Assembly: GCA_964534745.1 (NCBI GenBank)
Contig: CAZHQW010000004.1
Location: 25,376-89,375 of the forward strand
Reading direction: 5' to 3'
Source of the DNA: an uncultured Bacteroidales bacterium
GTDB taxonomy: Bacteria; Bacteroidota; Bacteroidia; Bacteroidales; UBA10428
DNA length: 64,000 nucleotides
Positions within the stretch are counted from its first letter, which is position 1, and every line of letters begins with the position of its first letter. The notes under the pieces were generated by a model. It had not been told where the DNA came from. It saw only the letters and a list, made by a program, of their open reading frames with translations, and ran no database searches. The position numbers and the translations under genes were made by a program. Below, piece after piece: positions 1 through 64,000 of the stretch.

Positions 1-57
1 GCCAAGGATTATGACGAGACAACGATAATAAACAAATAACCAAAAGATTCTCACTTT

Positions 58-771
58 TCAGGGATTTGCAATTGAGACCGGTATTATCTTACCCCGGATA
101 TACTTATGACCGTTTATAGCAAAATCCACAATAAAACGCGCTATATCTGCGGGTTTCATCTGTGCCCTGTAACCCGGGAAAGCCTTAGCAAACATTTCAG
201 TCTGGACAGAGCCCAGGGCAAGGCAGTTGAAATATACATTGCTGTCTTTAAACTCACTGGAAAGACACTCGGTAATACTGGCAAGGGCAGCCTTGCTGGA
301 ACTGTAGTATGAAAGTCCGGAGTATTTGGAACTACCCTGGAAACCGGCCATACTGCTTATGTTCACTACATGTGTATCCCTTCCTTTACCCATGTAGGGG
401 AGCAGCTCCCTGATGAGCAGGGCAGGAACAAAAAGATTCATATCATATGTCTCCCTTGCCTCACTGTAAGATATTTCAGTAAAGGGCTTATTGATCAGCA
501 AGCCGGCGTTATTAACCACTATATCAATATGGTTAAAGTGCTTGAGGACAATGCCCGTGATGGCTGATGGATCACTCATCAGCTTTTTAAGGTCAAACGC
601 AACTGCAACCACCTTTGAGCCCGCATTCCTTTCCGCGCACATTTTCTCAAGCTGCCTCAACTTCTTTTCATTCCTCGCTATTGCGAGTATCGTGCTGTCC
701 GCGATTTCAGCAAAGAGTCCGCTCACCTCATAACCAATGCCCTGGCTTGCCCCGGTGACTATAATATTCAT
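58..771 (-). CDS. short-chain dehydrogenase/reductase (SDR)
   Basis: TGASQGIG Rossmann motif, NNAG, catalytic YSSSK, 237 aa. Confidence 0.9.
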   Translation of the reverse strand: MNIIVTGASQGIGYEVSGLFAEIADSTILAIARNEKKLRQLEKMCAERNAGSKVVAVAFDLKKLMSDPSAITGIVLKHFNHIDIVVNNAGLLINKPFTEISYSEARETYDMNLFVPALLIRELLPYMGKGRDTHVVNISSMAGFQGSSKYSGLSYYSSSKAALASITECLSSEFKDSNVYFNCLALGSVQTEMFAKAFPGYRAQMKPADIARFIVDFAINGHKYIRGKIIPVSIANP

Positions 772-874
772 CCCTGTAATAATTTTAATAATTAAATATT
801 GAAATTTGTTTTACTGTAAGTACAAAATTTAATATTTTCAACGTTGCATAGCTGTAAAAATATATACTGTAAAT

Positions 875-1495
875 ATGAATAGGTACTGCCCGAAGTTTCT
901 CATTTTAATATGTTTGCTTTTTATAAGTATTGGCGCAGCAGGCCAATATAAGAAAAATAACCAGAATTTTAAAAGATTTTTCTTCGGTGGCGACCTGTGG
1001 CTAAGCTTCGGCACAAACACTTATATCGATGTATCGCCCCTGGCAGGTTACAGGATAAGCAGGAGGCTCTCGGCAGGAGCAGGACCTATTTATATCTTTG
1101 AAATGAATAAACTTTCCTACCTCGATACAACAATAAACGGTGTTTATTATTACAGAACATACCGGATAAGGACCAGCACTTACGGCGGAAGGGTGTTCAT
1201 GAGCTATGACCTGATAACGAATCTTCATGAATATATACCCCTGAATATAGGAACTATTCTTGTACACTGTGAAAACGAGGTACTTAACCTGGAGACCTTC
1301 CTTTTAGACACATACAGCCTCAGATTATATCCATCAGGCAACAGGATATGGATTGACAATTTTCTTATAGGTGGAGGACTAAGGCAGCCCATAGGAGAAA
1401 AAGCGTCAATTTTTCTTCTTGTACTATGGGATGTTACGCAGAATGAATACTCACCTCACACCAATCCGTTTATAAGGGTCGGATTCACTTTTTAA
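875..1495 (+). CDS. hypothetical exported, probably outer-membrane beta-barrel protein
   Basis: Signal peptide, alternating aromatic/Gly strands, C-terminal RVGFTF with terminal Phe. Confidence 0.6.
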   Translation: MNRYCPKFLILICLLFISIGAAGQYKKNNQNFKRFFFGGDLWLSFGTNTYIDVSPLAGYRISRRLSAGAGPIYIFEMNKLSYLDTTINGVYYYRTYRIRTSTYGGRVFMSYDLITNLHEYIPLNIGTILVHCENEVLNLETFLLDTYSLRLYPSGNRIWIDNFLIGGGLRQPIGEKASIFLLVLWDVTQNEYSPHTNPFIRVGFTF

Positions 1496-1511
1496 TAATG
1501 GCTCCGCACAT

Positions 1512-1538
1512 AAAAAAACCCGGTAAATAATTACCGGG
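1512..1538 (-). terminator. intrinsic terminator between convergent genes
   Basis: cccggtaa-ataa-ttaccggg stem (1519-1538) with A7 at 1512-1518, giving a U-tract on the minus strand. Confidence 0.75.
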
Positions 1539-1563
1539 GCTGAAATTATTGGGTATTATTTTA

Positions 1564-2664
1564 TTATCTGAAGCTTATTCCAAGGCCTGCAGTGACATTT
1601 GAATAATTTGCATATGTGTAATCACCATGAATCGTTAATACACCGAGCTTCAGGCGCACGCCGACATTTATCCTTGGCTTTGTCGGCTTGCCGTCGTTGT
1701 TTTCAATTTCAACGCTTACAGGATCCTTTGCAACACTGTTATCAGTGACAGCCACTGTTGAAGGAGGTATATATTCGGGCACAGGATAGTTACCTGTAAG
1801 TGCCAGTTCAGTTTTAGTGTTCACAATTCCCAGTCCGCCATAGAAGCAAATAACCGGCAGGTTAGCCGATACCAGGGCGTTTATTGTAAAGCTCTTAACC
1901 GTGAGGTCAAGGCTCTGATCATCAAAGGATACTGCAGCCGTAGTCTGGTCAAATCCCGCAGTGTTGTTAATATTATCTGGAGTAACGGTCAGATTGAAAC
2001 TTGAACTGAATTTTGTATATCCGGCCATTAATGAGATGTCCAAGAAGGGAATCTTGTCAACAGCAGGTATCCACTGGCTTATGCTATGCTTCCCTCCTAT
2101 CCCCCATAATCCGAGTTTACCGTAATTGCCCAGTTCCACGTTGGGGAAAAACCTGAAATTAAATTCCGTGCCCTTGATTAGACCTAATCCTATCTGAGCC
2201 ATGGGGCTGAGCATTAGTCCCACTCCCGTTCCCTGGGGAGTACGCAGGGATGCTACCTCGTAATTCTGAACATAATATGCCAGTTCGGGCCCCGATGTGG
2301 TTTCACCTGCAACAGTAGGTGCAACAGTTGTTCCCGATGGCATATGCACATTATCAGATAATGTAAGTTCAGCCAAATCAAATGTTTTTGCTTCTTCAGG
2401 AATAAAAGAAATATTCGTTGTCAGCGTTAAATCAAAACCTAACGGTTTATGAGGCTTGGCAGTGTTATACCACCCGCCAGAGAGGCTTGTTCCCAGAGCA
2501 TTAGCCCAGGGTGTAATATATGCTTCAAGTAAGGTCCCCGCATCTGTCACTCCGCCAGCAAAAAACTCACCTACAGTCTTAATCTGTGCAGATAGGGATA
2601 CTGTAATACTTAATAATATTACAATTAAGAAACAATTCTTGCCTGATAATTTTACCCTTTTCAT
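1564..2664 (-). CDS. DUF6588-like outer-membrane protein
   Basis: Signal peptide; GGWYNTAKPHKPLGFDLT motif recalled from this Bacteroidota family; C-terminal GLGISFR strand. Confidence 0.6.
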   Translation of the reverse strand: MKRVKLSGKNCFLIVILLSITVSLSAQIKTVGEFFAGGVTDAGTLLEAYITPWANALGTSLSGGWYNTAKPHKPLGFDLTLTTNISFIPEEAKTFDLAELTLSDNVHMPSGTTVAPTVAGETTSGPELAYYVQNYEVASLRTPQGTGVGLMLSPMAQIGLGLIKGTEFNFRFFPNVELGNYGKLGLWGIGGKHSISQWIPAVDKIPFLDISLMAGYTKFSSSFNLTVTPDNINNTAGFDQTTAAVSFDDQSLDLTVKSFTINALVSANLPVICFYGGLGIVNTKTELALTGNYPVPEYIPPSTVAVTDNSVAKDPVSVEIENNDGKPTKPRINVGVRLKLGVLTIHGDYTYANYSNVTAGLGISFR

Positions 2665-2874
2665 AGTTTATTGATTTGGTTAGTAATTGTCAAAATTTTT
2701 AATTTTATAATACAAATTACAAAAATTAATTCTTAATTAACATTTCCTGATACGTAATTATTATATCAAAGTTATAAACATGAGTAATAATCTGCTAATT
2801 ATCAGCACTTATATTGACAGCGATGTAACTTAAATAAAAACAGGATAAATCTTTTTATAAAATAAATAAGATAC

Positions 2875-2882
2875 TATATTTG
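2875..2882 (+). promoter_or_regulatory. Bacteroidota -7 promoter box for tRNA-Lys
   Basis: TATATTTG matches TAnnTTTG, ending 18 nt before the tRNA. Confidence 0.7.
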
Positions 2883-2900
2883 CAACGCTTTTAAAAAGCC

Positions 2901-2973
2901 GATTCTGTAGCTCAGCAGGTAGAGCACATCCCTTTTAAGGATGGGGTCCTGGGTTCGACTCCCAGCAGGATCA
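2901..2973 (+). tRNA. trnK: tRNA-Lys (anticodon TTT)
   Basis: Acceptor GATTCTG/CAGGATC, D-arm gctcagcaggtagagc, anticodon arm catcc-cTTTtaa-ggatg, T-arm ctggg-ttcgact-cccag; CCA not encoded. Confidence 0.95.
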
Positions 2974-2974
2974 C

Positions 2975-3111
2975 AAAAGGGGGACAGCGCCCTGGGGACT
3001 GTACCCGAATGGGGGCTGTCCCCTTTTTTGGGGGCTGTCTCTTTTTTTTATTATATTGCGTCAAAACTGGTATTGTAATGTTATTGAAAATATGGGCGCT
3101 GTCCCTCTTTT
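2975..3111. repeat. nested inverted/direct repeat cluster (REP- or MITE-like); proximal hairpin could terminate the tRNA
   Basis: Arm aaaagggggacagcgccc (2975-2992) matches the reverse complement of 3094-3111 at 17/18; tandem 19-mers gggggctgtc(c/t)cttttttt at 3011-3029 and 3030-3048 are also partly complementary to that arm. Confidence 0.75.
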
Positions 3112-4661
3112 TACTTCTGCTGGCATGTGTTCAGCCATTTGCCCAGAACTGGATTCCTGACCTCGGAAACGGTAAATATAAGAACCCCGTGATCTATGCA
3201 GATTATTCCGATCCTGATGTCATCATGGCAGATAACAGTTTCTATATGGTGGCATCAAGCTTTAACTGTATGCCAGGCATACCGGTACTGAAATCAGGGG
3301 ACCTGGTGAACTGGACAATAATAGGCCATGTTTATGACAGCCTTCCGTTCGAAAAATACAACAAATCCGCACACGGCCAGGGTTCATGGGCCCCGTCAGT
3401 ACGTTACCACAACGGGTTTTTCTATGTGTATTTCTGTACCCCTCATGAGGGCCTTTTTATGGCCAAAGCAAAAGATCCCGCGGGCCCCTGGGAACTGAAC
3501 CATATTGTTGATGTTGAGATGTGGGAGGATCCCTGTCCCTTATGGGACGATGACAGCAGCGCCTATATTGTCAGGAGCAAGCTGGGAGGTGATATCCTGT
3601 ATCTGCACCGCATGAGCGAAGACGGAATGAAGCTGCTGGATAACGGCACCGTAATATTCCATAATGAAGATGAGCATCCTATAATTGAAGGTCCCAAATT
3701 CCTGAAAAGAGAAGGCTATTATTATATTTTTGCACCTGCGGGGGGAGTTAGGCAGGGATGGCAGACCGTATTGCGATCTGAAAATATTTACGGGCCCTAT
3801 GAGTCAAAAGTGGTTTTGCATAAGGGCAGCACCAACATCAACGGACCCCACCAGGGAGGTATTGTCAGCACAAAATCCGGTGAGTGGTGGTTTCTGCATT
3901 TTCAGGACATGAGAGCCTATGGCCGCATTGTCCATTTGCAGCCTGTAAGGTGGGAAGACGGCTGGCCCCTCATGGGTGTTGATATTGACGGTGACAGCAT
4001 AGGTGAACCTGTTTCAGAATACACCAAGCCTCTTACAGACCGCCAGTACGAAATTGCAGTGCCCCTGACAACAGATGAATTTAATGCCGGCGCACCCGGA
4101 CTGCAATGGCAATGGCATGCCAATCCCAGCAAGAGCTGGTACTCCATGTCGGATAATCCGGGCTGTCTCAGGCTTTATGCCGTGCAAAACTTATCACAGG
4201 AGGGCAACCTTTGGTTTGCGCCAAACCTGCTGCTGCAAAAGTTTCCCGCCCCTACCTTTGAGGTTACTGCAAGGATTATCTTCAATCCCGGCAGCCATCG
4301 TGAAAAAGGAGGAATTGCAATAATGGGGAAGGAATGGGCCTTTATTGCCCTTGAAAAAGCGGAACACGGCATGCAGCTCGTAATGTACAGGGGCGAGTAT
4401 AACAGGCATAATAACATCTCACAGAAAATGGATTCCATAGACATACAGAATAATAGCTGCTACCTGAAGATTAAGGTCGACACAAATGCCCTTTGTACAT
4501 TCTTATACAGTCAGGATAACATTAACTTCACCCCTCTGGGAAAGGAATTCCCTGCCAGTGAGGGAATATGGATTGGTGCCAAAATAGGATTGTTCTGCAT
4601 AAATCCCAATATCACTGAAAGCAAAGGATATGCCGATTTCGACTGGTTCAGGTTTGAATAA
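3078..4661 (+). CDS. glycoside hydrolase family 43 (beta-xylosidase/arabinofuranosidase type)
   Basis: NPVIYADYSDPDVI, WAPSVRYH, WEDPCP, IEGPKF, WQW..NP, C-terminal WIGAKIGLF..ADFDWF; start moved to ATG 3078, which gives a signal peptide. Confidence 0.9.
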   Translation: MLLKIWALSLFLLLLACVQPFAQNWIPDLGNGKYKNPVIYADYSDPDVIMADNSFYMVASSFNCMPGIPVLKSGDLVNWTIIGHVYDSLPFEKYNKSAHGQGSWAPSVRYHNGFFYVYFCTPHEGLFMAKAKDPAGPWELNHIVDVEMWEDPCPLWDDDSSAYIVRSKLGGDILYLHRMSEDGMKLLDNGTVIFHNEDEHPIIEGPKFLKREGYYYIFAPAGGVRQGWQTVLRSENIYGPYESKVVLHKGSTNINGPHQGGIVSTKSGEWWFLHFQDMRAYGRIVHLQPVRWEDGWPLMGVDIDGDSIGEPVSEYTKPLTDRQYEIAVPLTTDEFNAGAPGLQWQWHANPSKSWYSMSDNPGCLRLYAVQNLSQEGNLWFAPNLLLQKFPAPTFEVTARIIFNPGSHREKGGIAIMGKEWAFIALEKAEHGMQLVMYRGEYNRHNNISQKMDSIDIQNNSCYLKIKVDTNALCTFLYSQDNINFTPLGKEFPASEGIWIGAKIGLFCINPNITESKGYADFDWFRFE

Positions 4662-4742
4662 TAATACTCCACTGCAATATTATATTTTACTTTTTTTATT
4701 ACTTTTAGCCCTTTTAAAATTTACATTAATTCCCTGGACATA

Positions 4743-6899
4743 ATGACTTCACATATCACCAAAAAAATGACAGGCATCATTTGCCTTGCACTTTTTCTTA
4801 ATGCCTGGAATGTAAAAGGACAAACCTATTATTTGCATCACAATACTCCTTTCAAATATATGGCAGCTATGGAAGAGCCTGATTCCAACTGGTATATGCC
4901 CGGTTTTGACGACTCTTCATGGCCCCAGGATACGGGCCTGGTCGGATTCGGATATGATAACCAGGATGTAACCATTGATAACAGCGCCGCCTCCCTTTAC
5001 CTGAGATACAGGTTCAATGTTACAGACAAATCCAGGGTTGAGGAAATTAACATCTCCTGTAACTATGACGACGGCTACGTGGCATACCTTAACGGGAAAA
5101 AAGTAATAAGCGTTAATGTAAGCGATACTGTTGATGCTCCTGCCTACAACGATGTTACAGTAAGGTCACATGAACAGGAATTCCAGCAATTCCCCGTACT
5201 GGGCTATTATTTTAACCAGCCCCGGCTCGATTCGCTCCTCGTGGACGGACAGAACACCTTTGCCGTACATGTGCTTAATGATACCATAGGCGGTTCGGAC
5301 CTTTTTTTCATGACTTATATGTATAACATCACAGGCATATACTTTAACCTATACAGCAATGCCTTCAGATACAAAAGGCAGGTCAGCCTCGATTCGACCC
5401 TGTTCCCTATAGTTATCATAAATACAGATGAATTTGGTTTACCTTATAAGAACATAAGAAGAAAAGCATATATGGATATTATTGATAACGGGCCCGGCAA
5501 GTACAATAAGCCCTCCGACACGGCCAATGTGTATTCGGGGGATGTATCAATTGAAGTAAGGGGTGAATCGTCAGCCGAATTCCAGAAACGTTCATACAGG
5601 TTCGAAACCATTATCTCTATAGATACGCTGGAAATAGATACTAATGTAGTGCTTCTGGGTATGCCTGCGGATGATGACTGGATATTGCTGGGGCCTTTTC
5701 ATGACAAGGCACAGTTCCGTAACAGCATGATTTTCGATCTCGGCCGCAGGCTCGGCAGTTACCAGGTGCGCAGCAAATACTGCGAATTGATTATGAACGG
5801 TGAGTTTGTCGGTCTCTATTGCCTGTGCGAAAATATAAAAAGGCATCCGCAAAGGGTTAATATTGCAAGGCTTCGTGAAACGGAGATCTCGGGCATAGAT
5901 GTGACGGGAGGTTATATAATGAGACTGGACAAAGACTATAGCGGTGTGCAGATAGTATACCCCAAGGCAGATAATATACAGCCCGAGCAAACTGAATATA
6001 TCTATTCATTCCTGGATACGTTTGCGGCCGTTCTTTACAGCAACTATTTTACAGATCCCGACTCGGGAATCAGGAAATATATGAGCGACACATCCCTGGT
6101 GGATTACCTGGTGATGAATGAGATTACCAAGAATGCCGACGCATACCTGTTCAGCACATACTTTTATAAGGACAGGGCCGATATAGACAACAGGATAAAA
6201 TTCGGCCCCCTGTGGGACTATGACCTGGCTTTCGGAAATACAACATTCCAGGAAGGTAATTTAACATACGGATGGCAGTTTGATTTCAATAACCGCCTGC
6301 CTGTGACCCGTATTCTTCAGGATGTTGCCGTTGTAGATCTGTTCAGGGACCGCTGGCATGAACTGAGGCAGGGCATGCTGCATACCGACTCGATTTTTGC
6401 ACTTATTGACTCCATTGTAGACTATATACATGAGCCTGTCCAGCGTAATTATGAAGTATGGCCGGTCATAGACAAACCCTTGTTTTTTCCTAACTATGTA
6501 TCAGAAACCTATGAAGAAGAAATACTTAATATCAAAAACTGGCTTACCGACCGACTGCAGTGGATAGACGAGAATATTGACGATTTGTATTATCCTGTGG
6601 ATATTTATAGCAGTTCAAACAATAAAGCAGCGGCAGAATATATGGGGTTTGAGGCATATCCAAATCCCTTCTCCGGTGAATTATCACTTTGCTTTAATAG
6701 TTCATACTCGGGTGATCTGAAAATCCAGTTCCGCAATCTTCTCGGGCAGATGAATCTCGAAATTATCACACCCATAACACAGGGTTACAGGGAAATAAAA
6801 CTTGATAGCCGTATCGCGGATATACCTCCGGGAGTATATATAATAAGCGTCACATTGAACTCCAGGATAATCGGCATAAAGAAACTTTTAAAGAAATAA
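4743..6899 (+). CDS. CotH kinase family protein with N-terminal beta-sandwich and T9SS C-terminal sorting domain
   Basis: RGESS..F.KRSY, GPLWDYDLAFGN, W...RL.WID; CTD YPNPF...GVYII. Confidence 0.85.
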   Translation: MTSHITKKMTGIICLALFLNAWNVKGQTYYLHHNTPFKYMAAMEEPDSNWYMPGFDDSSWPQDTGLVGFGYDNQDVTIDNSAASLYLRYRFNVTDKSRVEEINISCNYDDGYVAYLNGKKVISVNVSDTVDAPAYNDVTVRSHEQEFQQFPVLGYYFNQPRLDSLLVDGQNTFAVHVLNDTIGGSDLFFMTYMYNITGIYFNLYSNAFRYKRQVSLDSTLFPIVIINTDEFGLPYKNIRRKAYMDIIDNGPGKYNKPSDTANVYSGDVSIEVRGESSAEFQKRSYRFETIISIDTLEIDTNVVLLGMPADDDWILLGPFHDKAQFRNSMIFDLGRRLGSYQVRSKYCELIMNGEFVGLYCLCENIKRHPQRVNIARLRETEISGIDVTGGYIMRLDKDYSGVQIVYPKADNIQPEQTEYIYSFLDTFAAVLYSNYFTDPDSGIRKYMSDTSLVDYLVMNEITKNADAYLFSTYFYKDRADIDNRIKFGPLWDYDLAFGNTTFQEGNLTYGWQFDFNNRLPVTRILQDVAVVDLFRDRWHELRQGMLHTDSIFALIDSIVDYIHEPVQRNYEVWPVIDKPLFFPNYVSETYEEEILNIKNWLTDRLQWIDENIDDLYYPVDIYSSSNNKAAAEYMGFEAYPNPFSGELSLCFNSSYSGDLKIQFRNLLGQMNLEIITPITQGYREIKLDSRIADIPPGVYIISVTLNSRIIGIKKLLKK

Positions 6900-6918
6900 A
6901 TTATTCAGTCCGTATAAT

Positions 6919-6954
6919 ACATCCGAAGTCCGATTTTCGGCTTCAGGCGGATGT
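6919..6954. terminator. compound hairpin after cotH (terminator or REP-like)
   Basis: acatccg/cggatgt outer stem around a gaag-t-ccga-ttt-tcgg-cttc inner stem. Confidence 0.5.
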
Positions 6955-6994
6955 TTAAGTTATTCCTGCCGGTGATAAACAATACTGTAATAAA

Positions 6995-7029
6995 TGATGT
7001 AAATCATACTGGTCTGATGATGTATATCA
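6995..7029. promoter_or_regulatory. two tandem FNR/CRP-type boxes
   Basis: TGAT-gtaa-ATCA (6995-7006) and TGAT-gtat-ATCA (7018-7029), centres 23 bp apart. Confidence 0.65.
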
Positions 7030-7097
7030 CCCTTTAATACTTGACTTCTAGGTGTTTTTTATAGTAGTTTTATTCTTTGAAAACAAACTGCACTACT

Positions 7098-7316
7098 ATG
7101 GAATCAATCGTTCAAACCCCAGCTCAGAAGCTTAAAAAAAACAAATGCTTTTCAGGAGACGAACTGGAAAGTTTGGGAATATTTCCGACAAACCTGCAGT
7201 GCTTCACTTTTTACCATTATGTGCTGTATCAGAAAGAGAACAAAAGAATAATTCTTAAACCTCTGCCCCACAATCTGTTCAAGGTAATCAGAGTATATGA
7301 TTTTATAAGCGCCTGA
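7098..7316 (+). CDS. hypothetical small protein (73 aa incl. Met start at 7098 to stop)
   Basis: Fills an otherwise empty gap, ATG at 7098, downstream of the TF boxes; no family recognised. Confidence 0.55.
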   Translation: MESIVQTPAQKLKKNKCFSGDELESLGIFPTNLQCFTFYHYVLYQKENKRIILKPLPHNLFKVIRVYDFISA

Positions 7317-7359
7317 TACTTTTCACACAAGCTCTCATTTATTTTATTCATTTAAAGCA

Positions 7360-7367
7360 TATCTTTG
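7360..7367 (+). promoter_or_regulatory. Bacteroidota -7 promoter box
   Basis: TATCTTTG ending 6 nt before ATG 7374. Confidence 0.6.
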
Positions 7368-7373
7368 CTTTAT

Positions 7374-7832
7374 ATGAATAAAAAGTCCAACAGGTACCTG
7401 AGAATATACCAGCAAATCAAAAAAATCTTCAAGAACACGGATGATTTAACAGCCCGCATGGCAACAATAAATGCCCTGCTGTATCACAAGATGCCCGGCT
7501 TCTTCTGGGCAGGTTTTTATTTGCTAAAAGAAGGAAGGCTGGTCGCAGGTCCTTACCAGGGTCCCCTGGCATGCACAGAGCTTGAAAAAAATAAGGGTGT
7601 GTGCTGGGCTGCAATTAATTCGGGAAAAACAATCATAGTGCCGGATGTAAACAAATTTGAGGGACATATTGCATGCAGCAGGCTTTCAAATTCCGAAATT
7701 GCTGTCCCTGTAAAAAATATGATTAATGAAGTGAAAGGAGTACTCGATATTGACAGTAAAAAGTTAAACAACTTTGACGGTACTGATTCTATAGAGCTGG
7801 AAAAGATTGTTGGTCTGCTTTATAATGTTTAG
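7374..7832 (+). CDS. msrC: GAF-domain free methionine-R-sulfoxide reductase (fRMsr)
   Basis: WAGFYL, GPYQGPLAC, GVC, GHIAC...SEIAVP, VLDIDS; three family Cys present. Confidence 0.8.
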   Translation: MNKKSNRYLRIYQQIKKIFKNTDDLTARMATINALLYHKMPGFFWAGFYLLKEGRLVAGPYQGPLACTELEKNKGVCWAAINSGKTIIVPDVNKFEGHIACSRLSNSEIAVPVKNMINEVKGVLDIDSKKLNNFDGTDSIELEKIVGLLYNV

Positions 7833-7854
7833 ATAATACAGGCGGATGCTCCAA

Positions 7855-8226
7855 TCACTTTTTGATAAAAGCTTCAAGCATATTCATAATCTTCTGCACT
7901 GAGTATGGCTTGGTCAGCAACTGATCAAAACCCACGTCTTTATAATTATCGAAGAATATCTTTGGATTATGTGCCGTGAGCGCCACAATAGGTATGTTAT
8001 TTTTGGGAGGTACCATCATTCGCCTTATATGCCTCGTTGCTTCAATACCATTCATCACAGGCATTTCGATATCCATCAGTATCAGGTTAATATCATCATT
8101 TGTCATCAGTGACTCGATAGCTATCTTGCCATTCTCAGCTTCGAGATGTTCGTGGCCCAGATCCTCAACTATTTCTGATAACAATAACCTGTTTGTAAAA
8201 ATATCGTCCGTTATTAGGATTTTCAT
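7855..8226 (-). CDS. single-domain response regulator (REC)
   Basis: ITDD, ILMDIEMPVMNG, ALTA, TKP. Confidence 0.92.
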   Translation of the reverse strand: MKILITDDIFTNRLLLSEIVEDLGHEHLEAENGKIAIESLMTNDDINLILMDIEMPVMNGIEATRHIRRMMVPPKNNIPIVALTAHNPKIFFDNYKDVGFDQLLTKPYSVQKIMNMLEAFIKK

Positions 8227-8252
8227 TTTTTGCCAGTATTAATTATTAATAT

Positions 8253-8930
8253 TCAGCCCAACTGACTGAGGGTTTTGATTATATTTATACTGTTTATTGT
8301 AACCCTGGCACCCTCCAGATTTATTATCTTATCATGTTTAAACTCAGCCAGGGTCCTTATAAAGCTCTCCTTGGTCGTACCCGCCAGTTCTGCAAGTTCC
8401 TTCCTGGTAAAAGGGAATTCGAATTCATCGCTTTTATACAGTATTTCCGAGAAATACAATATGACATCTGCAATACGGCCAGGCAGCTGTTTATGGGACT
8501 GACTCATTAGCCTTTCAAAGATGAACAGTCCGTCATTACTGATAAGGCTTATGATCTTTAGTGTAAACTCCCCGTTAGTCTTAAGTACCTTATTAAAAAC
8601 ATCGATATCAATAAAACATATTTCCGACGGATGAATTGCTGAAGCCGAATACTGGTGCATATCTCCACCGTAAATGGACATAAGCCCCAGAAAATCGTCA
8701 GGCATAGCTATTCTCAGAATTATATACTTGTTGTTCCTTCCTTCCTTGAATATTTTAATCAGTCCGGACTTAACAAACATTATGTGGGATGTGCGGGTAT
8801 TCTGCCTGAATATAACTTCCTTTTTATCATATTTCACAACATTGCTATGTTGCAAAATTTCTTCAACCTCTTCCTCACCGAGACAACTGCTAAACGGTAT
8901 TACATAACCTTTATCACTAATTACGACCAT
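8253..8930 (-). CDS. Crp/Fnr family transcriptional regulator
   Basis: cNMP-binding-fold barrel, GRIA, HTH TRKELAELAGTTKESFIRTL. Confidence 0.92.
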   Translation of the reverse strand: MVVISDKGYVIPFSSCLGEEEVEEILQHSNVVKYDKKEVIFRQNTRTSHIMFVKSGLIKIFKEGRNNKYIILRIAMPDDFLGLMSIYGGDMHQYSASAIHPSEICFIDIDVFNKVLKTNGEFTLKIISLISNDGLFIFERLMSQSHKQLPGRIADVILYFSEILYKSDEFEFPFTRKELAELAGTTKESFIRTLAEFKHDKIINLEGARVTINSINIIKTLSQLG

Positions 8931-8997
8931 AATGATATATCTAATAACTTTAAATAAATATAATAAAAATTGTTGACTGATTAAAATATTTAATTAA

Positions 8998-9023
8998 AAA
9001 AAGGTGATATATATCACCTTTTT
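8998..9023. promoter_or_regulatory. perfect 26-bp palindrome containing an FNR-type box
   Basis: aaaaaggTGATatatATCAccttttt between the divergent crp/fnr and REC genes. Confidence 0.75.
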
Positions 9024-9185
9024 CAGTGCATTCCCCTGTATTGAGCCAGAATATGGCTAAGGGGCCAGATTATTTGCCAATATTTACTATGGCTTTGCCA
9101 ATTATATAATATTTTTATATGTATTTGGTTTTATATATTAAATTTTTTATAACTTTAATATAACATAATTGAGGGGCTGAAAGTA

Positions 9186-9569
9186 ATGAAACTTAAGAAA
9201 GATAATTATTTACTTATTGTTGATGATTCCACTACCAATGTAGTTTTACTGGAAGCTGTCTTTGACGAGAAGGGATATAAGATTGAAACCGCCTTTAGCG
9301 CAAAAGAGGCTTTCGGAATAATCGAAAAACAAACTCCCGACCTTATTTTACTGGATTTGTTAATGCCAAAGATAAACGGATTTGATTTTCTCAGGCAGCT
9401 AAGGAGGAAGAAAGCTACAAGGGACACTCCTGTTATTGTAATTTCAGCTGCAACTGACGAAGAGAATGTCCACAGAATAATGGAAATGGGAGCAGTTGAT
9501 TTCATTAAAAAGCCTATTGATCTTGACTATCTGGTAGAGAAGGTTGAATCTGTCTTAATCAAGAAGTGA
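9186..9569 (+). CDS. single-domain response regulator (REC)
   Basis: IVDD, ILLDLLMPKING, ISA, KKP. Confidence 0.92.
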   Translation: MKLKKDNYLLIVDDSTTNVVLLEAVFDEKGYKIETAFSAKEAFGIIEKQTPDLILLDLLMPKINGFDFLRQLRRKKATRDTPVIVISAATDEENVHRIMEMGAVDFIKKPIDLDYLVEKVESVLIKK

Positions 9570-9637
9570 TTGATAGCCCCTATATCAGCTGTTAATATTA
9601 ATATTCCTTTCATCCCCGCATAATTGAATTTAATCAT

Positions 9638-9645
9638 TACCTTTG
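9638..9645 (+). promoter_or_regulatory. Bacteroidota -7 promoter box
   Basis: TACCTTTG upstream of REC gene 9708. Confidence 0.55.
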
Positions 9646-9707
9646 GTTAGTTCCCCTAATAAAAACAACTATACCCAGCGAATTTCGTTATATATTAATA
9701 ACAAATT

Positions 9708-10082
9708 ATGGGCAAAATGAAAAGGGTCTTAATAGTTGATGACAACATGATGATGCGCAGGCTTATCAGAAATGTCTTCAGAAATGAGAGATTTGATATT
9801 ATGGAGGCAAAGAACGGAATGGAGGGCCTTCATCTTGCCAACCAGAACTCCTTTGACGTTGTAATAACCGATATAGTTATGCCTGAAATGGAAGGTATTC
9901 AGTTCATAATTGAACTGAGAAAGATTGCACCCCGAATAAAAATAGTGGCAATATCAGGAGGCAGGCCCTACTATCTTTATGTGGCTAAAAAGCTCGGAAT
10001 AGAAGCCATATTTACGAAACCCCTGAATCATCTTGAATTCGTAAATACAGTGAAAAAGATTGCATACAACCACCAGTCATAA
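9708..10082 (+). CDS. single-domain response regulator (REC)
   Basis: IVDD, VITDIVMPEMEG, ISGG, TKP. Confidence 0.92.
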   Translation: MGKMKRVLIVDDNMMMRRLIRNVFRNERFDIMEAKNGMEGLHLANQNSFDVVITDIVMPEMEGIQFIIELRKIAPRIKIVAISGGRPYYLYVAKKLGIEAIFTKPLNHLEFVNTVKKIAYNHQS

Positions 10083-10239
10083 TTCCACAAAAAATCATAT
10101 TGTTAATACAAGCTTCCAAGGTTTAATAAAAAACCGCAGCTTGTTCAATAAAGTTTTATTAAAAATATTATTTTAAAGAAATATTAATTATTTTTAGATA
10201 TAGTCTTTCTGTATTTAAAAGTTATTTAATATTGTCCTC

Positions 10240-12504
10240 ATGGAAAATAAAAAAGAGTCCATTGTCCAATTAACAATTCTGGCTATTATTATTTCTTTGC
10301 TTTTTCCTGTTGCAGCGATATTTATTGATATAATACTCCACGAGAGTTTTTCCTATACTTTGAGTGACTTTATGCGCCTTTATGCTGAAAATCCCATACA
10401 GTACATTATTTTATCGCTTGTAATTATTATTCCCGTGGTCACCTTCTTTTCCATAAGGTATTTTTCAAAAATCATGGATAAGAAGCAGAAAATTATCGAT
10501 TCCGAAAAACACAAGACAAAAAGAATAGAAGAGTTTACAAAAAAACTGATACAGGAAGATTTTTCGCATGATTTCGAAAGTGATAAGGACGATAGTCTTG
10601 GAAAATCATTACTGAATCTAAGGGACAAGTTAAAGGGAAATAAAGAGACCGACCTAAAGAGAAGAAAGGAAGATGAACAAAGGAACTGGACTGCAGAGGG
10701 ACTGGCAAAGTTTGGAGATATACTCAGAAATGAGATAGACAACGTTGAATCACTGTCATTCAGTATTATCAAGGAGCTTACAAATTATATCGATGCAACG
10801 CAGGGAGGGTTTTATCTGCTTAAAAACAGCGACGGCAAGGAGAAGTTTTTTGACATGACAGCGTTCTTTGCCTATGACCGCAAAAAGTTCGCCAATAAAC
10901 AAATCGCCTGGGGTGACGGATTGATAGGTACAAGTGCGGCAGAGAAAAAGTCAATATATGTAACCGATGTTCCCGAGGACTATGTTAGTGTAACATCCGG
11001 ATTGGGATACACAAATCCCAAGTCAATACTGGTTGTTCCATTGATAAAAGATGACAATATTTTCGGAGTTATTGAATTCGCTTCTTTGAATAAAATTGAA
11101 TCCTACCAGCTTGATTTTGTTGAAAAGGTAGCGGAGAATATCGCCTCGACATTATCAATGGCTGAAATAAGCATAAAAACAACCAGGCTGCTTGAGGAAA
11201 CAAAAGCCCAAGCCCAGGCCCTTACCTCACAGGAAGAAGAGATGAGACAGAACATGGAAGAATTACAGGCCACCCAGGAAGAAGCGACAAGACAGGCAGA
11301 AAAGTTTGTGCTTATGGAAAACACGGTAAATCATACCATGATTCGCGCCGAATATGATAAGGAAGGCTACCTTTTGTATGCAAATACCAAGTTTCTCAAT
11401 AAGCTGGGGTATTCAATGACAGAAGAAGTGGAAGGAAAACATATAACTGAATTCATCGGCAAAAAAGACAGGGAATGGTTTAAGGAAATATGGGATAACC
11501 TTGCCAAGGGAGGCAGGCACTTTGAAGGATATATGAAACATATAACAAAGGCAGGAAAGGACCTCTGGACGATGGCGACATATACCTGCATAAGACTTGA
11601 TAATGGTCAGGTGGACAAGATCCTTTTTCTAGCCCTTGATACTACAGAACATAAAAATCTCAGCCTTAAGATGGAAGGTATAATTGAATCGGTGAACCGC
11701 TCAGGTATTAAGATCGAATTTGATATAAACGGTAATATTGCTGATTACAATGAATCATTTCAACATCTGTTCAAATATACTAACACAGATATTACATCCC
11801 TTTCTGTGTTTGATCTTATAAATCCGCTTGAGCTTGAGAGTTTTAACAAAAAGTGGGAAACTGTAATCAAGGGGGTCGGATTCCAGGGACAGTTCAAGGT
11901 TAAAACCAAAAATGACGAGGAAAGATGGATAAGGGGAGCTTTCAGCGTAATATACGACATGTACGGCGATGTAGATAAGATCTTCTTTATCGGCCAGGAT
12001 ATTACAAATGAAAAGAAGATGGAATTAAACCTTAGAGAACAGACTGAAATACTTAGAAACCAGGAAAAGCTGTTGCGTGAATCCAAAAAGGAACTGACAA
12101 GGAAACTGAGGGAAGAAAAGCTTGAAATGAAAAACCAGTATAGTGCAATCGAGAAAGTTAAAAACAGGAATGAAAAGACCCTTGAGGAATTACCGGATGC
12201 AGTAGTGACTATTGGAAGCGATAATAAAATAGTATTCTTTAATAAAGCTGCAGAGAAATTGTGGGGTTATGGCAGAAGTGAGGTCCTCAACCAGGATGTT
12301 GGCATTTTATTCTCAGAAAAGACAATTGACGTGGATGAATTTGTGGCAGCTATTGTTGGACCCGGTGATAATAAGATTATTAATAAAAGGAAAAAAACAA
12401 AGGTACTAACCAAAGACAGGAAAGAAAGGGAAGTAACGATTCTGCTGGCAAGAGCCAGGCTTGAAGACGAGACAACATACACAGCCTTCATAAATTATAT
12501 TTAA
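10240..12504 (+). CDS. membrane sensor: 2 TM, HAMP-like, GAF, coiled coil, three PAS; no output domain
   Basis: Two hydrophobic helices; NW..EGLAKF..ILR GAF start; EEMRQNMEELQATQEE coil; PAS motifs (LYAN..FL, DITNEK, FFNKAAEKLWGY). Confidence 0.8.
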   Translation: MENKKESIVQLTILAIIISLLFPVAAIFIDIILHESFSYTLSDFMRLYAENPIQYIILSLVIIIPVVTFFSIRYFSKIMDKKQKIIDSEKHKTKRIEEFTKKLIQEDFSHDFESDKDDSLGKSLLNLRDKLKGNKETDLKRRKEDEQRNWTAEGLAKFGDILRNEIDNVESLSFSIIKELTNYIDATQGGFYLLKNSDGKEKFFDMTAFFAYDRKKFANKQIAWGDGLIGTSAAEKKSIYVTDVPEDYVSVTSGLGYTNPKSILVVPLIKDDNIFGVIEFASLNKIESYQLDFVEKVAENIASTLSMAEISIKTTRLLEETKAQAQALTSQEEEMRQNMEELQATQEEATRQAEKFVLMENTVNHTMIRAEYDKEGYLLYANTKFLNKLGYSMTEEVEGKHITEFIGKKDREWFKEIWDNLAKGGRHFEGYMKHITKAGKDLWTMATYTCIRLDNGQVDKILFLALDTTEHKNLSLKMEGIIESVNRSGIKIEFDINGNIADYNESFQHLFKYTNTDITSLSVFDLINPLELESFNKKWETVIKGVGFQGQFKVKTKNDEERWIRGAFSVIYDMYGDVDKIFFIGQDITNEKKMELNLREQTEILRNQEKLLRESKKELTRKLREEKLEMKNQYSAIEKVKNRNEKTLEELPDAVVTIGSDNKIVFFNKAAEKLWGYGRSEVLNQDVGILFSEKTIDVDEFVAAIVGPGDNKIINKRKKTKVLTKDRKEREVTILLARARLEDETTYTAFINYI

Positions 12505-12550
12505 AAAGGATTTTCTGCAGAATGCATAGGCCCGGAAAAAAAAGCGGATA

Positions 12551-14107
12551 ATGCAAAAGAAAGATGATTATTGTTACCAGCTATTAAAAGTCCTTGAACT
12601 TGAGAATATTGGATACTGGACAAAAGAAAAGGACAGTGATATAATGCATTTTTCTGAAATGGCGGCGCAAATAATAGGTCTTATGACCGGTGATTTATCC
12701 ATGAAGTTGAATGATTTCCTTGGCAATGTCTATTCAGAAGACAGGCACACCCTTGAGCATTACATTAATGAGCTGCCCGGGGGAAAAGATTTCACCGAGT
12801 GCATCTTTAAGATGATGAGGTTTAATTCGGAAACCAAAGAAGTTATAAATTTATCAACGCGCATAACGAATATCTATGGTTATGACAGCAAGAACCTCCT
12901 TATATTAGGTACTATATCAGACATTACGAAACAGGAAAAACTCAAAAGGGAAGCCCTGAGGATAAAAGAGAAAGCTGAAGAGCTTTACATGCAAAAGAAC
13001 ATATTCCTTGCTAATATCTCACATGAGATAAGGACCCCTATGAACTCGATTGTAGGTTTCTCGGAACTGCTGAATATAGGTAATCTTGATGCCCGCACCC
13101 GCAATGAATACTTTAGAATAATTAAACATCAGGGCCTTCAATTGCAAAAGCTGGTAGATGATATTTCCGAACTGGCAAAATATGAAACAGGCGAGCTGAA
13201 AATCAATAAATCACCATGCAACTTCAATTTATTAATTAACGAGTTATTAATCAGTTTTAACCATCATAAATCCAAACTTAACAAGGATAATGTCACAATA
13301 AAGATTAGTCTGCCGCACAGCGAGGAAATAATAGGGTACACAGATTCGGGAAGGATAACCCAGATATTGTCAAATCTGATAAATACCTCCTTGTATTTCA
13401 CTGACAGGGGAATAATAGAAATAGGTTATTACAAGGCTGATGATAAAAAGTTAATATTCTATGTTAAGGACACGGGAGCCGGTTTTACGGCAGATGAACA
13501 GAAGTATATATTTGACAGACTCTCACAGGTTGAGGAAACGATTATAAAAAAATTTGAGGGACTGGGATTAAGCCTTACCATTTCCAAAGGTCTCGTTAAA
13601 CTGATGGGTGGCAAAATATGGCTGGAATCAGAGCCAGGTTCTGGTACAACATACTACTTTCAGATACCTTATGAGGAACTCCCTCACGATGATACGCCGG
13701 AAGAAATTGAAGAAGCTCCTGTCCTGTCGCAATACAGCTGGAAAGACAGAATAATTATTATAGTTGAGGATGATGAGATAAATTACAGGTTTCTTGAAGC
13801 TGTGCTCCATAACACTGATGCGCGGATCATACATGCCGATAACGGATACCAGGCCATTGACCTTTGCAAATCGATAAATAAGATCGATTTGATACTTATG
13901 GATCTTAAACTGCCTGATATTAGCGGCTTTGATGCAACACTCGAGATCAGGAAGATAAATAAGGACATACCTGTCATAGCACAGACAGCCCTTGTGCTTA
14001 AGGAGGAAAAAGAGAAATGCCTCAAGGCAGGTTGCAATGACATCATTACCAAGCCCATTGAAATAGGTAAGCTTCTCAGACTTATAAACAAATATCTTAG
14101 TGAATAG
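12551..14107 (+). CDS. cytoplasmic hybrid histidine kinase-receiver with degenerate ATP-binding motifs
   Basis: H-box FLANISHEIRTPMN, G1 DTGAG, REC ILMDLKLP...KP; N-box reads NLINTSLYFT and G2 reads GLGLS. Confidence 0.85.
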   Translation: MQKKDDYCYQLLKVLELENIGYWTKEKDSDIMHFSEMAAQIIGLMTGDLSMKLNDFLGNVYSEDRHTLEHYINELPGGKDFTECIFKMMRFNSETKEVINLSTRITNIYGYDSKNLLILGTISDITKQEKLKREALRIKEKAEELYMQKNIFLANISHEIRTPMNSIVGFSELLNIGNLDARTRNEYFRIIKHQGLQLQKLVDDISELAKYETGELKINKSPCNFNLLINELLISFNHHKSKLNKDNVTIKISLPHSEEIIGYTDSGRITQILSNLINTSLYFTDRGIIEIGYYKADDKKLIFYVKDTGAGFTADEQKYIFDRLSQVEETIIKKFEGLGLSLTISKGLVKLMGGKIWLESEPGSGTTYYFQIPYEELPHDDTPEEIEEAPVLSQYSWKDRIIIIVEDDEINYRFLEAVLHNTDARIIHADNGYQAIDLCKSINKIDLILMDLKLPDISGFDATLEIRKINKDIPVIAQTALVLKEEKEKCLKAGCNDIITKPIEIGKLLRLINKYLSE

Positions 14108-14492
14108 CCCTTTGCCGCACCTTTGCTCTTCTTATGTAGTCCCTGATATTTAAATATATTGAAATTGCAAATGCTGCGAGGAATGAAACAAGAGTGACAG
14201 TATTTATAAAACGGGGGTCAAAGTCCAGTCCGCTTAGCCTGTCTGCCAGATATTTTACGTATGAATCAGGCAGTCCGGTATGACCCATCTTTACAAGTAT
14301 CTTGAAATGCCAGTCAGTGAGAGGGCAGTAACCCATTCCGCAGAAAATGCCCAGAATAAACCAGGATGCACAGGTCAGGGAAAGGGTTATTAGATTAAGC
14401 TTCCTGGTTTTTCTGAAAATCCAGCCGAACAAATTAAAGAATATTAAAAGTGTATGAAATGTTATAAAGAAAAAATCAACTAATTTTAGCAT
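14097..14492 (-). CDS. DUF2784 family membrane protein
   Basis: FH...F.LFGW, GYCPLTDW motif, three TM segments. Confidence 0.75.
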   Translation of the reverse strand: MLKLVDFFFITFHTLLIFFNLFGWIFRKTRKLNLITLSLTCASWFILGIFCGMGYCPLTDWHFKILVKMGHTGLPDSYVKYLADRLSGLDFDPRFINTVTLVSFLAAFAISIYLNIRDYIRRAKVRQRAIH

Positions 14493-14498
14493 GGTAAT

Positions 14499-14780
14499 AT
14501 GCAGGTTTTAATGATACATAAAGATATTCAAATATTCGGAATGGTTCAGGGTGTCGGATTCAGATATTCGGCCAGGCATGCCGCAATAAATTACGGCATT
14601 AAAGGCTATGTGAGGAATATGCCTGACGGCAGTGTTTATATTGAAGCTGAGGGACAGGAACAGAATATGGCCGAATTTATTAAATGGTGCAGGAAAGGAC
14701 CCGGCTCAGCATATATCGAAAACATAAATGTCGAAGAGGGCGCAATGAAGAATTTTGAACTCTTTGATATCAGGTTTTAA
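14499..14780 (+). CDS. acyP: acylphosphatase
   Basis: G.VQGVGFR, GYVRN.PDGSV.I.AEG, GP; start may be ATG 14511. Confidence 0.92.
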   Translation: MQVLMIHKDIQIFGMVQGVGFRYSARHAAINYGIKGYVRNMPDGSVYIEAEGQEQNMAEFIKWCRKGPGSAYIENINVEEGAMKNFELFDIRF

Positions 14781-16476
14781 CATTCTTCATAAATAATGAC
14801 CTCACTCCGCTCACAAGCATCCACAGCGTAAGCAGAAGCACAAGAACGGCAATAACAAGAAGTATCGCAGATCCTTTTTTTTCTATGACACCGGGTTTCA
14901 GTAAACCAAGCACATTATTTATCATGGCCCACACGGTAGTTATAAGCACAAACAACATGGGAATAAAGGCAACAAGGTAATTTTTCCCTTTATGATAAAG
15001 GTAGATGCTTATTATTCCGAGTCCGAGTGCGGCAAGAAGCTGGTTCAGTGCGCCAAAGATAAGCCAAAGCCTGAGTGCCTCTTTGGCTGTAATCTGAAAG
15101 TATATTATAATGGCTGCAAGCAAAACAACAATAAATGTCGCAAAGTACCTGCTTCTTATGGGCCTGATCACTGTTCCCGCCTTAGTCTTGAAAATTTCCT
15201 GGAGGGAGAGCCTTTGTATCCTTGTAGCCGAGTCAAGGGTAGTATTGGCAAAGCTCACAACAAATACAACTATTAGTACGGTGCCAAACTCTTTATGAAT
15301 ACCTATACTTGATAACAGATTAGAAGCACCATCAACGAAAGCTGCAATTTTGGGACTTATGTCTATTCCACTGGCAATTCTGCTCCAGGTCGAATAATGG
15401 TCGTAGAATGCCCCTTTCCCCAATCCCCCGACAACAGCAATGATAACAAGGACGGCAAGAAATCCTTCAAGTATCATCCCCCCGTAACCGATCAATACGG
15501 AGTCTTTTTCTTTATCTACCTGCTTTACAGTAGTACCGGAGCTGGCCAGGGAATGAAAACCGGAAATGGCGCCACAGGCAATGGTAATGAATAACATGGG
15601 CATCAGTCCGGGTAAATTCGGGTCAGTATCATGTACAACACGATTAATTGCAGGTGCATCAATAGCAGGATGGGCAATTATTGTTCCTGCCACCAGCAGT
15701 ATCATAGCTATTATCAGCTGGTGGGAATTTATATAATCTCTTGGCTGCAAAAGTTTATTTACGGGCACCGTTGAAGCAAAGAACACATATATAAGTATAA
15801 TCAAGCCCCATAACAGCTTCCTGTTCACCGGGTTACCAATAAATGCAAATTCGATCTCAATATAAGGACCTGCAATAATGGATAAATACATTAGTGCCAC
15901 TGCTATTATTGAATACAATAACTCATTCCCTCCCCTTCTTATCTGCCATCCCAGCCATACGGCCACAGGTATCTGAAACCAGACGGGAAATACCGATGCA
16001 GGGTATTCAACAAAAAGTGTAGCCACAATAATAGCAAAAAGTGCCAGGACCATCCACAATAAAAACTGGATGAGAAACTGGAATGCATAGCGGGTTGAAT
16101 TATTGACAATATTTCCTGTAAGGTCGCCTATCGACTTACCCTGGTTTCTTGCAGATATTACAAGAGTGGCAAAATCATGTACTCCTCCCATAAATATTGA
16201 GCCGAAGAAAACCCAGAGAAAAGCCGGCAACCAGCCCCAGATCACTCCTATTGCCGGACCGACAATAGGACCTATTCCGGCAATTGTTGTAAAATGATGC
16301 CCGAAGACTATACTTCTTTTAGTCGGCATAAAATCAACACCATCCCTGAACTGGTGTGCAGGCATTTTGTTTTTATCTGAAACACCCAGTATTTTTCCGG
16401 CTATGTATCTTCCATATGTTCTGTAAGCAACTATATAGCCTGCAAAGGCCAGAACCATAAGCACAACAGTGTTCAT
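14770..16476 (-). CDS. cstA: carbon starvation protein A (peptide/pyruvate transporter family)
   Basis: FGHHFTTIAGIGPIVGP, GGVHDF, TIACGAISGFH, TTLDSATR. Confidence 0.92.
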   Translation of the reverse strand: MNTVVLMVLAFAGYIVAYRTYGRYIAGKILGVSDKNKMPAHQFRDGVDFMPTKRSIVFGHHFTTIAGIGPIVGPAIGVIWGWLPAFLWVFFGSIFMGGVHDFATLVISARNQGKSIGDLTGNIVNNSTRYAFQFLIQFLLWMVLALFAIIVATLFVEYPASVFPVWFQIPVAVWLGWQIRRGGNELLYSIIAVALMYLSIIAGPYIEIEFAFIGNPVNRKLLWGLIILIYVFFASTVPVNKLLQPRDYINSHQLIIAMILLVAGTIIAHPAIDAPAINRVVHDTDPNLPGLMPMLFITIACGAISGFHSLASSGTTVKQVDKEKDSVLIGYGGMILEGFLAVLVIIAVVGGLGKGAFYDHYSTWSRIASGIDISPKIAAFVDGASNLLSSIGIHKEFGTVLIVVFVVSFANTTLDSATRIQRLSLQEIFKTKAGTVIRPIRSRYFATFIVVLLAAIIIYFQITAKEALRLWLIFGALNQLLAALGLGIISIYLYHKGKNYLVAFIPMLFVLITTVWAMINNVLGLLKPGVIEKKGSAILLVIAVLVLLLTLWMLVSGVRSLFMKNVKT

Positions 16477-16704
16477 TTCACCAGTATTTGAAATACAACT
16501 TTGTTAGTAATAAATTATTAATAGAAAATTAAAAATAGTAACTTTAATTAATATTTAATTAATTACATTATATAATTAACAGTATAAATAAAAACAATAA
16601 TAAAAAAAATATTGTTTAAACTATTGAATATTAACACCATAACTATTATATTTACATCAGTATTATAAGCTGGGCACAACAATCTTCTTTTAATAATTCC
16701 GGAC

Positions 16705-17520
16705 ATGAAAGAAACAAAAAGAACCATACTCATCCCCTATGATTTCACCATGCTTTCAGATTGCGCGCTTGAACATGGTGTACAAATTGGCAGACTGCTG
16801 GACAGCGACATAACTCTGCTCAATATAATTGACAATCTGAAAGATGAAGTACATGTAAAGGATAGGCTCACTGAGAAGGCCAAAGAAGCACAGAAAGAGT
16901 TTCATATACTGCCCAAGGTAATGGTCAGGCCGGGAAAGGTGTCGCAGGCAATAAAAGACGTGGCAACAAACATTAACGCGGACCTTGTGATAATGAAAAC
17001 AAGCGGGCCAAAAGGCATTCAGAGGTTTACCGGAAGCAGGGCAATAAAAGTGATGTATGGTTCAAAGATTCCCTTTATAGTTATACAGGCACCGCCAAAA
17101 CGGGAGATTATCAAACAGGTTATTGTCCCTATTGATTTCAGGTTCGAGAACAAGGAAAAACTAAAATGGATTAATTTCCTGACAAAGATCTATACTCCCA
17201 GTGTTTATCTTTTCCGCCCTAATGTTTCTGATTACAGGATAAGGAACAACCTGAAATTTGCCACCAATTTTCTTGAAGGAAGAAATATAGGATTTGAGCT
17301 TGTTCACGCCCGGGGCAAGAAATCCTTTGTGGAAGAAGCTATTGACTTTTCAAACTTCATAGATGCGGATCTGTTAATTATCATGCTAAGCCGCTCTATT
17401 ACGCTGGGTAAGATCCTTTTTGGCCTGAATGACCAGAAATATATAACCAATAAATACAAAGTACCTGTAATGTGCCTCAATCCGCGGACAGATTTAAGGA
17501 AGTTTGCAGGATTCAGATAA
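16705..17520 (+). CDS. universal stress protein (tandem USP domains)
   Basis: ILIPYDFT, ADLVIM, GSRA, IVPIDF, second ADLLII. Confidence 0.85.
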   Translation: MKETKRTILIPYDFTMLSDCALEHGVQIGRLLDSDITLLNIIDNLKDEVHVKDRLTEKAKEAQKEFHILPKVMVRPGKVSQAIKDVATNINADLVIMKTSGPKGIQRFTGSRAIKVMYGSKIPFIVIQAPPKREIIKQVIVPIDFRFENKEKLKWINFLTKIYTPSVYLFRPNVSDYRIRNNLKFATNFLEGRNIGFELVHARGKKSFVEEAIDFSNFIDADLLIIMLSRSITLGKILFGLNDQKYITNKYKVPVMCLNPRTDLRKFAGFR

Positions 17521-18268
17521 TCTCCATGTCTTCTTTCCTGATCCATCCTACTGTACCGTCACCTATCCTTATCCTGTTCCATATGTCAAGGCTATCCTCT
17601 ATTATTATCTTTGTACCCTCATGGATTATAAACAAATCGACCCCTGACTCTGCAGGAGAGCTCTTTGCCGTCACGGTAGGAGAAATGATTATAGCAGAGT
17701 CTTTTGCTGTCAGTAGTTCTTTGCGCTTCCATGCAGAATAGAATGCAGACACAGAAATAAACAGTATTATTATCCCCAGCCAAAAAGTTAACTTCTTCAA
17801 TGCAATCCTTGCAGAAAACAAATAAACCAGAAATAATACGAGGAACAGCAAAAAGGCAGAGATGCTTATCACAGCCCATCTGTCCGGACCAGTCAAACTG
17901 ACTATATTCCTTATCCAGGTTTTTATAAAAAACTCAGGTATTATATCTATCTTATCAATAACATGGGCATTAGCCAGGGCAAGATTGTGACTGACATCAT
18001 CATCATAGGGATCAAGCTTTTTTGCCCTCTCATAATTCAGAATTGCCATTGGAATATTATTAATCTTATAATAGGCATTGCCAAGATTATAGTATAATTC
18101 CGGAGCTTTATACCCTGAATCAACGGCTTGCTCATACGCTTCAATTGCATAATAATATAATCCCTTCGCATATGAGTCATTACCGAATTTTATTACCGAG
18201 TCAGCTTCAAAAGCGAACAGGGACGACATAAGTAAGTTTATTACAACAATAGTAACTGCCTTTCTCAT
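17513..18268 (-). CDS. batE: BatE (TPR + TM + SH3)
   Basis: YYNLGNAYYK, NYERAKKL.P, HEGTK, GWI; last gene of the bat operon. Confidence 0.88.
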   Translation of the reverse strand: MRKAVTIVVINLLMSSLFAFEADSVIKFGNDSYAKGLYYYAIEAYEQAVDSGYKAPELYYNLGNAYYKINNIPMAILNYERAKKLDPYDDDVSHNLALANAHVIDKIDIIPEFFIKTWIRNIVSLTGPDRWAVISISAFLLFLVLFLVYLFSARIALKKLTFWLGIIILFISVSAFYSAWKRKELLTAKDSAIIISPTVTAKSSPAESGVDLFIIHEGTKIIIEDSLDIWNRIRIGDGTVGWIRKEDMEII

Positions 18269-20088
18269 TATCGTAATTTTTGCTGAAGTTTTATAATTGT
18301 ATTGATTGCATCGGCATAAAGCTTATGCATTCCTTCCGATTCAGAAACCGGACTGTACCTGGAGTACTCGCAGGTATCAATTATATCCAGGAACCTGTTT
18401 ATAAGTTCATCATCAACCTTATGTTCAACCAGGGCCTGCCTTGAAGAGTCTTTTGACAGGCGGGCACCAGGAATGCTCAACTTGTCACTGAGGTAGCCCC
18501 ACATTGCCTTTAGTACTTCCTCGTAAAATGCCTCATGGTTATTATGTTTCATCAATACGAGAGCTTTTCTCAGCCTTCTGCGAGCATATTTGTTTGCCTG
18601 CCTGTTCTTAACCAGGCTTATGTTTGAATTGCGTTTTATTCTTTCCCTTCTGATGATTATGAAGGCAATAAATAATAAAAACGATACAAGGTATGCAGCA
18701 TAGAAGGCCGGGGATTCAAATATATAGCCGCCTTTCTTTGATACTTTAAAAGGCTTGCTTTTGATATAAAATATATCACTACCCAGCAATTTAATATCTT
18801 CCTTTGATAATCCTGTTATAACTATATCGGTAGTATCCTCCCTGCCTTTTATAACTGATATATTAAATTCCTGGGTTTTCAGTGTTTTATATAATTTTGA
18901 TGAAGGATCAAAATATGTGAATTCCACAGGTTCTATTTTATAGTCTCCGGCATATCTCGGTATAATTGTATATTCAAATGTCTGGCGACCGGACAAGGCA
19001 TTGTCCTGAACAGTATTTACGAGAGGTTCAAATGTTTCAAGCGAGGGCGGAAATTTTATCTTCAGGTCGTCAATGAGTTTGACATTACCTTTACCTGAAA
19101 TATTTATCTTAAGAGTGATCGCATCATTTGTAGTAACCTCAGTTTTATTGATTGATGCATCCAGATGGAAACTGCCCACAGCACCAGTATAGGAAGCAGG
19201 CCTGTTCAGGGGCAACGGCTTGATGTTCAACCTGACTTTTTGGCTTTTCAGTGTGACCGGCACATTCTGAACCGAGGGGCCGAAGAAATCGTCGAATATG
19301 CTTTTCGATCTCCTCTGTATTTGTTTCTGGTAGGCAACATCAACTTCAAACGGCTGAATAATAATTTCACCTGCCCTCTGGGGATAGAGCACAACTTTTC
19401 TAAGTATTCCCGTGCCGTATATTTCACCATTAACATTTTCCCTTTCCAGGGACCTTAAAGCAGGTATGTCAACTGATTGCTGAAAGAATCCCTTAAAGTC
19501 AGGTCCCTTGAAATTAGGATCAACCTGTGAAAGGTTAAGCCTGGAATATATTTTTATCCATGCTACTATCTGTTCTCCCACGTAAGCACTTGTTTTATCC
19601 ACATGTAATCTGACAAAGAGGTTTTCGCTGGCCGGAACATCAATTTCACCCGCCGGTTTTTCTTCAGTCTCATCTGCCTGTGTTGCTGATGGAGGTGATG
19701 GCGCACTTCCTTTAACCACTTCTATTTTTACGGGATTGGACTGGTAAGTGTCTCTTTTTATTTTTGCTGTTGCCGGCGGTATCGTATAGGTTCCCTCGCT
19801 GACTGCCTGCAGGTAATATGTATATGAATAATTTACCGACCTGGTTGTCTTACCGTTAACTATCTGGATGCTCGAGCTTGAGCTTGTGCTGGGTCCCCCG
19901 AGGAGCCGGAAATCACTGAACTCGGGTATCTCCAGTTCCGAGGGATTGGCATTAAGCTCATAAACAAGCTGAAACTGTTCCCCTGTCCTTAGCACATCAG
20001 GTGCTGCATAGGCCTTAAAACTAATATCCTGGCTATGCAGGCCTGATAGTATGCTAAAAACTGACAATATAAAAAAACAGTGCCTCAT
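18268..20088 (-). CDS. batD: BatD
   Basis: GPSTSSSSS.QIVNG, GAVG.F, C-terminal CEYSRYSP; bat context. Confidence 0.9.
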   Translation of the reverse strand: MRHCFFILSVFSILSGLHSQDISFKAYAAPDVLRTGEQFQLVYELNANPSELEIPEFSDFRLLGGPSTSSSSSIQIVNGKTTRSVNYSYTYYLQAVSEGTYTIPPATAKIKRDTYQSNPVKIEVVKGSAPSPPSATQADETEEKPAGEIDVPASENLFVRLHVDKTSAYVGEQIVAWIKIYSRLNLSQVDPNFKGPDFKGFFQQSVDIPALRSLERENVNGEIYGTGILRKVVLYPQRAGEIIIQPFEVDVAYQKQIQRRSKSIFDDFFGPSVQNVPVTLKSQKVRLNIKPLPLNRPASYTGAVGSFHLDASINKTEVTTNDAITLKINISGKGNVKLIDDLKIKFPPSLETFEPLVNTVQDNALSGRQTFEYTIIPRYAGDYKIEPVEFTYFDPSSKLYKTLKTQEFNISVIKGREDTTDIVITGLSKEDIKLLGSDIFYIKSKPFKVSKKGGYIFESPAFYAAYLVSFLLFIAFIIIRRERIKRNSNISLVKNRQANKYARRRLRKALVLMKHNNHEAFYEEVLKAMWGYLSDKLSIPGARLSKDSSRQALVEHKVDDELINRFLDIIDTCEYSRYSPVSESEGMHKLYADAINTIIKLQQKLR

Positions 20089-20105
20089 TGGCTATTCTTA
20101 TTTAA

Positions 20106-20804
20106 TTACCAGTTTTTGTCAACCGGTACTTTTTTAACCTGTTTCTGCAGCTTCTTAAGTACATCATCTTCTTCCCTTTCCAGGGCATCCAGTATTCTTT
20201 CAGCATCTTCCCTGGAAATATCGTCCTTTTTTGCAGGCTGCTGTTGTGCCTGTTGCTGCTGTTGCTGTTCCTGTTCCTGTTGTTGCTGTTGCTGTTGCTG
20301 CTGTTGCCGGTCTTCCCCGCCCTGTTGTTGCTGCTGCTGTTGTTGCTGCTGCTGCTGTTGCTGCTGCTGCTGTTGCTGCTGCAACTTAAGCATTTTCATG
20401 GCAAGCTGAAGATTATGCTTGGCATCCATATCAGCAGGACTGTTTTTAAGGGAGTTTTTGTAGGCCTCTATACTTCTTTCAAAGTCATTTCCCTTGAAAA
20501 AAGAATTACCCAGGTTATAATAATACCTGGCAAGTTCTTCCCTGTCCTTTTCATTTCCTGTAAGATTCATATACTTGGTCCCGGCCGCTTCATATTTCTC
20601 CTGTTTGTAAAGGGTATTTGCCAGGTTATAATCTGCTTTTTTTGAATCAGGTGTTTTCTCCAGGGCTTTACGGTATTGCACCTCAGCGGCATCATATTTT
20701 TCTTTATTGTATTGCCTGTTCCCCTGTCTTATAAATTTCCTCTCACTCTGTGAAAATACCTGGAGACTGATAAAAGCCAACATTGTATAAAATATAACTC
20801 TCAT
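20106..20804 (-). CDS. batC: BatC (TPR with poly-Gln linker)
   Basis: IRQGN..Y, YNLGNSFFK, NLQLA, IS...AERILDAL...E, DKNW end. Confidence 0.88.
   Translation of the reverse strand: MRVIFYTMLAFISLQVFSQSERKFIRQGNRQYNKEKYDAAEVQYRKALEKTPDSKKADYNLANTLYKQEKYEAAGTKYMNLTGNEKDREELARYYYNLGNSFFKGNDFERSIEAYKNSLKNSPADMDAKHNLQLAMKMLKLQQQQQQQQQQQQQQQQQQQQGGEDRQQQQQQQQQQEQEQQQQQQAQQQPAKKDDISREDAERILDALEREEDDVLKKLQKQVKKVPVDKNW
20238..20381 (-). repeat. CAG/CAA trinucleotide tract encoding poly-Gln
   Basis: 40 Gln in 48 codons, including a run of 20 (20322-20381) and a run of 10 (20277-20306). Confidence 0.95.
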
Positions 20805-20810
20805 AATTGC

Positions 20811-21848
20811 CTATATTTTCACCTTAAATATTTTAATATTCTTAAGCCATTTGTTTTTTCTTTCCAGTATCAAAAAGTCCACTACCAGCAATCCGATTGC
20901 CAGCCATATCAGCACCGGGAATTGCTCTTCATATTCAGAATATACCTTGGATTCTATTTCTGCCTTTTCAAGCTTGTTAAGATCATTAAATAGCTTGTTC
21001 AGACCTGCATTTGTACTTGTCGCATGGTAGTATTTTCCGCCGCCGGCGGCTGCGATCTGGCTCAGTACCTTTGCATTCAGCCTGCTTGTCACAACGTCAC
21101 CCTGGCGGTCTTTCAGGAATTCCTGTTTATTGTAGGCTCCCCTGATGGGTATGGGTGCCCCGTCATGTGAACCCATGCCTATTGTGTACACTTTTATACC
21201 TTTCTCATTTGCTTCTTCCGCTGCCTGTACCGCGTCTCCTTCATGATTCTCACCGTCAGAGATTATTATTATTGCCTTGTTTGTTTCGGTATCCTGTGTA
21301 AAGGAGTTGCCGGCAAGCCTTATTGCTTTATCAATGGCAGTCCCCTGGCGTGATACTATATCGGTATTAATATTATTTAAAAACATTCTCGTTCCGGCAT
21401 AGTCAGTTGTAATAGGCACCTGTATATATGCATCGCCTGCAAAAACTATGAGTCCGATCCTGTCATTTTCCATCTGGTCAAGTAATCTCAGTATTGCCTG
21501 TCTAGACCTTTCGAGCCTGTCAGGTTTAATATCTTCCGCCAGCATGCTGTTTGAAATATCGAGGGCAATAATTATCTCAATCCCTTTTCTTTTTATCTCT
21601 TTGAGCCTGGAGCCAAACTGGGGACCTGCCAGTGCAAATATTACGGTGATTAATGCCAGGGTGAGAATAATAAACTTCAGATGTGATCTGAAATTTGACA
21701 CATCAGGCATCAACTGCTCAACCACTGCAGGATTCCCGAATTTCCTTATCGACTTCTTTTTAATCTGATATGCAATTATATAAATTATTATAAGGACCGG
21801 TATCCCGGCCAGCATATATAGAAACTCGCTATTACCAAATCTGAACAT
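20811..21848 (-). CDS. batB: BatB (VWA domain)
   Basis: ALDISNSMLAED..PDRL, P.TTDY, ISDGENH. Confidence 0.9.
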   Translation of the reverse strand: MFRFGNSEFLYMLAGIPVLIIIYIIAYQIKKKSIRKFGNPAVVEQLMPDVSNFRSHLKFIILTLALITVIFALAGPQFGSRLKEIKRKGIEIIIALDISNSMLAEDIKPDRLERSRQAILRLLDQMENDRIGLIVFAGDAYIQVPITTDYAGTRMFLNNINTDIVSRQGTAIDKAIRLAGNSFTQDTETNKAIIIISDGENHEGDAVQAAEEANEKGIKVYTIGMGSHDGAPIPIRGAYNKQEFLKDRQGDVVTSRLNAKVLSQIAAAGGGKYYHATSTNAGLNKLFNDLNKLEKAEIESKVYSEYEEQFPVLIWLAIGLLVVDFLILERKNKWLKNIKIFKVKI

Positions 21849-21859
21849 ACTAGACAAGC

Positions 21860-22858
21860 TTAAGGTATATTTTTAAGTATAGTATTTTTAAGCAGTATTT
21901 CACCTGATAATACCAGGGCTGCAGCAAAGGCAAACCACATGTATCTCTCCTGTCTTTTGCTGTATTCCCTGATATCTATCTTTGATTTCTCAAGTTTATC
22001 AATCATACCATATATTTCTCTCAGTTTCTCATTATCTGTTGCACGGAAGTATTTACCGCCGGTGATATCTGCAATTTCCTGCAGCATCTCTTCATCAATT
22101 TCCACAGGCATATCCTGAAAAATAACAGCGCCGGTAAAAGGATTCTGCACCGGATAGGGCGCGGTACCCATACTGCCGACACCGATAGTGTATACCCTGA
22201 TCCCGAATGTCCTTGCTATCTCGGCTGCTGTCAGCGGGTCAACAGAGCCCATGTTGTTAACACCGTCGGTTAAAAGTATTATCACCTTACTTATGGCATT
22301 ACTGTCCTTCAGCCTTTTCACAGCATTCGCCAGTCCGACCCCTATAGCCGTCCCGTCCTCAATCATACCGCTTTTTATGTTGCCGAAAAGGTTAACCAGC
22401 ACTTTATGATCAGTGGTCAGGGGGCACTGTGTAAAGCTTTCCCCGCTGAACACAACAAGGCCCATCCTGTCATTTCTTCTTCCCGAAATAAACTCGATAG
22501 CTATTTCCTTTGAAGCGCCAAGCCTGTCAGGCTTGAAATCGCGCGCAAGCATGCTCCCTGATATATCAAGAGCCAGCATGATATCAATACCTTCAGTAAA
22601 GCTTTTTTCCCAGCTACGCGTGGACTGGGGCCTTGCAAGCACTATGATAAGGAGGACCAGTGCCAGCAACCTGAACACAAACAGGATATGTCTTAAATAA
22701 GCTTTAAAGGATCTCCCGGCGTTGAGTACCGGCTTAATGGTAGATACGAGGATTGTAGCATTGAACTTCCTTTCTTTCCATATATACCATGCAACAGCTG
22801 GTACTAATAATAACAGCAGGTAGAAATACTCAGGATGTGCAAATTCAAACCGACCCAT
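21860..22858 (-). CDS. batA: BatA (VWA domain)
   Basis: ALDISGSMLARDFKPDRL, QCPLTTDH, DGTAIG.GLA.AV, LLTDGVNN. Confidence 0.92.
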   Translation of the reverse strand: MGRFEFAHPEYFYLLLLLVPAVAWYIWKERKFNATILVSTIKPVLNAGRSFKAYLRHILFVFRLLALVLLIIVLARPQSTRSWEKSFTEGIDIMLALDISGSMLARDFKPDRLGASKEIAIEFISGRRNDRMGLVVFSGESFTQCPLTTDHKVLVNLFGNIKSGMIEDGTAIGVGLANAVKRLKDSNAISKVIILLTDGVNNMGSVDPLTAAEIARTFGIRVYTIGVGSMGTAPYPVQNPFTGAVIFQDMPVEIDEEMLQEIADITGGKYFRATDNEKLREIYGMIDKLEKSKIDIREYSKRQERYMWFAFAAALVLSGEILLKNTILKNIP

Positions 22859-22861
22859 ACT

Positions 22862-23857
22862 CTATGCAGTTAATTCTCTTTGTTTATTTTTTACTCTTTT
22901 ATCTCCCGTGCCGTTCTGCTGTGCAGGCACAAATTTTGTGTTCCTCACAAACTCATAGGCGTTCTCCATAAGAGTTATATTTTCTTCGGGCAGTGGCTCA
23001 CCCCTGGCAAACTTCACCAGATCCGCAAGATTCAGTAGTTGCTCCAGTATATTATAGTTTACATTCTCAATTTCCCTGTCCCTGAATTCATATAGTATTT
23101 CGCTTGTTGTCTGCTCCATTGCCATTATATCAAATCTTCTCTCAATATATGTGCGTATAATCTCCGTTAACCTTGTATAGTATAACTTGACCTTGTTTTG
23201 CTGCCACAGTTTTTCGGCCTTAAGCTTGTCAAGCTCACGCAAGGCAACGATGTGAGGTATCTCAGGGGGCCTTATCCTTCTTAATATTGGTTTATCTTTC
23301 TTTTTCCTGTCGATGTAATAAAAAATAAACCATATTAGCAGTCCGGTAAAAATCAGCGATAAAACTAAAGGGTATAATTCGCTGAAACTGTAGGGAGCTT
23401 TATATATTCCTTTTATATCTCTTATTGTTCCTGTTGTATCGATTTTCACGGGAAGGACTTCAAGGTATTCTGCCGGTGAGCTTATAGAATCGGTAAATCC
23501 ACCGGAGCGGTATACGAAGTTTACCGGCGGAATATACAGGAGTCCGCTATCAAAAGCTGTAACCGTTAGATTCTGGTACAGGGCTACCTTGTTATCATCC
23601 AGCTTTGAAGAATCAATTTCTGACTTATTAACTATTTCTATCTCGTCAGTAAGTTTGGCATCAAATTGCGGAAATAATACAGTTGCGCTTTCAGGCTTTA
23701 TAACCTCTATTGACAAATTTACCTGGTCACCTATGAGTATCCTGTTAGTATCAAGCTCCATGCTTATAGTAAGCAGCTGACTATAAGCTGCCCGGGAAAA
23801 AAATGCCAGTGCAATTATTATATATAAACCAGTCTTTCTTTTTTTATATCTTATCAT
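22862..23857 (-). CDS. conserved bat-operon membrane protein (between DUF58 and batA)
   Basis: IGDQV, FDSG, single TM, KL.YT.L..I.R.YIE.RF...A.EQTT.E, ADLVKFA. Confidence 0.8.
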   Translation of the reverse strand: MIRYKKRKTGLYIIIALAFFSRAAYSQLLTISMELDTNRILIGDQVNLSIEVIKPESATVLFPQFDAKLTDEIEIVNKSEIDSSKLDDNKVALYQNLTVTAFDSGLLYIPPVNFVYRSGGFTDSISSPAEYLEVLPVKIDTTGTIRDIKGIYKAPYSFSELYPLVLSLIFTGLLIWFIFYYIDRKKKDKPILRRIRPPEIPHIVALRELDKLKAEKLWQQNKVKLYYTRLTEIIRTYIERRFDIMAMEQTTSEILYEFRDREIENVNYNILEQLLNLADLVKFARGEPLPEENITLMENAYEFVRNTKFVPAQQNGTGDKRVKNKQRELTA

Positions 23858-23890
23858 GCTTTCAAACAATAAACCTTAATTTCTAATATT

Positions 23891-24760
23891 TTACCGGGCT
23901 CTCCTTTTAAAAAGATTTATTAATGGTTTAACATAGTCCTCGCCAGTTGATATTGAGGCATAGTCCACCCCAAACCTTGATAACATTTCATCCATATCTT
24001 CGTTGCGCTTTCTCCATGAATGCCTGTATGTGTCCCTTATATAGCTTTCTGAGGTATCTATCCATATATCCCGGCCGCTCTCGGCATCCAGCAGCTTTAC
24101 CAGTCCGATTGGCGGCAGTTCTGTCTCTCTCAGATCATAGATTTTCAGTCCCACCAGGTCATGTTTTTTTGAAGCTATTTTGAGGGCATCTTCAAAATTG
24201 TCATCCATGAAGTCGGATATCAGGAAAGCCGTACTTCTTTTCTTTATAGCATTTATAAGAAACCTCAGGGCGCCGGTAATATTTGTTCCTGTGCTCACCG
24301 GTTCAAAATTCAGCAGTTCCCTGATAATTCTTAATATATGCTGTTTCCCTTTCTTGGGTGGAATAAATTTCTCTATCCTGTCGCTGAACATAATGACACC
24401 GACCTTATCATTATTCTGGATGGCAGAGAATGAGAGTACTGCCGATATCTCTGTAATAAGATTTTTTTTGAGCATCACTTGTGTGCCAAAGTTGCGCGAG
24501 CCGCTGACATCTAATATCAGCATCACTGTCAGTTCCCTTTCCTCTTCGTATATTTTGATGTAGGGATGATTGAACCTTGCTGTGACATTCCAGTCAATAT
24601 TCCTGATATCATCCCCGAACTGGTATTCCCTGACCTCACTGAAGGCCATGCCTTTTCCTTTAAATGCGGAATGGTATTCGCCTGCAAATATATGTTTTGA
24701 CAGTCCCCTGCTTTTTATTTCTATTTTTCTGACACGTTTAAGTAATTCAGTTGCTTCCAC
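23891..24760 (-). CDS. DUF58 family protein
   Basis: G.YHSAFKG.GM.F.EVREYQ.GDDIR.IDWNVTAR; GTG start at 24760 preferred. Confidence 0.92.
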   Translation of the reverse strand: MEATELLKRVRKIEIKSRGLSKHIFAGEYHSAFKGKGMAFSEVREYQFGDDIRNIDWNVTARFNHPYIKIYEEERELTVMLILDVSGSRNFGTQVMLKKNLITEISAVLSFSAIQNNDKVGVIMFSDRIEKFIPPKKGKQHILRIIRELLNFEPVSTGTNITGALRFLINAIKKRSTAFLISDFMDDNFEDALKIASKKHDLVGLKIYDLRETELPPIGLVKLLDAESGRDIWIDTSESYIRDTYRHSWRKRNEDMDEMLSRFGVDYASISTGEDYVKPLINLFKRRAR

Positions 24761-24782
24761 AATTATTATCAACTACTTAATA

Positions 24783-25196
24783 TTATTTCTCTTCTTTCTT
24801 TGTACTAACAGTAAAAAACCATTCTTCTTTCTTCAGGCTTACCGTATATGTCTTGCCCTGATCCCTGTATGTCCATTTATCCTCGCTGTGCCTGCTGTAG
24901 TTACTATTCAGTGAATCCAGTACATCGCGCAGGTTGGCGTAGTCCGACATGAGCCTGACATAGGTACAGCAATCATCTTCATCAAGAAAGAACAGTAATG
25001 TCTGTTCATTTACCTTATCTTCATATTTGAGATAATTATATGCTTTATTAATAACTCCTGCATTAAGCCTGAAGTCTCTTTGAGTCTCGTCCATCAGACT
25101 TATGATCTCATCCTTATAAAGGCCAATGTAATTCTGGGCATTAACCCTTAATGCCAGGACAAATGCAATTAACGCTATATAAATAGTTACTTTCAT
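24783..25196 (-). CDS. hypothetical exported protein inside the bat operon
   Basis: ATG 25196 gives signal peptide MKVTIYIALIAFVLALRVNAQ; co-directional with small gaps on both sides. Confidence 0.7.
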   Translation of the reverse strand: MKVTIYIALIAFVLALRVNAQNYIGLYKDEIISLMDETQRDFRLNAGVINKAYNYLKYEDKVNEQTLLFFLDEDDCCTYVRLMSDYANLRDVLDSLNSNYSRHSEDKWTYRDQGKTYTVSLKKEEWFFTVSTKKEEK

Positions 25197-25218
25197 TAAT
25201 TCTATGCCTGTCAGTTTA

Positions 25219-26217
25219 TTAAGGAACCTCAATATTATTGAGTATATCAGTAATAATATGCTCGGTAGTGATATTCTCGGCTTCGGCCTCATAGGTCAGT
25301 CCGATTCTGTGCCTGAGCACATCATGGCAAACAGCCCTGACATCCTCCGGAATAACATAGCCTCTCCTCTTAATAAAGGCATAAGCTTTAGATGCTGCGG
25401 CAAGGTATATGCTGGCCCTGGGCGAACCTCCGTAATTTATCATGCTTGTATACTGTGGCAGGTTATATTCACCGGGATATCTTGTAGCAAAGACTATATT
25501 TAATATATACTGTTCTATTTTCTCATCCATATATACTTCTTTAACAACCTCCCTGGCCCTAAGTATATCAGCAGGTTTCATGACTGTTGAAGGAGAAGGA
25601 AATACTTTTCCCAGGTTTTCTCTCATTATAAGACGTTCATCATCCTGATTAGGATAATCTATAACAACTTTCAGCATAAAACGGTCGACCTGTGCTTCAG
25701 GTAAGGGGTAAGTACCTTCCTGCTCTATAGGGTTCTGTGTTGCCAGAACCAGGAAGGGCATCGGTAGTGGATAGGACTCTGAGCCTATTGTAACCTGTTT
25801 CTCCTGCATAGCTTCCAGGAGAGCACTCTGCACTTTTGCAGGTGACCTGTTAACTTCATCAGCAAGGATAAAATTGGCAAAAACAGGGCCCTTCTTTACA
25901 AGGAAGTCCTCTTTCTTCTGGCTGTATATCATGGTACCTATTAAGTCAGCAGGCAGTAAATCAGGGGTAAATTGTATCCTGCTGAATTTTGCATCAATAG
26001 TCTGCGCCAGCGTCTTTATGGCCAGCGTCTTTGCCAGTCCGGGCACTCCCTCAATAAGTATATGTCCGTCCGATAAAAGACCTGTCAACAAGCTGTCTAT
26101 CAAATGCTTCTGTCCGATAATTACCTTTTTTATTTCAATATTAATAATATCCACAAAAGAGCTCTCCTTTTGTATTTTCTCATTTAATTCTTTTACGTTT
26201 ACTGCTATTTCAGACAT
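25219..26217 (-). CDS. moxR: MoxR family AAA+ ATPase
   Basis: EGVPGLAKT, RIQFTPDLLPAD, DEVNRSPAKVQSALLEAMQE, ATQNPIEQEGTYPLPEAQ.DRF. Confidence 0.95.
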   Translation of the reverse strand: MSEIAVNVKELNEKIQKESSFVDIINIEIKKVIIGQKHLIDSLLTGLLSDGHILIEGVPGLAKTLAIKTLAQTIDAKFSRIQFTPDLLPADLIGTMIYSQKKEDFLVKKGPVFANFILADEVNRSPAKVQSALLEAMQEKQVTIGSESYPLPMPFLVLATQNPIEQEGTYPLPEAQVDRFMLKVVIDYPNQDDERLIMRENLGKVFPSPSTVMKPADILRAREVVKEVYMDEKIEQYILNIVFATRYPGEYNLPQYTSMINYGGSPRASIYLAAASKAYAFIKRRGYVIPEDVRAVCHDVLRHRIGLTYEAEAENITTEHIITDILNNIEVP

Positions 26218-26419
26218 ACCATTATTAATTTTAACTTTATTAATAAATTTTTTTAAAAACGTGTCGAAGGTAACAAAATTTATTCCAAATGATTTGTTAT
26301 TTTTTCTTAAATGGACATAATTTATTGAAATGTAATTAATTAACTTGTGTTAAAAAATGTTAAATGTCAGTTAGTTACAAATTATTTATAATTTAGGGCT
26401 GCCAATATAAATATAAAGC

Positions 26420-27172
26420 ATGGCTACAAAACAAAGATATTTTATCCATTTTGCGTTTAAAGGTACAAGTTACCATGGCTGGCAGATTCAGCCCAATGCT
26501 GTTACAGTGCAGGGCATTCTGAATAAAGCCATGTCGACAGTTATCAGGGAAAATATACTGACAACAGGAGCGGGACGGACCGATACAGGTGTCCATGCAA
26601 AATTTTTTGTGGCCCATTTTGACAGTAATAACAAGGGACTGGACAATGATCCGGGATTAATTTACAGCCTCAACAGTGTTCTACCCTCCGATATCTCGGT
26701 ATATAAGATATTTAAGGTCAGGCAGAATGCAAATGCCAGGTTTGATGCCATATCCAGAACTTATGAATACCGCATTTCAAGAACAAATGACCCTTTTGAA
26801 AAGGAATATAGCTGGTACATTTATTACAGCCTGAACATTGAAAAAATGAATGAAGCGGCTGCCTGGCTTAAAAAAGTAAAGGATTTTACAAGTTTCGGCA
26901 AGTACCACACCAATGTTAAGACAAATATCTGCCGGATATCTTATTCAAAGTGGAGTGAGGATGGGGATATGCTTGTTTTTACCATTAAGGGCGATCGATT
27001 CCTGAGGAATATGGTCAGGGCAGTAGCAGGGACTATGGTATTGATCGGACGCGGTAAGCTGGATGTTTCCGAATTTAAGAATATTATAGAGCAAAAAGTT
27101 AAAGTCAGCTACACGGTTCCTCCACAGGGACTTTTTTTAACAAAAATAGAATACCATGTTAATATAATTTAA
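26420..27172 (+). CDS. truA: tRNA pseudouridine(38-40) synthase
   Basis: YHGWQ.Q, GAGRTDTGVHA, RFL.NMVR, P.GLFL. Confidence 0.95.
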   Translation: MATKQRYFIHFAFKGTSYHGWQIQPNAVTVQGILNKAMSTVIRENILTTGAGRTDTGVHAKFFVAHFDSNNKGLDNDPGLIYSLNSVLPSDISVYKIFKVRQNANARFDAISRTYEYRISRTNDPFEKEYSWYIYYSLNIEKMNEAAAWLKKVKDFTSFGKYHTNVKTNICRISYSKWSEDGDMLVFTIKGDRFLRNMVRAVAGTMVLIGRGKLDVSEFKNIIEQKVKVSYTVPPQGLFLTKIEYHVNII

Positions 27173-27298
27173 TATTTGCTATTGTTATTAATATTTAAAA
27201 TGACTTTCTTTACTATCCATAATGGATTATATGGATTATATTTGTATAACTTTTTTTATTTTATAACGTAAAAAATTGCGAAAACATTAGTAAGGGTT

Positions 27299-27814
27299 AT
27301 GAAAAGATCTGCCATAATTACAGTATTGTTCCTGATATTTCTTCCTGCTTTGATATTTGCGCAGACGGGCATACCACGGGCACAGGCAATGTTTATTTAC
27401 AATTTCTCAAGGTTAATTGAGTGGCCGGCCAATTACAAAACTGGTCCGTTTGTTATCGGCACATTCGGCCCTTCTCCTGTTGCAGATGAATTAACAAGTT
27501 ATACAACAGGCAAAAAAGTGGGAACACAGGATATTTCCGTACAGGAAATAAAATCAGTAGATGAAATTAATAAGTGCCACATACTCTTTATTCCTTTCAG
27601 CCGCACAAAACAAATCGGACAAATAGTAGCGAAGATTGACAACATGAGTACCCTGCTAATCACTGAAAAGGGCGGTGCCATTGATCTGGGATCAGCTATA
27701 AATTTTTTAATTGTAGGGGATAAGCTTAAGTTCGAGATGAAGCAGGCAAATGCCTCAAAATACGGGATTAAGGTAAGTGCCAAACTCCAGGAGATGGCTA
27801 TTCAAAGCTATTAG
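27299..27814 (+). CDS. YfiR/HmsC family (DUF4154) periplasmic protein
   Basis: Signal peptide, A.FIYNF.R.IEWP, CHILFI, AINF...DKLKFE. Confidence 0.85.
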   Translation: MKRSAIITVLFLIFLPALIFAQTGIPRAQAMFIYNFSRLIEWPANYKTGPFVIGTFGPSPVADELTSYTTGKKVGTQDISVQEIKSVDEINKCHILFIPFSRTKQIGQIVAKIDNMSTLLITEKGGAIDLGSAINFLIVGDKLKFEMKQANASKYGIKVSAKLQEMAIQSY

Positions 27815-28569
27815 CTGTAACTGTCACTGTTCCATATCTCCCATGCTTTCTCTGCCTGAAGATGCAGCATTAACAGACCGTTTATCACCTTGGCTCCTCT
27901 CACCGATGCTTTCTCAAGCAACTTGCTTATTTCAGGATTATATATAAGATCATAAACCAGGTGTTTGCCGGTAATATGTTCATAAGGTATATCCGGACAT
28001 CTGTCAACATCGGGATAGGTTCCCAAAGGTGAAGTATTGACTATTATCCTGCACTCATCCATAAGCCGCCTGTTAAGAGAGGGATAGGATATATGGTTGT
28101 CCATCCTGGGATTTCTTGATACGAAAATATATTTTATTTGCAGGCGGTCAAATACATATGCAATTGCCTTTGAAGCGCCCCCTGTACCCAGTATTATGGC
28201 TTTTTTATGTATGTCTTTCAAATGCGGCAGAATGGATTGCTCAAAGCCATATGCATCGGTATTATAACCTGTCAGTTTAATGCTGTCATTAATCCGGTTT
28301 ATCTTTATTGTGTTTACAGCTCCGATTGATCTTGCCGTATCATCAATTTTGTCGAGGTATTTAATAACTTTCTCCTTATAGGGAATTGTGACATTTAGTC
28401 CTTTTAAATCATTGTATTCTGATAACAGCTGAGTCAGTTCTTCAATTGTCTCAATAGGAAAGTTCAGGTAGAGGCAATCTCCGATTTTCTCACTCTGGAA
28501 TTTATCATTGAAGTATTTTGCTGAAAAGGAATGGCTTAAGGGATACCCTATAAGTCCGTATATCTTCAT
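27811..28569 (-). CDS. aroE: shikimate dehydrogenase
   Basis: GYPLSHSFS, NVTIPYK, GAVNT, NTD, GTGGA, DLIYNP, NGL.ML..QA. Confidence 0.95.
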   Translation of the reverse strand: MKIYGLIGYPLSHSFSAKYFNDKFQSEKIGDCLYLNFPIETIEELTQLLSEYNDLKGLNVTIPYKEKVIKYLDKIDDTARSIGAVNTIKINRINDSIKLTGYNTDAYGFEQSILPHLKDIHKKAIILGTGGASKAIAYVFDRLQIKYIFVSRNPRMDNHISYPSLNRRLMDECRIIVNTSPLGTYPDVDRCPDIPYEHITGKHLVYDLIYNPEISKLLEKASVRGAKVINGLLMLHLQAEKAWEIWNSDSYS

Positions 28570-28580
28570 AAACCCCTCTT

Positions 28581-29519
28581 TTAATGGTTATTTTGTTTCG
28601 CCAGTTTTTCAGTGAAAAATATAGTTATTAATCCTGCAATTACACATATAATAACTATTACCACTTCCCGGTTGAATACTTCCGGCACATACTTTGTGAA
28701 GCCGCTGATTACCTCCTCCCCGTCCTTAAGCACCGGAATACCGGCCGCATCAGTCAGGATAACAGCCTTCTGCCAGGGCCACAGGACGCTTAATGATCCC
28801 AGTATAAAGCCGGTCAGCAGTGCAATGGTCTGGTTCCTGAATTTCCTGTAAATCCATGAAAGGAAATGCGAAAAAGCTATTAGTCCAACTACTGCGCCCA
28901 GCACTACAGGCACTAATATCTTAGCCCATATTTCCAGGTTGAAGCTGGAAACGGTATCTATCCATACCAGCTTGTAATTTCCCATTAGTATCAGCACAAA
29001 CGAACCGGACAGTCCGGGTAGTATCATACTGCACATTGCAACAATACCGCACAGGAACAGATACACAAAGCTATCATTCTCGACAGCAGGATTTAAAAAC
29101 GATATAACAATTGCAATTGCTGTTCCTGCAATTAATGATATTATAACGCTGAGATGCCAGCGCGATATCCTCCTGCTGACAAAATATACTGAAGCGATTA
29201 TTAATCCGAAGAAATATGCCCATACATAAACAGGATAATTACTGAAAAGGTAATCAAGCAATTTTGCCAGGGATAAAATGCTCACAGCCACACCACCAAA
29301 TACGGCAATAAGGAAGTCGAGGCTTACATGCCTGGCAAAGGATTTAAACTTCCCGGTAAATATGTACCCCAGTGCTTTTAAGTCGAATGATTTGATTGAA
29401 TTAATCAGCTTTTCAAATATACCTGTAATAAGTGCTATGGTGCCGCCTGACACGCCCGGAATAACATTGGCTGCGCCAACGCCCATACCCTTGAAAAATA
29501 ATCCTATGTATTCTTTCAT
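28581..29519 (-). CDS. DUF368 family membrane protein
   Basis: G.GVGAANVIPGVSGGTIA, MILPGLSGSF.L. Confidence 0.9.
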   Translation of the reverse strand: MKEYIGLFFKGMGVGAANVIPGVSGGTIALITGIFEKLINSIKSFDLKALGYIFTGKFKSFARHVSLDFLIAVFGGVAVSILSLAKLLDYLFSNYPVYVWAYFFGLIIASVYFVSRRISRWHLSVIISLIAGTAIAIVISFLNPAVENDSFVYLFLCGIVAMCSMILPGLSGSFVLILMGNYKLVWIDTVSSFNLEIWAKILVPVVLGAVVGLIAFSHFLSWIYRKFRNQTIALLTGFILGSLSVLWPWQKAVILTDAAGIPVLKDGEEVISGFTKYVPEVFNREVVIVIICVIAGLITIFFTEKLAKQNNH

Positions 29520-30862
29520 CTTATTGTTATGAAAATATTCTGATCTATTGTTTTCCTGTCTGCAGAAAATTTAAGAATATATAAACCTGAATTTACACCG
29601 GACTGATCCAGATAAATATTTTGTGAGTAAAAACCGGGAAGTTGCCGGTTTTCATATAATGATTTAATAATCCTGCCATCAATGTCAACAAGTTCAATCT
29701 TAATATTAGAGGCTTCAGTAAGCCTATATTCAACAGTAATATGATCTTCGACCGGATTTGGATAAATTTTTAATCTGTAAAACTCATCGGCCAAGCTTAG
29801 TGAAGGAGTATATACCTTCACATTTATTGCTGCAGTATCAGTACAGCCATTACTATCGGTTATTGTTAAGGAATAGGTTTTATCAGCAAATAATGTATCG
29901 GTAATGGTCTGCGTGTGCTCGCCGGTGTTCCAATGATAGCTACAGGGTTGCATCCCCCCGCTAATCAGGGGAGAAATTAATAATTCCTGTCCCTTATTAA
30001 CGCTGTCACTGTTTGTAAATACAATTGATACAGGTTCAGGTTCCGTTAATGTTTCATAAATATCTCCGACACATCCCTTACTATTTGTGTGGGATAATCT
30101 ATAATCTCCTGCACACAGACTGTCAAAAGTGATAGTAAATGCATTGCTCTGAAATGAGGTGTCTATAACAGCGGTATCCAGTGACATGAATCTGTAAGTC
30201 AGCATAACCTCATACGGATTAAAAATCAGAATCTGACCGTTATTCTCGCCATTACACCTGATATTATAATCACCATAATATTCTGTTGCATGATATACAT
30301 TTGCAGCCGGAGGGTACACATTATAAATATCTTCTTCGACTGTGCAACCTCCCTCATCAGTAAGCTCCACCGTGTACCTTCCCTGTGTCATATTAAAAAT
30401 TGTATCTGCTACATAGGGAGCGGTAAGATGATAATATGCAGGGAATTTCGTCCATGTGACAGTATAACCTGGTGTGCCTCCGACAGGAATAATGCTTATT
30501 GTGCCATCTGCGCCATAACATGTAAAAGTATCAATAACATTAACAATCAATGACAGCTGGCCATATATTTCAATTGTATCTGACGCCTGGTTATATTCGT
30601 TATCAGTAACCGTAACAAAATAGGTCCCGTCATAAAGTCCGCTTATATTCTGGCTGTCAGAAGAAAAATCATCCGGACCATACCACTTAAAAGTATACGG
30701 TTCAATACCTCCCGTAACTTCTGCCCTGAGTTCACCATCTATGCCTGCACAGGACAAAGTATCAACTATTTCTATTGATACTGAAAGCTGGCAAAGTGAT
30801 TTAACAGCAGCAGGAAAAAGAACAAATATGATTGCCAGTAATCTTAAGAGTAAATATCTCAT
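29516..30862 (-). CDS. SprB-repeat protein with T9SS C-terminal sorting domain
   Basis: About four GG..PY...W...G.Y.V.VTD..GC units; CTD IYPNP...GLYILK. Confidence 0.82.
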   Translation of the reverse strand: MRYLLLRLLAIIFVLFPAAVKSLCQLSVSIEIVDTLSCAGIDGELRAEVTGGIEPYTFKWYGPDDFSSDSQNISGLYDGTYFVTVTDNEYNQASDTIEIYGQLSLIVNVIDTFTCYGADGTISIIPVGGTPGYTVTWTKFPAYYHLTAPYVADTIFNMTQGRYTVELTDEGGCTVEEDIYNVYPPAANVYHATEYYGDYNIRCNGENNGQILIFNPYEVMLTYRFMSLDTAVIDTSFQSNAFTITFDSLCAGDYRLSHTNSKGCVGDIYETLTEPEPVSIVFTNSDSVNKGQELLISPLISGGMQPCSYHWNTGEHTQTITDTLFADKTYSLTITDSNGCTDTAAINVKVYTPSLSLADEFYRLKIYPNPVEDHITVEYRLTEASNIKIELVDIDGRIIKSLYENRQLPGFYSQNIYLDQSGVNSGLYILKFSADRKTIDQNIFITIR

Positions 30863-31653
30863 TTCTTGTGCTCCTGTTGTTTGCTTTTCAGGCTATCGGG
30901 AAGGAAATTAAAAAAAGTATCGCCACGAAGCCCCAACCTCAATGTCTCCAGCGGAATAACCTCATTGGGAGCTATATTTCCAAGGTTGACATTGCATCCA
31001 AAAAGTTTTATAAACCATACCTGCTGCGATTTAAGGGGTGCCTCCCATATTATATCATTAGAATTAACATGGTGTGATATGTCGTCAATTAATTCCTTGT
31101 CAGCCGTCCCGTTGCTATGATAAATACCTATTGTACCGCTCTCCCTTGCTTCGGCAATAACTTTCCATGAGCCTGCCTGAAGCTCACTTTTCATCATGCT
31201 TATCCAGCTGTCATGCGGTATAACGACACCTTTCTGCTTTGAACCTACTTCGGAAACAACGGTAACCTTTTCGGAGAGCTTTTTAATATACTCAAGTTTC
31301 TCACTGTGAGGCATATACATCGAACCATCTGATACTTCAGCACAACCGAGTCCGTACTTATCCAGAAACTTAAGGTATTCATCAAACATATTCCGAATAA
31401 TAAAAGCTTCAAACAAGGTCCCCCCGAGATATACCTTTATTTCAGCCTTCTGGTATAGCCTGATTTTATCACGCAGCCTGGCTGTAATAAGAGAGGTGCC
31501 AAAACCTAATTTAACAATGTCCAAAAACTCGTTTGCCGATTCAACAAGGTTTTCGGCTTCCTGAATGCTTAATCCTTTATCCATCACCATTGTTATCCCT
31601 GATTCGCGGGGTCTCTTTGCCCTGCCGGGTATATGAGGTAAAGTTAAATTCAT
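30859..31653 (-). CDS. comA: phosphosulfolactate synthase family
   Basis: DKG, KLGFGT, GGTLFE, EVSDG, EVGSK, EARESG, WEAP, LETLRLGLRGDT. Confidence 0.9.
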   Translation of the reverse strand: MNLTLPHIPGRAKRPRESGITMVMDKGLSIQEAENLVESANEFLDIVKLGFGTSLITARLRDKIRLYQKAEIKVYLGGTLFEAFIIRNMFDEYLKFLDKYGLGCAEVSDGSMYMPHSEKLEYIKKLSEKVTVVSEVGSKQKGVVIPHDSWISMMKSELQAGSWKVIAEARESGTIGIYHSNGTADKELIDDISHHVNSNDIIWEAPLKSQQVWFIKLFGCNVNLGNIAPNEVIPLETLRLGLRGDTFFNFLPDSLKSKQQEHKK

Positions 31654-31660
31654 CTTGTAT

Positions 31661-33076
31661 TTATTTTAAATTCTGATACTTAGTAATAAGCCTGTTTATC
31701 CTGTCATCTTGCCCTGTTCTCGGAAAATCACATAAGACCTCACTATGCTCTTTAAAATTTAATAGCAGTCCTTTTTCAAAATACTTATATGACAGGGAAG
31801 GCTGGCCACTATATATGTAATACACAGCAAGCCTGTAATTTACAGCTGAGATATCATTATTGTAGCGGTATGCTTTTTTCAGGATATTAATTGCACTGGC
31901 TATCTTTTTGTTATTAAAATATACGCCCGCATATGCAAGCCAGGCCTCATAGTTTTCAGGATCAAGTTCCACGGTGGCATTATAAGCCTTGATTGCCTTA
32001 TTTACATTGTTCATTTCCGAGTATACGTCGCCAAGTATGAACCAGTATTCCGGAATACCTGATTCAATCCTTATCGCTTTCTTGATATTATAAACACTCT
32101 TGTTGAATTTCTTCAGCTGACAATATACTACCCCTTTTCTAAACCAGGCATTGGAGCAATCATTTTCTATATCCAGTGCTTTGTTATAATGCTCCAGCGC
32201 CTTATCATGCCTGAAAAGTTTCTCATAGCAGTCTCCGATCAGACAATATACATGTGCATTATTGCCATCAATGCCCAGCAAATCGTTATATACCTTGATG
32301 GCGCTGTAGTAATTACCGTAGTTAGCGTGTGCATCAGCTTTGCTAAGGTATACGGAAACAAAATCCGGACTTATAGCTATGGCAAAATCAAAGGCACTTA
32401 CAGCTTTTTTGTATTTGTCCGCTGCCAGGTACCATAACCCCAAATTATGCCAGATATTCTCAGAAAAAGGATCAATATCCAGGTACTTTTCCAGGTAAAA
32501 AATACTTTTCTCAATATCATCCAAACGTTCGTAGCATATAGCAAGGTCGTAAATAACAAGGAGATTTGTACTGTTTACTTCATAAGCAAGCAGCAGGTAG
32601 TTAACTGCTGCTTTAATATCATCAATTTGTATAAATGATAACGCTATTTCATAAATAACATCATCCTTATCGTCCTGTGAGAGTCTTATTGCCTCGCCAA
32701 AGGCTTTTACGGCAGCTTCCTGTTTTCTGAGCGAATTTAAAGCTTTACCCTTGATGAGGTGAAACTCGAAATTATAGGAATCGACCTTTTCAATATCTGC
32801 GAGAATATCCAGAGCTATTTTTGCTTTCCTGTCTTCAACGAGAACCTGTGCATATTTGAGCTTAAGTGATGAGGAATAGGGATGCTGGCTAAGGCCTATC
32901 CTCACTGACTGGAGTGCGGATTTATAATCATTGTTACTAATATAATAATCAATAATATTCTCAAACTCATATAAATCAAAGTAACAGGACCTGTTTTTCC
33001 TTAACATGTCCTTGAATCTGTTTATAATGTCTGAGTATTCTTCCTCTTCAAAAAAACTATTTTGATTCTGATTCAT
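31661..33076 (-). CDS. tetratricopeptide repeat protein
   Basis: Multiple TPR units; N-terminal acidic F..M......YFD..EFE.II.YY. Confidence 0.85.
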   Translation of the reverse strand: MNQNQNSFFEEEEYSDIINRFKDMLRKNRSCYFDLYEFENIIDYYISNNDYKSALQSVRIGLSQHPYSSSLKLKYAQVLVEDRKAKIALDILADIEKVDSYNFEFHLIKGKALNSLRKQEAAVKAFGEAIRLSQDDKDDVIYEIALSFIQIDDIKAAVNYLLLAYEVNSTNLLVIYDLAICYERLDDIEKSIFYLEKYLDIDPFSENIWHNLGLWYLAADKYKKAVSAFDFAIAISPDFVSVYLSKADAHANYGNYYSAIKVYNDLLGIDGNNAHVYCLIGDCYEKLFRHDKALEHYNKALDIENDCSNAWFRKGVVYCQLKKFNKSVYNIKKAIRIESGIPEYWFILGDVYSEMNNVNKAIKAYNATVELDPENYEAWLAYAGVYFNNKKIASAINILKKAYRYNNDISAVNYRLAVYYIYSGQPSLSYKYFEKGLLLNFKEHSEVLCDFPRTGQDDRINRLITKYQNLK

Positions 33077-33133
33077 GTCAAGTGCACCTGAGCTTATATT
33101 AAAGTTAGTGTTAATAATTTAAAAAAAACAAAT

Positions 33134-35740
33134 CTAATCGATATTTTCCATACTTTGAGTCTTTCCTGAATCAAAATTCAATTGACTTTTTAGTTTATTA
33201 TACTGTTCAATTATTTTATCGAACTTATATATTAATTCTTCGGTCAAAGGATGGGACTCCCCGAGAATCACATTTAACCTGTCTATGCCTGCGTTCAATT
33301 CCTCTATTGAAATCTCTCCCCTTTTAAAACTCTTGCCCGCCTGTCCCTCGGATTGTAATTTTGCAATTGTTTCCGCAAGACTTAGATATTCATCGTTAAG
33401 CAAAATAAGAACTCTGGCTGATTCAATTCCGTATCGTGATAAAAGCACCTTCCATAGGGACAAATCGGGATCATATCTTCCGGTGTTCCATGAAAAATCT
33501 GCTATAGTAGCAAATTTTACAATGTCGAGTTCTGATTCGGGGGTACTGCAAAAGAATATTTGTTCCATGTTTATTTTTCCCAGGATAAAACTGACATTTT
33601 CATCGTCATAGGGACCAAAGAGGTTTAGAAGCCTGATTTTTCCCGGATAATAACCGCAGTATTCTGAAAGGGTGGCATCAATATCTGTTGTCTGTACTGA
33701 ATTATCCCAGTAAACAGGTGTATTATCCAGATATGAAGCTATACGTGCAAGGTCAGCATTGTCATTTCTCAGGGAGTAGAAGGAATTGCCTGTCCAGAAC
33801 CATGAAATGTCATTTCCTTGTTCTGAAAAACTTTTTGCCAGCAAAACCTCAGCCTTGCCCCGGCTGTCATCAATCAACCGGTTATTAAACCAGGGCAGCA
33901 GTATTTCCACGTCCTTTCCCGGGTATTCCCTTTTTATAAGGTCATTTATGGCTGCTACATTAATGGTCATTCTCCCGGGGTCATCCAGATAGTTTACCGG
34001 TTGTATGGTCCTGCATGTGTTAAATTCATAGGGAGTCATAAAATATGGTACATATGCAATACCCCGGGCCCCTGCTTTAAATCCATTCCTGCAAATGCTT
34101 CGGAGTACATCCCGCTTAACACTGGCAATGCTGGTCTTCTCATCATCGACAGCCCCTCTGCTATGTCCGATATAGCTGAAGTAAGCCGGAGGGGCCAGCA
34201 TGATTTTAAAATTGAAAGCATCATTGTTAATATATTTTACGCCAGTGCTTTCAATTACAGTCTTACATTGACCCGTGTCTTCTGCCACGTTACATGAGAG
34301 ATATGCCCCGTTGATCTTATATCCGGTTAAGTCGTCAATAAAGGATATGCTCTTTGCTAAAGCTGACTTCTCCATGGATGCCGGAATGTTATAATACCTG
34401 TTTTCAAAATCAGGATAGTCGATAACCCTGGCATTATGAAAAATATACTTTTTGTTATCAAACAGCTGTACAGCGGTTGTTGCTGCATAATAATCGCCTA
34501 CAGGTTTATCGCCTGCAAGAAATACCAGGTTATTAATATCGCTGTTTGTATAGATAAAATATGATTGTGGTATGTTTTTTATATCACCTGCAGGCAGTAT
34601 TTCCCTGAAACGCTTGTAAAGCCCTGTTTTACCCACACTGAATATAAGGCTGGACTTATTCAATTCGTCAGCTGATATTCTTGTGGTAACCTGTATTTTA
34701 TAATCGGAATCATCACCTGAGAGACGCTTGAAAAGGTTCTCCATCCTTTGCTTTACAAGCAGTGCGGCCTGCCGTGTTTCAAGAGACATGTTTTCGGGAA
34801 CCACTATTTTTGGCAGGTTCTCCTTGCCGGCACCTGCATCAAAATATATTATAGATTCCAGTTTTTTAACTTCCTTTGGTTGCGGTATAATAACATTGTG
34901 TTTGGAGAAAACCGTATCTGTAAGAAATTTCATTCTTTCTGCTGCTGTGAAATTTGATTTTGTGTAGCGGAAGTCAACATTATCGAGCCACATCGTTCCA
35001 ATTCCTTTCATTCCAAGAAATATTTTAACGTAACGCGCTTCATCAGGTATATCGCCTTCAGGACAGTTATAATTATGTGATTTACCTTTAATCCTGCCCC
35101 AGTCAAATCTGTCTACCTGCCAGAAGTTTGAAAATGATATTCCTTTGAATGAGTTGTCTATGTATATTTCGTTCGTTGGCAGGTATAGTCTTGAGCTTAC
35201 AGCTATTTTATTCTTATCATAAAAGTACAGCCTTATATTAACTGCATCGTAGAGCCTGGTGCCCAGCCTTTCCCTGTTTGAGCATACATCTTCGAGCCTT
35301 AAATAACAGGATAGTGAGTAATTGCCCGGAATAACCTTAATGAAATCACTAATTACGCCCTCTCCCCTGTCATCGGTCTCGTCAGTATATATCCTTTTAA
35401 TCTTTATTGAATGCAGGGAGTCAGCAGCCTCGTCGGCACTATATATTGAATCATATTCAATATTTACCCACTCGACGTTATCACCTACTTTCTGCCACCC
35501 TTCAATTCTGAAAGTTGTACCCGTAGTGTCAACGATCAGGGCCTTGCCTGACTCAAAGGAAGCGTTCCTGACAAGATTGGCACGCTGGTATTTCTGCAGT
35601 CTTATCCTTAAAGGTATTGACAGGGGATCGCTGCTTGACCAGTTTACTGCTGCAGGAACATTCTTGCCCGATTCCCTGCACGAGAATAAGCTGAAGCACA
35701 GCAACGCGGAGGCTAATATTAGCAGATTCAGATATTTCAT
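33134..35740 (-). CDS. lipoprotein with CBM-like, GH20-domain-2-like and GH84-like domains (catalytic motif not seen)
   Basis: Lipobox LFSC from ATG 35740; IIPQPKEV, DYPDFENR, WFWTG, YWDN, ADFSWN. Confidence 0.65.
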   Translation of the reverse strand: MKYLNLLILASALLCFSLFSCRESGKNVPAAVNWSSSDPLSIPLRIRLQKYQRANLVRNASFESGKALIVDTTGTTFRIEGWQKVGDNVEWVNIEYDSIYSADEAADSLHSIKIKRIYTDETDDRGEGVISDFIKVIPGNYSLSCYLRLEDVCSNRERLGTRLYDAVNIRLYFYDKNKIAVSSRLYLPTNEIYIDNSFKGISFSNFWQVDRFDWGRIKGKSHNYNCPEGDIPDEARYVKIFLGMKGIGTMWLDNVDFRYTKSNFTAAERMKFLTDTVFSKHNVIIPQPKEVKKLESIIYFDAGAGKENLPKIVVPENMSLETRQAALLVKQRMENLFKRLSGDDSDYKIQVTTRISADELNKSSLIFSVGKTGLYKRFREILPAGDIKNIPQSYFIYTNSDINNLVFLAGDKPVGDYYAATTAVQLFDNKKYIFHNARVIDYPDFENRYYNIPASMEKSALAKSISFIDDLTGYKINGAYLSCNVAEDTGQCKTVIESTGVKYINNDAFNFKIMLAPPAYFSYIGHSRGAVDDEKTSIASVKRDVLRSICRNGFKAGARGIAYVPYFMTPYEFNTCRTIQPVNYLDDPGRMTINVAAINDLIKREYPGKDVEILLPWFNNRLIDDSRGKAEVLLAKSFSEQGNDISWFWTGNSFYSLRNDNADLARIASYLDNTPVYWDNSVQTTDIDATLSEYCGYYPGKIRLLNLFGPYDDENVSFILGKINMEQIFFCSTPESELDIVKFATIADFSWNTGRYDPDLSLWKVLLSRYGIESARVLILLNDEYLSLAETIAKLQSEGQAGKSFKRGEISIEELNAGIDRLNVILGESHPLTEELIYKFDKIIEQYNKLKSQLNFDSGKTQSMENID

Positions 35741-35821
35741 GCAAAATCTAAAATTAATACTTGTCGATAAAATTTTAGGCAAGGTATAAAAAAAGTATTA
35801 AGATTTCTAATTAAGAAACTT

Positions 35822-36706
35822 TTAAAGGCTGTATATCTTTTTTGTTGAAGCAAGGAGTGTATTCCTGAGCAATGATACTATGGTCATGGGACCTACACCG
35901 CCTGGCACAGGTGTTATATAGCTGCATTTAGGTGCCACCTCATCAAATTTGACATCTCCGATAAGCTTCCATCCCGATTTTGTTTTATCGGATTTTATTC
36001 TGGATGTGCCGACATCAATAACTATTGCCCCTTCTTTCACCATGTCTCCTTTCAGGAACTCGGGGGAGCCCAGTGCAACTATAATAATATCTGCTTTCAG
36101 ACATATATCTTTAAGATCCCGTGTTCTTGTATGACAGACAGTAACCGTGGCGTTTCCCATATTGCGTTTCTGCGATAACAATATGCTCATGGGCCTGCCC
36201 ACAATGTTACTGCGGCCGATGATTACGCAGTTCTTTCCGGAAGGATCGATATTGTATCTTCTCATAAGTTCAAGTATGCCTGCCGGTGTTGCTGAGACAA
36301 ATGAAGGCAATCCGAGTACCATGCGCCCCACATTAACAGGGTGGAACCCGTCCACGTCTTTTTTCGGATCCACCGCCTCTATTACCTGATGTTCGGATAT
36401 GTGGTCAGGAAGAGGCAGCTGGACTATAAACCCGTCAATATCATCATCATTATTCAATTCCTCAACTTTCTTAAGAAGCTCTTCCTGTGTGACAGTATCC
36501 TCCAGCCTCACAAGGCTAGACTTTACCCCTACCAGTTCACAGGTTTTAATCTTGTTTGCCACATATGTTTCACTTGCCCCGTCGTGTCCAACGAGAACAG
36601 CAGCAAGATGCGGGATTTTACCGCCACCCTGCTGTATTTTTTCAACCTCAGCGGCAATCTCCTGCTTAATGTCACCGGCTATTTTTTTCCCATCAATGAT
36701 TTGCAT
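35822..36706 (-). CDS. folD: bifunctional methylenetetrahydrofolate dehydrogenase/cyclohydrolase
   Basis: [38 protein letters not shown]. Confidence 0.97.
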
Positions 36707-36737
36707 AATATTATAGTTAGATAAATTATTTGTTCCG

Positions 36738-38084
36738 TTATCCGGGCATCCTGTTCCTCGTGGCTGACATGTTACCCATCATACGCATAAGGTTCTTTCC
36801 TCCTGACATCATTTTCATCATTTTACGCGTATCATCAAACTGCTTAATAAGCCTGTTTACATCCTGGACACTGACACCACTGCCGGCCGATATTCTCTTT
36901 CTCCTTGAACCATTTAAAATCGAGGGGTCTTCACGCTCCTGCGGTGTCATGGAATATATTATTGCTTCAATACTTTTAAATGCATCATCATCTATATCAA
37001 GGTCTTTAATAGCCTTTCCCACTCCCGGGATCATGCCGGCAAGATCTTTCACATTACCCATTTTCTTTATCTGCTGTATTTGCTGTACAAAGTCGTTAAG
37101 ATTAAACTGATTCCTGGCAATTTTTTTCTTAAGCTTTCGTGCCTGGTCAACATCGAATTGTTCCTGGGCCTTTTCGACCAGTGATACTATATCGCCCATG
37201 CCAAGTATCCTGTCTGCCATTCTTTGCGGGTGGAATAATTCTATTGCGTCAAGCTTCTCTCCCGCACTTATGAACTTAATAGGTTTATTTACCACTTCTC
37301 TAATCGACAAGGCAGCCCCCCCTCTTGTATCGCCGTCGAGCTTGGTAAGCACTACACCTTCAAAATCAAGCCGGTCATTAAATTCCTTTGCTGTATTCAC
37401 TGCATCCTGTCCGGTCATGGAGTCAACTACAAAAAGTGTTTCGCCGGGAGTTACTGCTTTTTTAATTGACTCTATTTCATTCATCATCTCCTCATCAATG
37501 GCCAGGCGTCCTGCAGTATCTATAATTACCGTATCATGGCCCGTCCTTTTGGCTTCCTTTATTGCGGACTTTGCAATCTTCACAGGATCCTTGTTACCTT
37601 CTTCAGTGTAAACAGGAATATCTATCTGCTCACCCAGCACTTTAAGCTGCTCAATAGCTGCGGGCCTGTATATGTCACCGGCAACAAGCAACGGTGTTTT
37701 ACCCCGCTTATTTTTAAGCTGGTTTGCCAGCTTACCCGCAAATGTTGTTTTTCCCGATCCCTGCAGTCCTGCTATTAATATTACGGCCGGATTACCTTTG
37801 ATATTAATATCTTCATTTGCCCCTCCCATGAGCCTGGCAAGCTCATCATGGACAATCTTAACCATCATCTGTCCGGGCTTTACGGCAGTCATGATTTTTT
37901 GTCCTATTGCATCTTCCTTAACCCTGTCCGTGAAGTTCTTTGCTATTTTATAGTTGACATCAGCATCAAGCAGAGCACGGCGCACCTCCTTGAGCGTCTC
38001 TGCAACGTTTATTTCGGTAATCCTGCCCTGCCCCTTCAGAATCCTGAATGAGTTCTCCAGCCTTTCTGTTAAATTATCAAACAT
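36738..38084 (-). CDS. ffh: signal recognition particle protein
   Basis: [24 protein letters not shown], Met-rich M domain; start set to ATG 38084 (MFDNL). Confidence 0.97.
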
Positions 38085-38139
38085 GACGGTTAGTTTAAAA
38101 ATGCGAAAGTACAAAAATAAGTAAAAACATACTAAATCG

Positions 38140-39930
38140 TTACATCCTCTCCGGCAGCTCAATTCCCAGGAGTCCGAATGCCGACTCTATAACTTTGGCA
38201 GCTACATATGACAGAAGCAGCCTGAAATCACGCACATCCTCATTTTCGGCCCTAAGGATAGAGAAATCATGGTAAAACTGGTTATATTCCTTTACCAGTT
38301 CATAAGTAAAATTGGCAATTATTGCAGGGTTGTAAGTCTCACCCGCATCTATGACAATACCGGGAAAATCGTAAATATACTTTAATATGGCTTTCTCCTT
38401 GTCTTTAATTCCGGTTGACGTATTAATGCTTTGGGGAACACTAATGCGGCTTTCTGCAGCTTTCCTCAATACCGATTTAATCCTGGCATATGTATATTGT
38501 ATAAAGGGACCGGTATTCCCGTTAAAATCAATGGATTCTGCAGGGTCAAAGGTCATATTCTTAACAGGGTCCACTTTAAGTATAAAGTATTTCAATGCCC
38601 CCAGTCCGATTACTCTGAATACGTTTCCTTTCTCCTCACTTGTCAGTCCCTCCAGTTTGCCCAGTTCTTTTGACATATGACGTGCAATATTAATCATCTC
38701 ATCAATAAGATCATCAGCATCGACAACAGTACCTTCACGGGATTTCATTTTCCCTTCGGGCAGCTCAACCATCCCATAGGACAGATGGTAAAGATCCCGG
38801 GCCCAGGGGAATCCAAGCTTGTCAAGAATAAGGGAAAGCACCTGGAAATGATAGTTCTGTTCATTGCCAACAACATAAATATGATTATCAAACTTATAGT
38901 CATGCTGCCTCATCTGTGCTGTTCCAATATCCTGCGTGATGTAAACGGATGTGCCGTCGGAGCGCAGAAGAATCTTTTCATCAAGTCCGTCCCCCGATAA
39001 ATCAACCCAAACCGAGCCGTCATCCTTCTTGAAGAAGACACCTTTCTTCAGTCCCCCCATGACAGTATCCCTTCCTACAAGATATGTCTCCGACTCATAG
39101 TATATCCTGTCAAAATCCACTCCAAGCCTTTTATATGTCGTATTGAATCCGTCATAAACCCACCCGTTCATTTTTGTCCATAATTCAATGACCGCGGGGT
39201 CTTTTGATTCCCACTTCCTTAACATTTCCTGTGCCTCGAGTATCAGGGGAGCATTCTTTTCAGCATAATCCTGTGAATGGCCGCTGTCTTTTAACTCTTT
39301 TACCTGCTTTTTATATTCGATATCAAACCTGACATAATAATCGCCCACCAGGTGATCTCCTTTTTTCCCTGATGTTTCGGGTTTCTCTCCCCTGCCCCAT
39401 TTCTGCCATGCAAGCATTGATTTGCAGATGTGTATGCCCCTGTCATTAACAAGGTTTGTCTTTATCACTTTCAGTCCGTTTGCCTTAAGTATATTTGCTA
39501 TCGAATAACCTATGAGGTTATTCCGTATATGCCCCAGGTGCAACGGTTTGTTTGTGTTAGGTGACGAATACTCTATAATATATGTTTTAGGGCTTCTCTC
39601 TTTCCTGAATCCGTAATTTTCCTGTGTATTGCAGTAGTTAAGATAATGAAGATAGAAGCTGTCACTTATGGTCAGGTTCAGGAATCCTTTAATAACATTA
39701 TATTTTTCAATTTCTGAAAGCTGCGACAGTAAAAACTCACCCAGCTCCTTTCCTGTGGTCTCGGGGGTCTTTTTTGATATTTTCTGCAACGGAAAAACTA
39801 CAAGGGTAATGTCCCCTTCAAACTCCCTCCTTGTGTTCTGCAGCTGTATAAGTTCCGCACCGGCTTTCTGTCCGTATAAAGACCTTATACCCTTAACTAT
39901 GGTTTCTGTGATAATACCGTGAATATTCAT
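38140..39930 (-). CDS. argS: arginine--tRNA ligase
   Basis: EYSSPNTNKPLHLGH, KMKSREG, GNTGPFIQY, ELPERM end. Confidence 0.97.
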   Translation of the reverse strand: MNIHGIITETIVKGIRSLYGQKAGAELIQLQNTRREFEGDITLVVFPLQKISKKTPETTGKELGEFLLSQLSEIEKYNVIKGFLNLTISDSFYLHYLNYCNTQENYGFRKERSPKTYIIEYSSPNTNKPLHLGHIRNNLIGYSIANILKANGLKVIKTNLVNDRGIHICKSMLAWQKWGRGEKPETSGKKGDHLVGDYYVRFDIEYKKQVKELKDSGHSQDYAEKNAPLILEAQEMLRKWESKDPAVIELWTKMNGWVYDGFNTTYKRLGVDFDRIYYESETYLVGRDTVMGGLKKGVFFKKDDGSVWVDLSGDGLDEKILLRSDGTSVYITQDIGTAQMRQHDYKFDNHIYVVGNEQNYHFQVLSLILDKLGFPWARDLYHLSYGMVELPEGKMKSREGTVVDADDLIDEMINIARHMSKELGKLEGLTSEEKGNVFRVIGLGALKYFILKVDPVKNMTFDPAESIDFNGNTGPFIQYTYARIKSVLRKAAESRISVPQSINTSTGIKDKEKAILKYIYDFPGIVIDAGETYNPAIIANFTYELVKEYNQFYHDFSILRAENEDVRDFRLLLSYVAAKVIESAFGLLGIELPERM

Positions 39931-39961
39931 TTTATGGTTTTCTAATGCAATTAAGCCGAGA

Positions 39962-39969
39962 CAAAAATA
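39962..39969 (-). promoter_or_regulatory. Bacteroidota -7 promoter box for argS
   Basis: TATTTTTG on the minus strand, 31 nt before the start codon. Confidence 0.55.
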
Positions 39970-40026
39970 ATATTTGCAAAATGAAATCTAAAAGAAAAAT
40001 GATAATCTATTTAATTTATGGAAAGA

Positions 40027-40920
40027 CTAGTTGATAGAACACAAATAGCCAAGTTTGTAAAAATCAAAGAATAGCAGGCGGGGTTTATTATTCACAAGGT
40101 ACCTGTACAGTTTCTTTTCGGACTTTCTGAAGATGAATCTTAAAAACCTGTCAATACCAAGCCTCTGAAGCAGCTTAAACCAGTGAAGCAGTGTTATATC
40201 CCTTATGAACACTTTCTCATAGCCATTCTGTGCCATGATCTGTTTCAGGTTCTCCACCCCCTCTTTTGTTTTCCTTATAAACTCTTTATTTGTTTCAAGT
40301 CCCATATGGATAAGGGGATTATCGATATGACTGATAATTATATTATTTTTCTTCAGTTCATAGCCAAAAAGCGTATCCTCATGGCCATAGCTGGTAATTG
40401 TCTCGTCAAATCTTATCCTGTTGAATATTGTCCTGGAGATAAGGAAGTTATTGGTCATAAAAGACTTGTTGGGCTCCGCATTTCTTTCTTCAGCTGAAAA
40501 CTGCTCACGCTTTATCCCGTGCAACCAGCGTAAATAGTAACTGTTGTTGGCAGGTATTTCAGGTACATATGACCTGCCACCGCAAATGACAACATCGTTC
40601 CTGCAATATCCAAGGTATTTGCTGATATAATCATTGTTCTTCACCTTTGAATCACAATCCACAAAAAGCAGGTACCGGTACCTGGAGATTTCGGCAAGCT
40701 TATTCCTGATCCTCGACCGGCCAAGGTTTATCTTTTCTTCAAGATACCTGACATGCTTTAATTTTGCAACCTGCCTGTTAATTTTTTTATACTTCTCCCG
40801 GGAAGCATCATCAATGACTATGATTTCAAAATCGATTTTTGCCTGCTGTGCCTGAGAATCCAGGCTCTTTACCAGTTCAAGAACATTAAAATTGTATACC
40901 GGGATTAGTATTGAAAGCAT
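40027..40920 (-). CDS. glycosyltransferase family 2
   Basis: SILIPVYN, IDDAS, FVDCD, YGHED. Confidence 0.9.
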   Translation of the reverse strand: MLSILIPVYNFNVLELVKSLDSQAQQAKIDFEIIVIDDASREKYKKINRQVAKLKHVRYLEEKINLGRSRIRNKLAEISRYRYLLFVDCDSKVKNNDYISKYLGYCRNDVVICGGRSYVPEIPANNSYYLRWLHGIKREQFSAEERNAEPNKSFMTNNFLISRTIFNRIRFDETITSYGHEDTLFGYELKKNNIIISHIDNPLIHMGLETNKEFIRKTKEGVENLKQIMAQNGYEKVFIRDITLLHWFKLLQRLGIDRFLRFIFRKSEKKLYRYLVNNKPRLLFFDFYKLGYLCSIN

Positions 40921-41076
40921 TTGTTAAAAAGTGGGTTTGCGATTAGTCAAATGTGTTTAACGATAGAAAGTGAAATTTATTGCATAATATGTTGTGAAAA
41001 GCAAAAATATTTAGATTCCTAAACATAATTACTTCTGATTAATAATATGTAAGGGATAATTACGGATTAATAAATA

Positions 41077-41289
41077 CTATTTTTGCGGACCGTCATCTTT
41101 TACCAGTACTGTAAATATAAACAGGACAACTGCCGAGGCTGCAAAGATTATCAGCAAAGAGGACATTATCTTGCGGATAACATCTTCAAATTCAATGAAT
41201 CCCCATACTCCCAGTATAGCTATAACAGTGAAAAAAAGAACCAGTCCTATCAGGATATAGGAGACTATTTTTTTTACAGACTTATCCAT
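41077..41289 (-). CDS. small two-TM hypothetical protein
   Basis: 70 aa, two hydrophobic helices, 21 nt after the ABC ATPase. Confidence 0.7.
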   Translation of the reverse strand: MDKSVKKIVSYILIGLVLFFTVIAILGVWGFIEFEDVIRKIMSSLLIIFAASAVVLFIFTVLVKDDGPQK

Positions 41290-41310
41290 AACATTTAAAT
41301 TAGATTAGCA

Positions 41311-42330
41311 TTAACTGTTAATATTTCTAAGGTGCAAAGATAAATTATATATTGAATTACATTTAATTTCAATTCCCTTTTTCATTACAATCCATTCTGC
41401 CGTTTTATTTTTATCATTTATAAGCACACTGGTACCTTCATCAGGCTCATCACAAATTTCGTAGCCTAATCTTTCCAGGGCCCTCTGTGTCCAGTATTTT
41501 AAGGGCCCTTCTCCTTTCAGGGTGATTTTTCCGACTTTTCTTCGTGCTAACCTGAAATCGCCGCTTTCGAAGTTAAAGCTAATTCTGGAATCTTTAAAAA
41601 GGCTGTAAATATCCTTATTTATTATTAAATCCTCGGGTGCTCCCTCGGTAATTTTGTTATTATGCATAAGCCATATCTTGTCAGTCTCCTGCAAGGTTAT
41701 ATTCAGGTCGTGTGATGAGAATATTATTGTCTTTCCTTTATTAGCGGTCAGTTCATTAAGCAACCTGATAATCTCATACTTACCCGGCAGGTCGAGAAAA
41801 GCTGTGGGTTCGTCAAGTATTATAATTTCAGTATCCTGGGCCAGGGCCCTGGCTATCATTGCGCGCTGCCTCTCCCCGTCACTCACCTCGTTAATCGGTT
41901 TGCATTTCAGATCATCTATTCCTGCCAGATGAACAGCCTCATTGACAATCGTGTAATCATCATCTCCCAGTTTCCCTGTCCATCCCGTATAGGGATATCT
42001 GCCCATTGATACGAGATGAAAGACACTCATGTTGCTTACATGTATTGTCTCAGTTGAAACAAAACTTATAAGCCTGGCAAATGCATTCCTTTTATAATGC
42101 ATAATGTCCGAGCCCTTAACATGTATCTTACCACCCAGCGGTTTCTGGAGCCTGCCGATGGTTCTCAGAAGAGTACTCTTGCCCACACCGTTTTTGCCGA
42201 TGACGGCAATGCTCTCCCCTTTTCCTGCCCTGAGGCTTATACCTGAAAAAACCGGTTTACCTGCCGCTCCGGGTTCTCCGTAACCCACGCTGAGACCTTC
42301 AATAACCAATATATTATTGTTGATATCCAT
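41311..42330 (-). CDS. ABC transporter ATPase (FecE/BtuD type)
   Basis: GKNGVGKST, VSDGERQR, LDEPTAFLD, SSHD. Confidence 0.92.
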   Translation of the reverse strand: MDINNNILVIEGLSVGYGEPGAAGKPVFSGISLRAGKGESIAVIGKNGVGKSTLLRTIGRLQKPLGGKIHVKGSDIMHYKRNAFARLISFVSTETIHVSNMSVFHLVSMGRYPYTGWTGKLGDDDYTIVNEAVHLAGIDDLKCKPINEVSDGERQRAMIARALAQDTEIIILDEPTAFLDLPGKYEIIRLLNELTANKGKTIIFSSHDLNITLQETDKIWLMHNNKITEGAPEDLIINKDIYSLFKDSRISFNFESGDFRLARRKVGKITLKGEGPLKYWTQRALERLGYEICDEPDEGTSVLINDKNKTAEWIVMKKGIEIKCNSIYNLSLHLRNINS

Positions 42331-43376
42331 TACTGGCTGATGCTTGTTATTTTCTTATTCTGAAGGATTATCCATATTACTACGGGAATACCGAGCAGGG
42401 CTGTAACTGAGTTTACGGGCAGCATGGCATCAAAGCCCGGCAGGATAGAAACTATATCGCTTACCAGAAGCATTATTGCGCCTGTTATCATGGACCCGGG
42501 TATTAGCCAGTAATGGTTGGCGCATTTCATCAATATTCTTACAATATGTGGTACGGCTATCCCGACAAAGCCTATGGGTCCGCAAAATGCCGTAATGCTT
42601 CCGGCCAGTATGCTTGTTGATATAAAAAGCATAATCCGTGCAAATTTTATATTCACTCCCAGGCTCCTTGCGTATGTCTCTCCCAATAAAAGGGCATTGA
42701 GTATCTTTGAAAAGATAAATGAAAAAAAAAGTCCGGTTATTATGCAGGGGATAAGTATATTCAGCTGCTGTGCGGACAGGTTGCCCAGGCTCCCCATGGA
42801 CCACACAACAAAAGCCTTAAGCATCGACTGATGGCTGAAATACTGAATTATGCTGACTATTGCCGATGTTGCACTTCCGAACAGGATACCGAGGATAAGG
42901 ATTGTCATAATATCCTGCACTCTTGCTGACACCGCCAGTATAAGGAAGAGCACCAGTCCGGCTCCCATACATGCTGCAATTATCTGCGCCCAGTTGCCAA
43001 AATAATTTACTGACTGGCTTGTAAGATATGAAGAAAAACCCATCACCAGGAGGGCAACGCCAAGGCTGGCTCCCGCGCTTATCCCGAGAACGTATGGCCC
43101 TGCAAGCGGATTACGAAAAATGGTCTGCATCTGCAGTCCGGCTACTGACAGTGCCGCACCGGCCATCACTGCAGTCACTGCTTTGGGTATCCTGAAGTCA
43201 AAAAATATTGTTGCCCATATCTGGTTTTCACTATTGCCTGTTAGCAGCATACTGAAAATATCCCTAACCGGTATTTTAACCGGACCGGCACAAAGATCCG
43301 CAACAAACAGAATTATCAGAAGGCCTGTAAGAATAACCAGGATTAATACTATTCTGTTATTGATCCTTTTATCCAA
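42330..43376 (-). CDS. ABC transporter permease (FecCD/BtuC type)
   Basis: FR.PKA.TA..AGAAL, QTIFRNPLA.P..LG, GPIGFVG.AVPH; TTG start at 43376, 1 nt after the upstream stop. Confidence 0.92.
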   Translation of the reverse strand: MDKRINNRIVLILVILTGLLIILFVADLCAGPVKIPVRDIFSMLLTGNSENQIWATIFFDFRIPKAVTAVMAGAALSVAGLQMQTIFRNPLAGPYVLGISAGASLGVALLVMGFSSYLTSQSVNYFGNWAQIIAACMGAGLVLFLILAVSARVQDIMTILILGILFGSATSAIVSIIQYFSHQSMLKAFVVWSMGSLGNLSAQQLNILIPCIITGLFFSFIFSKILNALLLGETYARSLGVNIKFARIMLFISTSILAGSITAFCGPIGFVGIAVPHIVRILMKCANHYWLIPGSMITGAIMLLVSDIVSILPGFDAMLPVNSVTALLGIPVVIWIILQNKKITSISQ

Positions 43377-43377
43377 T

Positions 43378-43656
43378 TTAGTCTTTGCCTCCCAGCTTAT
43401 CAAGGACAGGTATTAGCTTTTCGTTGATTTCCTTTATAATATCCCTGTAATATTTTTTAGGATTAACATCCTTTTTACTCCTTATGTGGTTAATTTTATT
43501 AATGATATCACTGCTCTTATTTATGATATCCCTGAGTACCGAATTCACCTTTTCAGGCTTAATATCAGGATGAAAATGCTGGTATGTGAGGCATTCATTT
43601 ACCAGATCCTGAGTTATCTGCTTGACCTCTTTTTTGAGTCTTTTTATATTTGCCAT
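43378..43656 (-). CDS. small basic helical hypothetical protein
   Basis: 92 aa, MANIKRLKKEV...ECL; resembles a conserved Bacteroidota hypothetical family from memory. Confidence 0.7.
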   Translation of the reverse strand: MANIKRLKKEVKQITQDLVNECLTYQHFHPDIKPEKVNSVLRDIINKSSDIINKINHIRSKKDVNPKKYYRDIIKEINEKLIPVLDKLGGKD

Positions 43657-43668
43657 TTTCAGTGTTAT

Positions 43669-44814
43669 TTAGTTCATTTGCCGGTAATATTTCAGTTTAT
43701 GATCAGGTAATATTTCAGGATGCAAAATACGAATAATATCTGAAAGGATAATGTCAGGTTCAACAACACCCTTCTCAAAATAGTCATTTGCCCCGAAGCT
43801 GTTCATTATATTATTATTATTAAACACTTTGCCGTTACTTATCGGGGGCAGCTCCCTGAAGCGGGCATCGGCTTTTATGATATCACTTATGCTGTTGACT
43901 TCTCCGGTGTTTAACCAGAAGTCAGCCGTAAATGCCTTTTCAAATACCGACTCGAGGCCCAGGGGCTGGCTGTCCCTGTAATCCAGTTCACTCCACAGAT
44001 AATCGCCCCCGGCGTCCTTTATAATCCGTGCAGTATAACTCCTGCTTCCTGAAATATACCATGTTCCATGCCAGGGAAGCCCCAGCAACACTTTTGGCCT
44101 CCCGGGAACATTTGCAGCCAGTGACACAAGCCTGTTATAATTTTGAGATACTGAATCAAACCTGCTTATTGCTTTTTGCTCAGCATTATAAAATGCGGCA
44201 ATGAATTTAACCCACTCCATTTTTGCAAGCGGTGTTTCTTCAAGGTATTCTCCAACCATCACAGTTTTTATATTCAGTTCCTTAAGTTTATTTATATATG
44301 ATGCAACGGCTCCTGTCACACCATATAAAAAAACTATGTCGGGATTCAGCTCAACTATAAGCTCATAGTTCAGGCTTTCATCAAATCCGATATCTTTGAT
44401 TTGTCCCGATTCGATATGCCTGTTAATATATTCATCATTAATATAATTCTTACCTGAAATGCCGACTACAGACTCTTCCTGTCCGAGGAAGCCGATAAAA
44501 CCGATATGGGTAGTTGACAGGCATATCACACGTTTAACAGGGATCTCAATTAATTCATATCCTGCAGGGCAACCGGTATCGCCACTCATTGTAAGTGCAT
44601 ATTTAAACTCGATATTATCAGCCTGTTGCCAGGGATCTCTCACTGTCAGCAGCGTGTACCCTCCGTAGTATTTAATATCAAATCCGGTAGCATAGCTGAC
44701 AGGTACTTTTTTAATATCCGGGGAAGCAATATTGTTGTATCGGTCGGGGGCAGTTTTGTTTTTGCATCCGGAGATTACAAGGAGAAGGAGGATCAGATAG
44801 ACATTCCTGCACAT
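43669..44814 (-). CDS. ABC transporter substrate-binding lipoprotein (cobalamin/iron-complex type)
   Basis: Lipobox ISGC, RVICLSTTHIG, LNPD, EWVKF, I.HP. Confidence 0.88.
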   Translation of the reverse strand: MCRNVYLILLLLVISGCKNKTAPDRYNNIASPDIKKVPVSYATGFDIKYYGGYTLLTVRDPWQQADNIEFKYALTMSGDTGCPAGYELIEIPVKRVICLSTTHIGFIGFLGQEESVVGISGKNYINDEYINRHIESGQIKDIGFDESLNYELIVELNPDIVFLYGVTGAVASYINKLKELNIKTVMVGEYLEETPLAKMEWVKFIAAFYNAEQKAISRFDSVSQNYNRLVSLAANVPGRPKVLLGLPWHGTWYISGSRSYTARIIKDAGGDYLWSELDYRDSQPLGLESVFEKAFTADFWLNTGEVNSISDIIKADARFRELPPISNGKVFNNNNIMNSFGANDYFEKGVVEPDIILSDIIRILHPEILPDHKLKYYRQMN

Positions 44815-47800
44815 TAAAACTCAAATTCTTTGTAATACTCACCTGACCTTGGTGCAACCTGTGAGTCAAAATACTGGCCCGTAATGGGTTTCCCGTCAAC
44901 CGAGTATTCTTTTCCGCCCCAGTTTGTAAAGTGGACCATACGAAATTCGTGTGCCATGCCCTGCCTTATCACAACATATCTTTTTATCACTTGAAATTTC
45001 TCCGTATACGTCTCGAGGGTAATTCCTTCAGGGTATCTTGTCTTAAGCTCAGCCAGGTAATTATCCCTTTCATTATCATCTTTAAAATTCAATTCGGCAA
45101 GTTTGGGTTTTGAAGTTGTCCCTGCCGATGTTTGGGCATGTGCCTGGGACTGGTAGGATTTGTCTGATTTTGCCTCTTTGGCCAGCAATTCCAGTATCTC
45201 GTCAATGCGGGCTATTTTCTGCTTCGGATAGAGCTCATTTGGCTTGACATTAAGTGCCTTTTCATATGATGTTTTCGCATTTCTGTAATCTGCTGCATCA
45301 AAAGCCCTGTCCGCTTGAGCTATAAAGGACTGGTACTCCCTGTCCCTTGCAAGCTCCGCCTGCCTCATACTTTCCTGCTGTGCCATGATATCGTCTATCC
45401 TGGAAATCTGTTCTTTCGCATACGTGGCGTCGGGTTTATAATTCAAAGCCGCCGTATAGGCTGACCTGGCCTCTGTATATTTTTTCTGTGCAAACAGGTT
45501 ATCTGCCTGGCCCACAGAACTGTTATATGCATCTTCTCTTGCTTTGGCGTCGGACCTGGCCTTCAGCTGAGCCTGAAGTATCCTGTCTATTTCCCCTATC
45601 CTTTGCTTAGGGTAGATCTCGTCAGGCATAATTAACAGGGCATTATTATATTCGGCTTTTGCCTTTTCGTATTCCTCCAGCCTGAAAAATCCGTCAGCCC
45701 TGCTTATGGCCATGTTATAATTATTTTCTTTCGCCTTCCTGTCAGCAAGGGCCTGCTCCTGCTCTTTAATTATCCTGTCTATCTCTGCGATCTGCTGCTT
45801 AGGATACAGTTCTTCAGGATATATCTGCAATGCCCTGTTATATTCAAGCCTGGCATTGGCATAATCCTTTGAACTTTTCAATCCGTCAGCCCTTGCAATA
45901 GATTCATCATACTGCTTCTTTTTGGCCTGCTCCGCTGCTGCCTTTTGTTCGGCTTCAGACAAAAGGCTGTTTATTTCAGTTATCCTGTTCCTGGCAAAGA
46001 GGTCGTCGGGTTTATAGGCAAGGGCTTTCTCATATTCACCCTTTGCCAGGGCATACTGGTTGCTGGCAAAAAACCTGTTTCCTGAAATGATGGAACTTTT
46101 ATAGCCTGCCTCAGCCTCCCTTTCCTTTTCTGCCTTCTGTATTGCCATTAGCCTGTCTATCTCCTTTATTTGTGCCCTCGGGTATTGTTCGGCCGCATTT
46201 ATGTTAACTGCATCCTGGTAAGCTGCCCTGGCAGCATCAAATTCTTTCATCTGGAAGAGTCCGTCTGCCTTTGCTATGGCCGCCCTGTATTGCTCGTTCT
46301 TTGCTTTGTCCGCTTCAAGCTGCTGCCTCTGTATTTCGGCCAGCCTGTCAATTTCAGACAGCCTGTTTTTAACATAGTAATCATCAGGCTTATATGAAAG
46401 TGCCTTGTTAAACTCCTGCCTTGCCAGGTCATACTGTTTTAAGTTCATATAATTCTCCGCTGCCGCAACTGCCTCGCTATAGCCCTTGTTTATTGCCTGC
46501 TGCTTGCTTGCCTGTTCTGCAGCAATAAGGCTGTTGATCTTTTCTATTCTCTGCTTCGGGTAAACCTCCTCCGGCTTTATATTCAGGGCCCTGTTATATG
46601 CTGTCTTTGCAGCATCGTACTCCCTGAGGTTATAAAAATTATCTCCTTCGGCCAGTGCAGCCTGGTACTCCTTGTTCAGGGCATCTCTCTTGGCCTGTAT
46701 CTGGGCATCCTGCCTTTCTTTTATAAGGTTGTCTATCTCTGCGATTTTCTGCCTCGGGTATAATGCCTGCGGACTGACAACCAGGGCATTCTGGTATGCT
46801 GCCTTTGCCGCTTCATAGTTCTTTTCCTGCAATAACCTGTCGGCCTGGCCCACCTTGCTGTTATAGTCCCTTGCCTGCTCCTGCTGCTGCGTTTCTTGCT
46901 GTGCTTTCTGGGATACCAGTACGTCAATCTCCCTTATTTTGTTTTCCGGATAATAGTTGTCCGGTTTTATCTCCTGGGCCTCGGTATACAGCTGCTTTGC
47001 CAGCGCATAATTCTTTTCTGCCATGGCTGTGTTACCTCTTATTATCAGGTTGTTATACCTGGTATCTGTTTCACTTTTGGCTTGCTGCTGTGCCTCCTGC
47101 TTTGCGACCTGTGATTCAATCTCGTTTATTTTCTCCTTTGCATATGTTTCCTGGGGCTTAAGCATCATTGCCCCCTTATATTTCAGGAGGGCCTCATCGT
47201 ACCTGCCCTGGGCAGTCAGAGCATCAGCCTCGCTTATGGTATTATTATATAAATTATCTATATTCTTATCCTTATTAATCATATCAGCTATCTTGCCGAT
47301 CTGTTCTTCAGGATACTCCTCATTGGGGTATATCTCCTGTGCCTGTTCGTATTTACTTTTTGCCTCTTCATACTTTTTCTGCTCCAGCAGCTTGTCTGCC
47401 TCATCAAGTGTACTGTTGTACTTGTCTATTATGCACTGGTCAACATCCATATAAAGATTTTCAAGCCTGGGCTTAACCTTATAGACAAAGGTCTTGTCAG
47501 AGTCAAAATCTTTTCTTTTAACACTGTACTTAATAACATCCACAGGCTCATCAAGCACCGTATAATTAATCCCCTCGCAATACTTTACCAGTCCCACAGC
47601 AAATTCCCTCACCCATATGCCTGTCTCTTCGTCAGGTATCTTTGTTATAAACCTGATCCTTTTAGATACATATCCTTTTTTCGATACCTCAACGATATAA
47701 TCTTTATTCATTTCAAGCTTAAATGAAAATTGTCCGCCGGAACCTGTTTTCACTGAATTAATCTCTTTATTGTCTTCATAAAGGGTAACAATAGCGTTTG

Positions 47801-47948
47801 AAACAGGTTTCATATCCAGTTCGGCGGTCCCGTTTATCTGAAGATACCTTTCAGGACTCTGTGCATATGTATTGCCAGCCACGAACAGGTTGAGATAGAA
47901 AACTGACGCAATAATAATGCCCGTGTTCTTTATTTTATATAAGCTCAT
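44814..47948 (-). CDS. exported protein: N-terminal beta-sandwich, 12 TPR-like repeats of about 64 aa, C-terminal YP.G...WGG domain
   Basis: Signal peptide; repeat-initial Tyr at aa 177, 234, 298, 362, 428, 490, 554, 616, 680, 744, 808, 872. Confidence 0.85.
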   Translation of the reverse strand: MSLYKIKNTGIIIASVFYLNLFVAGNTYAQSPERYLQINGTAELDMKPVSNAIVTLYEDNKEINSVKTGSGGQFSFKLEMNKDYIVEVSKKGYVSKRIRFITKIPDEETGIWVREFAVGLVKYCEGINYTVLDEPVDVIKYSVKRKDFDSDKTFVYKVKPRLENLYMDVDQCIIDKYNSTLDEADKLLEQKKYEEAKSKYEQAQEIYPNEEYPEEQIGKIADMINKDKNIDNLYNNTISEADALTAQGRYDEALLKYKGAMMLKPQETYAKEKINEIESQVAKQEAQQQAKSETDTRYNNLIIRGNTAMAEKNYALAKQLYTEAQEIKPDNYYPENKIREIDVLVSQKAQQETQQQEQARDYNSKVGQADRLLQEKNYEAAKAAYQNALVVSPQALYPRQKIAEIDNLIKERQDAQIQAKRDALNKEYQAALAEGDNFYNLREYDAAKTAYNRALNIKPEEVYPKQRIEKINSLIAAEQASKQQAINKGYSEAVAAAENYMNLKQYDLARQEFNKALSYKPDDYYVKNRLSEIDRLAEIQRQQLEADKAKNEQYRAAIAKADGLFQMKEFDAARAAYQDAVNINAAEQYPRAQIKEIDRLMAIQKAEKEREAEAGYKSSIISGNRFFASNQYALAKGEYEKALAYKPDDLFARNRITEINSLLSEAEQKAAAEQAKKKQYDESIARADGLKSSKDYANARLEYNRALQIYPEELYPKQQIAEIDRIIKEQEQALADRKAKENNYNMAISRADGFFRLEEYEKAKAEYNNALLIMPDEIYPKQRIGEIDRILQAQLKARSDAKAREDAYNSSVGQADNLFAQKKYTEARSAYTAALNYKPDATYAKEQISRIDDIMAQQESMRQAELARDREYQSFIAQADRAFDAADYRNAKTSYEKALNVKPNELYPKQKIARIDEILELLAKEAKSDKSYQSQAHAQTSAGTTSKPKLAELNFKDDNERDNYLAELKTRYPEGITLETYTEKFQVIKRYVVIRQGMAHEFRMVHFTNWGGKEYSVDGKPITGQYFDSQVAPRSGEYYKEFEF
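45189..47420 (-). repeat. protein-level tandem repeat, 12 x about 64 aa
   Basis: Consensus Y...I..AD.....K.Y..AK..Y..AL..KP...YPK..I.EID.L; spacings 57-66 aa, mostly 64. Confidence 0.9.
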
Positions 47949-48023
47949 AGTTTAATTATTTTCTTCTAACTAATTTACGTAATTTCATTGTCTTATAATA
48001 GAAAATTTATATCCAAGTTAATA

Positions 48024-50183
48024 CTATCTTATCAACGGCACCTTTTCCGAATTAACAAAGCGCTTGTATAGCACCTGAACAAGATAGATACCATTCTTAA
48101 GATTGCGTATATCGTGCCTGATTATTTTATCAGCATACTTGTATGATTTAATATCAACCAGCTGTCCGCTTAATGAATAAATATTGACAATTACCTCCTC
48201 TTCAGGCCATTCATATAATTCTATTCTAACGATATTTTCTGATACCACCGGTATAATCTTAATATCACCTGCTGACAGCGTAGTATCATATTTATTTGGT
48301 GCATCAATCGAGTCAAATATCAGGGGCCGTATATCAAATGATTCCGATACGGTACCCGAAGTATAGACATACAAAGAGGTCCATTGATTATCCGCAAATA
48401 TGAAGCTGGGACCGTTTTCTTTGCTTTCACTCATGTAAAGTGCAAAAGTGTCATAGGGACTGTCGTAGCTGAGCCGGTATCCGGCATAGAAGCTGTTATA
48501 GATCCCGGCCACCGAATCAAATTCAATAAAATTCAGTTCATCCGCTACCAAATCAACCATAAGCACTTCTTTTTCAGCAATTATCCGGTTAGGTTCATCT
48601 GTACCGTTCCATACTAATATGCCGATACTTGAATTCGCGTCTGAATATTGCAGTTTTGCCACATTCAGGAACACGCCGAACAGGTACTTTTCTCCCGTAA
48701 TGTTAAACTTCTCCGCAAAAAGCTCTATTGAATCGGAGCTATGTCCTGACAAATATCCCCAGTCCGTCTCACCTTTTATAAGTACCGGCAATTCACCCGA
48801 CTTAAGATTGGATATTGTGTCTCCGCTTTGCCATAATGATTCATAGGGATCATATCCCTCAATATCCACTGCGCCGGTATTGGATGGGTCAAGCCAGAAC
48901 TTCAGCTGCCTGTTATTTCCCGGGTAGTCATCCCATGAATTATAAATTTTCTGGTAATAATCATTAATCGATAATTCACAATTGGCATCGCCTCCTGTAA
49001 GTGTTCCTATAAGTCTCCCATTATGATTAAACAGGGGGGCTCCTGATGATCCTTTTTCGGTGGTCCCTTCTTCCCAGTCAGCTATAAGCCAGTGAGTATA
49101 AAGATCATACCCCTCACCATAATCACCTGTTGTCGCCTGGTCATCATCTATGGCTATCTTTTTAACATCTCCTTTAGGATGATGGATGGAGTATGAGTTT
49201 TCAGGAGGCACATCCGAATTATTCCATCCTGCATAATAAGGCCTGTAGTTGAAGGGCGGCTCTGCCGACAGCTCGACCAGCGAAAAATCAAGATTATTGT
49301 CAGTTGTTGCCAGAAGGCTGCTCCCTGATACTGACTTTAGTGCATTTCCATCAGGTCCGTTACAATAGGGACTTTCATATCCGAAATAAAATATGGCGGT
49401 GCCTGCCACGTAGTCAGTGCTCAGGCAGTGCTGTGCCGTAAGGACAAGCGGGCGCCCGTTACTGCTGCTATTGTTAACCAGCGTTCCTGTGCATCTTTCA
49501 TTTCCAAGGTAAATAATGCGCACCACAGAATATTTGTTCTTCTGTATTTGTGCGTTTTCAACACAATTAATATCTATATTGCACAATCCCGAGGTGCCGT
49601 ACCATTCATCTTTAAGCCTTGTATCCGGTGTTATTTCTTTATATCCTATCCCTATACGCCCGATTTTCAGGTGACCCGGATTATCAACAAATGAAGGCAC
49701 CTGCATCTCGATGTACACAATATCGCCCGGCACAGGTGTTGTTGCCAGTATGCCTCCCGGCTTGTTATTCCTGCTTGTAAGCGCACCAACAACATACTGC
49801 TGGCTGCTGTCGTAAATAAAGACCTTAACTCCGCCTGCAAGTTTATATTCACTGAATATTATATTTATAGAATGCGCCACTTTGGAATAAATTCCCAGCC
49901 TCCACAGTTTTATACCATTGCCAAGGGTATCCCATACCCCGTGGCTCCTGTAATCATAGTCCGTTTCAATAACATGCGCAAATTCATCCGGTTTTAACCT
50001 TGAAGGTTTGCCCTCAATACCCTGTTCTTCCTTTCCATGTAAATTCTGCGATGTGAGATCAATAACCGGAATATCTTTATATCCCGGGTATATTAATTTA
50101 TGAGGTTTTCCGTGATATTGAATTTGGGCATTAAGACAGGTGACAAATAAAAGCAGCAAAAAGTTAAAACAAAATCTGTACAT
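48024..50183 (-). CDS. secreted trypsin-like serine protease (lysyl endopeptidase-like) with probable T9SS CTD
   Basis: CTGTLVNN, LTAQHC (His), DFSL.EL (Asp), GSSGAPLF (Ser); start ATG 50183 or 50201. Confidence 0.88.
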   Translation of the reverse strand: MYRFCFNFLLLLFVTCLNAQIQYHGKPHKLIYPGYKDIPVIDLTSQNLHGKEEQGIEGKPSRLKPDEFAHVIETDYDYRSHGVWDTLGNGIKLWRLGIYSKVAHSINIIFSEYKLAGGVKVFIYDSSQQYVVGALTSRNNKPGGILATTPVPGDIVYIEMQVPSFVDNPGHLKIGRIGIGYKEITPDTRLKDEWYGTSGLCNIDINCVENAQIQKNKYSVVRIIYLGNERCTGTLVNNSSSNGRPLVLTAQHCLSTDYVAGTAIFYFGYESPYCNGPDGNALKSVSGSSLLATTDNNLDFSLVELSAEPPFNYRPYYAGWNNSDVPPENSYSIHHPKGDVKKIAIDDDQATTGDYGEGYDLYTHWLIADWEEGTTEKGSSGAPLFNHNGRLIGTLTGGDANCELSINDYYQKIYNSWDDYPGNNRQLKFWLDPSNTGAVDIEGYDPYESLWQSGDTISNLKSGELPVLIKGETDWGYLSGHSSDSIELFAEKFNITGEKYLFGVFLNVAKLQYSDANSSIGILVWNGTDEPNRIIAEKEVLMVDLVADELNFIEFDSVAGIYNSFYAGYRLSYDSPYDTFALYMSESKENGPSFIFADNQWTSLYVYTSGTVSESFDIRPLIFDSIDAPNKYDTTLSAGDIKIIPVVSENIVRIELYEWPEEEVIVNIYSLSGQLVDIKSYKYADKIIRHDIRNLKNGIYLVQVLYKRFVNSEKVPLIR

Positions 50184-50269
50184 CAGTTTGTCAATAATCA
50201 TGTAATTTCTTATCCTGTGTAAGCAAAGATAAATCTTTATATCAGTTTTACCAGAAGATTTTATTACCG

Positions 50270-51352
50270 TTACATAAACAGGCCTGCATATTTTTCCGAC
50301 ACCGCTTTCCATCTGTATTTTTTAATTGCCGCCTCTTTCAGACTTTTCCCTTTTTCTTCCAGTTGCCGGACAGTCATGTTGTTAAGGAGGAGCACCAGGT
50401 CATCCTTGCTTTTAAAATAGAACGCCCGATTCATTGTTGTCACCCTGTTAAAAACGGCATCGTATGCTATTACAGGCCTTCCGGCATACATAGCTTCAAC
50501 GAGAGATGGATTGGTGCCGCCCGCGCTGTATCCGTGTATATATATCTCACATCCTGCACGAAGCGTATTAATTGTATCCGGATCATAAACAGGATCATAC
50601 ATTAGTATATTTTTATAGCACGCGAATTTTTTACGCAGACTTCTTCCGTATCCGCTGTTTTTCCAGTTACCGACAATAACAACATTCCTGGATAGTATTT
50701 CCGAAAATGCGCTCAATATTACATGTATATTATTCTCAGGCTCAATCCTCGAAACGGCCAGGGCATATTTTGTTGAGTCAGCGATATACCTTTTTATTAT
50801 ATCGTCTGCGGCTGGCAGCACAATAGCATGCTCTCCCCCGTATTCAATTAACCTCGGTTCTATATTATATTTATTTATGATATATGACCTGATGGCCTCG
50901 TTATCGGCAACTATCTCATCTGAGTATTTTATTGCCAGTGCTTCAGATAACTTAAGAAAAAGCTTCACAAGGGGATTCCATTTTGTCCTCTTCCACTCCA
51001 GTCCGTCAATATGGGCTATAATTTTCCCGGATGACAATAATTTTACAAGGGGCAGGAAAAGGCAGCCCGACACTCCGAGGATCAATAAAACATCAACTTT
51101 TCGTGCGGCATGAATAAGAGCCATCAAATCATAAATGATGCTTTGCGGTCCGTTAGGATTAACTGGAAGGTATATAAGTCTGGCATTGTATCGGTGAGCT
51201 GACCGTTCCCTTTTATTATACAGTCTCCTGCTGCAGTAAACAACAAATCTGAATTCCTTTTGCAAAGCGGTAACAAGATTCTGGACCAGTGTTTCAAATC
51301 CTCCGTAGCGTGGCGGTATGCCTGCCGAGCCTATGATGGCAACCTTTTTCAA
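50270..51352 (-). CDS. GT4-fold glycosyltransferase with DUF1972 N-terminus
   Basis: GIPPRYGGFET, DGLEWKR.KW, RIEPENN, GGTNPSLVEAM; TTG start. Confidence 0.88.
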   Translation of the reverse strand: MKKVAIIGSAGIPPRYGGFETLVQNLVTALQKEFRFVVYCSRRLYNKRERSAHRYNARLIYLPVNPNGPQSIIYDLMALIHAARKVDVLLILGVSGCLFLPLVKLLSSGKIIAHIDGLEWKRTKWNPLVKLFLKLSEALAIKYSDEIVADNEAIRSYIINKYNIEPRLIEYGGEHAIVLPAADDIIKRYIADSTKYALAVSRIEPENNIHVILSAFSEILSRNVVIVGNWKNSGYGRSLRKKFACYKNILMYDPVYDPDTINTLRAGCEIYIHGYSAGGTNPSLVEAMYAGRPVIAYDAVFNRVTTMNRAFYFKSKDDLVLLLNNMTVRQLEEKGKSLKEAAIKKYRWKAVSEKYAGLFM

Positions 51353-51476
51353 AATAGTGCAATATTTTTTTCAGAATTTAGAAACAATAAATTTACTGTT
51401 TTATTGCCAGACTATTAAACAATATAAACTGATCCATATTATTATAAAGGCGACATGAATTTAATATTTCAATTTG

Positions 51477-51484
51477 TATATTTG
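51477..51484 (+). promoter_or_regulatory. Bacteroidota -7 promoter box
   Basis: TATATTTG ending 16 nt before ATG 51501. Confidence 0.6.
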
Positions 51485-51500
51485 TACGTGTTACAAATTA

Positions 51501-51890
51501 ATGGATATGACTCTTGAAATAGGCGAGCAAAACCTTGACAAGTTCATCCTCATAGGAGACAGGATCCTAATAAAGCCCAAGTCACCGCAGGACCGGACCA
51601 AAACGGGGCTGTATCTGCCGCCGGGAGTGCAGGAGAATGAAAAGATATACAGCGGCTTTGTGCTCAAGGTCGGACCGGGCTATCCTATACCTGCCATAAA
51701 TGAAATTGATGAGCCATGGAAGAATAAAAGCGATGAGGTAAAATATGTCCCGTTGCAGCCTAAAGAAGGTGATCTGGCAATTTATCTCCAAAAAAGCGGC
51801 TGGGAGATTGAATTCAATAAGGAAAAGTATGTTGTTGTTCCCCATTCTGCAATACTGATGTTAATAAGAGATGAAGAATTATTCAAATAA
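51501..51890 (+). CDS. GroES-family co-chaperonin paralog
   Basis: GDRILIKP, TKTGLYLP, VLKVGPG, GD, ILM; long insertion; no groEL adjacent. Confidence 0.85.
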   Translation: MDMTLEIGEQNLDKFILIGDRILIKPKSPQDRTKTGLYLPPGVQENEKIYSGFVLKVGPGYPIPAINEIDEPWKNKSDEVKYVPLQPKEGDLAIYLQKSGWEIEFNKEKYVVVPHSAILMLIRDEELFK

Positions 51891-51900
51891 TTTTAAGTAT

Positions 51901-52647
51901 ATGAAAAAGTTCCTGTTTTTAATTATCCCCATGTTTATTTTTTTAGCCTGCAAGACTGAGAATGATGAAGACCTTAATCCCGAATACTCCGGAGACAGCA
52001 CTACTGTGGGTGATATTATTGCGTACTATATGCTTGATGGCAACGCCCTTGATTCAAGTAACAATGGCATTGACGGCATACTTTACGGCAATCCGCTTAT
52101 TACGGAGGACAGGTTTGGCAATCCTGGCGCTGCACTTTATTTTAACGGCAGTGATGATTATATGCTTGCTGAGGTTGGAAGCCATGATCCGATAGCAGTG
52201 TCATTATGGTTTGCCCATAAGAACAATGAAATGGGCAAAGCTTACGTGATCTTTGATTACGGTGACAATGCTTTCCGCGGAGAAGTTGATATGACATCAG
52301 GGGCTACAAAAACATTCGGTTATTATAATGACACTGCCGTAATTGAAATGTACAGTCCGAAAATGATTTGGGATAATGATATAATCTGGCACCACCTTTA
52401 TATTGATTCAGGAAGTGATACGACAAATCCCCGGTTATACATAGACGGGATGCTTGAGGGCATGCTTGATGAAAGGCAGGTTTTAAATATTGTATCTGAT
52501 CTGATATATTTCGGACGATCATTTGCAGGCGATTATACCAGTGCCACTTATTTTGACGGTAAGTTTGACGATATAAGAATCTATAAACGTGTTCTCAGAG
52601 AGGAGGAAATCCTTTCTTTGTTTGACAATTATAGTGCGGGGTATTGA
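51901..52647 (+). CDS. LamG/concanavalin A-like lipoprotein
   Basis: Lipobox FLAC, Y.LDGNA.D, DRFG....A.YFNG, WHHL, F.GK.DDIRIY.RVL. Confidence 0.82.
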   Translation: MKKFLFLIIPMFIFLACKTENDEDLNPEYSGDSTTVGDIIAYYMLDGNALDSSNNGIDGILYGNPLITEDRFGNPGAALYFNGSDDYMLAEVGSHDPIAVSLWFAHKNNEMGKAYVIFDYGDNAFRGEVDMTSGATKTFGYYNDTAVIEMYSPKMIWDNDIIWHHLYIDSGSDTTNPRLYIDGMLEGMLDERQVLNIVSDLIYFGRSFAGDYTSATYFDGKFDDIRIYKRVLREEEILSLFDNYSAGY

Positions 52648-52740
52648 ATCACTAAAAATAGCAGCGGATAATAAAGAGAACTTGCACCTGTTAAAAAAGC
52701 AGTAACCATGAAAAAATATTAATCACTTAAAACTGAAATT

Positions 52741-53505
52741 ATGATACGATATGCTTTGCTTTTTATTATTGTGCTTCCTGCCGGTATATTCTTTATGTCA
52801 TGTTCAAACAGACAGAAGGAAGCTTTCAGGGAGGTGGAAACCAAGGTTCACTCTGCAGTTGTACCTGACATCCAGACAGCGGAATGGGCTGTGGAATGGT
52901 GGATGCCTCGCCACGATTCTATTAACAAGCGACTGAAAGAAGGAAACGTTGATCTCCTTTTTATCGGTAATTCAATAACACACGGATGGGAAAATATAGG
53001 GATAGAATACTGGAACAAGTATTACGAGCCGCGTAATGCCGTAAATATGGGATTCGGGGGAGACAGAACACAGCATGTACTCTGGAGGCTTGAGCACTCA
53101 GACTTTACAAATATATCACCCAAACTTGCGGTACTCATGGTTGGCACCAACAACTCCAATGGCGATGATAATACGGCTGAAGAAATTGCCGACGGGATAA
53201 TAAAGATCTGCAAGATGCTGCGCACCGAGCTTCCTTCAACAAAAATACTCCTTCTTGCGATCTTCCCTAGGGATTCCATACCAACAGCACAGCGCCAGAA
53301 GAATGCCACTGCCAGCAAGCTGGCATCAGTAATTGCTGACAACAGAACAATATATTATCTCGATATAAACAGCCATTTTCTGACAAAAGACAGTATTCTG
53401 ACAAGGGATATAATGTACGATTACCTGCATCCTACTGAGAAAGGTTACCGCATCTGGGCAGAAGCAATGGAACCAAAAATTACAAAGCTTATGAAAAAGA
53501 TGTAA
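52741..53505 (+). CDS. SGNH/GDSL hydrolase lipoprotein (acetylesterase-like)
   Basis: GNSIT, GFGGD, GTNN, DYLHP blocks; lipobox FMSC. Confidence 0.88.
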   Translation: MIRYALLFIIVLPAGIFFMSCSNRQKEAFREVETKVHSAVVPDIQTAEWAVEWWMPRHDSINKRLKEGNVDLLFIGNSITHGWENIGIEYWNKYYEPRNAVNMGFGGDRTQHVLWRLEHSDFTNISPKLAVLMVGTNNSNGDDNTAEEIADGIIKICKMLRTELPSTKILLLAIFPRDSIPTAQRQKNATASKLASVIADNRTIYYLDINSHFLTKDSILTRDIMYDYLHPTEKGYRIWAEAMEPKITKLMKKM

Positions 53506-53615
53506 AATAGCATAATATTTACTAAATTAGTAATACTGAAAAGGCTTCGTTTAAGTGATTGCTTTCCGATACGATAACCCTGTCAAATGTATTGAAAAGG
53601 AGAGCCATATAGAGA

Positions 53616-56600
53616 ATGAAACGATTGGTTTTCATATTGATACTCATATCTATATTCCAGGGATTATTCTGCCAGGGAAGAAACTATCTTTTTACAAACA
53701 TTGACAAATCCCAGGGTCTTTCACATAACCACATCCAGACCTTTATGCGCGACAATAAAGGATTTATCTGGATAGGCACATGGGAGGGACTGTGCAGGTT
53801 TGACGGATACTCCTTCAAGATCTTTAAGAAGAATATAAATGACAGCAACTCAATAAGGGACAATATTATTAATGATCTCTTTGAAGATAATAGAGGCAAC
53901 ATCTGGATAGCGGCAGGCGACTATATGGAAGTTTTCGATCCGGAGACTGAAGTGTTTTCCCACCGCCAGACCCTCTTTAACAATCGCGTTACTGTGCCTG
54001 TAAGAAGCCGCTGGTATTGCGCTTATGATCAGAATAAAAACATTATATATGCAAATGACAGGGATGGCATATATAAATATATTGTATCGTCAGATTCATT
54101 ATTTAAGATTCATTTCCCGCATATAGACTCTTTAAAGACAGTATCTTATATTAATGTCGACAATAACGGAAGCCTGTGGATTGCCTGCACAAATTCGTAC
54201 CTCTACAAATTACACAGGGATAATTATCTTATTATTGACAGTGTGAAACTGATAAAGAAGTTTCATAACCTGTACCGGTTTTTCATCGACAGGGATAATG
54301 ATATCTGGATATTTGACAAGGATAATGCTTCCGGCATTATTTACTATGATACTGACAAAGATAAAGTCAGCTATTTTAATACGGAGTCAGAAAAATGCAG
54401 GCTTAATAATAATTCGATTACCGGTGTGATACAGGATGAAAGCGGATTAATATGGATATCTACCGACCATGGGGGAATAAACATTATAGATAAAAGTGAT
54501 TTCAGTATCAGGTATGTATTGAATAATCCGTTTAATGAAAGAAGCCTTGTTGACAATGCTATTACATGCATTTACAAGGATTACCAGAATTTTATCTGGG
54601 TAGGTTCATTTAAAAAAGGCATAAGTTATTATCACGAAAACCTGTTCAATTTTAATTTATATAAAATAAAGCTGGATAATGCCACAACATACGGGTATAA
54701 TGATATAGACAATTTCGCCGAGGACAGCAAGGGTAACCTGTGGATCGGCACAAACGGAGGAGGTTTAATATATTTCGACAGGAGTAACAACAGTTTCAGG
54801 CAGTACGTTCACGATCCTGAAAATTCTAACAGCCTAAGCGCCAATATAATAGTAGGAATGCTGATGGATAAGAACAACAGGTTATGGGCAGGCACCTATT
54901 TCGGAGGATTGAATATATATGAGAATGGAAGGTTCCAGCATCTCATGAATGTACCGGGCGATCCGACAACCATATCAGATGACAGGATATGGGATATATG
55001 CCAGGACAGCGACGGGAAAATATGGATTGGTACCCTGCTGGGAGGAGTTAATGTTATTGATCCGGTATCAAAAAAGGTCACCAAGCAATTCCTGGAGGAA
55101 GGTGATTCATCAATAAGGTCCGACCATGTATTTTCCGTTATCGAAGACAGGGACAGCCTGATGTGGTTTGCCACAATATACGGACTAAGGTCATATGATA
55201 AAAAAACAAAAAAATTCAGGTATTTCGAGCATGATGAGAAGAATCCCAACAGCCTTAGCAATAACTTCGTTTACGACGTTTACGAAGATTCAAGGGGATT
55301 TATCTGGGCCGGCACTACTGACGGTTTAAATATGTATGATAAAAAAACCAATAGCTTTAAAATTTTCAGGCAGGAAGAGGGACTGCCTTCAAACGTCATA
55401 CTCACAATTATTGAAGATAATAACCGCAACTTATGGATGAGCACTACAAACGGACTGTCAAATCTGGTTGTAACAGAGGACAGGACATCCGGAACATATA
55501 ACTTCAGATTCAAGAACTACGATGTCAATGACGGCCTGCAGAGCAATGAGTTCAATGAAAAAGCGGTATTTAAGACAAGCAGGGGTGAGTTGCTTTTCGG
55601 GGGGCCCAATGGTTTCAACCTGTTCGATCCTGATGATATTAAAGCCATAAACATCAATTCGGATATAGTATTCACGGATTTCCAGATATTCAATAAAAGC
55701 ATAACCAGCAAGGATATTATAAACGGCAAAAAGATACTGACCAGATCAATAACCTATACAGATGAAATAACGCTCAGCTATAAAGAAAATGTCTTTGCAA
55801 TTGAATTTGCCGATTTGAACTTCCTGCACCCCGAAAGGCGATTATATATTTACAAGCTCGAAAACTTCAACAAGGAATGGCTACTAACTGACGGCAGAAA
55901 CCGAAAAGCAACTTATACCAATCTTGATCCGGGTACCTATATTTTCAGGGTAAAAACAACAAATACCGACGAAACATGGGTTAACAGGGAAGCCCTGCTT
56001 ACAGTTAGCATTATGCCCCCCTGGTGGCAGACCCTCGCCTTTAAAGTACTTATTGTTGTTGCGGTTATATCGCTTTCCGTACTATTCTATTATAACCTTA
56101 AAATGCGATGGAAGAAACAACAGAAAATTCTTGAAAATGAAGTAACCAAGAGGACCTATGAATTATCGGAAGCATACACATTGCTTGAAAAAAGGCAAAA
56201 AGAAATAAGTGCACAGAACAAGGAACTGGAAACACACAGGAACAGGCTTGAGGAACTTGTCACAGAGCGTACTGGAGAGCTTGAAAAAGCACTGCTTAAA
56301 GCAGAAGAGTCAGACAGGCTCAAGTCAGCATTCCTGGCAAATATGTCGCATGAGATACGCACACCTCTTAATGCCATTGTCGGCTTCTCATCATTGCTTA
56401 AAAATGAGAATATCACAAAAAAACAAATACAGAATTATATTGATACAATTAATACAAACAGTGATTCATTGCTTATTTTAATAAATGATATTCTTGACCT
56501 CTCAAGAATAGAGGCGGACCAGCTTAAAATAAACAAGTCGGCTTTTAATGTTAACCAGATTCTTGAGGAACTGGAAAATTACTATAACCTGAGCAACGAT

Positions 56601-57449
56601 AATGCAATATCTATAACTTTCGTCAATAAGGATCATAAACAGAAATTATTAATATATAACGATCCGGTCAGGTTTAAGCAGGTGCTTTCAAATCTGCTTG
56701 ACAATGCCAAAAAATATACTGAGAAAGGATTTATAAGGTTCGGTTACAACTTAAAACCCGGCAATATCGAATTTTTTGTGTCTGACACAGGAATAGGGAT
56801 AAAAAAGTCAGATTTTGACAAGGTATTCAACCACTTTTACAAAATTGAAAACAACGGAAGAAAGATATACAGGGGAACCGGACTGGGACTGGCCATATGC
56901 AAAAGGCTGGTTAACCTTATGGGAGGAGAAATATGGCTGGAGTCTGAAGAGGGGAAAGGTAGTACGTTTTACTTTGGCCTGCCGCTGGCAACACTGGAGC
57001 AAGATAAGCGGAAGATTACAACATCGGGAAAACCCCACAAGCCGCTTGAAAGTTACAAAAAACTGGAGATCATAGTAGCTGAAGACGAACCCGACAATTT
57101 CAGCCTGATAAAAAGCATCCTGAAAAAATATCACGCCTCGGTGCTATGGGCCAAAAATGGTAAAGAAGCTGTCGAATACGTACGCTCATCAAGGAACAAA
57201 GGTAAAATGCTTGTCATTATGGACATCAAAATGCCTGTAATGAATGGCATTGACGCATTAAATGAAATAAGAAAACTTGACAGCAACATACCTGTCATCG
57301 CTGTCACTGCCTATGCCCACCAGGATGAGAAGTATGAGATACTCAAAAACTCTTTCAATGATTATATAATTAAACCTTTAAGACCTGAAATGCTTATTAA
57401 CAGCATCGAAAAAGTAATACATGGTAATGGCAAATCTCTTTACAACTAG
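53616..57449 (+). CDS. hybrid two-component sensor (beta-propeller, Y_Y_Y, TM, HisKA, HATPase, REC) without AraC domain
   Basis: Repeated W.GT..GG blades, YTNLDPGTY.FRVK, SHEIRTPLN, NLLDNAKKYT, GTGLG, REC at the C-terminus. Confidence 0.92.
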   Translation: MKRLVFILILISIFQGLFCQGRNYLFTNIDKSQGLSHNHIQTFMRDNKGFIWIGTWEGLCRFDGYSFKIFKKNINDSNSIRDNIINDLFEDNRGNIWIAAGDYMEVFDPETEVFSHRQTLFNNRVTVPVRSRWYCAYDQNKNIIYANDRDGIYKYIVSSDSLFKIHFPHIDSLKTVSYINVDNNGSLWIACTNSYLYKLHRDNYLIIDSVKLIKKFHNLYRFFIDRDNDIWIFDKDNASGIIYYDTDKDKVSYFNTESEKCRLNNNSITGVIQDESGLIWISTDHGGINIIDKSDFSIRYVLNNPFNERSLVDNAITCIYKDYQNFIWVGSFKKGISYYHENLFNFNLYKIKLDNATTYGYNDIDNFAEDSKGNLWIGTNGGGLIYFDRSNNSFRQYVHDPENSNSLSANIIVGMLMDKNNRLWAGTYFGGLNIYENGRFQHLMNVPGDPTTISDDRIWDICQDSDGKIWIGTLLGGVNVIDPVSKKVTKQFLEEGDSSIRSDHVFSVIEDRDSLMWFATIYGLRSYDKKTKKFRYFEHDEKNPNSLSNNFVYDVYEDSRGFIWAGTTDGLNMYDKKTNSFKIFRQEEGLPSNVILTIIEDNNRNLWMSTTNGLSNLVVTEDRTSGTYNFRFKNYDVNDGLQSNEFNEKAVFKTSRGELLFGGPNGFNLFDPDDIKAININSDIVFTDFQIFNKSITSKDIINGKKILTRSITYTDEITLSYKENVFAIEFADLNFLHPERRLYIYKLENFNKEWLLTDGRNRKATYTNLDPGTYIFRVKTTNTDETWVNREALLTVSIMPPWWQTLAFKVLIVVAVISLSVLFYYNLKMRWKKQQKILENEVTKRTYELSEAYTLLEKRQKEISAQNKELETHRNRLEELVTERTGELEKALLKAEESDRLKSAFLANMSHEIRTPLNAIVGFSSLLKNENITKKQIQNYIDTINTNSDSLLILINDILDLSRIEADQLKINKSAFNVNQILEELENYYNLSNDNAISITFVNKDHKQKLLIYNDPVRFKQVLSNLLDNAKKYTEKGFIRFGYNLKPGNIEFFVSDTGIGIKKSDFDKVFNHFYKIENNGRKIYRGTGLGLAICKRLVNLMGGEIWLESEEGKGSTFYFGLPLATLEQDKRKITTSGKPHKPLESYKKLEIIVAEDEPDNFSLIKSILKKYHASVLWAKNGKEAVEYVRSSRNKGKMLVIMDIKMPVMNGIDALNEIRKLDSNIPVIAVTAYAHQDEKYEILKNSFNDYIIKPLRPEMLINSIEKVIHGNGKSLYN

Positions 57450-57559
57450 TAAAATATCCCGTGCCACATCAATCGCCGATCCCTGCTTTTATTTACTGAA
57501 TTTGTGTAAAATTATTCTTAAATTGTGAATGATAAAACCAGCACTTCAAATTCAATATT

Positions 57560-59071
57560 ATGAAAAAAATAATAATTGCAGTTATACTGGCATTCACTTT
57601 TAACATGCTGCCGGCTGATGATAATATATGGGGAAGGATTGCCAATGAGGGATTTGAAAATGAACCTGTTAAAAGTGCCTATTTTTTTGCAGGCAACTGG
57701 AAGAACGGTGTTAAGTTCTATGAATTTGATGCCGTACCCAACACATCCCTCTATACAATTTACCCTTTGGATCCGACACATCTCGGGTGGTCGGAGAGTG
57801 AGGCCAACCGTGAATTTGCTGTCAACTCACTTATTTTAACCGGATTCAATGTTATTAATATGTCATACTGGGGTCCGGAAGGAACTGATAACTGGGCATA
57901 CTGGGCGCCTATGCAAACCTCTTCCCTCTCCCATGATGAGCTTTTTGACATAGCTGTGGATAAAAATATTCTTATCACTCCCTATATTGAATCCTATGCC
58001 GCAACAGACAGTTCGCCGGGCTTTTCGTTTATGGATGATTTTCCCGGGTCTGCCATTAATCCGGCACCCGGACTTGTAGCACATATCGAATACCTGATAG
58101 ACAGGTATCTTATTAATCCTGAAAATGAGGCATGGCCTGCAAAGTGGGCACAGATGTTCGATCAGGACGGTAAAAAAAGATATGTAATATCATTAATACA
58201 CGTTGCCTCCAACCAGGAGGAAATGAGCGATCAGATTTTTGCAGAGGGTTTTGATAATGTGGCGGAAAAAGTGCATGATGATACCGGTATTCTTGTAGGA
58301 TTCACCATTGATGCGTTGCCACGTTCAGAAAGCAATGCTCCCGGACTATTTAAGCCGTCAGCAGCAGCCACAGGACCATGGCTTTTTACCCGGTCATCGA
58401 TACTTGCTGTTTCATGCTTTATCCCCGAGATATGGACGGGAAAGAGTGATGAAGATTTTCTTCTTCAATGGAAAATGCAGTTTTCAGCCGGCTGGATAAA
58501 TACAGGAATACCTTTTATCCAGGATGTGTCCCCGGGCTATGATGCCCATATCGTTTTTCCCGGCTCAGTTATATATGGTAATAACAATGAGTGGAGAGAA
58601 GGACAGAGCATGATAGTAGACGAACTTAACAGCGAAGCCATAACTTTCAACACATGGAACGGCTACACCGAAGGTTTTGCAGGAATGCCCACAGCCGAAT
58701 ACGGAGACACAACCTATTACTGGATATGCGGATTACTGGGAGGTATCTGTGATGATACTGTCACAGGCATAAACAAACCTGTGAAGAATGGAGAGCCTTT
58801 TCTTTTCCAGGTCTTTCCCAATCCTTTTGGCAGCGATGTGTCAGTCCGTTATCATCTTAATGCCGCTTCACATATTTGCCTAAAAGTGTATGACTCACGT
58901 GGGAGTGAAGCTGGTGTTATTGAAGACTTGTTCAGACCGGCAGGGACATATATAACTCACTGGAATCCGCGGGGACTGCCGGACGGCATGTATTTCATAC
59001 GCCTGGATACGGAAAAACAATATTATGTCATGAAAGTATTACTTTTAAATAATAAATTGACTGCTTATTAG
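57560..59071 (+). CDS. secreted putative glycoside hydrolase (GH99/GH71-like barrel, tentative) with T9SS CTD
   Basis: Signal peptide; SPGYD and TFNTWNGYTEG motifs; CTD VFPNPF...GMYFIRL. Confidence 0.55.
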   Translation: MKKIIIAVILAFTFNMLPADDNIWGRIANEGFENEPVKSAYFFAGNWKNGVKFYEFDAVPNTSLYTIYPLDPTHLGWSESEANREFAVNSLILTGFNVINMSYWGPEGTDNWAYWAPMQTSSLSHDELFDIAVDKNILITPYIESYAATDSSPGFSFMDDFPGSAINPAPGLVAHIEYLIDRYLINPENEAWPAKWAQMFDQDGKKRYVISLIHVASNQEEMSDQIFAEGFDNVAEKVHDDTGILVGFTIDALPRSESNAPGLFKPSAAATGPWLFTRSSILAVSCFIPEIWTGKSDEDFLLQWKMQFSAGWINTGIPFIQDVSPGYDAHIVFPGSVIYGNNNEWREGQSMIVDELNSEAITFNTWNGYTEGFAGMPTAEYGDTTYYWICGLLGGICDDTVTGINKPVKNGEPFLFQVFPNPFGSDVSVRYHLNAASHICLKVYDSRGSEAGVIEDLFRPAGTYITHWNPRGLPDGMYFIRLDTEKQYYVMKVLLLNNKLTAY

Positions 59072-59094
59072 TTTGTTATTTACATTAAGGTTTA

Positions 59095-61719
59095 ATGGTA
59101 AGAGTCGCTATATCAATCCTTTTCTCGTTAGCTGTAATATCCGGGATATATAGCCAAAAAAAAATATACACTACAAAAAGGATAACTTCTGATCCACCCC
59201 GTATAGACGGCATCATTGATGAAGGTTCATGGGACGCGGTTGAGTGGGGCGGGGATTTTATACAGCGAAAACCCTATGAAAAGAGACCTCCCTCACAGCA
59301 GACCGTCTTTAAAATAATATATGATGATGAAAACCTGTACATAGCCATCCGGTGCTTTGATACGTCGCCCGATAGTATCGTAAGGCGCATGTCAAGGCGC
59401 GACGGGTATGAAGGTGATTATGTGGGAATTTATATTGACAGTTACCATGACCTGCGCACTGCTTACGAATTCAGTGTAACCGTTTCAGGAGTGAAGGGAG
59501 ATGCCTCAGTCACCAATGATAACAATTGGGACTATAGCTGGGATCCGATATGGTATGTCAAGACAGGTACGGACAGCCTGGGGTGGACGGCAGAGATGTG
59601 TATTCCGCTGACACAGCTGCGCTTCAGTCTTCAGGATGAATATTTATGGGGACTGCAGGTTAACAGAAGGCTGTACAGAAAAGAGGAAATGTCGAGCTGG
59701 CAGTTTATTTCGCCCAACGCTCCCGGATGGGTGCATAACTTCGGAGAACTGCATGGAATCAGAAATATAAGGCCACGGAAGCAAAAAGACATTGTTCCCT
59801 ATGTTGTTGGCCGCTATGAGCATTATGAAAAAGAGGAAGGCAATCCTTTTGCCGACGGCCGCGACATGATGGCAACAGCAGGTATTGACGGGAAAATAGG
59901 AGTCACAAATAACCTGACCCTGGATTTTACTGTTAATCCGGATTTCGGACAGGTGGAAGCCGACCCTTCGGAGGTCAACCTTACGACCTTTGAAACAAAA
60001 TTTGAGGACAAGCGCCCTTTTTTCATTGAAGGCAGCGATATACTGAGCTATGATTTTCTGCCTGAAGGAAGCCACCTGTCAAATGATAACCTGTTTTATT
60101 CAAGGAGAATAGGGAACCCACCCTCACGTGAGCTCGACCTGCCTGACAGTGCATATGAAGAGACAATTAAAAGCACAACAATACTGGGAGCCCTAAAGCT
60201 CACGGGCAAGACCCGCAGCGGATGGTCAATAGGTGTACTCGAAAGTCTTACGCAAAAGGAAGTGGCTGAAGTCCAGGAATACGGGCAGATAAGGAAAGAA
60301 GAAATGGAACCTTTCACCAGCTATTTTGCTGCAAGGGTGCAGAAGGAAATGAACAATTCAAATACAAGGCTGGGTGCGATGGTTACTGCAGCAAACCGTG
60401 ATCTGTCCGACCCTGAACTTGACAAAATTATGAACCGTGCTGGATATACCGGGGGTATCAACTTTAATCACCAATGGAAAGACAAAACATACTATTTTGA
60501 TGTAATGGCAGGATTCAGCCGTCTTAAAGGCAGTGAAAATGCTATTTACGAGATACAGACCTCGGCTCCCCATTTCTTCCAGCGCACCGATGCCCCCCAT
60601 TTAAAGGCCGATTCCACATTAACCTCTCTTAACGGAATCGGCGGAACAATGCAGTACGGGCGTGCAGGCAACAGTAAACTGCAGTATGTAGTATTGCTAA
60701 CCTGGCGCAGCCCCGGGTTTGAACTCAATGATATAGGTTACCTCCATAATGATGACGAGATACAGGAGGTGGTATGGATGGGTTATTTTCAAAACGAACC
60801 TTTCAGCATATTCAGAAATCTTAACCTTAACATTGCCCAATGGTACGGACTGACATTCGGTGGAGAAAGAAAGTACCTGGGAGGTTCTTTTGACGCATAC
60901 TGTGATTTTAAAAACTTCTGGGAGCTGGGAGCCGGAGTGGCACGGGGCGGAAAATTTATTCAGACAGAGGCACTCAGAGGAGGTCCGTCACTGCTAAATG
61001 ACGGCGACACACAAATATTTTCATACCTTGAGACAGACCACAGGAAGAAAATCAGGTTCAGTATTAATAATATCTTATATATCCTTGATCATAATACAGC
61101 GTTCGGTGAGTATTATAGTATAGGTATGACAGTTCAAATATCGGATGCACTTAATTTTTCGGTCGCCCCTACCTGGCAGAAATCAGACAATAAAATTGCC
61201 TATGTTGACAATGTCGACTACATGGAGGGACAAAGATATGTAAGGGGTAATCTTGACCGCACAGAGGCGAGTATGGTTTTAAGGCTTAACTATAACATAT
61301 CTCCGGACTTCACCGTTCAGTATTACGGGATGCCCTTTATATCGGCAGGCAGATACTGCGAACTTAAATATATAAGCGATTCAAAAGCCGAAGATATAAA
61401 TGACCGCTATGTCATGTACACAGAAGGCCAGATGACGCTGGACGGGATAAACAATATTTATAACATTGATGAAGATAGTGACGGGGTCGTTGACTATTCG
61501 TTTGATAATCCGGACTTCAATCATTTTGATTTTAACTCCAATCTTGTCATAAGGTGGGAGTATTTGCCGGGATCAATACTTTACCTCGTATGGTCGCAAA
61601 ACAGGTTTGATGAAAGTACCGACGGCCGCTTTTCTCTTATGAATGACATGAAGGAGCTTTTCAGGATCTATCCCCACGATATTTTTCTGATCAAGCTGTC
61701 GTACCGTTTTGCTTTATAG
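59095..61719 (+). CDS. DUF5916 protein (CBM9-like N-terminus plus outer-membrane barrel)
   Basis: PP.IDG, WD..W, W.AE..IP..QLRF, DFT.NPDFGQVEADP, F.DKRPFF.EG, FLIKLSYRF end. Confidence 0.88.
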   Translation: MVRVAISILFSLAVISGIYSQKKIYTTKRITSDPPRIDGIIDEGSWDAVEWGGDFIQRKPYEKRPPSQQTVFKIIYDDENLYIAIRCFDTSPDSIVRRMSRRDGYEGDYVGIYIDSYHDLRTAYEFSVTVSGVKGDASVTNDNNWDYSWDPIWYVKTGTDSLGWTAEMCIPLTQLRFSLQDEYLWGLQVNRRLYRKEEMSSWQFISPNAPGWVHNFGELHGIRNIRPRKQKDIVPYVVGRYEHYEKEEGNPFADGRDMMATAGIDGKIGVTNNLTLDFTVNPDFGQVEADPSEVNLTTFETKFEDKRPFFIEGSDILSYDFLPEGSHLSNDNLFYSRRIGNPPSRELDLPDSAYEETIKSTTILGALKLTGKTRSGWSIGVLESLTQKEVAEVQEYGQIRKEEMEPFTSYFAARVQKEMNNSNTRLGAMVTAANRDLSDPELDKIMNRAGYTGGINFNHQWKDKTYYFDVMAGFSRLKGSENAIYEIQTSAPHFFQRTDAPHLKADSTLTSLNGIGGTMQYGRAGNSKLQYVVLLTWRSPGFELNDIGYLHNDDEIQEVVWMGYFQNEPFSIFRNLNLNIAQWYGLTFGGERKYLGGSFDAYCDFKNFWELGAGVARGGKFIQTEALRGGPSLLNDGDTQIFSYLETDHRKKIRFSINNILYILDHNTAFGEYYSIGMTVQISDALNFSVAPTWQKSDNKIAYVDNVDYMEGQRYVRGNLDRTEASMVLRLNYNISPDFTVQYYGMPFISAGRYCELKYISDSKAEDINDRYVMYTEGQMTLDGINNIYNIDEDSDGVVDYSFDNPDFNHFDFNSNLVIRWEYLPGSILYLVWSQNRFDESTDGRFSLMNDMKELFRIYPHDIFLIKLSYRFAL

Positions 61720-61728
61720 GAAAAAAGT

Positions 61729-61736
61729 TATATTTG
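61729..61736 (+). promoter_or_regulatory. Bacteroidota -7 promoter box
   Basis: TATATTTG ending 25 nt before ATG 61762. Confidence 0.6.
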
Positions 61737-61761
61737 TTTTTATAATCTAATCCGGACATAT

Positions 61762-64000
61762 ATGAAGAAATTTTTCCTTGTTCTAATGGTGACCGGACTT
61801 TGTTTCAGTAGCCACGCTAAAATGCAACAAACAAACGGGCATTTCAAATATAACGGTGTCACACCGCCGGTCGTTAATATTGATCCGGATACAATTGACG
61901 GAGAAGGTATTGTAGCAATTGAGCTTACAATCACCGGTAACATTGAAGATTTTGACTTTGGGTATATTATAATTAATAATCCAGATGATGAGACAGCCTA
62001 TGAGTATTACTTTTATGATTGGGATTTAATGGGAAATATGGTTAGCACTGACTATGAAATCTCGAAGTATGACCTGTCCGGTTACTGGTATGTTGATCAT
62101 ATAACACTGTATTATTACACAGCCGATTACCAGTCTTTTTACAAGGACGATATTAACAGTGGATTTGAGGTAATAAACACAACACCCGATACCGTTCCTC
62201 CGCAAATAACGTATTTTTCGTTATCAAGGGATACTGTATATCCCGGTGATACAGCATTGATTACAATGGAGATTGAAGACACACTGTCCGGTCTCTATTA
62301 CTGCTATGAAGCAATTTATGATACCCTTTATAATATATATTATTATGATTATGAGGACTTGGAGGGAGAAAAAACAAAAACAATAAATATCGAGTATATC
62401 CCAGGCAAATTTGAAAATTCCGGACCAAGAAGAATAAATATTGAAATATATGATATTATTGGTAATTCAAAGTTGTATAATGAAGATAGCCTTGGATTCG
62501 GACTTGTTGTGAGCGGCACAGTTACAGATGTATTACCACCTGTTTTAAAAAGCGCAGATATTGTCAACAATTCACCGAATGACACAATACTCCTTGATCT
62601 GGTTATGGTTGACGATATAGCAGGCATCAGCAGTTTTTATGTATATATATACGATTTTGCGGATAACAATTATTATTTTCAGTATGATGACTTTACACGC
62701 GTGAATGATTCTTTGTACAGGTTCAATATTATTGACAAATATCCTTATATGCAGTCAGGTAATTATTTATTAAATGTGGACCTCGAAGATTCGGTGTATA
62801 ATTACAGTTATTATGAGTCATTCACCATACTTTCAATTATAAATGTCAATTCAGATAGCGAGCCCCCGTCCCTCGTATCGGCAGAATTCGATAAAGACAC
62901 GCTGATTTCAGGTGATGTCATCACCCTGCAGATAACGGTGTCGGATAATAAATCGGGCATAAATTATATTGAAGGAGAGATCACCAATACTGAAGACGGG
63001 AGAAACGGTATCTGGTTTGATGAATATATAGACGAACATGGTATTACAGAATATACATATAAAAAATCATTTACCCTGTCGGAATTTGGTCCGGGAGGAG
63101 AGTGGAAGCTGAGTTACCTTCATTTCAATGACCATGCATACCTGAACTATGAGCAATACGGTAACCTGCCTTCATTCTACTATTACCCTAAATATATAGA
63201 TGATGAGCCCCCTGTATTTTACGGTATCTCCTTTAATCCGTCTACGGTCAATGCCGGTGATACGGTAGTCGCAACAATCCTTGCTTCAGATAACCTGTCC
63301 GGTGTAGACAAATTTGACTATTACGACGCGCTGAGCGACCGCAATTATTTTATTGGTGGCAGGGAATGGACTATGACCGGATCAAACACCTACCAGTCAG
63401 TTATACCTATAAACGAGTATGCTCCTGCAGAAAACGTATGGTATGAGCTATACAGCATAAGCGATAAAGCCGGGAACAAACTTTATCTTGACGAAGAAGG
63501 ACTTGCCTTTAAAATCATAAATGAAGGTCTGGCAGATGATACACCCCCGGTTTTCGACTCACTGCATATATCAAAGATTGTCCTCGGACAGGAGGATACG
63601 CTTGAACTTGTCTTTTATTACCATGATGATTTATCAGGCATTGATCCAACATTTTTGTATGCTGTTTTTAATATAGCAGAAAAAGAAAGCGAATACGATG
63701 ATTATTTTGATCTTATACTTATTCCTGACTCAGCAGGGGAAAACTCATGTGAGATCAGACTTCTTGCCCGAGACCTCGGTCCGGGCCATTACCAGTTATA
63801 CTCAATGTTTATAGTTGACAGGACAGGCAATCTGCTTGATCCCGAGGAAACGGACTATACCGATATGAACTATACCTTTGAGATCACGGGTGAATATAAA
63901 CCTGATAATGATGCTCCGGTTTTAAATGGTATATCAGTATATCCTGAAATTGCAGAACCCGGTGATACCGTGAGCATTGAGCTGGAAGTGTTTGAAGAAG
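61762..64000 (+). CDS. large exported acidic protein with tandem Ig-like repeats (partial, runs off the window)
   Basis: Translated by hand: 746 codons with no stop; signal peptide MKKFFLVLMVTGLCFSSHA; absent from the ORF track because it has no stop in the window. Confidence 0.88.
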   Translation, partial: MKKFFLVLMVTGLCFSSHAKMQQTNGHFKYNGVTPPVVNIDPDTIDGEGIVAIELTITGNIEDFDFGYIIINNPDDETAYEYYFYDWDLMGNMVSTDYEISKYDLSGYWYVDHITLYYYTADYQSFYKDDINSGFEVINTTPDTVPPQITYFSLSRDTVYPGDTALITMEIEDTLSGLYYCYEAIYDTLYNIYYYDYEDLEGEKTKTINIEYIPGKFENSGPRRINIEIYDIIGNSKLYNEDSLGFGLVVSGTVTDVLPPVLKSADIVNNSPNDTILLDLVMVDDIAGISSFYVYIYDFADNNYYFQYDDFTRVNDSLYRFNIIDKYPYMQSGNYLLNVDLEDSVYNYSYYESFTILSIINVNSDSEPPSLVSAEFDKDTLISGDVITLQITVSDNKSGINYIEGEITNTEDGRNGIWFDEYIDEHGITEYTYKKSFTLSEFGPGGEWKLSYLHFNDHAYLNYEQYGNLPSFYYYPKYIDDEPPVFYGISFNPSTVNAGDTVVATILASDNLSGVDKFDYYDALSDRNYFIGGREWTMTGSNTYQSVIPINEYAPAENVWYELYSISDKAGNKLYLDEEGLAFKIINEGLADDTPPVFDSLHISKIVLGQEDTLELVFYYHDDLSGIDPTFLYAVFNIAEKESEYDDYFDLILIPDSAGENSCEIRLLARDLGPGHYQLYSMFIVDRTGNLLDPEETDYTDMNYTFEITGEYKPDNDAPVLNGISVYPEIAEPGDTVSIELEVFEE

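Follow-up and report, generated by a model that had tools for sequence, protein, structure and literature searches.

The window, by which we mean the whole 64,000-base stretch of DNA analysed here, encodes a regulator of the Crp/Fnr family close to a small orphan gene and a divergently transcribed signalling operon. Copies of one short palindrome (called boxes below and listed without strand) lie in the intergenic DNA beside the regulator gene. The features of the locus are:

6995–7006: box 1, distal member of a tandem pair (TGATGTAAATCA), exact match
7018–7029: box 2, proximal member (TGATGTATATCA), the core of GATGATGTATATCACC, exact match
7041–7072, forward strand: predicted core promoter of the small gene, from columns conserved in 20 upstream regions aligned without gaps
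7098–7316, forward strand: gene for a 72-aa orphan protein, a conserved putative target, with boxes upstream in 20/22 copies
7374–7832, forward strand: gene for a GAF-domain protein (PF13185) resembling free Met-R-sulfoxide reductase (fRMsr)
7855–8226, reverse strand: stand-alone receiver (REC) gene, second gene of the crp operon (PF00072, 76.6 bits)
8253–8930, reverse strand: crp, gene for the Crp/Fnr-family regulator and presumed box binder (225 aa; PF00027 and PF13545)
8956–8963, reverse strand: predicted −7 box of the crp promoter (TATATTTA), 48.5 bp from the box 3 centre
9005–9016: box 3 (TGATATATATCA), exact match, inside a 26-bp palindrome at 8998–9023
9186–14107, forward strand: divergent signalling operon, identified by Pfam domains and a possible third target, made up of the next four genes
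9186–9569, forward strand: REC gene (REC9186), first gene of the divergent operon
9708–10082, forward strand: REC gene
10240–12504, forward strand: gene for a GAF-3xPAS protein
12551–14107, forward strand: gene for a hybrid histidine kinase

The regulator matches PF00027, the cNMP-binding-type beta-barrel (residues 32–119; 63.3 bits vs a 27.5-bit cut-off), and PF13545, the Crp-type helix-turn-helix (residues 151–214; 47.7 bits vs a 27-bit cut-off), and its helix-turn-helix aligns full-length with the CRP, FNR and 2GAU chains. It falls below the NCBIfam cut-offs for CRP, FNR, FixK, NtcA and others. The best reading of these matches is that the protein belongs to an uncharacterised subfamily of the Crp/Fnr superfamily, outside both FNR proper and CRP proper. 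The subfamily is widespread in sediment Bacteroidales, and one cultured bacterium, Perlabentimonas gracilis M08_MB (L064), carries an ortholog. The recognition helix reads T-K-E-S-F-I-R-T, with E188 and R192 forming the E-x-x-x-R pattern, just as a sequence-only reading of this DNA had described it (ESFIR, without the Ser of FNR). The helix-turn-helix segment GTTKES[FLI]IRT..EFKHDKII is invariant in 75 orthologs, and the recognition helix GTTKESxIRT stays unchanged while overall identity drops to 40%. The ‘ligand’ domain is poorly conserved.

The same sequence-only reading counted two Cys residues and judged an Fe–S sensor unlikely. This judgement is strengthened by the orthologs: the regulator has exactly two Cys, C16 and C105, which recur in 12 and 17 of 77 sequences, respectively, many orthologs contain no Cys at all, and no Cys is conserved across the set. 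FNR-type Fe–S sensing by this protein is thus unlikely on the evidence of the alignment. Nor was a conserved heme ligand found among the regulator orthologs. E72, R82 and S83 (E. coli numbering), the cAMP-contact residues of CRP, are replaced by L, H and Q in a HMMER alignment of the regulator to CRP chains. Since the protein has neither Fe–S ligands nor any of these contacts, its input is neither cluster-sensed oxygen nor cAMP.

The pattern TGATNNNNATCA (TGAT-N4-ATCA) occurs exactly three times in the 64,000-base window, at 6995–7006, 7018–7029 and 9005–9016, and all three exact matches fall within 453 bases of intergenic DNA close to the Crp/Fnr gene (6900–7097 and 8931–9185). Dinucleotide shuffles give an expectation of 2.16 matches per window and about 0.015 per 453 intergenic bases, the latter in agreement with an earlier estimate of ~0.02. 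At least three matches per window were reached in 36 of 100 shuffles; the significance of the three boxes is their placement, not their count alone. The perfect 26-bp palindrome reported earlier was also confirmed (AAAAAGGTGATATATATCACCTTTTT, 8998–9023) and lies between the divergent starts of crp and REC9186. We scored the window with a weight matrix trained on 60 orthologous sites from other genomes only, the window itself being left out. The three boxes rank 1–3 in the 64 kb, with 24.0 bits for box 3 (of a possible 24.8), 22.5 for box 2 and 13.7 for box 1; the fourth-best site scores 9.5 bits, a gap of >4 bits. The score of box 1 is below the shuffled-sequence maximum of 17.1 bits. One candidate with a single mismatch, TGAATTTAATCA at 9625 in the gap between the REC genes, scored outside the window's top 25 and was not counted; it occupies the position at which two other loci (L011 and L021) carry exact boxes. 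The predicted target DNA of the regulator comprises GGTGATATATATCACC and the pair at 6993–7008 and 7016–7031.

Conservation of the boxes upstream of orthologs had been named as a test of their function, and it was found at both genes. The ortholog set comprises 77 loci, most of them from uncultured Bacteroidales, with 31–87% identity at the protein level. An exact box stands no more than 320 bp upstream of crp in 54 of them, and a further 17 have a one-mismatch site, mostly at the orthologous position. Likewise, 20 of 22 copies of the small gene have an exact upstream box; most often there are two, spaced by 23 bp and each at a set distance from the ATG. No upstream box is present in a few orthologs (L027–L029 and, on the crp side, L010 and L014). 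The intergenic DNA around the boxes is not alignable between orthologous loci. Over 80 loci we observed 123 exact boxes vs 18.9 expected from composition. Matrix matches of at least 13 bits number 119 in 594 kb, nearly all of them in the crp/REC intergenic region, upstream of the small gene, or upstream of one further gene of the cluster. Among the 21 small-gene loci with an upstream match, nearly all have boxes about 97 and/or 75 bp before the ATG, and the position of box 1 (−95.5 to −99.5) is filled in most; the 23-bp spacing also appears in L001–L005, L007, L008, L010, L014, L017 and L021. Four more loci, retrieved independently via the small protein, carry boxes at three promoters. The original proposal, in which the adjacent Crp/Fnr protein binds the boxes and they define a local regulon, is supported by this conservation; ‘local’ here refers to the 64-kb window and to the 84 related loci that the analysis covered.

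Other neighbours of the crp orthologs differ and include Che-like genes, a PHO4-type transporter and a gamma-glutamyltranspeptidase. A metagenome scan for the tandem arrangement TGAT-N4-ATCA-N11-TGAT-N4-ATCA returned 120 stretches and no new regulon members. Almost all of these stretches were unrelated GC-rich 23-bp repeats or chance matches; they included one true ortholog (L106) and one different Crp paralog (L103). The sequencing runs that contain the locus are DNA runs from salt-marsh metagenomes, and the number of RNA runs with the locus is 0.

TGA-N6-TCA palindromes are a hallmark of the Crp/Fnr family. The complete motif found here is palindromic and spans 16 bp, G-R-TGAT-wTAn-ATCA-Y-C, with A/T tracts at its flanks. 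In a logo built from 66 sites, the positions that had no role in site selection are informative: position −1 is G in 53/66, position 6 is T in 64/66, position 7 is A in 54/66, position 13 is a pyrimidine in 66/66 and position 14 is C in 50/66. At position 0, the outer base occupied by T in FNR sites, 42 sites have A, 24 have G and none has T or C. The loss of the outer T/A claimed in the sequence-only reading therefore holds insofar as T occurs in 0/66 sites, but this is a replacement rather than a mere loss: T gives way to a purine with a G before it (G-R-TGAT). The earlier term ‘FNR-type’ is arbitrary, as the core TGAT-N4-ATCA is part of the E. coli CRP consensus too. The missing Ser had been offered as the cause of the outer-base change; Lys187, at the position equivalent to R180 of CRP, fits at least as well. 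By the residue-to-base rule described for that position, Lys fits a purine at motif position 3 (PMC1274295). In agreement with the R180 rule, boxes of the TGTGAT type accompany the L103 paralog, whose helix reads R-E-S-V-T-R. A literature search found no described Bacteroidetes Crp/Fnr protein with the motif G-R-TGAT-N4-ATCA-Y-C.

Placement relative to promoters was derived from TAnnTTTG-like boxes, from which the positions of transcription start sites were inferred; the −7 box of sigma-A, TAnnTTTG, spans −12 to −5 (PMC9723704). Upstream of the small gene, the conserved columns comprise cTTGAc (TTG at 7041–7043, −33-like) and TAGTTTTA (7065–7072, −7-like), and we infer that 7041–7072 is its promoter. 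The centre of box 1 lies 97.5 bp before the 7098 ATG, at a predicted position of about −76.5, and that of box 2 lies 74.5 bp before the ATG, at about −53.5 and 23 bp from box 1. On the crp side, the box 3 centre is 80.5 bp before the ATG, at a predicted position of about −59.5. Across the orthologs, with TAnnTTTR matches counted at most once per locus, the distance from box to TAnnTTTR clusters at 46.5–52.5 bp (47 matches) or 21.5–26.5 bp (12 matches). One clade places the box centre at about −36.5 of the predicted crp promoter, a position compatible with repression and class-II-type activation alike. Every box is at the −33 region of a conserved TAnnTTTR element or farther upstream, and in the promoters examined the stretch from the −7 box to the start codon was free of boxes.

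In 55/77 loci crp is followed immediately by a REC gene, and the divergent REC gene is present in 71/77. In 23 relatives a box sits exactly 63.5 bp before the REC-side −7 box, with a degenerate second box at +23. The −7 candidates of REC9186 in the window are 99.5 and 139.5 bp from box 3, and the best promoter candidate is about 150 bp away; direct control of the divergent REC gene is therefore clearer in the relatives than here.

The small gene appears to be confined to this setting. Its 72-aa product shows 57–86% identity across 19 loci, with C17, C35, P30 and R65 invariant, and matches no Pfam or NCBIfam model; its 105 homologs are all annotated ‘hypothetical’ and none has a Pfam domain. 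A profile search of 1.84 billion representative proteins yielded only six clusters, one of which, an 808-aa Cys-rich repeat protein, was judged a spurious match. In all four loci retrieved from three distant homologs (4/4), the gene adjoins the crp module. The AF2 model has a pLDDT of 82, and a fold search with it found nothing better than E = 0.39; weak resemblances to RelE/ParE-like proteins and to AFV1 ORF-99 were rejected as non-significant. The GAF gene that follows may be co-transcribed with the small gene. It was rejected as a core target, because it is absent in the closest relatives (L001, L002, L005, L007 and L008) and has its own −7 box (TATCTTTG, 7360–7367).

Taken together, the three boxes are very probably operator sites of the adjacent Crp/Fnr regulator, acting on its own operon and on the orphan gene; we give this reading, which rests on comparative sequence analysis, a probability of about 85%. 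A dimer of the regulator would read the 16-bp palindrome G-R-TGAT-(w-T-A-n)-ATCA-Y-C. Box 3, in the regulator's own promoter region, would mediate autoregulation of the crp–REC operon, and in many relatives the equivalent box would also act on the signalling operon headed by the divergent REC gene. The adjoining boxes 1 and 2 most probably bring in two dimers that bind cooperatively. The small gene is probably activated in this way.

A repressor would give the opposite sign, with negative autoregulation and the small gene kept off until a signal arrives. This is a possible but clearly less likely arrangement. Divergently transcribed regulators often repress themselves, and in the 12 distant orthologs noted above a single box, centred 21.5–26.5 bp before the −7 TA (about −36.5), covers the −33 position, its spacer containing TTTG in several of them. 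However, most studied Crp/Fnr members are primarily activators, the boxes on the small-gene and REC9186 sides (at about −53 and −76) are clear of the −33/−7 elements in the manner of CRP/FNR activator sites, and no box intrudes between the −7 box and the ATG. Much less probable is a different binder, either another Crp/Fnr paralog or an unrelated dimeric factor, with the crp gene as its target. Bacteroidales genomes do encode several Crp/Fnr paralogs each, e.g. three in P. gingivalis (PMC12040651), but the box co-occurs with this ortholog group across >60 genomes despite differing other neighbours, an invariant helix is matched by an invariant motif, and the L103 paralog goes with a different type of box.

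An RNA or DNA hairpin role for the 26-bp palindrome, for example as a bidirectional intrinsic terminator or an attenuator, could draw on its folding energies, −11.7 kcal/mol on one strand and −12.8 kcal/mol on the other (z about −5.6), and on the U tract that follows the stem in either direction. Such a role is very improbable: the palindrome separates the starts of two divergent genes and has nothing upstream of it to terminate, is absent from the terminator-scan list, and shares its core with boxes 1 and 2, which have no long stem. Moreover, the flanks vary independently among orthologs (A at position 0 stands opposite C at position 13 in 19/65 sites, and spacer pairs are essentially random), so stem pairing is not under selection. 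The idea that an AT-rich palindromic pattern of eight bases has clustered by chance in equally AT-rich intergenic sequence finds support in the window count, which is no higher than shuffles give (36/100 reach at least three). Yet chance would put only about 0.015–0.02 matches into those 453 intergenic bases, the positions recur across dozens of genomes, and the unselected flanks carry information. Ortholog conservation, flank information and matrix ranking refute chance, which we regard as the least probable explanation of all.

The operator reading is a routine comparative-genomics regulon prediction, solid but ordinary and with no new mechanism. It defines the operator of an uncharacterised subfamily, G-R-TGAT-N4-ATCA-Y-C, frequently arranged as adjoining pairs with 23-bp spacing, sets out a minimal regulon of the regulator's own operon, the REC-led signalling operon and the orphan 72-aa gene, and firmly excludes sensing through Fe–S or cAMP. 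The full set of targets may be larger. It also extends the family's residue-to-base code by one data point, in which Lys at the R180 position pairs with a purine, and flags a tight pairing of Crp and receiver genes. We tentatively conjecture, and consider it rather doubtful, that the regulator is the DNA-binding output of the adjacent phosphorelay or chemosensory-like cluster, its ‘ligand’ domain answering to a phosphorylated stand-alone receiver rather than to a small molecule, with abutting dimers on the 23-bp-spaced boxes activating a 72-aa effector found only in this module. Candidate controlling receivers are the co-operonic REC (55/77 loci) and the divergent REC (71/77). If true, this would be a new coupling of two-component or Che-type signalling to transcription in Bacteroidota.

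Among known systems, E. coli FNR shares with the regulator both the superfamily and the core TGAT-N4-ATCA (as do DNR and FixK sites), retains the same Glu and Arg of the recognition helix (E188 and R192 here), and likewise has sites upstream of or at the promoter. The FNR box is TTGAT-N4-ATCAA. FNR thus has an outer T and the helix E-T-I-S-R, whereas the sites described here have an outer A/G in 66/66 and the helix reads E-S-F-I-R; FNR Ser212 is replaced by Ile and Val208 by Lys. FNR also uses four Cys ligands (an N-terminal cluster and a central Cys) for its [4Fe-4S] centre, unlike the regulator, which lacks a Cys cluster and scores 49.7 bits vs a 228-bit cut-off with the FNR model NF008365.

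E. coli CRP (consensus AAATGTGATCTAGATCACATTT) resembles the present system in the G variant of the motif, GTGAT...ATCAC, in the A-tract/T-tract flanks, in class-I-like upstream box positions, and in a helix that starts with a basic residue and Glu (R-E in CRP, K-E here). In contrast, the outermost base is T in CRP sites and G here, and A outnumbers G at position 0. The regulator scores 53.3 bits vs a 266-bit cut-off with the CRP equivalog NF008732. A tandem of abutting sites with 23-bp spacing is unusual for CRP.

The closest solved structure is Porphyromonas gingivalis CrpPg (PG0396, PDB 2GAU; E = 7.7e-18, but only 68 bits), a distant relative. Like the regulator, it is a Crp homolog of the Bacteroidales that falls into none of the named subfamilies. 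CrpPg needs neither cAMP nor any of the other tested ligands to bind DNA (PMC12040651). Its helix, T-V-S-N-A-I-R, lacks the Glu of K-E-S-F-I-R, so a different site is expected; furthermore, CrpPg is reported to be a global regulator and is not tied to a REC gene, unlike the regulator here. HcpR2 likewise differs in motif and helix, with Pro at position 181, and is a heme/NO sensor that targets hcp, whereas the present regulator has no conserved heme ligand and is predicted to act on an orphan small gene and signalling genes. Nonetheless, HcpR2 of Bacteroides, Clostridium and Thermotogales (GTAAC-N4-GTTAC) has no FNR cysteines and a predicted regulon of essentially one adjacent operon (PMC1274295), and it was found by the same comparative-genomics logic as applied here.

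The 64-kb window has exactly three matches to TGATNNNNATCA (6995, 7018 and 9005), the third being the core of a perfect 26-bp palindrome (8998–9023), just as the sequence-only reading had described. Shuffled versions of the window contain 2.16 matches on average, so a total of three is ordinary for the window as a whole. All three matches fall within 453 intergenic bases flanking the crp unit, where about 0.015–0.02 are expected, in line with the earlier estimate of about 0.02 in ∼450 intergenic bases. A weight matrix built from other genomes only ranks these boxes first to third in the window (24.0, 22.5, and 13.7 bits); the next site scores 9.5. A one-mismatch box (TGAATTTAATCA, 9625–9636) lies between the two REC genes, where the related loci L011 and L021 have exact boxes; given its low matrix score, it may be a decayed site.

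Genes and intergenic regions around the boxes (window coordinates)
Ends at 6899: CotH/T9SS-tailed gene
Between the CotH gene and the 72-aa ORF: intergenic stretch of 198 bp
7098–7316, plus strand: 72-aa ORF (the small gene)
7374–7832, plus strand: GAF-domain protein resembling free Met-R-sulfoxide reductase (fRMsr-like)
7855–8226, minus strand: stand-alone receiver, 3′ of crp, convergent with the 72-aa ORF and the GAF gene
8253–8930, minus strand: Crp/Fnr-family gene (crp; PF00027, 63.3 bits; PF13545, 47.7 bits)
Between crp and REC9186: divergent intergenic region of 255 bp
9186–9569, plus strand: REC (REC9186)
9708–10082, plus strand: REC
10240–12504, plus strand: GAF-3xPAS protein
12551–14107, plus strand: hybrid histidine kinase

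A terminator-like hairpin (CCGAAAATCGGACTTCGG, 6923–6940, listed for the minus strand only) lies directly past the CotH gene. In relatives, a DUF6588 gene stands upstream of the small gene in place of CotH, and an ISL3 transposase fragment is also found there in L018 (the features concerned are L018:6055–6609, L018:6947–8026, and L081–L084 2400–3552); the outer edge of the module is therefore variable.

A scan with one genome per species yielded 80 loci encoding relatives of the regulator (31–87% identity). Nearly all are from uncultured Bacteroidales; Perlabentimonas gracilis and Alkaliflexus imshenetskii are also represented. The sequence-only reading had made its claim of a local regulon depend on conservation of the boxes upstream of orthologs, and they are conserved: of the 77 loci having enough upstream DNA, 54 have an exact box no more than 320 bp upstream of crp, and of the 22 loci where the 72-aa gene was found, 20 have one within 200 bp upstream of that gene. 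A one-mismatch site, typically TGAT-N4-CTCA and mostly at the orthologous position, precedes crp in 17 more loci. Upstream of the small gene, 21 loci have a match, and nearly all of these have boxes about 97 and/or 75 bp ahead of the ATG, as in the window; the remaining intergenic DNA is not conserved apart from promoter-like elements. Over all 80 loci, 123 exact boxes were observed against 18.9 expected from composition. A 16-bp weight matrix finds 119 sites of at least 13 bits in 594 kb. Nearly all of them fall between crp and REC, ahead of the small gene, or ahead of one other gene of the cluster, which encodes a 565–605-aa protein without a Pfam domain. Four loci fetched independently via distant small-protein copies contain this module too, and three promoters in it carry one box each. 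Two cultured species, P. gracilis M08_MB (L064) and A. imshenetskii DSM 15055 (L077), carry the boxed Crp module and are the obvious organisms for experimental work; in L077, boxes at 742 and 765 lie before a REC gene, about 3 kb from crp.

The 66 crp-upstream sites give the motif G-R-T-G-A-T-w-T-A-n-A-T-C-A-Y-C, flanked by A-rich sequence on the 5′ side and T-rich sequence on the 3′ side. Positions −1, 0, 6, 7, 13, and 14 played no role in choosing the sites, yet are informative: G at −1 (53/66), A or G at 0 (66/66), T at 6 (64/66), A at 7 (54/66), C or T at 13 (66/66), and C at 14 (50/66). The boxes recur as abutting pairs whose centres are 23 bp apart. Such pairs precede the small gene, occur on the crp side of 17 loci, and are also present on the REC9186 side, where the second box is degenerate (TGAGCAAACTCA). 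Near-identical 23-bp tandem units (TGATCGGCATCACTTCGGAATCG...) in many GC-rich soil and freshwater contigs (L087, L099, L107, L141, L152, L173, L180, L186, L189, and others) form an unrelated repeat family that fits the tandem-box pattern by coincidence.

Chance is excluded as the source of the three boxes. The 26-bp palindrome, read as a hairpin or terminator, does fold well (−11.7 and −12.8 kcal/mol, with U tails), but it sits between divergent gene starts and the pairing of its arms is not under selection: the motif flanks vary independently, with A opposite C in 19 of 65 sites. Such variation would be expected from separate reading by two dimer subunits, not from hairpin selection. Binding by a protein other than the adjacent regulator is disfavoured, since the box and this ortholog group co-occur in very different neighbourhoods: in L018 and L064 the surroundings are Che-like genes with STAS, Hpt, and CheW, and in L038 they are a PHO4-type transporter and a gamma-glutamyltranspeptidase.

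The Bacteroidota sigma-A −7 box is TAnnTTTG at −12 to −5 (PMC9723704), and we anchored promoter geometry on conserved TAnnTTTR elements, with TSS positions predicted. The small gene is preceded by a conserved cTTGAc (TTG at 7041–7043) and TAGTTTTA (7065–7072), which suggest a TSS near 7077; boxes 1 and 2 would then lie at about −76.5 and −53.5, respectively. In 23 relatives the REC9186 side is arranged almost identically: relative to the predicted TSS, one box lies at −75.5 and a second, degenerate one at −52.5. For crp, the window and most loci have the box centre ∼48.5 bp ahead of the −7 TA (predicted about −59.5), frequently accompanied by a degenerate box or half-site 23–27 bp closer; in 12 loci the distance is ∼24.5 bp (predicted about −36.5). 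No box falls between a −7 element and the start codon, which points to activation: one or two regulator dimers bound upstream of the core promoter would switch on the small gene and, in relatives, the REC operon, and to this sign of regulation we assign a probability of roughly 0.6–0.65. Autoregulation of crp from −36.5 could be class-II-type activation or occlusion of the −33 element. Direct control of the REC9186 operon in the window is uncertain because its best promoter candidate (TAACTTTA, 9150–9157) is about 140 bp from box 3. The fRMsr-like gene has a perfect TAnnTTTG (TATCTTTG, 7360–7367) ending 6 nt before its ATG (7374) and, if this element functions, would be transcribed from a promoter of its own, with a very short leader; with that box, and missing from the closest relatives, it was rejected as a core target.

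The 72-aa ORF is a genuine, strongly constrained gene: over 20 sequences the alignment columns average 78% identity, and C17, P30, T31, C35, F36, R50, P55, P57, and R65 are invariant. The protein has 105 homologs, all unannotated, and only 6 representative clusters among 1.84 billion proteins; its gene lies beside the crp module in four of four loci fetched from three distant homologs. The AF2 model (pLDDT 82, confident) has one helix and a three-stranded sheet, and a search of solved folds with it returned no match (best E = 0.39).

Stand-alone receivers are near-obligate partners of crp (downstream in 55/77 loci, divergent in 71/77). On the boldest, rather improbable reading, a receiver instead of a small molecule would control the regulator. 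In many relatives the window's GAF/PAS gene is replaced by the 565–605-aa protein, a coiled-coil protein with no Pfam match (L018:1024–2724 and L064:1477–3294, both minus strand; L081–L084 from about 7082, plus strand). Its gene often has a box about 70–100 bp upstream and is followed by STAS, REC, Hpt/CheA-like, and CheW genes; within its conserved stretch, ITNLQ[FY][QH]DI[LI]RQ..EHVQ, D-x-x-x-Q is reminiscent of the CheZ active-site motif. The clade with helix context TINEFKHDKII (L038) has lost the co-operonic REC; there a 766-aa PHO4-family transporter-like protein (L038:983–3283, minus strand) comes after the divergent REC, and a gamma-glutamyltranspeptidase (4690–6381, plus strand) after crp.

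In 75 orthologs, with overall identities down to 40%, the recognition helix and the residues around it do not vary (ELAELAGTTKES[F/L/I]IRT..EFKHDKII). Conservation of the sensor domain is loose, and none of its Cys, His, or Met residues is invariant; C16 is kept in 12 and C105 in 17 of 77 sequences and many orthologs lack Cys altogether, which excludes an FNR-type cluster, already thought unlikely from the sequence, or any Cys-based sensor. The cAMP contacts of CRP, E72, R82, and S83, correspond to L, H, and Q in the HMMER alignment. The regulator falls far short of every curated subfamily model (CRP, FNR, FtrB, FixK, FnrL, YeiL, NtcA), and we found no literature description of this Crp/Fnr subfamily or motif. 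Abutting tandem sites, the close pairing with stand-alone receivers, an orphan target, and a sensor domain evolving fast beside a frozen DNA-binding domain are unusual traits. The nearest solved structure is 2GAU (E = 7.7e-18), which is CrpPg of P. gingivalis, an unclassified homolog that reportedly binds DNA in the absence of cAMP and of the other ligands tested (PMC12040651).

One metagenome contig (L103) encodes two other Crp/Fnr paralogs (ORFs 750–1439, plus strand, and 1518–2210, minus strand), one of which combines the helix R-E-S-V-T-R with a Cys cluster near its N terminus (C8, C11, C16); tandem TGTGAT-N4-ATCAC boxes, again 23 bp apart, precede this paralog (L103:679–713). The E. coli CRP consensus also contains TGAT-N4-ATCA, which makes the site a palindrome generic to the family; its flanks agree with those of neither CRP nor FNR. 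The outer base of the FNR box (T-TGAT) is T, whereas T never occupies that base in the 66 sites; the loss of the outer T/A noted earlier thus stands. Its attribution to a helix lacking the FNR Ser is less direct. Aligned, the helices read T-K-E-S-F-I-R in the regulator, T-V-E-T-I-S-R in FNR, and S-R-E-T-V-G-R in CRP: relative to FNR, Glu and Arg are retained and Ser is Ile, and relative to CRP, the R180 position is Lys. Residue 180 co-varies with motif position 3, Arg with G and Ser/Pro with T (Rodionov et al., PMC1274295). Lys at this position with a purine at the flank is consistent with that rule, and would explain the flank more directly than the missing Ser alone.

Follow-up and report, generated by a model that had tools for sequence, protein, structure and literature searches.

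In a 64-kb stretch of DNA from an uncultured salt-marsh Bacteroidales bacterium (the window), the eight genes between 7098 and 14107 (the module) are, on balance, probably the surviving flank of a Bacteroidales Che-type locus, the core of which was deleted in situ while the rest was kept under selection. The related loci that were compared with the window are labelled L001, L002 and so on.

Gene content and conservation of the module

The eight open reading frames of the module, all of which were intact, were a small ORF (sORF72), fRMsr, REC1, a Crp/Fnr gene (crp), REC2, REC3, GAFPAS and a hybrid kinase, HHK (Table 1). ORF and Pfam analysis agreed here with an earlier sequence-only reading, which had listed a Crp/Fnr regulator, three lone receivers, a GAF/PAS sensor and a hybrid kinase. 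The module receivers matched Pfam Response_reg with E values of 1e-21 to 1e-31, and comparison with CheY showed that all four retained the equivalents of D12/D13 (E-D in the kinase), D57, T/S87 and K109, which bore out the acidic pair, phospho-Asp, Thr/Ser and Lys noted previously. Pfam analysis of the eight genes revealed no match to Hpt, CheW, GGDEF/cyclase or a DNA-binding response-regulator output, and tblastn with the CheA, CheW, CheR, CheD and CheB of relatives as queries revealed no che gene in the 64-kb window; the claim that the module had no DNA-binding response regulator, Hpt, CheA/CheW or cyclase was therefore upheld.

Table 1. Features of the module and its surroundings (nucleotide positions in the window unless given as aa)
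Feature	Position	Strand	Description
Crp-type box ATGATGTAAATCAT	6994-7007		90 bp upstream of sORF72
Crp-type box ATGATGTATATCAC	7017-7030		67 bp upstream of sORF72
sORF72	7098-7316	+	conserved 72-aa protein, first module gene
fRMsr	7365-7832	+	free methionine-(R)-sulfoxide reductase, single GAF domain; Pfam GAF_2
REC1	7855-8226	-	CheY-like single-domain receiver; Pfam Response_reg; 26 bp downstream of crp
crp	8253-8930	-	Crp/Fnr-family regulator; Pfam cNMP_binding + HTH_Crp_2
Crp-type box GTGATATATATCAC	9004-9017		perfect palindrome; crp/REC2 divergent promoter region
REC2	9186-9569	+	single-domain receiver; Pfam Response_reg; 67-77% identity in relatives
REC3	9708-10082	+	single-domain receiver; Pfam Response_reg
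Putative deletion junction	10083-10239		157 bp here; 6-7 kb of che genes in relatives
GAFPAS	10240-12504	+	TM-GAF-3xPAS; Pfam GAF_2 + three PAS; no output domain
GAFPAS TM helices (two)	about aa 8-33, 53-75		followed by coil
GAFPAS GAF	aa 170-305		invariant coil EEEMRQNxEEL at aa 306-355
GAFPAS PAS (three)	aa 372-470, 493-592, 645-739
HHK	12551-14107	+	hybrid histidine-kinase-like; Pfam HisKA + HATPase_c + Response_reg
HHK domains	aa 149-214, 265-375, 402-512		PAS-like N-terminus, then HisKA (His kept), HATPase_c, REC
HHK degenerate N box	13367-13402
DUF2784	14097-14492	-	conserved neighbour
Acylphosphatase (AcP)	14499-14780	+	conserved neighbour
CstA	14770-16476	-	conserved neighbour
Tandem USP	16705-17520	+	conserved neighbour
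Bat-type operon	from 17513	-	downstream of USP

The 72-aa ORF is a genuine gene and is conserved. Its homologues formed 105 clusters, mostly of exactly 72 aa, and its dN/dS was 0.04-0.05; none of the 105 clusters contained a Pfam domain and an AF2 model (pLDDT 79) had no significant fold match in the PDB. The true start of fRMsr is probably the ATG at 7374, giving 152 aa, and the L081 fRMsr was also called at 152 aa. This protein matched YebR (1VHM) and fRMsr (3MMH) in the PDB (E 1e-27 to 1e-28), and the three Cys motifs were in register. Together with the downstream Bat-type operon and, in three relatives, a glutathione peroxidase adjoining the kinase, this makes the redox context proposed by the sequence-only reading plausible. 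No evidence for module membership was found for DUF2784, AcP, CstA and USP (14097-17520). The Crp/Fnr protein held two Cys only and so has no Fnr-type Fe-S motif; its gene is probably co-transcribed with REC1. Identity across loci was 69-76% for Crp/Fnr and 49-61% for GAFPAS.

The same gene order was found in more than 12 further species-level genomes or contigs, so the clustering of the module is not due to chance and the co-conservation on which the earlier proposal depended was confirmed. The block sORF-fRMsr-REC1-crp-REC2-REC3 ... GAFPAS-HHK-AcP was kept in L001, L003-L007, L009, L081-L083 and L085-L087. Comparison of the window with two relatives, at dS values reaching 1.6, put the dN/dS of each gene of the module at 0.02-0.20 (REC1, 0.02-0.07; GAFPAS, 0.06-0.11; HHK, 0.08-0.14). 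The remaining module genes are under purifying selection and the module is not a dying relic.

The che cluster of relatives, Crp-type boxes and the GAFPAS tail

The interval between REC3 and GAFPAS in relatives was occupied by a che cluster in the order X600-CheY-CheA-CheW-CheR-His-less HK-CheD-CheB; the same genes, with CheA given in brackets, were recorded at the position of the window's junction. The interval was filled in this way in L006 and L007, and the same cluster was also present in L002, L010, L014, L015, L018, L025, L027, L028 and L032. As the two halves of the module flank the che cluster in relatives, the absence of CheA/CheW from the window is a secondary deletion. Partial remnants were found in L086 (X600 and CheR), L083 (X600 only) and L001 (CheR only), which are intermediates of piecemeal decay in situ. 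X600 contained no known domain and had an acidic [LIV]E[LF]F C-terminal end resembling the GAFPAS tail. Most of the related clusters contained no Pfam-detectable MCP, a canonical MCP being present only in L027. The CheR of the cluster aligned without gaps to the pentapeptide-binding CheR of S. typhimurium (1BC5) across the beta-subdomain, in which four residues were deleted relative to P. aeruginosa CheR1.

The front of the module was also linked to che genes in distant loci. REC1 adjoined the che cluster in L014 and L032, as did the REC1 and crp pair in L027, and downstream synteny was gone in all three. REC3-like genes were found inside the che cluster of L015, L018 and L028. Additionally, a Crp-type box (RTGAT-N4-ATCAY) was shared by several promoters. 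In 296 kb, where 2.3 such boxes would be expected, 35 were found, 33 of which occupied stereotyped promoter positions. One or two lay 64-93 bp upstream of sORF72 in all 12 loci that reached that far (14 were analysed), and boxes also lay upstream of the che cluster in relatives. The box at 9004 was conserved in an alignment of nine orthologous crp/REC2 intergenic regions, a strict-motif box was present at the equivalent position in 10 of 14 loci, and GTGATATATATCAC had no other exact match within the window. The boxes at 6994, 7017 and 9004 are candidate targets of the module's own Crp protein, and their conservation is evidence for the transcriptional gating suggested previously; a search for RNA data found none.

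These links bear on whether the genes form a functional unit at all. The non-signalling neighbours GH43, CotH, AcP, CstA, USP and the Bat operon were equally syntenic in L081, L087 and L003-L005, and because the whole neighbourhood is syntenic in closer relatives, adjacency alone is weak evidence that the eight genes work together. Additionally, in L008, L011 and L019 the 10 kb preceding GAFPAS-HHK on its upstream side did not contain the sORF72 to REC3 block, and in L009 the two blocks were separated by an inserted efflux pump and LytS/LytTR pair. That these are unrelated two-component genes, adjacent only through neighbourhood synteny in close relatives, is nevertheless improbable, given the box common to the sORF-fRMsr, crp/REC2 and che promoters, the adjacency of REC1 (and, in L027, crp) to che genes where downstream synteny is lost, and the position of HHK, which was always directly downstream of GAFPAS in the HHK-bearing clade as a tightly spaced pair (about 20 loci).

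In relatives, the che cluster ended with GAFPAS, a conserved arrangement. The homologue clusters of GAFPAS ended in [LIVA][ED][LFIV]F in 68 of 120 cases, nearly all as IEVELF, which is the ancestral C-terminus. Of the 13 loci that had CheR, 11 kept the tail, compared with 3 of the 20 that lacked CheR (Fisher p=1.6e-4), and at least five independent losses were placed on the tree, in Che-loss lineages including that of the window. The exceptions were L001, with CheR and a truncated tail, and L027, with CheR and an MCP and no tail. The window GAFPAS ended in ...AFINYI without IEVELF, and the ends found in its clade were AFINYI, DETQKT, AFITYI and FIQNIG. The description of GAFPAS as a sensor without output stood as far as domains are concerned but had missed its place at the end of the che cluster and a tail that tracks CheR. 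The invariant coil of GAFPAS, which had served as a search pattern, is probably a generic signalling helix and not a methylation site, as paralogues with other output regions shared the N-terminal two-thirds of GAFPAS including this coil.

It is unlikely that the che core moved and was not lost, with CheA/W/R/B/D elsewhere in the genome and the module still part of a chemosensory pathway. The view of the genome is 64 kb, and GAFPAS in L013, L017 and L026 kept IEVELF with no che gene within 10 kb, so GAFPAS and the che cluster need not be linked. The evidence against a move is indirect: the window's clade has lost the tail, as has every other lineage in which GAFPAS-HHK has no neighbouring che genes, and the remnants in L086, L083 and L001 point to decay in place, piece by piece, rather than to removal of an entire cluster. 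The window itself contained no che gene.

The hybrid kinase and a proposed working of the module

The H box (SHEIRTP) and G1 box (DTGAG) of HHK were canonical. The N box read NLINTSLYFT, compared to NLxxN[AS]xK[FY]T in orthologues and the window's other kinase, such that Asn was replaced by Thr and Lys by Tyr; the third Gly of the G2 box was replaced by Ser and the second Phe of the F box by Leu. The altered ATP motifs noted in the earlier reading were therefore present, and the N-box substitution was fixed in the window's clade (window, L081 and L082). The N-box Asn is a Mg2+ ligand and the Lys a phosphate contact, as known from work on EnvZ, PhoQ and HK853. His or Asn was lost in 12 of 18 HHK orthologues, Che-bearing ones included, and the degeneracy was present in Che-bearing L006 and L007; as it is also fixed within the clade, it is an old, stable state. 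Judging from these motifs, HHK would have a phosphatase or phosphotransfer role and not act as an autokinase, with residual ATP binding possible through the intact G1 box.

A non-functional relic, turning into pseudogenes once the che core had gone, would suit the degenerate ATP motifs, the lost GAFPAS tail, the missing fRMsr of L082 and the split fRMsr and missing REC3 of L085. It is a highly improbable explanation, largely refuted by the dN/dS values, and also opposed by the eight intact ORFs, the retained receiver residues and the age of the kinase degeneracy.

The sequence-only reading had proposed an undescribed hub, taken here as autonomous and unrelated to chemotaxis systems. Its phosphate might come from acetyl-phosphate or from a kinase outside the module, the HTCS at 53.6 kb being one candidate, and it would act through protein contacts. 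The module has no competent-looking kinase, its receivers are intact, the kinase has a conserved acylphosphatase neighbour, the HTCS (53616-57449) was confirmed by its domain content to have no HTH, and the module persists under selection without che genes. However, no connection of the HTCS with the module emerged, the presence of the GAFPAS tail follows that of CheR, REC1/crp and GAFPAS are still che-linked in the most distant loci, and the module halves flank a canonical-looking che cluster, an origin which that reading had missed. We consider an autonomous hub unlikely; it overlaps with the surviving-flank explanation as to present-day working and is incomplete as to the identity of the module.

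If the module is the flank of a Che-type locus, the ancestral order would have been sORF72-fRMsr / REC1<-crp / REC2-REC3 - [X600 to CheB] - GAFPAS-HHK, and the bracketed core would have been deleted in situ in the window's lineage, leaving 157 bp and the flanking genes. The Crp/Fnr protein, neither Fnr-type nor obviously cAMP-binding, may autoregulate crp-REC1 and also gate sORF72-fRMsr and REC2-REC3(-GAFPAS-HHK). GAFPAS would be a membrane-anchored cytoplasmic GAF/PAS sensor that used to belong to the Che system, where it was probably tethered to CheR as a substrate or partner. Today it would act only via HHK, its fixed partner, with PAS-PAS contact as the probable means. Poor Mg-ATP binding would suit HHK to act as a phosphatase or as a ChpT/Spo0B-like His phosphotransferase that passes phosphoryl groups between REC1-3 and the receiver of HHK itself, with a kinase elsewhere or acetyl-phosphate as the putative phosphodonor. 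The receivers would work through protein contacts, and REC1, with its ancient pairing to crp, would be the likeliest route back to transcription.

Comparison with known systems

The relatives share CheA, CheW, CheR, CheB, CheD and CheY with Che pathways that have non-motility outputs (the 'alternative cellular functions' class, including Wsp of Pseudomonas and Che3/Dif of Myxococcus), and their locus also includes further CheY-like receivers and has a transcription factor as its neighbour, which fits a Che system controlling something other than flagella. Unlike Wsp and Che3/Dif, the window contains no core che gene, and most related clusters carry X600 and GAFPAS, which has no MCP signalling domain, in place of a Pfam-detectable MCP.

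The canonical chemoreceptor pentapeptide that tethers CheR/CheB is xWxxF, of the NWETF type (PMC7390727). Similarly, the GAFPAS of relatives ends in an acidic pentapeptide, EVELF, with a terminal Phe and co-varying with CheR, and the cluster's CheR has the long beta-subdomain of the pentapeptide-binding S. typhimurium CheR. EVELF differs in having Val and not Trp at position 2, its carrier is not an MCP, and the window has lost the tail.

HHK resembles ChpT (Caulobacter), Spo0B (Bacillus) and EnvZ N347 mutants in keeping the DHp His and the adjacent E-x-x-T while having lost the N-box Asn/Lys. ChpT and Spo0B are His-phosphotransferases with a dead CA domain, and EnvZ N347 mutants are bifunctional HisKA kinases locked in phosphatase mode. 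HHK is found amid several receivers without an Hpt protein; unlike ChpT and Spo0B, it bears its own receiver and a PAS-like input, and its G1 box is intact.

Like the receivers of the DivK, CpdR, LovR and SdrG/PhyR-type partner-switch networks, REC1-3 stand alone: they have no output domain, and their phospho-acceptor pockets are intact. Unlike in these single-domain response-regulator networks, REC1 is paired with a Crp/Fnr gene, a pairing of which no description was found in the literature searched.

The CRP core is GTGA-N6-TCAC, the FNR core is TTGAT-N4-ATCAA, and the Crp/Fnr family palindrome is TGA-N6-TCA. The module's Crp/Fnr protein differs from Fnr in having no Cys cluster and from E. 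coli CRP in that the cAMP-phosphate-binding Arg is not conserved (by inspection), but it has the domain architecture of Crp/Fnr regulators, and the box in its own promoter region, GTGAT-N4-ATCAC, combines the CRP and FNR cores.

Gene content and conservation of the module

All eight ORFs of the module were intact (table), and every domain in them was confirmed with Pfam and NCBIfam. In these searches the TM-GAF-3xPAS protein (GAFPAS) had GAF and PAS domains only, with no output domain and no MCP signalling domain, and none of the eight genes encoded an Hpt (PF01627), CheW, cyclase or DNA-binding response regulator domain; a CheA query that included the Hpt domain likewise had no match in the 64-kb window. 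The four receiver domains, three of them in lone receivers (REC1–REC3) and one in the hybrid histidine kinase-like protein (HHK), were matched at Pfam E-values of 1e-21 to 1e-31, and all retained the acidic pair, phospho-Asp, Thr/Ser and Lys equivalent to CheY D12, D13, D57, T/S87 and K109. ORF calls, domains, receiver residues and the kinase boxes described below confirmed the gene content and the altered kinase ATP motifs given by the sequence-only reading.

Coordinates of the module genes, Crp-type boxes and selected che cluster genes
Feature	Locus	Position	Strand	Basis or remark
sORF72, 72 aa	window	7098-7316	+	ORF call
fRMsr, single-GAF protein	window	7365-7832	+	ORF call, Pfam, PDB matches
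REC1	window	7855-8226	-	ORF call, Pfam
Crp/Fnr regulator, 225 aa	window	8253-8930	-	ORF call, Pfam
REC2	window	9186-9569	+	ORF call, Pfam
REC3	window	9708-10082	+	ORF call, Pfam
GAFPAS, 754 aa	window	10240-12504	+	two N-terminal hydrophobic helices, GAF, three PAS
HHK, 518 aa	window	12551-14107	+	HisKA-HATPase_c-REC
Crp-type boxes ahead of sORF72	window	6994 and 7017
Perfect palindrome GTGATATATATCAC	window	9004-9017		between crp and REC2; conserved across nine aligned orthologous intergenic regions
X600, first gene of che cluster	L002	1256-3067
X600, first gene of che cluster	L007	3664-5379
X600, first gene of che cluster	L014	1248-3050
X600 in reduced locus	L083	8257-9942
X600 in reduced locus	L086	6796-8478
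CheA	L002	3780-5840
CheW	L002	5837-6352
His-less kinase-like protein, 295-303 aa	L007	7169-8065		in che cluster; also in 8 other loci
His-less kinase-like protein, 295-303 aa	L002	7346-8233		in che cluster

The single-GAF protein matched PDB entries 1VHM, 3MMH, 3KSF and 1F5M (E-values of 1e-24 to 1e-28), among them the YebR protein of E. coli and the fRMsr of N. meningitidis (E ~1e-28), and three conserved Cys motifs (xAC, GVC and HIAC) aligned in its one GAF domain; judged by its sequence, it is a free methionine-R-sulfoxide reductase. It is dispensable to the module, as its gene was missing from related locus L082 (4548-5101) and was broken into two short ORF calls in L085 (7435-7899), despite which sORF72 and the remaining module were intact in both. 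The 72-aa product of sORF72 is a real protein and shows strong conservation: its homologues formed 105 clusters, mostly of exactly 72 aa, in which C17 and C35 were nearly invariant and an RxILKPLP motif was invariant. It belonged to no Pfam family, and its AF2 model (pLDDT 79) had no PDB match with an E-value below 0.3.

Each species was represented by one genome in a scan with two patterns, one of them the GAFPAS coil EEEMRQNxEEL, which gave approximately 30 loci with a full-length GAFPAS orthologue, and seven further loci were added through exact-protein look-ups. At ≥49% identity the GAFPAS family comprised over 100 clusters, whose members all came from MAGs of Bacteroidales or Bacteroidota, and it was of near-constant length (mostly 754-763 aa). 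As GAFPAS and HHK were also separate at every locus, the possibility that they represent one kinase split by a stop codon was ruled out. A tblastn search of the window proteins against the loci revealed the conserved order sORF-fRMsr-REC1-crp-REC2-REC3 ... GAFPAS-HHK-(DUF2784)-AcP-(CstA-USP)-Bat operon in 13 of them (L001, L003-L007, L009, L081-L083 and L085-L087), among them L087, which comes from a closed chromosome of 3.5 Mb (CP070654.1); the synteny check proposed in the earlier reading bore out that the genes are co-conserved. As synteny with the closer relatives extended over the whole neighbourhood, gene adjacency taken by itself says little about function. Comparison of the window with two relatives (GAFPAS identity of 91% and 86%; dS of 0.2-0.7 and 0.5-1.6) gave dN/dS values of 0.02-0.20 for every module gene, including 0.08-0.14 for HHK and 0.04-0.05 for sORF72. 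The module is real, conserved and under selection, and is not decaying.

Directly downstream, between 17513 and approximately 24800 on the minus strand, was an operon of the Bat (Bacteroides aerotolerance) type with TPR, BatD, TPR, two VWA/BatA and DUF58 genes, assigned by synteny with the Pfam annotation of L081 and syntenic in relatives. The HTCS at 53616-57449 (+; 1277 aa) contained six Reg_prop domains followed by Y_Y_Y, HisKA, HATPase_c and REC domains, which bore out its earlier description as lacking the usual AraC-type HTH; a Por_Secre_tail (T9SS-sorted) protein was encoded downstream of it at 57560-59071. No feature observed here connected this HTCS with the module.

The che cluster of related loci and its deletion from the window

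In L006 and L007, REC3 and GAFPAS were separated by approximately 6.7 kb encoding X600 (~570 aa in these two loci), CheY, CheW, CheR, a kinase-like protein of ~298 aa, CheD and CheB. The same cluster was present in L002, L010, L014, L018, L028 and L032, where CheY and CheW were separated by a complete CheA with its Hpt, dimerisation, HATPase and CheW domains. Variant che clusters were found in L015, L025 and L027. A canonical MCP (PF00015) replaced X600 in L027, the only locus with this domain. In the 11 related loci with a che cluster at this position, the adaptation enzymes CheR/CheB were encoded just ahead of GAFPAS, with CheB as the immediately preceding gene. Other module genes were also associated with the cluster: REC1 was divergent beside X600 in L014 and L032, REC1-crp lay beside CheA in L027, and REC3-like genes were located within the cluster in L015, L018 and L028.

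In the window, the gap between REC3 and GAFPAS was only 157 bp; CheA, CheW, CheR and CheB had no match in the 64 kb, and no che gene was present anywhere within it. Intermediate states were found in L086 (X600 and CheR), L083 (X600 only) and L001 (CheR only), a pattern which is that of piecemeal in-situ deletion of che genes. The module is best explained as a Che-type locus that has been stripped of its core and whose leftovers are still used. The proposal that it represents a new kind of system, an autonomous signalling hub, was not supported, as its genes flank a che cluster in relatives. The natural series, from full cluster to X600 with CheR, to X600 or CheR only, to nothing, shows a chemosensory machine being dismantled while peripheral parts are kept and re-used; no account of this cluster type was found in the literature searched. 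In L009, an unrelated OEP/HlyD/ABC/FtsX efflux system and a LytS/LytTR pair (2596-9311) occupied the position of the che cluster, which indicates that the REC3-GAFPAS junction is a site of recurrent gene turnover.

The C-terminus of GAFPAS varied with the che genes. Among the 120 best GAFPAS homologue clusters, 68 ended in [LIVA][ED][LFIV]F, nearly all as ...TAFIQxIEVELF. With the exception of L027, this tail (or SVDLF/SVDFF) was kept wherever GAFPAS lay beside che genes. It was lost or decayed (IEVE, IEVENR, IKVKLF or IEDKMS) in the window clade and at every Che-less locus with HHK. L086, in which only X600 and CheR are left, retained VEVELF, whereas L083, with X600 and no CheR, had IEDKMS. 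A neighbour-joining tree required at least five independent losses, and the tail was seen in 11 of the 13 CheR-bearing loci compared to 3 of the 20 that lack CheR (Fisher p=1.6e-4, no phylogenetic correction applied). The relatives' CheR aligned without gaps across the beta-subdomain of S. typhimurium CheR (1BC5, the CheR-NWETF complex), and the alignment with P. aeruginosa CheR1 showed four residues deleted there. A longer beta-subdomain reportedly, in work by García-Fontana and colleagues from 2014, marks pentapeptide-dependent CheRs. The tail is probably a peptide by which the protein docks to the adaptation machinery, with CheR the likeliest target, although the link with CheR is correlative; such a role would make GAFPAS a former Che-system component and not an orphan sensor. 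The coil EEEMRQNxEEL was also considered as a methylation site. It did not fit EExxA[ST], and paralogues from the scan shared the N-terminal two-thirds of GAFPAS, coil included, followed by other output regions; for this reason the coil was treated as a putative generic signalling helix.

X600 (~560-600 aa) had no Pfam match and no PDB sequence match. It carried a conserved LQ[YF]QDxxxQKIEH motif and an acidic C-terminus, which ended in [LIV]E[LF]F in full clusters. The D-x3-Q spacing recalls the CheZ active site. Assignment as a CheZ-like phosphatase was not retained, as the likeness was one of motif (LQYQDxxxQ, acidic C-terminus) only; X600 may take the place of the absent MCP, or may be a phosphatase.

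Crp-type boxes and altered kinase motifs

The Crp/Fnr regulator consisted of a cNMP-binding fold (PF00027 at 2e-17) and a C-terminal Crp-type HTH (PF13545 at 2e-12), and all of its NCBIfam equivalog scores were far below the cut-offs. It contained only two Cys (C16 and C105) and is thus not Fnr-type: the N-terminal Cys cluster and central Cys that hold [4Fe-4S] in Fnr were absent from its sequence. By inspection, it also lacked the cAMP-phosphate Arg of E. coli CRP. A scan for RTGAT-N4-ATCAY over 14 loci (296 kb) revealed 35 sites against 2.3 expected (maximum of 7 in any of 200 shuffles), and 33 of the 35 were at stereotyped positions. One or two always preceded sORF72, at 64-67 bp and/or 87-93 bp upstream; others lay between the divergent genes crp and REC2, at 68-159 bp upstream of X600 (L007, L083 and L002), and upstream of REC3 (L009). 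In sequence terms the motif is a Crp/Fnr-type box, and we infer that the boxes belong to the adjacent Crp protein. Their distribution supports a single regulon comprising sORF-fRMsr, the receivers and, ancestrally, the che cluster, and the conserved promoter positions lend support to the earlier description of the module as transcriptionally gated. Sigma-70 promoter and terminator scans, which are ill suited to Bacteroidota, were at chance level, and a search for RNA runs covering the region found none.

HHK had a canonical H box (SHEIRTP) and G1 box (DTGAG), and its G2 box read EGLGLSL, in which Ser takes the place of the third Gly. Its N box was NLINTSLYFT, compared to NLxxN[AS]xK[FY]T in orthologues and in the other kinase of the window; relative to N-x-x-x-N-[AG]-x-K-[FY], Thr replaced Asn and Tyr replaced Lys, both fixed in the window, L081 and L082. 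In the N box, the Asn serves as a Mg2+ ligand and the Lys makes contact with the ATP phosphates (EnvZ N347; PhoQ N389/K392). Eight orthologues had a canonical N box (L001, L002, L008, L009, L011, L019, L024 and L083). In 10 of 18 the Asn was Thr, His or Tyr (window, L081, L082, L003-L007, L084 and L085), and G1 was also degenerate in several of these, clearly so in L003, L004, L006 and L007. As the phospho-His was Arg in L002 and Gln in L009, 12 of the 18 carried a change expected to disable autophosphorylation, including the Che-bearing L002, L006 and L007.

The window HHK nevertheless retained the receiver Asp and H-E-x-x-T and was under purifying selection. EnvZ N347 mutants are kinase-negative and phosphatase-positive, and ChpT and Spo0B, which have a kinase fold with a dead CA domain, act as His phosphotransferases. 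Given these precedents, the loss of the N-box Asn and Lys and the retention of the His and receiver Asp, HHK would be a phosphatase or phosphotransfer element and not the phosphate source of the module. The His-less kinase-like protein of the che cluster mirrored it: its N, G1 and G2 boxes were canonical and Asn replaced the phospho-accepting His in 10 of 10 orthologues (SN[IV][ST]NE), whereas HHK keeps the His and has a degenerate ATP site. It is conceivable that this arrangement represents a split or trans-acting kinase.

Proposed working of the module and comparison with known systems

The Crp-family regulator would control its own operon crp-REC1, sORF72-fRMsr and REC2-REC3(-GAFPAS-HHK). 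The GAF and PAS domains of GAFPAS may sense an intracellular or membrane signal, and GAFPAS may modulate HHK, its fixed downstream neighbour in the HHK-bearing clade (spacing of 15-50 bp in the closest relatives). HHK, acting on REC1-3 and on the receiver domain that it carries itself, would shuttle or drain phosphoryl groups among them; REC1, the oldest partner of crp, would be the likeliest link back to transcription. Just upstream of the module, L085 (774-3995) encoded two acetate kinases and a phosphotransacetylase, enzymes that form acetyl-phosphate.

A broader proposal is that a Che pathway became a transcriptional phosphorelay. The GAFPAS family would have served the Che adaptation machinery as a partner or substrate other than an MCP, with its Trp-less EVELF tail recruiting it to CheR, and would have been re-used in several Bacteroidales lineages, including that of the window, after loss of CheA/CheW/CheR/CheB. 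GAFPAS would then drive the kinase-dead HHK, which would relay or drain phosphate among CheY-like receivers, and REC1 would feed the Crp/Fnr regulator of an oxidative-repair regulon (sORF72-fRMsr). Taken with all of its parts, we regard this proposal as rather unlikely. A redox theme for the module is plausible and is based on fRMsr, the Bat-type operon and a glutathione peroxidase gene beside HHK in relatives (L009 13917-14462, L083 13607-14152 and L086 13969-14514). The organism is from salt-marsh and marine sediment.

The IEVELF-tail GAF-3xPAS sensor, X600 and the 72-aa protein are uncharacterised, widely conserved Bacteroidales families with testable partners, and the Crp/Fnr regulator with a CheY-like receiver is a candidate pairing. 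Annotating GAFPAS and HHK as 'PAS domain S-box protein' and 'hybrid sensor histidine kinase' gives a misleading picture of both. HHK is a candidate for a protein of kinase fold that works as a phosphotransferase or phosphatase among lone receivers, and its pattern of a DHp His with an altered CA-like domain would be compatible with ChpT and Spo0B. The canonical CheR tether is xWxxF, with acidic residues elsewhere, at the C-terminus of an MCP (PMC7390727). The window GAFPAS, which ends AFINYI, has no such C-terminal motif on an MCP. The EVELF tail of its relatives has the terminal Phe and charge in common with the canonical tether but differs from it in having Val for Trp and a carrier that is not an MCP.

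Follow-up and report, generated by a model that had tools for sequence, protein, structure and literature searches.

Does a hybrid histidine-kinase-like protein with an altered ATP site still act as an autokinase and, if it does not, what could it do with the phospho-accepting residues that it retains? This question is raised by a gene at 12551-14107 (+) of the window, that is, the whole stretch of 64,000 nucleotides analysed here from an uncultured Bacteroidales bacterium (contig CAZHQW010000004.1). A preliminary description, centred on the interval 13361-13579 within this open reading frame, had noted an Asn-to-Thr change in the N-box and a Gly-to-Ser change in the G2 box, and had proposed a phosphotransfer, phosphatase or scaffold protein rather than an autokinase.

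Domains and ATP-binding residues of the hybrid protein

The open reading frame, its translation and its Pfam matches define a protein of 518 aa with PAS-like, DHp/HisKA, CA/HATPase_c and REC domains. The N-terminal PAS-like fold (12602-12922, +; residues 18-124) is recognized from the secondary structure of an AlphaFold2 model. HisKA (PF00512, residues 149-214) and HATPase_c (PF02518, the Bergerat fold, residues 265-375) reach 60.7 and 73.6 bits against Pfam cut-offs of 26.9 and 26.4, respectively, and the Response_reg match (residues 402-512) also exceeds its curated cut-off. The model has a mean pLDDT of 85.5 and the normal PAS-DHp-CA-REC topology. Its best Foldseek matches are WalK, VicK, HK853, ShkA, DivL and RetS, and the matches to HK853, WalK and YycG, with TM-scores of 0.7-0.9 normalised to the target, support the HATPase_c fold.

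The phospho-acceptor His and the receiver Asp are both present, as originally stated. The core of the H-box, H158-E-I-R-T162 (13022-13036, +), comprises the phospho-acceptor His, the acidic residue at H+1 and the Thr at H+4, and so forms the HExxT phosphatase motif; the HExxT/N motif and its role in transmitter phosphatase activity have been described (PMC5992135, PMC8292422). The window sequence reads S-H158-E-I-R-T-P-M-N, and either SHEIRTPMN or SHEIRTPLN is found in all 19 clade members (see below) that cover the site. The receiver domain (13751-14104, +; residues 401-517; Pfam match) contains E406/D407, D451 (13901-13903), T479 and K501, and D451 is kept in every member of the clade.

By contrast with this, the ATP site is substituted at several positions. 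The N-box, QILSNLINTSLYFT (13361-13402, +; residues 271-284), retains its first Asn (N275) and carries Thr279 (codon ACC, 13385-13387) for the Mg-coordinating Asn and Tyr282 (codon at 13394-13396) for Lys. In the G2 box, G337-L338-G339-L340-S341-L342 (GLGLSL; 13559-13576, +), G337 and G339 are retained, Ser341 (codon AGC, 13571-13573) replaces the third Gly and Leu338 replaces Ser/Thr. HMMER alignments to HK853 (3dge, 4jas), GacS (7z8n) and ShkA (6qrj) are ungapped over the N-box and, by chain index, place Thr279 on Asn380, Tyr282 on Lys383 and Ser341 on Gly445 of HK853. The intact HTCS of the window (53616-57449), to which the protein had been compared, indeed reads QVLSNLLDNAKKYT and GTGLGL. 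The two reported substitutions are therefore borne out by the alignments, and the list of lesions was incomplete, as it overlooked Tyr282, Leu338 in G2 and Phe312 at the G1+5 position. The protein that bears HExxT and D451 has in its N-box neither the Mg-coordinating Asn nor the phosphate-contacting Lys/Arg.

The preliminary description had named substitutions private to this assembly as an outcome that would count against its reading. Ortholog alignment shows instead that they are common to a monophyletic clade of 20 orthologs from salt-marsh and sediment Bacteroidales, recovered from independent metagenomes and sharing 61-93% identity (SH-aLRT 100, in a tree that took in 18 full-length rows). 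At position 279, the clade has T in 19 members and N in one, versus N in all 101 more distant orthologs and in all 103 unrelated hybrid kinases taken from the fetched loci as background. Position 282 is Y in 18, F in one and W in one, versus K/R in 98 of the 101 other orthologs and K in 103/103 background kinases; position 341 is S in 16, N in three and C in one, versus G in 97/101 and 103/103. One clade member (P0014) differs only in having regained Asn at position 279. An otherwise canonical subfamily of ~650-aa proteins has the same Gly-to-Ser change at the third glycine of G2; therefore, that change alone may be tolerated. A register shift, with the neighbouring Asn278 serving as the Mg-Asn, was ruled out: the alignments are ungapped, and N278 cannot take over this role because the position is variable in the clade (N 16, S 2, T 2).

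The remainder of the pocket is well preserved. The G1 box, D307-T-G309-A-G311-F312 (13469-13486, +), contains DxGxG, with its Asp and both glycines each found in 20/20 clade members. Phe312, which replaces Leu, is likewise present in 20/20, versus L in 90 and I in 11 of the other orthologs; thus, it is fixed in the clade, as is Leu338, beside the N-box and G2 changes. The ATP-lid segment (13487-13558, +; residues 313-336) includes the F-box IFDRL (13508-13522), which had been read correctly, although its Leu is not diagnostic of a lesion because the position also varies in canonical orthologs. E316, Q317, K318, Y319, F321, D322, L324, K334, F335 and E336 of the lid are each found in 20/20 members, and the lid is more conserved inside the clade than across the other orthologs. 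Its pLDDT of 65-69 in the AlphaFold2 model is low, as is usual for lids.

Selection on the clade and losses in the wider family

All 20 orthologs of the clade have an intact reading frame, and contigs from four independent sequencing runs agree exactly on the substituted codons. Between the window and locus L001, dN/dS is 0.067 for both CA and DHp, 0.065 for REC and ~1 for the linker. The PAS-like domain is the least conserved of the folded domains, with a mean clade identity of 0.52 and a dN/dS of 0.25. The ATP-binding domain of the window protein is thus not decaying, and is under purifying selection as strong as that on the rest of the protein. Because of this low dN/dS and the conservation of the lid, of G1 (its Asp and both glycines) and of two glycines in G2, the pocket appears to have been remodelled and to be still in use, rather than decayed, and a residual or altered kinase activity may persist. 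A scan of GTDB genomes found no ortholog above 48% identity; therefore, the clade is known from metagenome assemblies only.

Relatives with ~48% identity are syntenic orthologs, not paralogs. Throughout this Bacteroidales family, the locus comprises a gene for a GAF-3xPAS membrane sensor and a PAS-DHp-CA-REC gene, adjoining DUF2784 and acylphosphatase genes. All six determinants are kept in just 48 of the 122 orthologs, among which the His has been lost at least seven times and the ATP site at least three or four times, while the receiver Asp (Asp451) is present in 122/122. In sister lineages, the His is replaced by R, Q, N or Y. Progressive erosion affects the His, the N-box and the G1 and G2 boxes in L011-L013, the last of which also lacks the GAF-PAS gene. 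In L011-L013 and the P0097 group, the sequences point to a clear loss of ATP binding, as the G1 Asp or glycines are gone too, unlike in the clade of the window. An independent library clustered at 50% gives a similar picture, with 17 of 25 family-like representatives degenerate versus 8 of 123 others. Accordingly, determinants of autokinase activity would have been lost independently at least ten times in this one orthologous Bacteroidales family, the window representing one such event. This family-wide pattern of many independent inactivations at one orthologous locus lies beyond what the preliminary description had in view.

In the fullest locus of the family (L089), the genes CheY-CheA-CheW-CheR-(small HK)-CheD-CheB are directly followed by the GAF-PAS gene and the hybrid kinase (P0029), which is canonical at this locus. 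Remnants of such a cluster are found elsewhere, as CheR in L010 and a CheB fragment in L087. Loss of the Che genes as the cause of degeneration is only loosely supported: canonical kinases occur with no Che genes nearby (L009, L091), degenerate ones are found in several contexts and, across loci, the presence of Che genes does not strictly go together with an intact kinase. A complementary heterodimer of a His-less and an ATP-site-less paralog was ruled out, since these forms are orthologs, each found in a different genome at one and the same syntenic position.

Receivers and other partners at the locus

The gene directly upstream of the kinase (10240-12504, +) encodes 754 aa with two transmembrane segments, a GAF domain and three PAS domains, and no output domain, according to Pfam (dN/dS 0.12). 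A GAF-3xPAS gene holds this place in every sufficiently long locus except L013. The idea that it and the kinase are one frameshifted gene was ruled out, as they are separate in every locus; in that region, the sole difference between the window and L001 is a ~36-bp deletion within a low-complexity N-terminal extension. Further upstream lie two stand-alone receivers recognized with Pfam, REC2 (9708-10082, +; 124 aa; dN/dS 0.10), whose DD, D, S and K are retained in the window, L001, L004 and L005, and REC1 (9186-9569, +; 127 aa; dN/dS 0.09), whose active-site residues are kept clade-wide. A promoter and terminator scan, otherwise uninformative, detected nothing resembling a terminator on the plus strand from REC1 through to the 3' end of the kinase gene.

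On the minus strand, a Crp/Fnr-type regulator gene (8253-8930, -; dN/dS 0.10), for which cNMP_binding and HTH_Crp_2 are annotated in orthologous loci, is a possible transcriptional output of the module. Downstream of it, a third stand-alone receiver, RECm, is read from the translation (7855-8226, -; 123 aa; dN/dS 0.07), with DD, D, T and K retained across the clade. The three receivers counted in the preliminary description are thus the stand-alone ones, and the total is four with the receiver of the kinase itself. All four keep the full active-site quintet for phospho-acceptance. No Che genes were found in the window by tblastn, the Che block being deleted in its lineage, with a 157-bp gap (10083-10239) in its place, and the window locus encodes no other kinase or Hpt.

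Possible roles of a remodelled transmitter

Three residues involved in Mg-ATP binding have been lost, and the sites that carry phosphate are under strong selection; therefore, the protein is probably a "dead kinase" like RetS. With modest confidence, we favour a kinase-negative transmitter that is competent in phosphatase or phosphotransfer reactions, as RetS or EnvZ-N347D are. It would be a soluble PAS-DHp-CA-REC protein in which Thr279, Tyr282 and Ser341, together with Phe312 and Leu338, leave no useful rate of Mg-ATP autophosphorylation, to judge from the sequence. It would instead handle phosphoryl groups made elsewhere, stripping phosphate from receivers as a transmitter phosphatase and/or accepting it back onto His158 and passing it to its own receiver, that is, by reverse phosphotransfer or as a sink. 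Control could come from the PAS domain and from the membrane GAF-3xPAS sensor, with which it is proposed to be co-transcribed. The CA domain would be retained as a regulatory element and not as a relic, either binding a nucleotide or another ligand or gating the DHp domain. For the role first proposed, the replaced Mg ligand and Lys and the retained His, HExxT motif and Asp are favourable, whereas the pocket is not decayed, so that "pseudokinase" should still be read as a suggested label.

An objection to this kinase-negative role is that four receivers have complete phospho-acceptor sites, yet no other kinase or Hpt is encoded at the locus. A donor must therefore exist, and the window protein is the only visible candidate. 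In addition, the perfect conservation of the G1 Asp and glycines, of two G2 glycines and of the lid implies that something, possibly ATP, still binds. The protein could then still be an autokinase, a reading that we consider rather unlikely, in which the hydroxyls of Thr279 (directly or via water) and Tyr282 would replace Asn and Lys, perhaps with a changed preference for metal or nucleotide, and the protein would supply phosphate to its own receiver as well as to the three stand-alone ones. Thr hydroxyls are able to ligate Mg2+ in other NTPase folds, Asn has returned in P0014 and the ~650-aa subfamily carries the G2 change. Moreover, the CA domain is strongly constrained, and the changes are co-ordinated and each conservative in kind (T; Y/F/W; S/N/C), unlike random decay and unlike the G1 losses of L011-L013 and the P0097 group. 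Nevertheless, the Mg-Asn is invariant in the 204 other sequences examined, the catalytic Lys is gone simultaneously and substitution of the Mg-Asn in EnvZ is reported to abolish kinase activity (PMID 8576133, as cited in PMC3868531). Kinase activity is also evidently dispensable in the family, because orthologs repeatedly lose the His.

Such losses are also relevant to a docking or sensor protein that works independently of phosphorylation, like DivL, and in which the DHp-CA region, on binding either a phosphorylated receiver or the GAF-PAS sensor, would transmit a conformational signal, with His158 chemically unused. Many orthologs without the His are still conserved, DivL is a kinase fold repurposed to sense a phosphorylated regulator (PMC4211667) and PsmA, a hybrid pseudokinase without the His, has a role outside phosphorelay (PMC12963549). 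However, His158, Glu159 and Thr162 are invariant in all clade members covering them, which is hard to explain without a chemical role, and all four receivers keep their quintets, so that we regard this as improbable for the window protein. That the ATP domain is a relic decaying after loss of the Che cluster, or a product of assembly errors, is effectively refuted. The erosion in L011-L013, with the GAF-PAS gene missing from L013, and the absence of the Che block from the window would fit a relic, but the frame is intact in the clade, the CA domain is constrained to the same degree as DHp and REC and the lid is conserved beyond the level of the other orthologs, while identical codons from four independent runs speak against assembly errors. 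A broader and tentative proposal, which we hold possible but doubtful, is that the whole orthologous family is a "kinase-optional" transmitter, and that the pocket in the clade of the window has been re-specialised under selection for a different ligand. Selection would then act on a function of the DHp/CA scaffold and the invariant receiver, for example as a sink, a phosphatase or a sensor of a phosphorylated regulator. Originally fed by a linked CheA pathway, such a transmitter could have dispensed with autophosphorylation and lost it by different routes in each lineage, and the new ligand, such as a metal-free nucleotide or a second messenger, may gate phosphatase or back-transfer activity.

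The favoured kinase-negative role has partial counterparts in known systems. RetS of Pseudomonas aeruginosa, which is among both the sequence and the fold matches, combines a degenerate HATPase domain with an HExxT phosphatase and a REC sink (PMC5992135; structures 6dk7/6dk8). Both proteins have a HisKA domain with the conserved His and HExxT, an ATP-binding domain judged unfit for autophosphorylation and an intact receiver Asp that may serve as a sink. However, RetS lacks the G-boxes, whereas G1 is intact in the window protein and the lesion consists of Thr for Asn and Tyr for Lys in the N-box and Ser for one Gly in G2. RetS is also a membrane protein (7TM-DISMED2), carries two receivers and acts on GacS as its defined partner kinase, whereas the window protein, which is soluble, contains a single PAS domain and a single receiver and is paired with a separate membrane GAF-PAS sensor, with no partner kinase visible at the locus. 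ChpT and Spo0B are DHp-type histidine phosphotransferases that have lost the ATP lid and motifs altogether and have no receiver. The role proposed here is alike, with a DHp His shuttling phosphate between receivers without ATP, but the window protein has a conserved lid (313-336), G1, most of G2 and a fused receiver.

In EnvZ, the presumed N-box equivalent of Thr279 is N347. EnvZ-N347D is reported to be kinase-negative and phosphatase-positive, and to carry out reverse phosphotransfer from regulator to His (Dutta and Inouye 1996, PMID 8576133; as cited in PMC3868531 and PMC5727384). Both are HisKA proteins substituted at the Mg-Asn position with the His retained, although the EnvZ variant is an engineered single change in a non-hybrid kinase, whereas that of the window is natural, comes together with four or more further pocket changes that are fixed, and has been selected across a clade. 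DivL of Caulobacter, a fold match (4q20), and PsmA of Streptomyces (PMC4211667, PMC12963549) are likewise histidine-kinase folds under selection without autokinase activity, a loss that is presumed for the window protein. They lack the phospho-acceptor His, whereas the window protein keeps His158 and alters the ATP site; loss of the His of this type is seen in sister lineages of its orthologous family. Finally, CheS3 of Rhodospirillum centenum is a Che-associated second kinase fed by CheA3 (PMC3868531). As the Che cluster adjoins the GAF-PAS and kinase genes in L089, CheA could feed the receiver of that kinase in the way that CheA3 feeds CheS3, although CheS3 is a REC-PAS-HWE kinase with another domain order and the window locus has no Che genes.

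Dead or repurposed histidine kinases such as RetS, DivL, PsmA and RcsD serve as known links between signalling pathways, although those investigated are few and the majority were discovered singly. The family described here offers a natural comparative series at one orthologous locus, with canonical kinases (one with a chemosensory cluster still adjoining), forms without the His whose ATP site is intact, forms with the His and an altered ATP site, such as that of the window, and fully eroded forms, all with a perfect receiver. The practical impact is confined to signalling biology, because the hosts are uncultured salt-marsh and sediment Bacteroidales. For annotation, members of this family should not be labelled "sensor histidine kinase" by default. 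For the biology of the family, the series could reveal which activities of a bifunctional transmitter are selected and how a kinase becomes a phosphatase, a sink or a scaffold.

The ATP site and its conservation

The interval 13361-13579 lies inside an open reading frame of 518 aa (12551-14107, + strand), whose product matches the Pfam families HisKA (residues 149-214), HATPase_c (265-375) and Response_reg (402-512), each of them clearing its curated cut-off by a wide margin. Its NCBIfam matches are generic hybrid kinases only (TorS, LuxQ, BarA, ArcB), all far under their cut-offs. AlphaFold2 models the protein with confidence (mean pLDDT 85.5) in a normal topology of PAS, two-helix DHp, alpha/beta CA and receiver, and Foldseek matches the model to ordinary kinases, plus DivL and RetS. 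In close orthologs, the annotated protein has 31 more aa, in a basic low-complexity N-terminal extension (MKLRRHK...) whose coding sequence runs into the end of the preceding GAF-PAS gene (8001-8093 in the ortholog locus L001, 12505-12550 in the window). In the window, this region carries a deletion of about 36 bp and an in-frame stop at 12527 and, consequently, the frame starts at 12551; P0013, a 93%-identical metagenome protein, begins at the same Met.

In a preliminary description, the protein was considered a pseudokinase in which the Mg-binding Asn of the N-box had become Thr and a glycine of G2 had become Ser. Both substitutions are borne out. The N-box (QILSNLINTSLYFT, residues 271-284, 13361-13402, + strand) aligns without gaps, in HMMER, to the solved kinases HK853 (3dge/4jas), GacS (7z8n) and ShkA (6qrj). 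With HK853 numbered by chain index (phospho-His at index 29 as residue 260, and the other positions by the same arithmetic), Thr279 falls at Asn380, Asn275 at Asn376 and Ser341, in place of the third glycine of G2 (GLGLSL, residues 337-342, 13559-13576, + strand), at Gly445. The motifs quoted for comparison from the intact HTCS (53616-57449) were also correct, while one change in the N-box had been overlooked, as its Lys is now Tyr (Tyr282, at HK853 Lys383). In the structures of HK853, PhoQ and EnvZ, the Mg2+ of Mg-ATP is coordinated by the second Asn of the N-box, whose Lys touches the ATP phosphates. The "first" Asn of this motif is kept; its partner is the H+1 acid (PMC8292422). G1 reads VKDTGAGF and the F-box IFDRL. 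The H-box (H158-E-I-R-T162) and receiver D451 are intact.

A search of 5.8 billion proteins gave 120 close relatives. Together with the window protein, the nearest 19, which share 61-93% identity with it and come from JGI, ENA, NCBI and Logan assemblies, make up a clade of 20 members, monophyletic in a maximum-likelihood tree (SH-aLRT 100). Position 282 is Tyr, Phe or Trp and position 341 is Ser, Asn or Cys in all 20, and position 279 is Thr in 19, whereas among the other 101 relatives position 279 is always Asn, position 282 is Lys or Arg in 98 and position 341 is Gly in 97. The sole member with Asn279, P0014, is nested deep in the clade beside a Thr-bearing sister; thus, its Asn is a one-base reversal (ACT to AAC). 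N, K and G occupy the equivalent positions in all 103 unrelated hybrid kinases taken as background, from loci fetched via receiver-domain patterns. In addition, contigs of four separate salt-marsh sequencing runs have the same N-box and G2 codons as the window, from which they differ only at 13477, 13492 and 13531. The changes are therefore neither private to this assembly nor due to chance. Sequences near-identical to 12551-14107 were found only in salt-marsh, marsh, marine-sediment and freshwater-sediment metagenomes (runs X1-X24), and the GTDB representative-genome collection holds no ortholog above 48% identity.

The ATP domain of the clade is, from its pattern of conservation, remodelled rather than decaying. 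Mean pairwise identity within the clade is 0.82 for DHp, 0.76 for CA, 0.77 for REC, 0.52 for PAS and 0.48 for the linker. Nei-Gojobori dN/dS between the window and L001 (a 91%-identical ortholog) is 0.067 for both CA and DHp, 0.065 for REC, 0.25 for PAS and about 1 for the linker. Eighteen positions are fixed in the clade and fixed otherwise elsewhere; nine of these lie in CA, five of them in classical nucleotide-binding motifs (T279, Y282, F312, L338 and S341). The adenine-binding G1 Asp307, both G1 glycines, G337 and G339 are invariant in the clade, and the lid (316-336), less conserved among other orthologs, is almost wholly so. Asn278, which adjoins Thr279, varies within the clade and, as a result, cannot replace the lost Mg-Asn.

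The locus and its orthologs

The gene order in the window is fRMsr-type GAF (+), REC (-), Crp/Fnr (-), REC (+), REC (+), 2TM-GAF-3xPAS without output (+), the kinase-like gene (+), DUF2784 (-), acylphosphatase (+), CstA (-) and Usp (+), and it is also found in the clade members L001, L004 and L005. All partner genes show dN/dS of 0.07-0.12, the three stand-alone receivers keep DD, D, T/S and K, and no plus-strand terminator-like site was found between the first plus-strand REC and the end of the kinase gene. The product of the gene that opens this series (7365-7832, + strand) is a free GAF-domain protein of 155 aa, of the free methionine-(R)-sulfoxide reductase type; its orthologs match Pfam GAF_2. 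In most loci with the REC/Crp/REC/REC block, this gene is conserved at the edge of the island of signalling genes. Directly downstream of the kinase gene, DUF2784 and the acylphosphatase (14097-14780) recur, across about 45-60% protein identity, in every ortholog locus long enough (L008-L013, L087-L091). Acyl phosphates, which acylphosphatases hydrolyse, include acetyl phosphate, a compound able to phosphorylate receivers; this adjacency may reflect either functional linkage or mere conserved gene order.

Relatives of about 48% identity have the GAF-3xPAS gene upstream and (GSHPx)-DUF2784-acylphosphatase(-CstA-Usp or Bat operon) downstream, as seen in L007-L013, L087, L088/L089, L090, L091 and the contig carrying P0100. 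Sharing this position, they are orthologs rather than paralogs; synteny was confirmed for about 17 loci, the orthology of other rows of the tree being inferred from similarity and length. The fullest ortholog locus, L089 (GCA_964503885.1), contains at 5451-13983, between the second stand-alone receiver and the GAF-3xPAS gene, a Che-like block: a 601-aa protein without Pfam match, a weak STAS-like 101-aa protein, CheY, CheA, CheW, CheR, a small HisKA/HATPase kinase of 296 aa, CheD and CheB. At the same position, L010 retains CheR and L087 a CheB fragment, whereas the window has only a 157-bp gap (10083-10239). Thus, a Che-type cluster was probably ancestral in part of the family and has since been deleted in the window lineage.

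Loss of kinase determinants in the family

The syntenic orthologs differ in what they have lost. L007-L010 and L088 are canonical, L087 has only changed His to Arg, L011 and L012 have Mg-Asn replaced by His and the G1 and G2 glycines lost, L013 has lost everything, and the window clade has the Thr/Tyr/Ser form. Both the His and the core ATP-site residues survive in 76 of the 122 rows of the tree, although all six determinants, the first N-box Asn included, are kept in only 48. An ATP-site determinant is lost in 24, which requires at least 3-4 events, and the His (to R, Q, N or Y) in 21, requiring at least 7; one row has lost both. The receiver Asp is kept in all 122. An independent library of 1.84 billion proteins clustered at 50% identity agrees with this: 17 of 25 family-like representatives are degenerate, against 8 of 123 other hybrid kinases; these 8 are all short (357-649 aa) and probably belong to the same wider family.

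The His is Arg in P0023, P0055, P0057, P0071, P0083, P0091-93, P0104 and P0111, where the H+4 Thr is likewise replaced (Ile or Met), Gln in P0042, P0050-52 and P0062, Asn in P0108 and P0114, and Tyr in P0064. Several His-less lineages keep all ATP-binding motifs and the receiver intact despite considerable divergence. The most eroded ortholog, L013 (JAXDCR010000212.1, 1-12499), has His to Arg, Mg-Asn to His, G1 Asp lost and G2 Gly to Glu; it has no GAF-3xPAS gene, and its frame and the receiver Asp, Thr and Lys are kept. A related subfamily, mostly of about 650 aa with a few members of about 455-540 aa and several with an additional N-terminal region (P0134, P0157, P0160, P0189, P0240; P0161, P0179, P0181, P0253), has the third G2 Gly changed to Ser or Asn but leaves the Asn and Lys of the N-box intact; in four representatives, the His has also become Tyr, as it has in DivL.

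Possible role of the protein

Known proteins combine similar features. EnvZ-N347D is described as kinase-negative and phosphatase-positive, with reverse phosphotransfer from OmpR to His (Dutta and Inouye 1996, PMID 8576133, as cited in PMC3868531 and PMC5727384), and phosphatase activity is attributed to the isolated EnvZ DHp domain (Zhu et al. 2000, as given in a citing paper). RetS has a degenerate HATPase and is unable to autophosphorylate; its HExxT motif gives it transmitter phosphatase activity, and its receiver serves as a sink for phosphate (PMC5992135). Since the window protein likewise joins an altered ATP site to intact H158-E-I-R-T162 and D451, we somewhat favour a kinase-negative transmitter that would remove or relay phosphoryl groups on the module's four receivers. 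We infer both steps, from the lesion to kinase loss and from the intact motifs to phosphatase activity or back-transfer. The conserved pocket and lid would then be a regulatory element, and the protein would take its input from its PAS domain and from its GAF-3xPAS partner in the membrane.

The main rival, an active kinase with a remodelled site, is rather unlikely. In its favour, the reduced locus encodes no further phosphodonor even though the phospho-acceptor sites are retained in all receivers; the conservation of the pocket is also exactly what is expected if nucleotide is still bound, and orthologs with clear loss of ATP binding have lost G1 as well. A chemistry-free docking role like that of DivL would match the His-less sister lineages, but His158, Glu159 and Thr162 are invariant in the window clade, making it more doubtful still. 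A relic or artefact is effectively excluded by the CA dN/dS of 0.067, the codon agreement of four runs and the lid conserved in the clade.

Pseudo-histidine kinases are an established kind, including DivL (PMC4211667), RetS (PMC5992135), PsmA (PMC12963549) and the phosphatase-only HisKA protein DrBphP (PMC8292422); the window gene is a further, uncharacterised member. Its particular signature, of which no description was found, is a pocket that keeps G1 and a conserved lid while the Asn has become Thr, the Lys Tyr and a Gly Ser. The family-level pattern is of more interest than the signature of this single gene: at one orthologous locus, judging from the sequences, the kinase appears to have been inactivated at least ten times, by various routes, and the receiver never touched.
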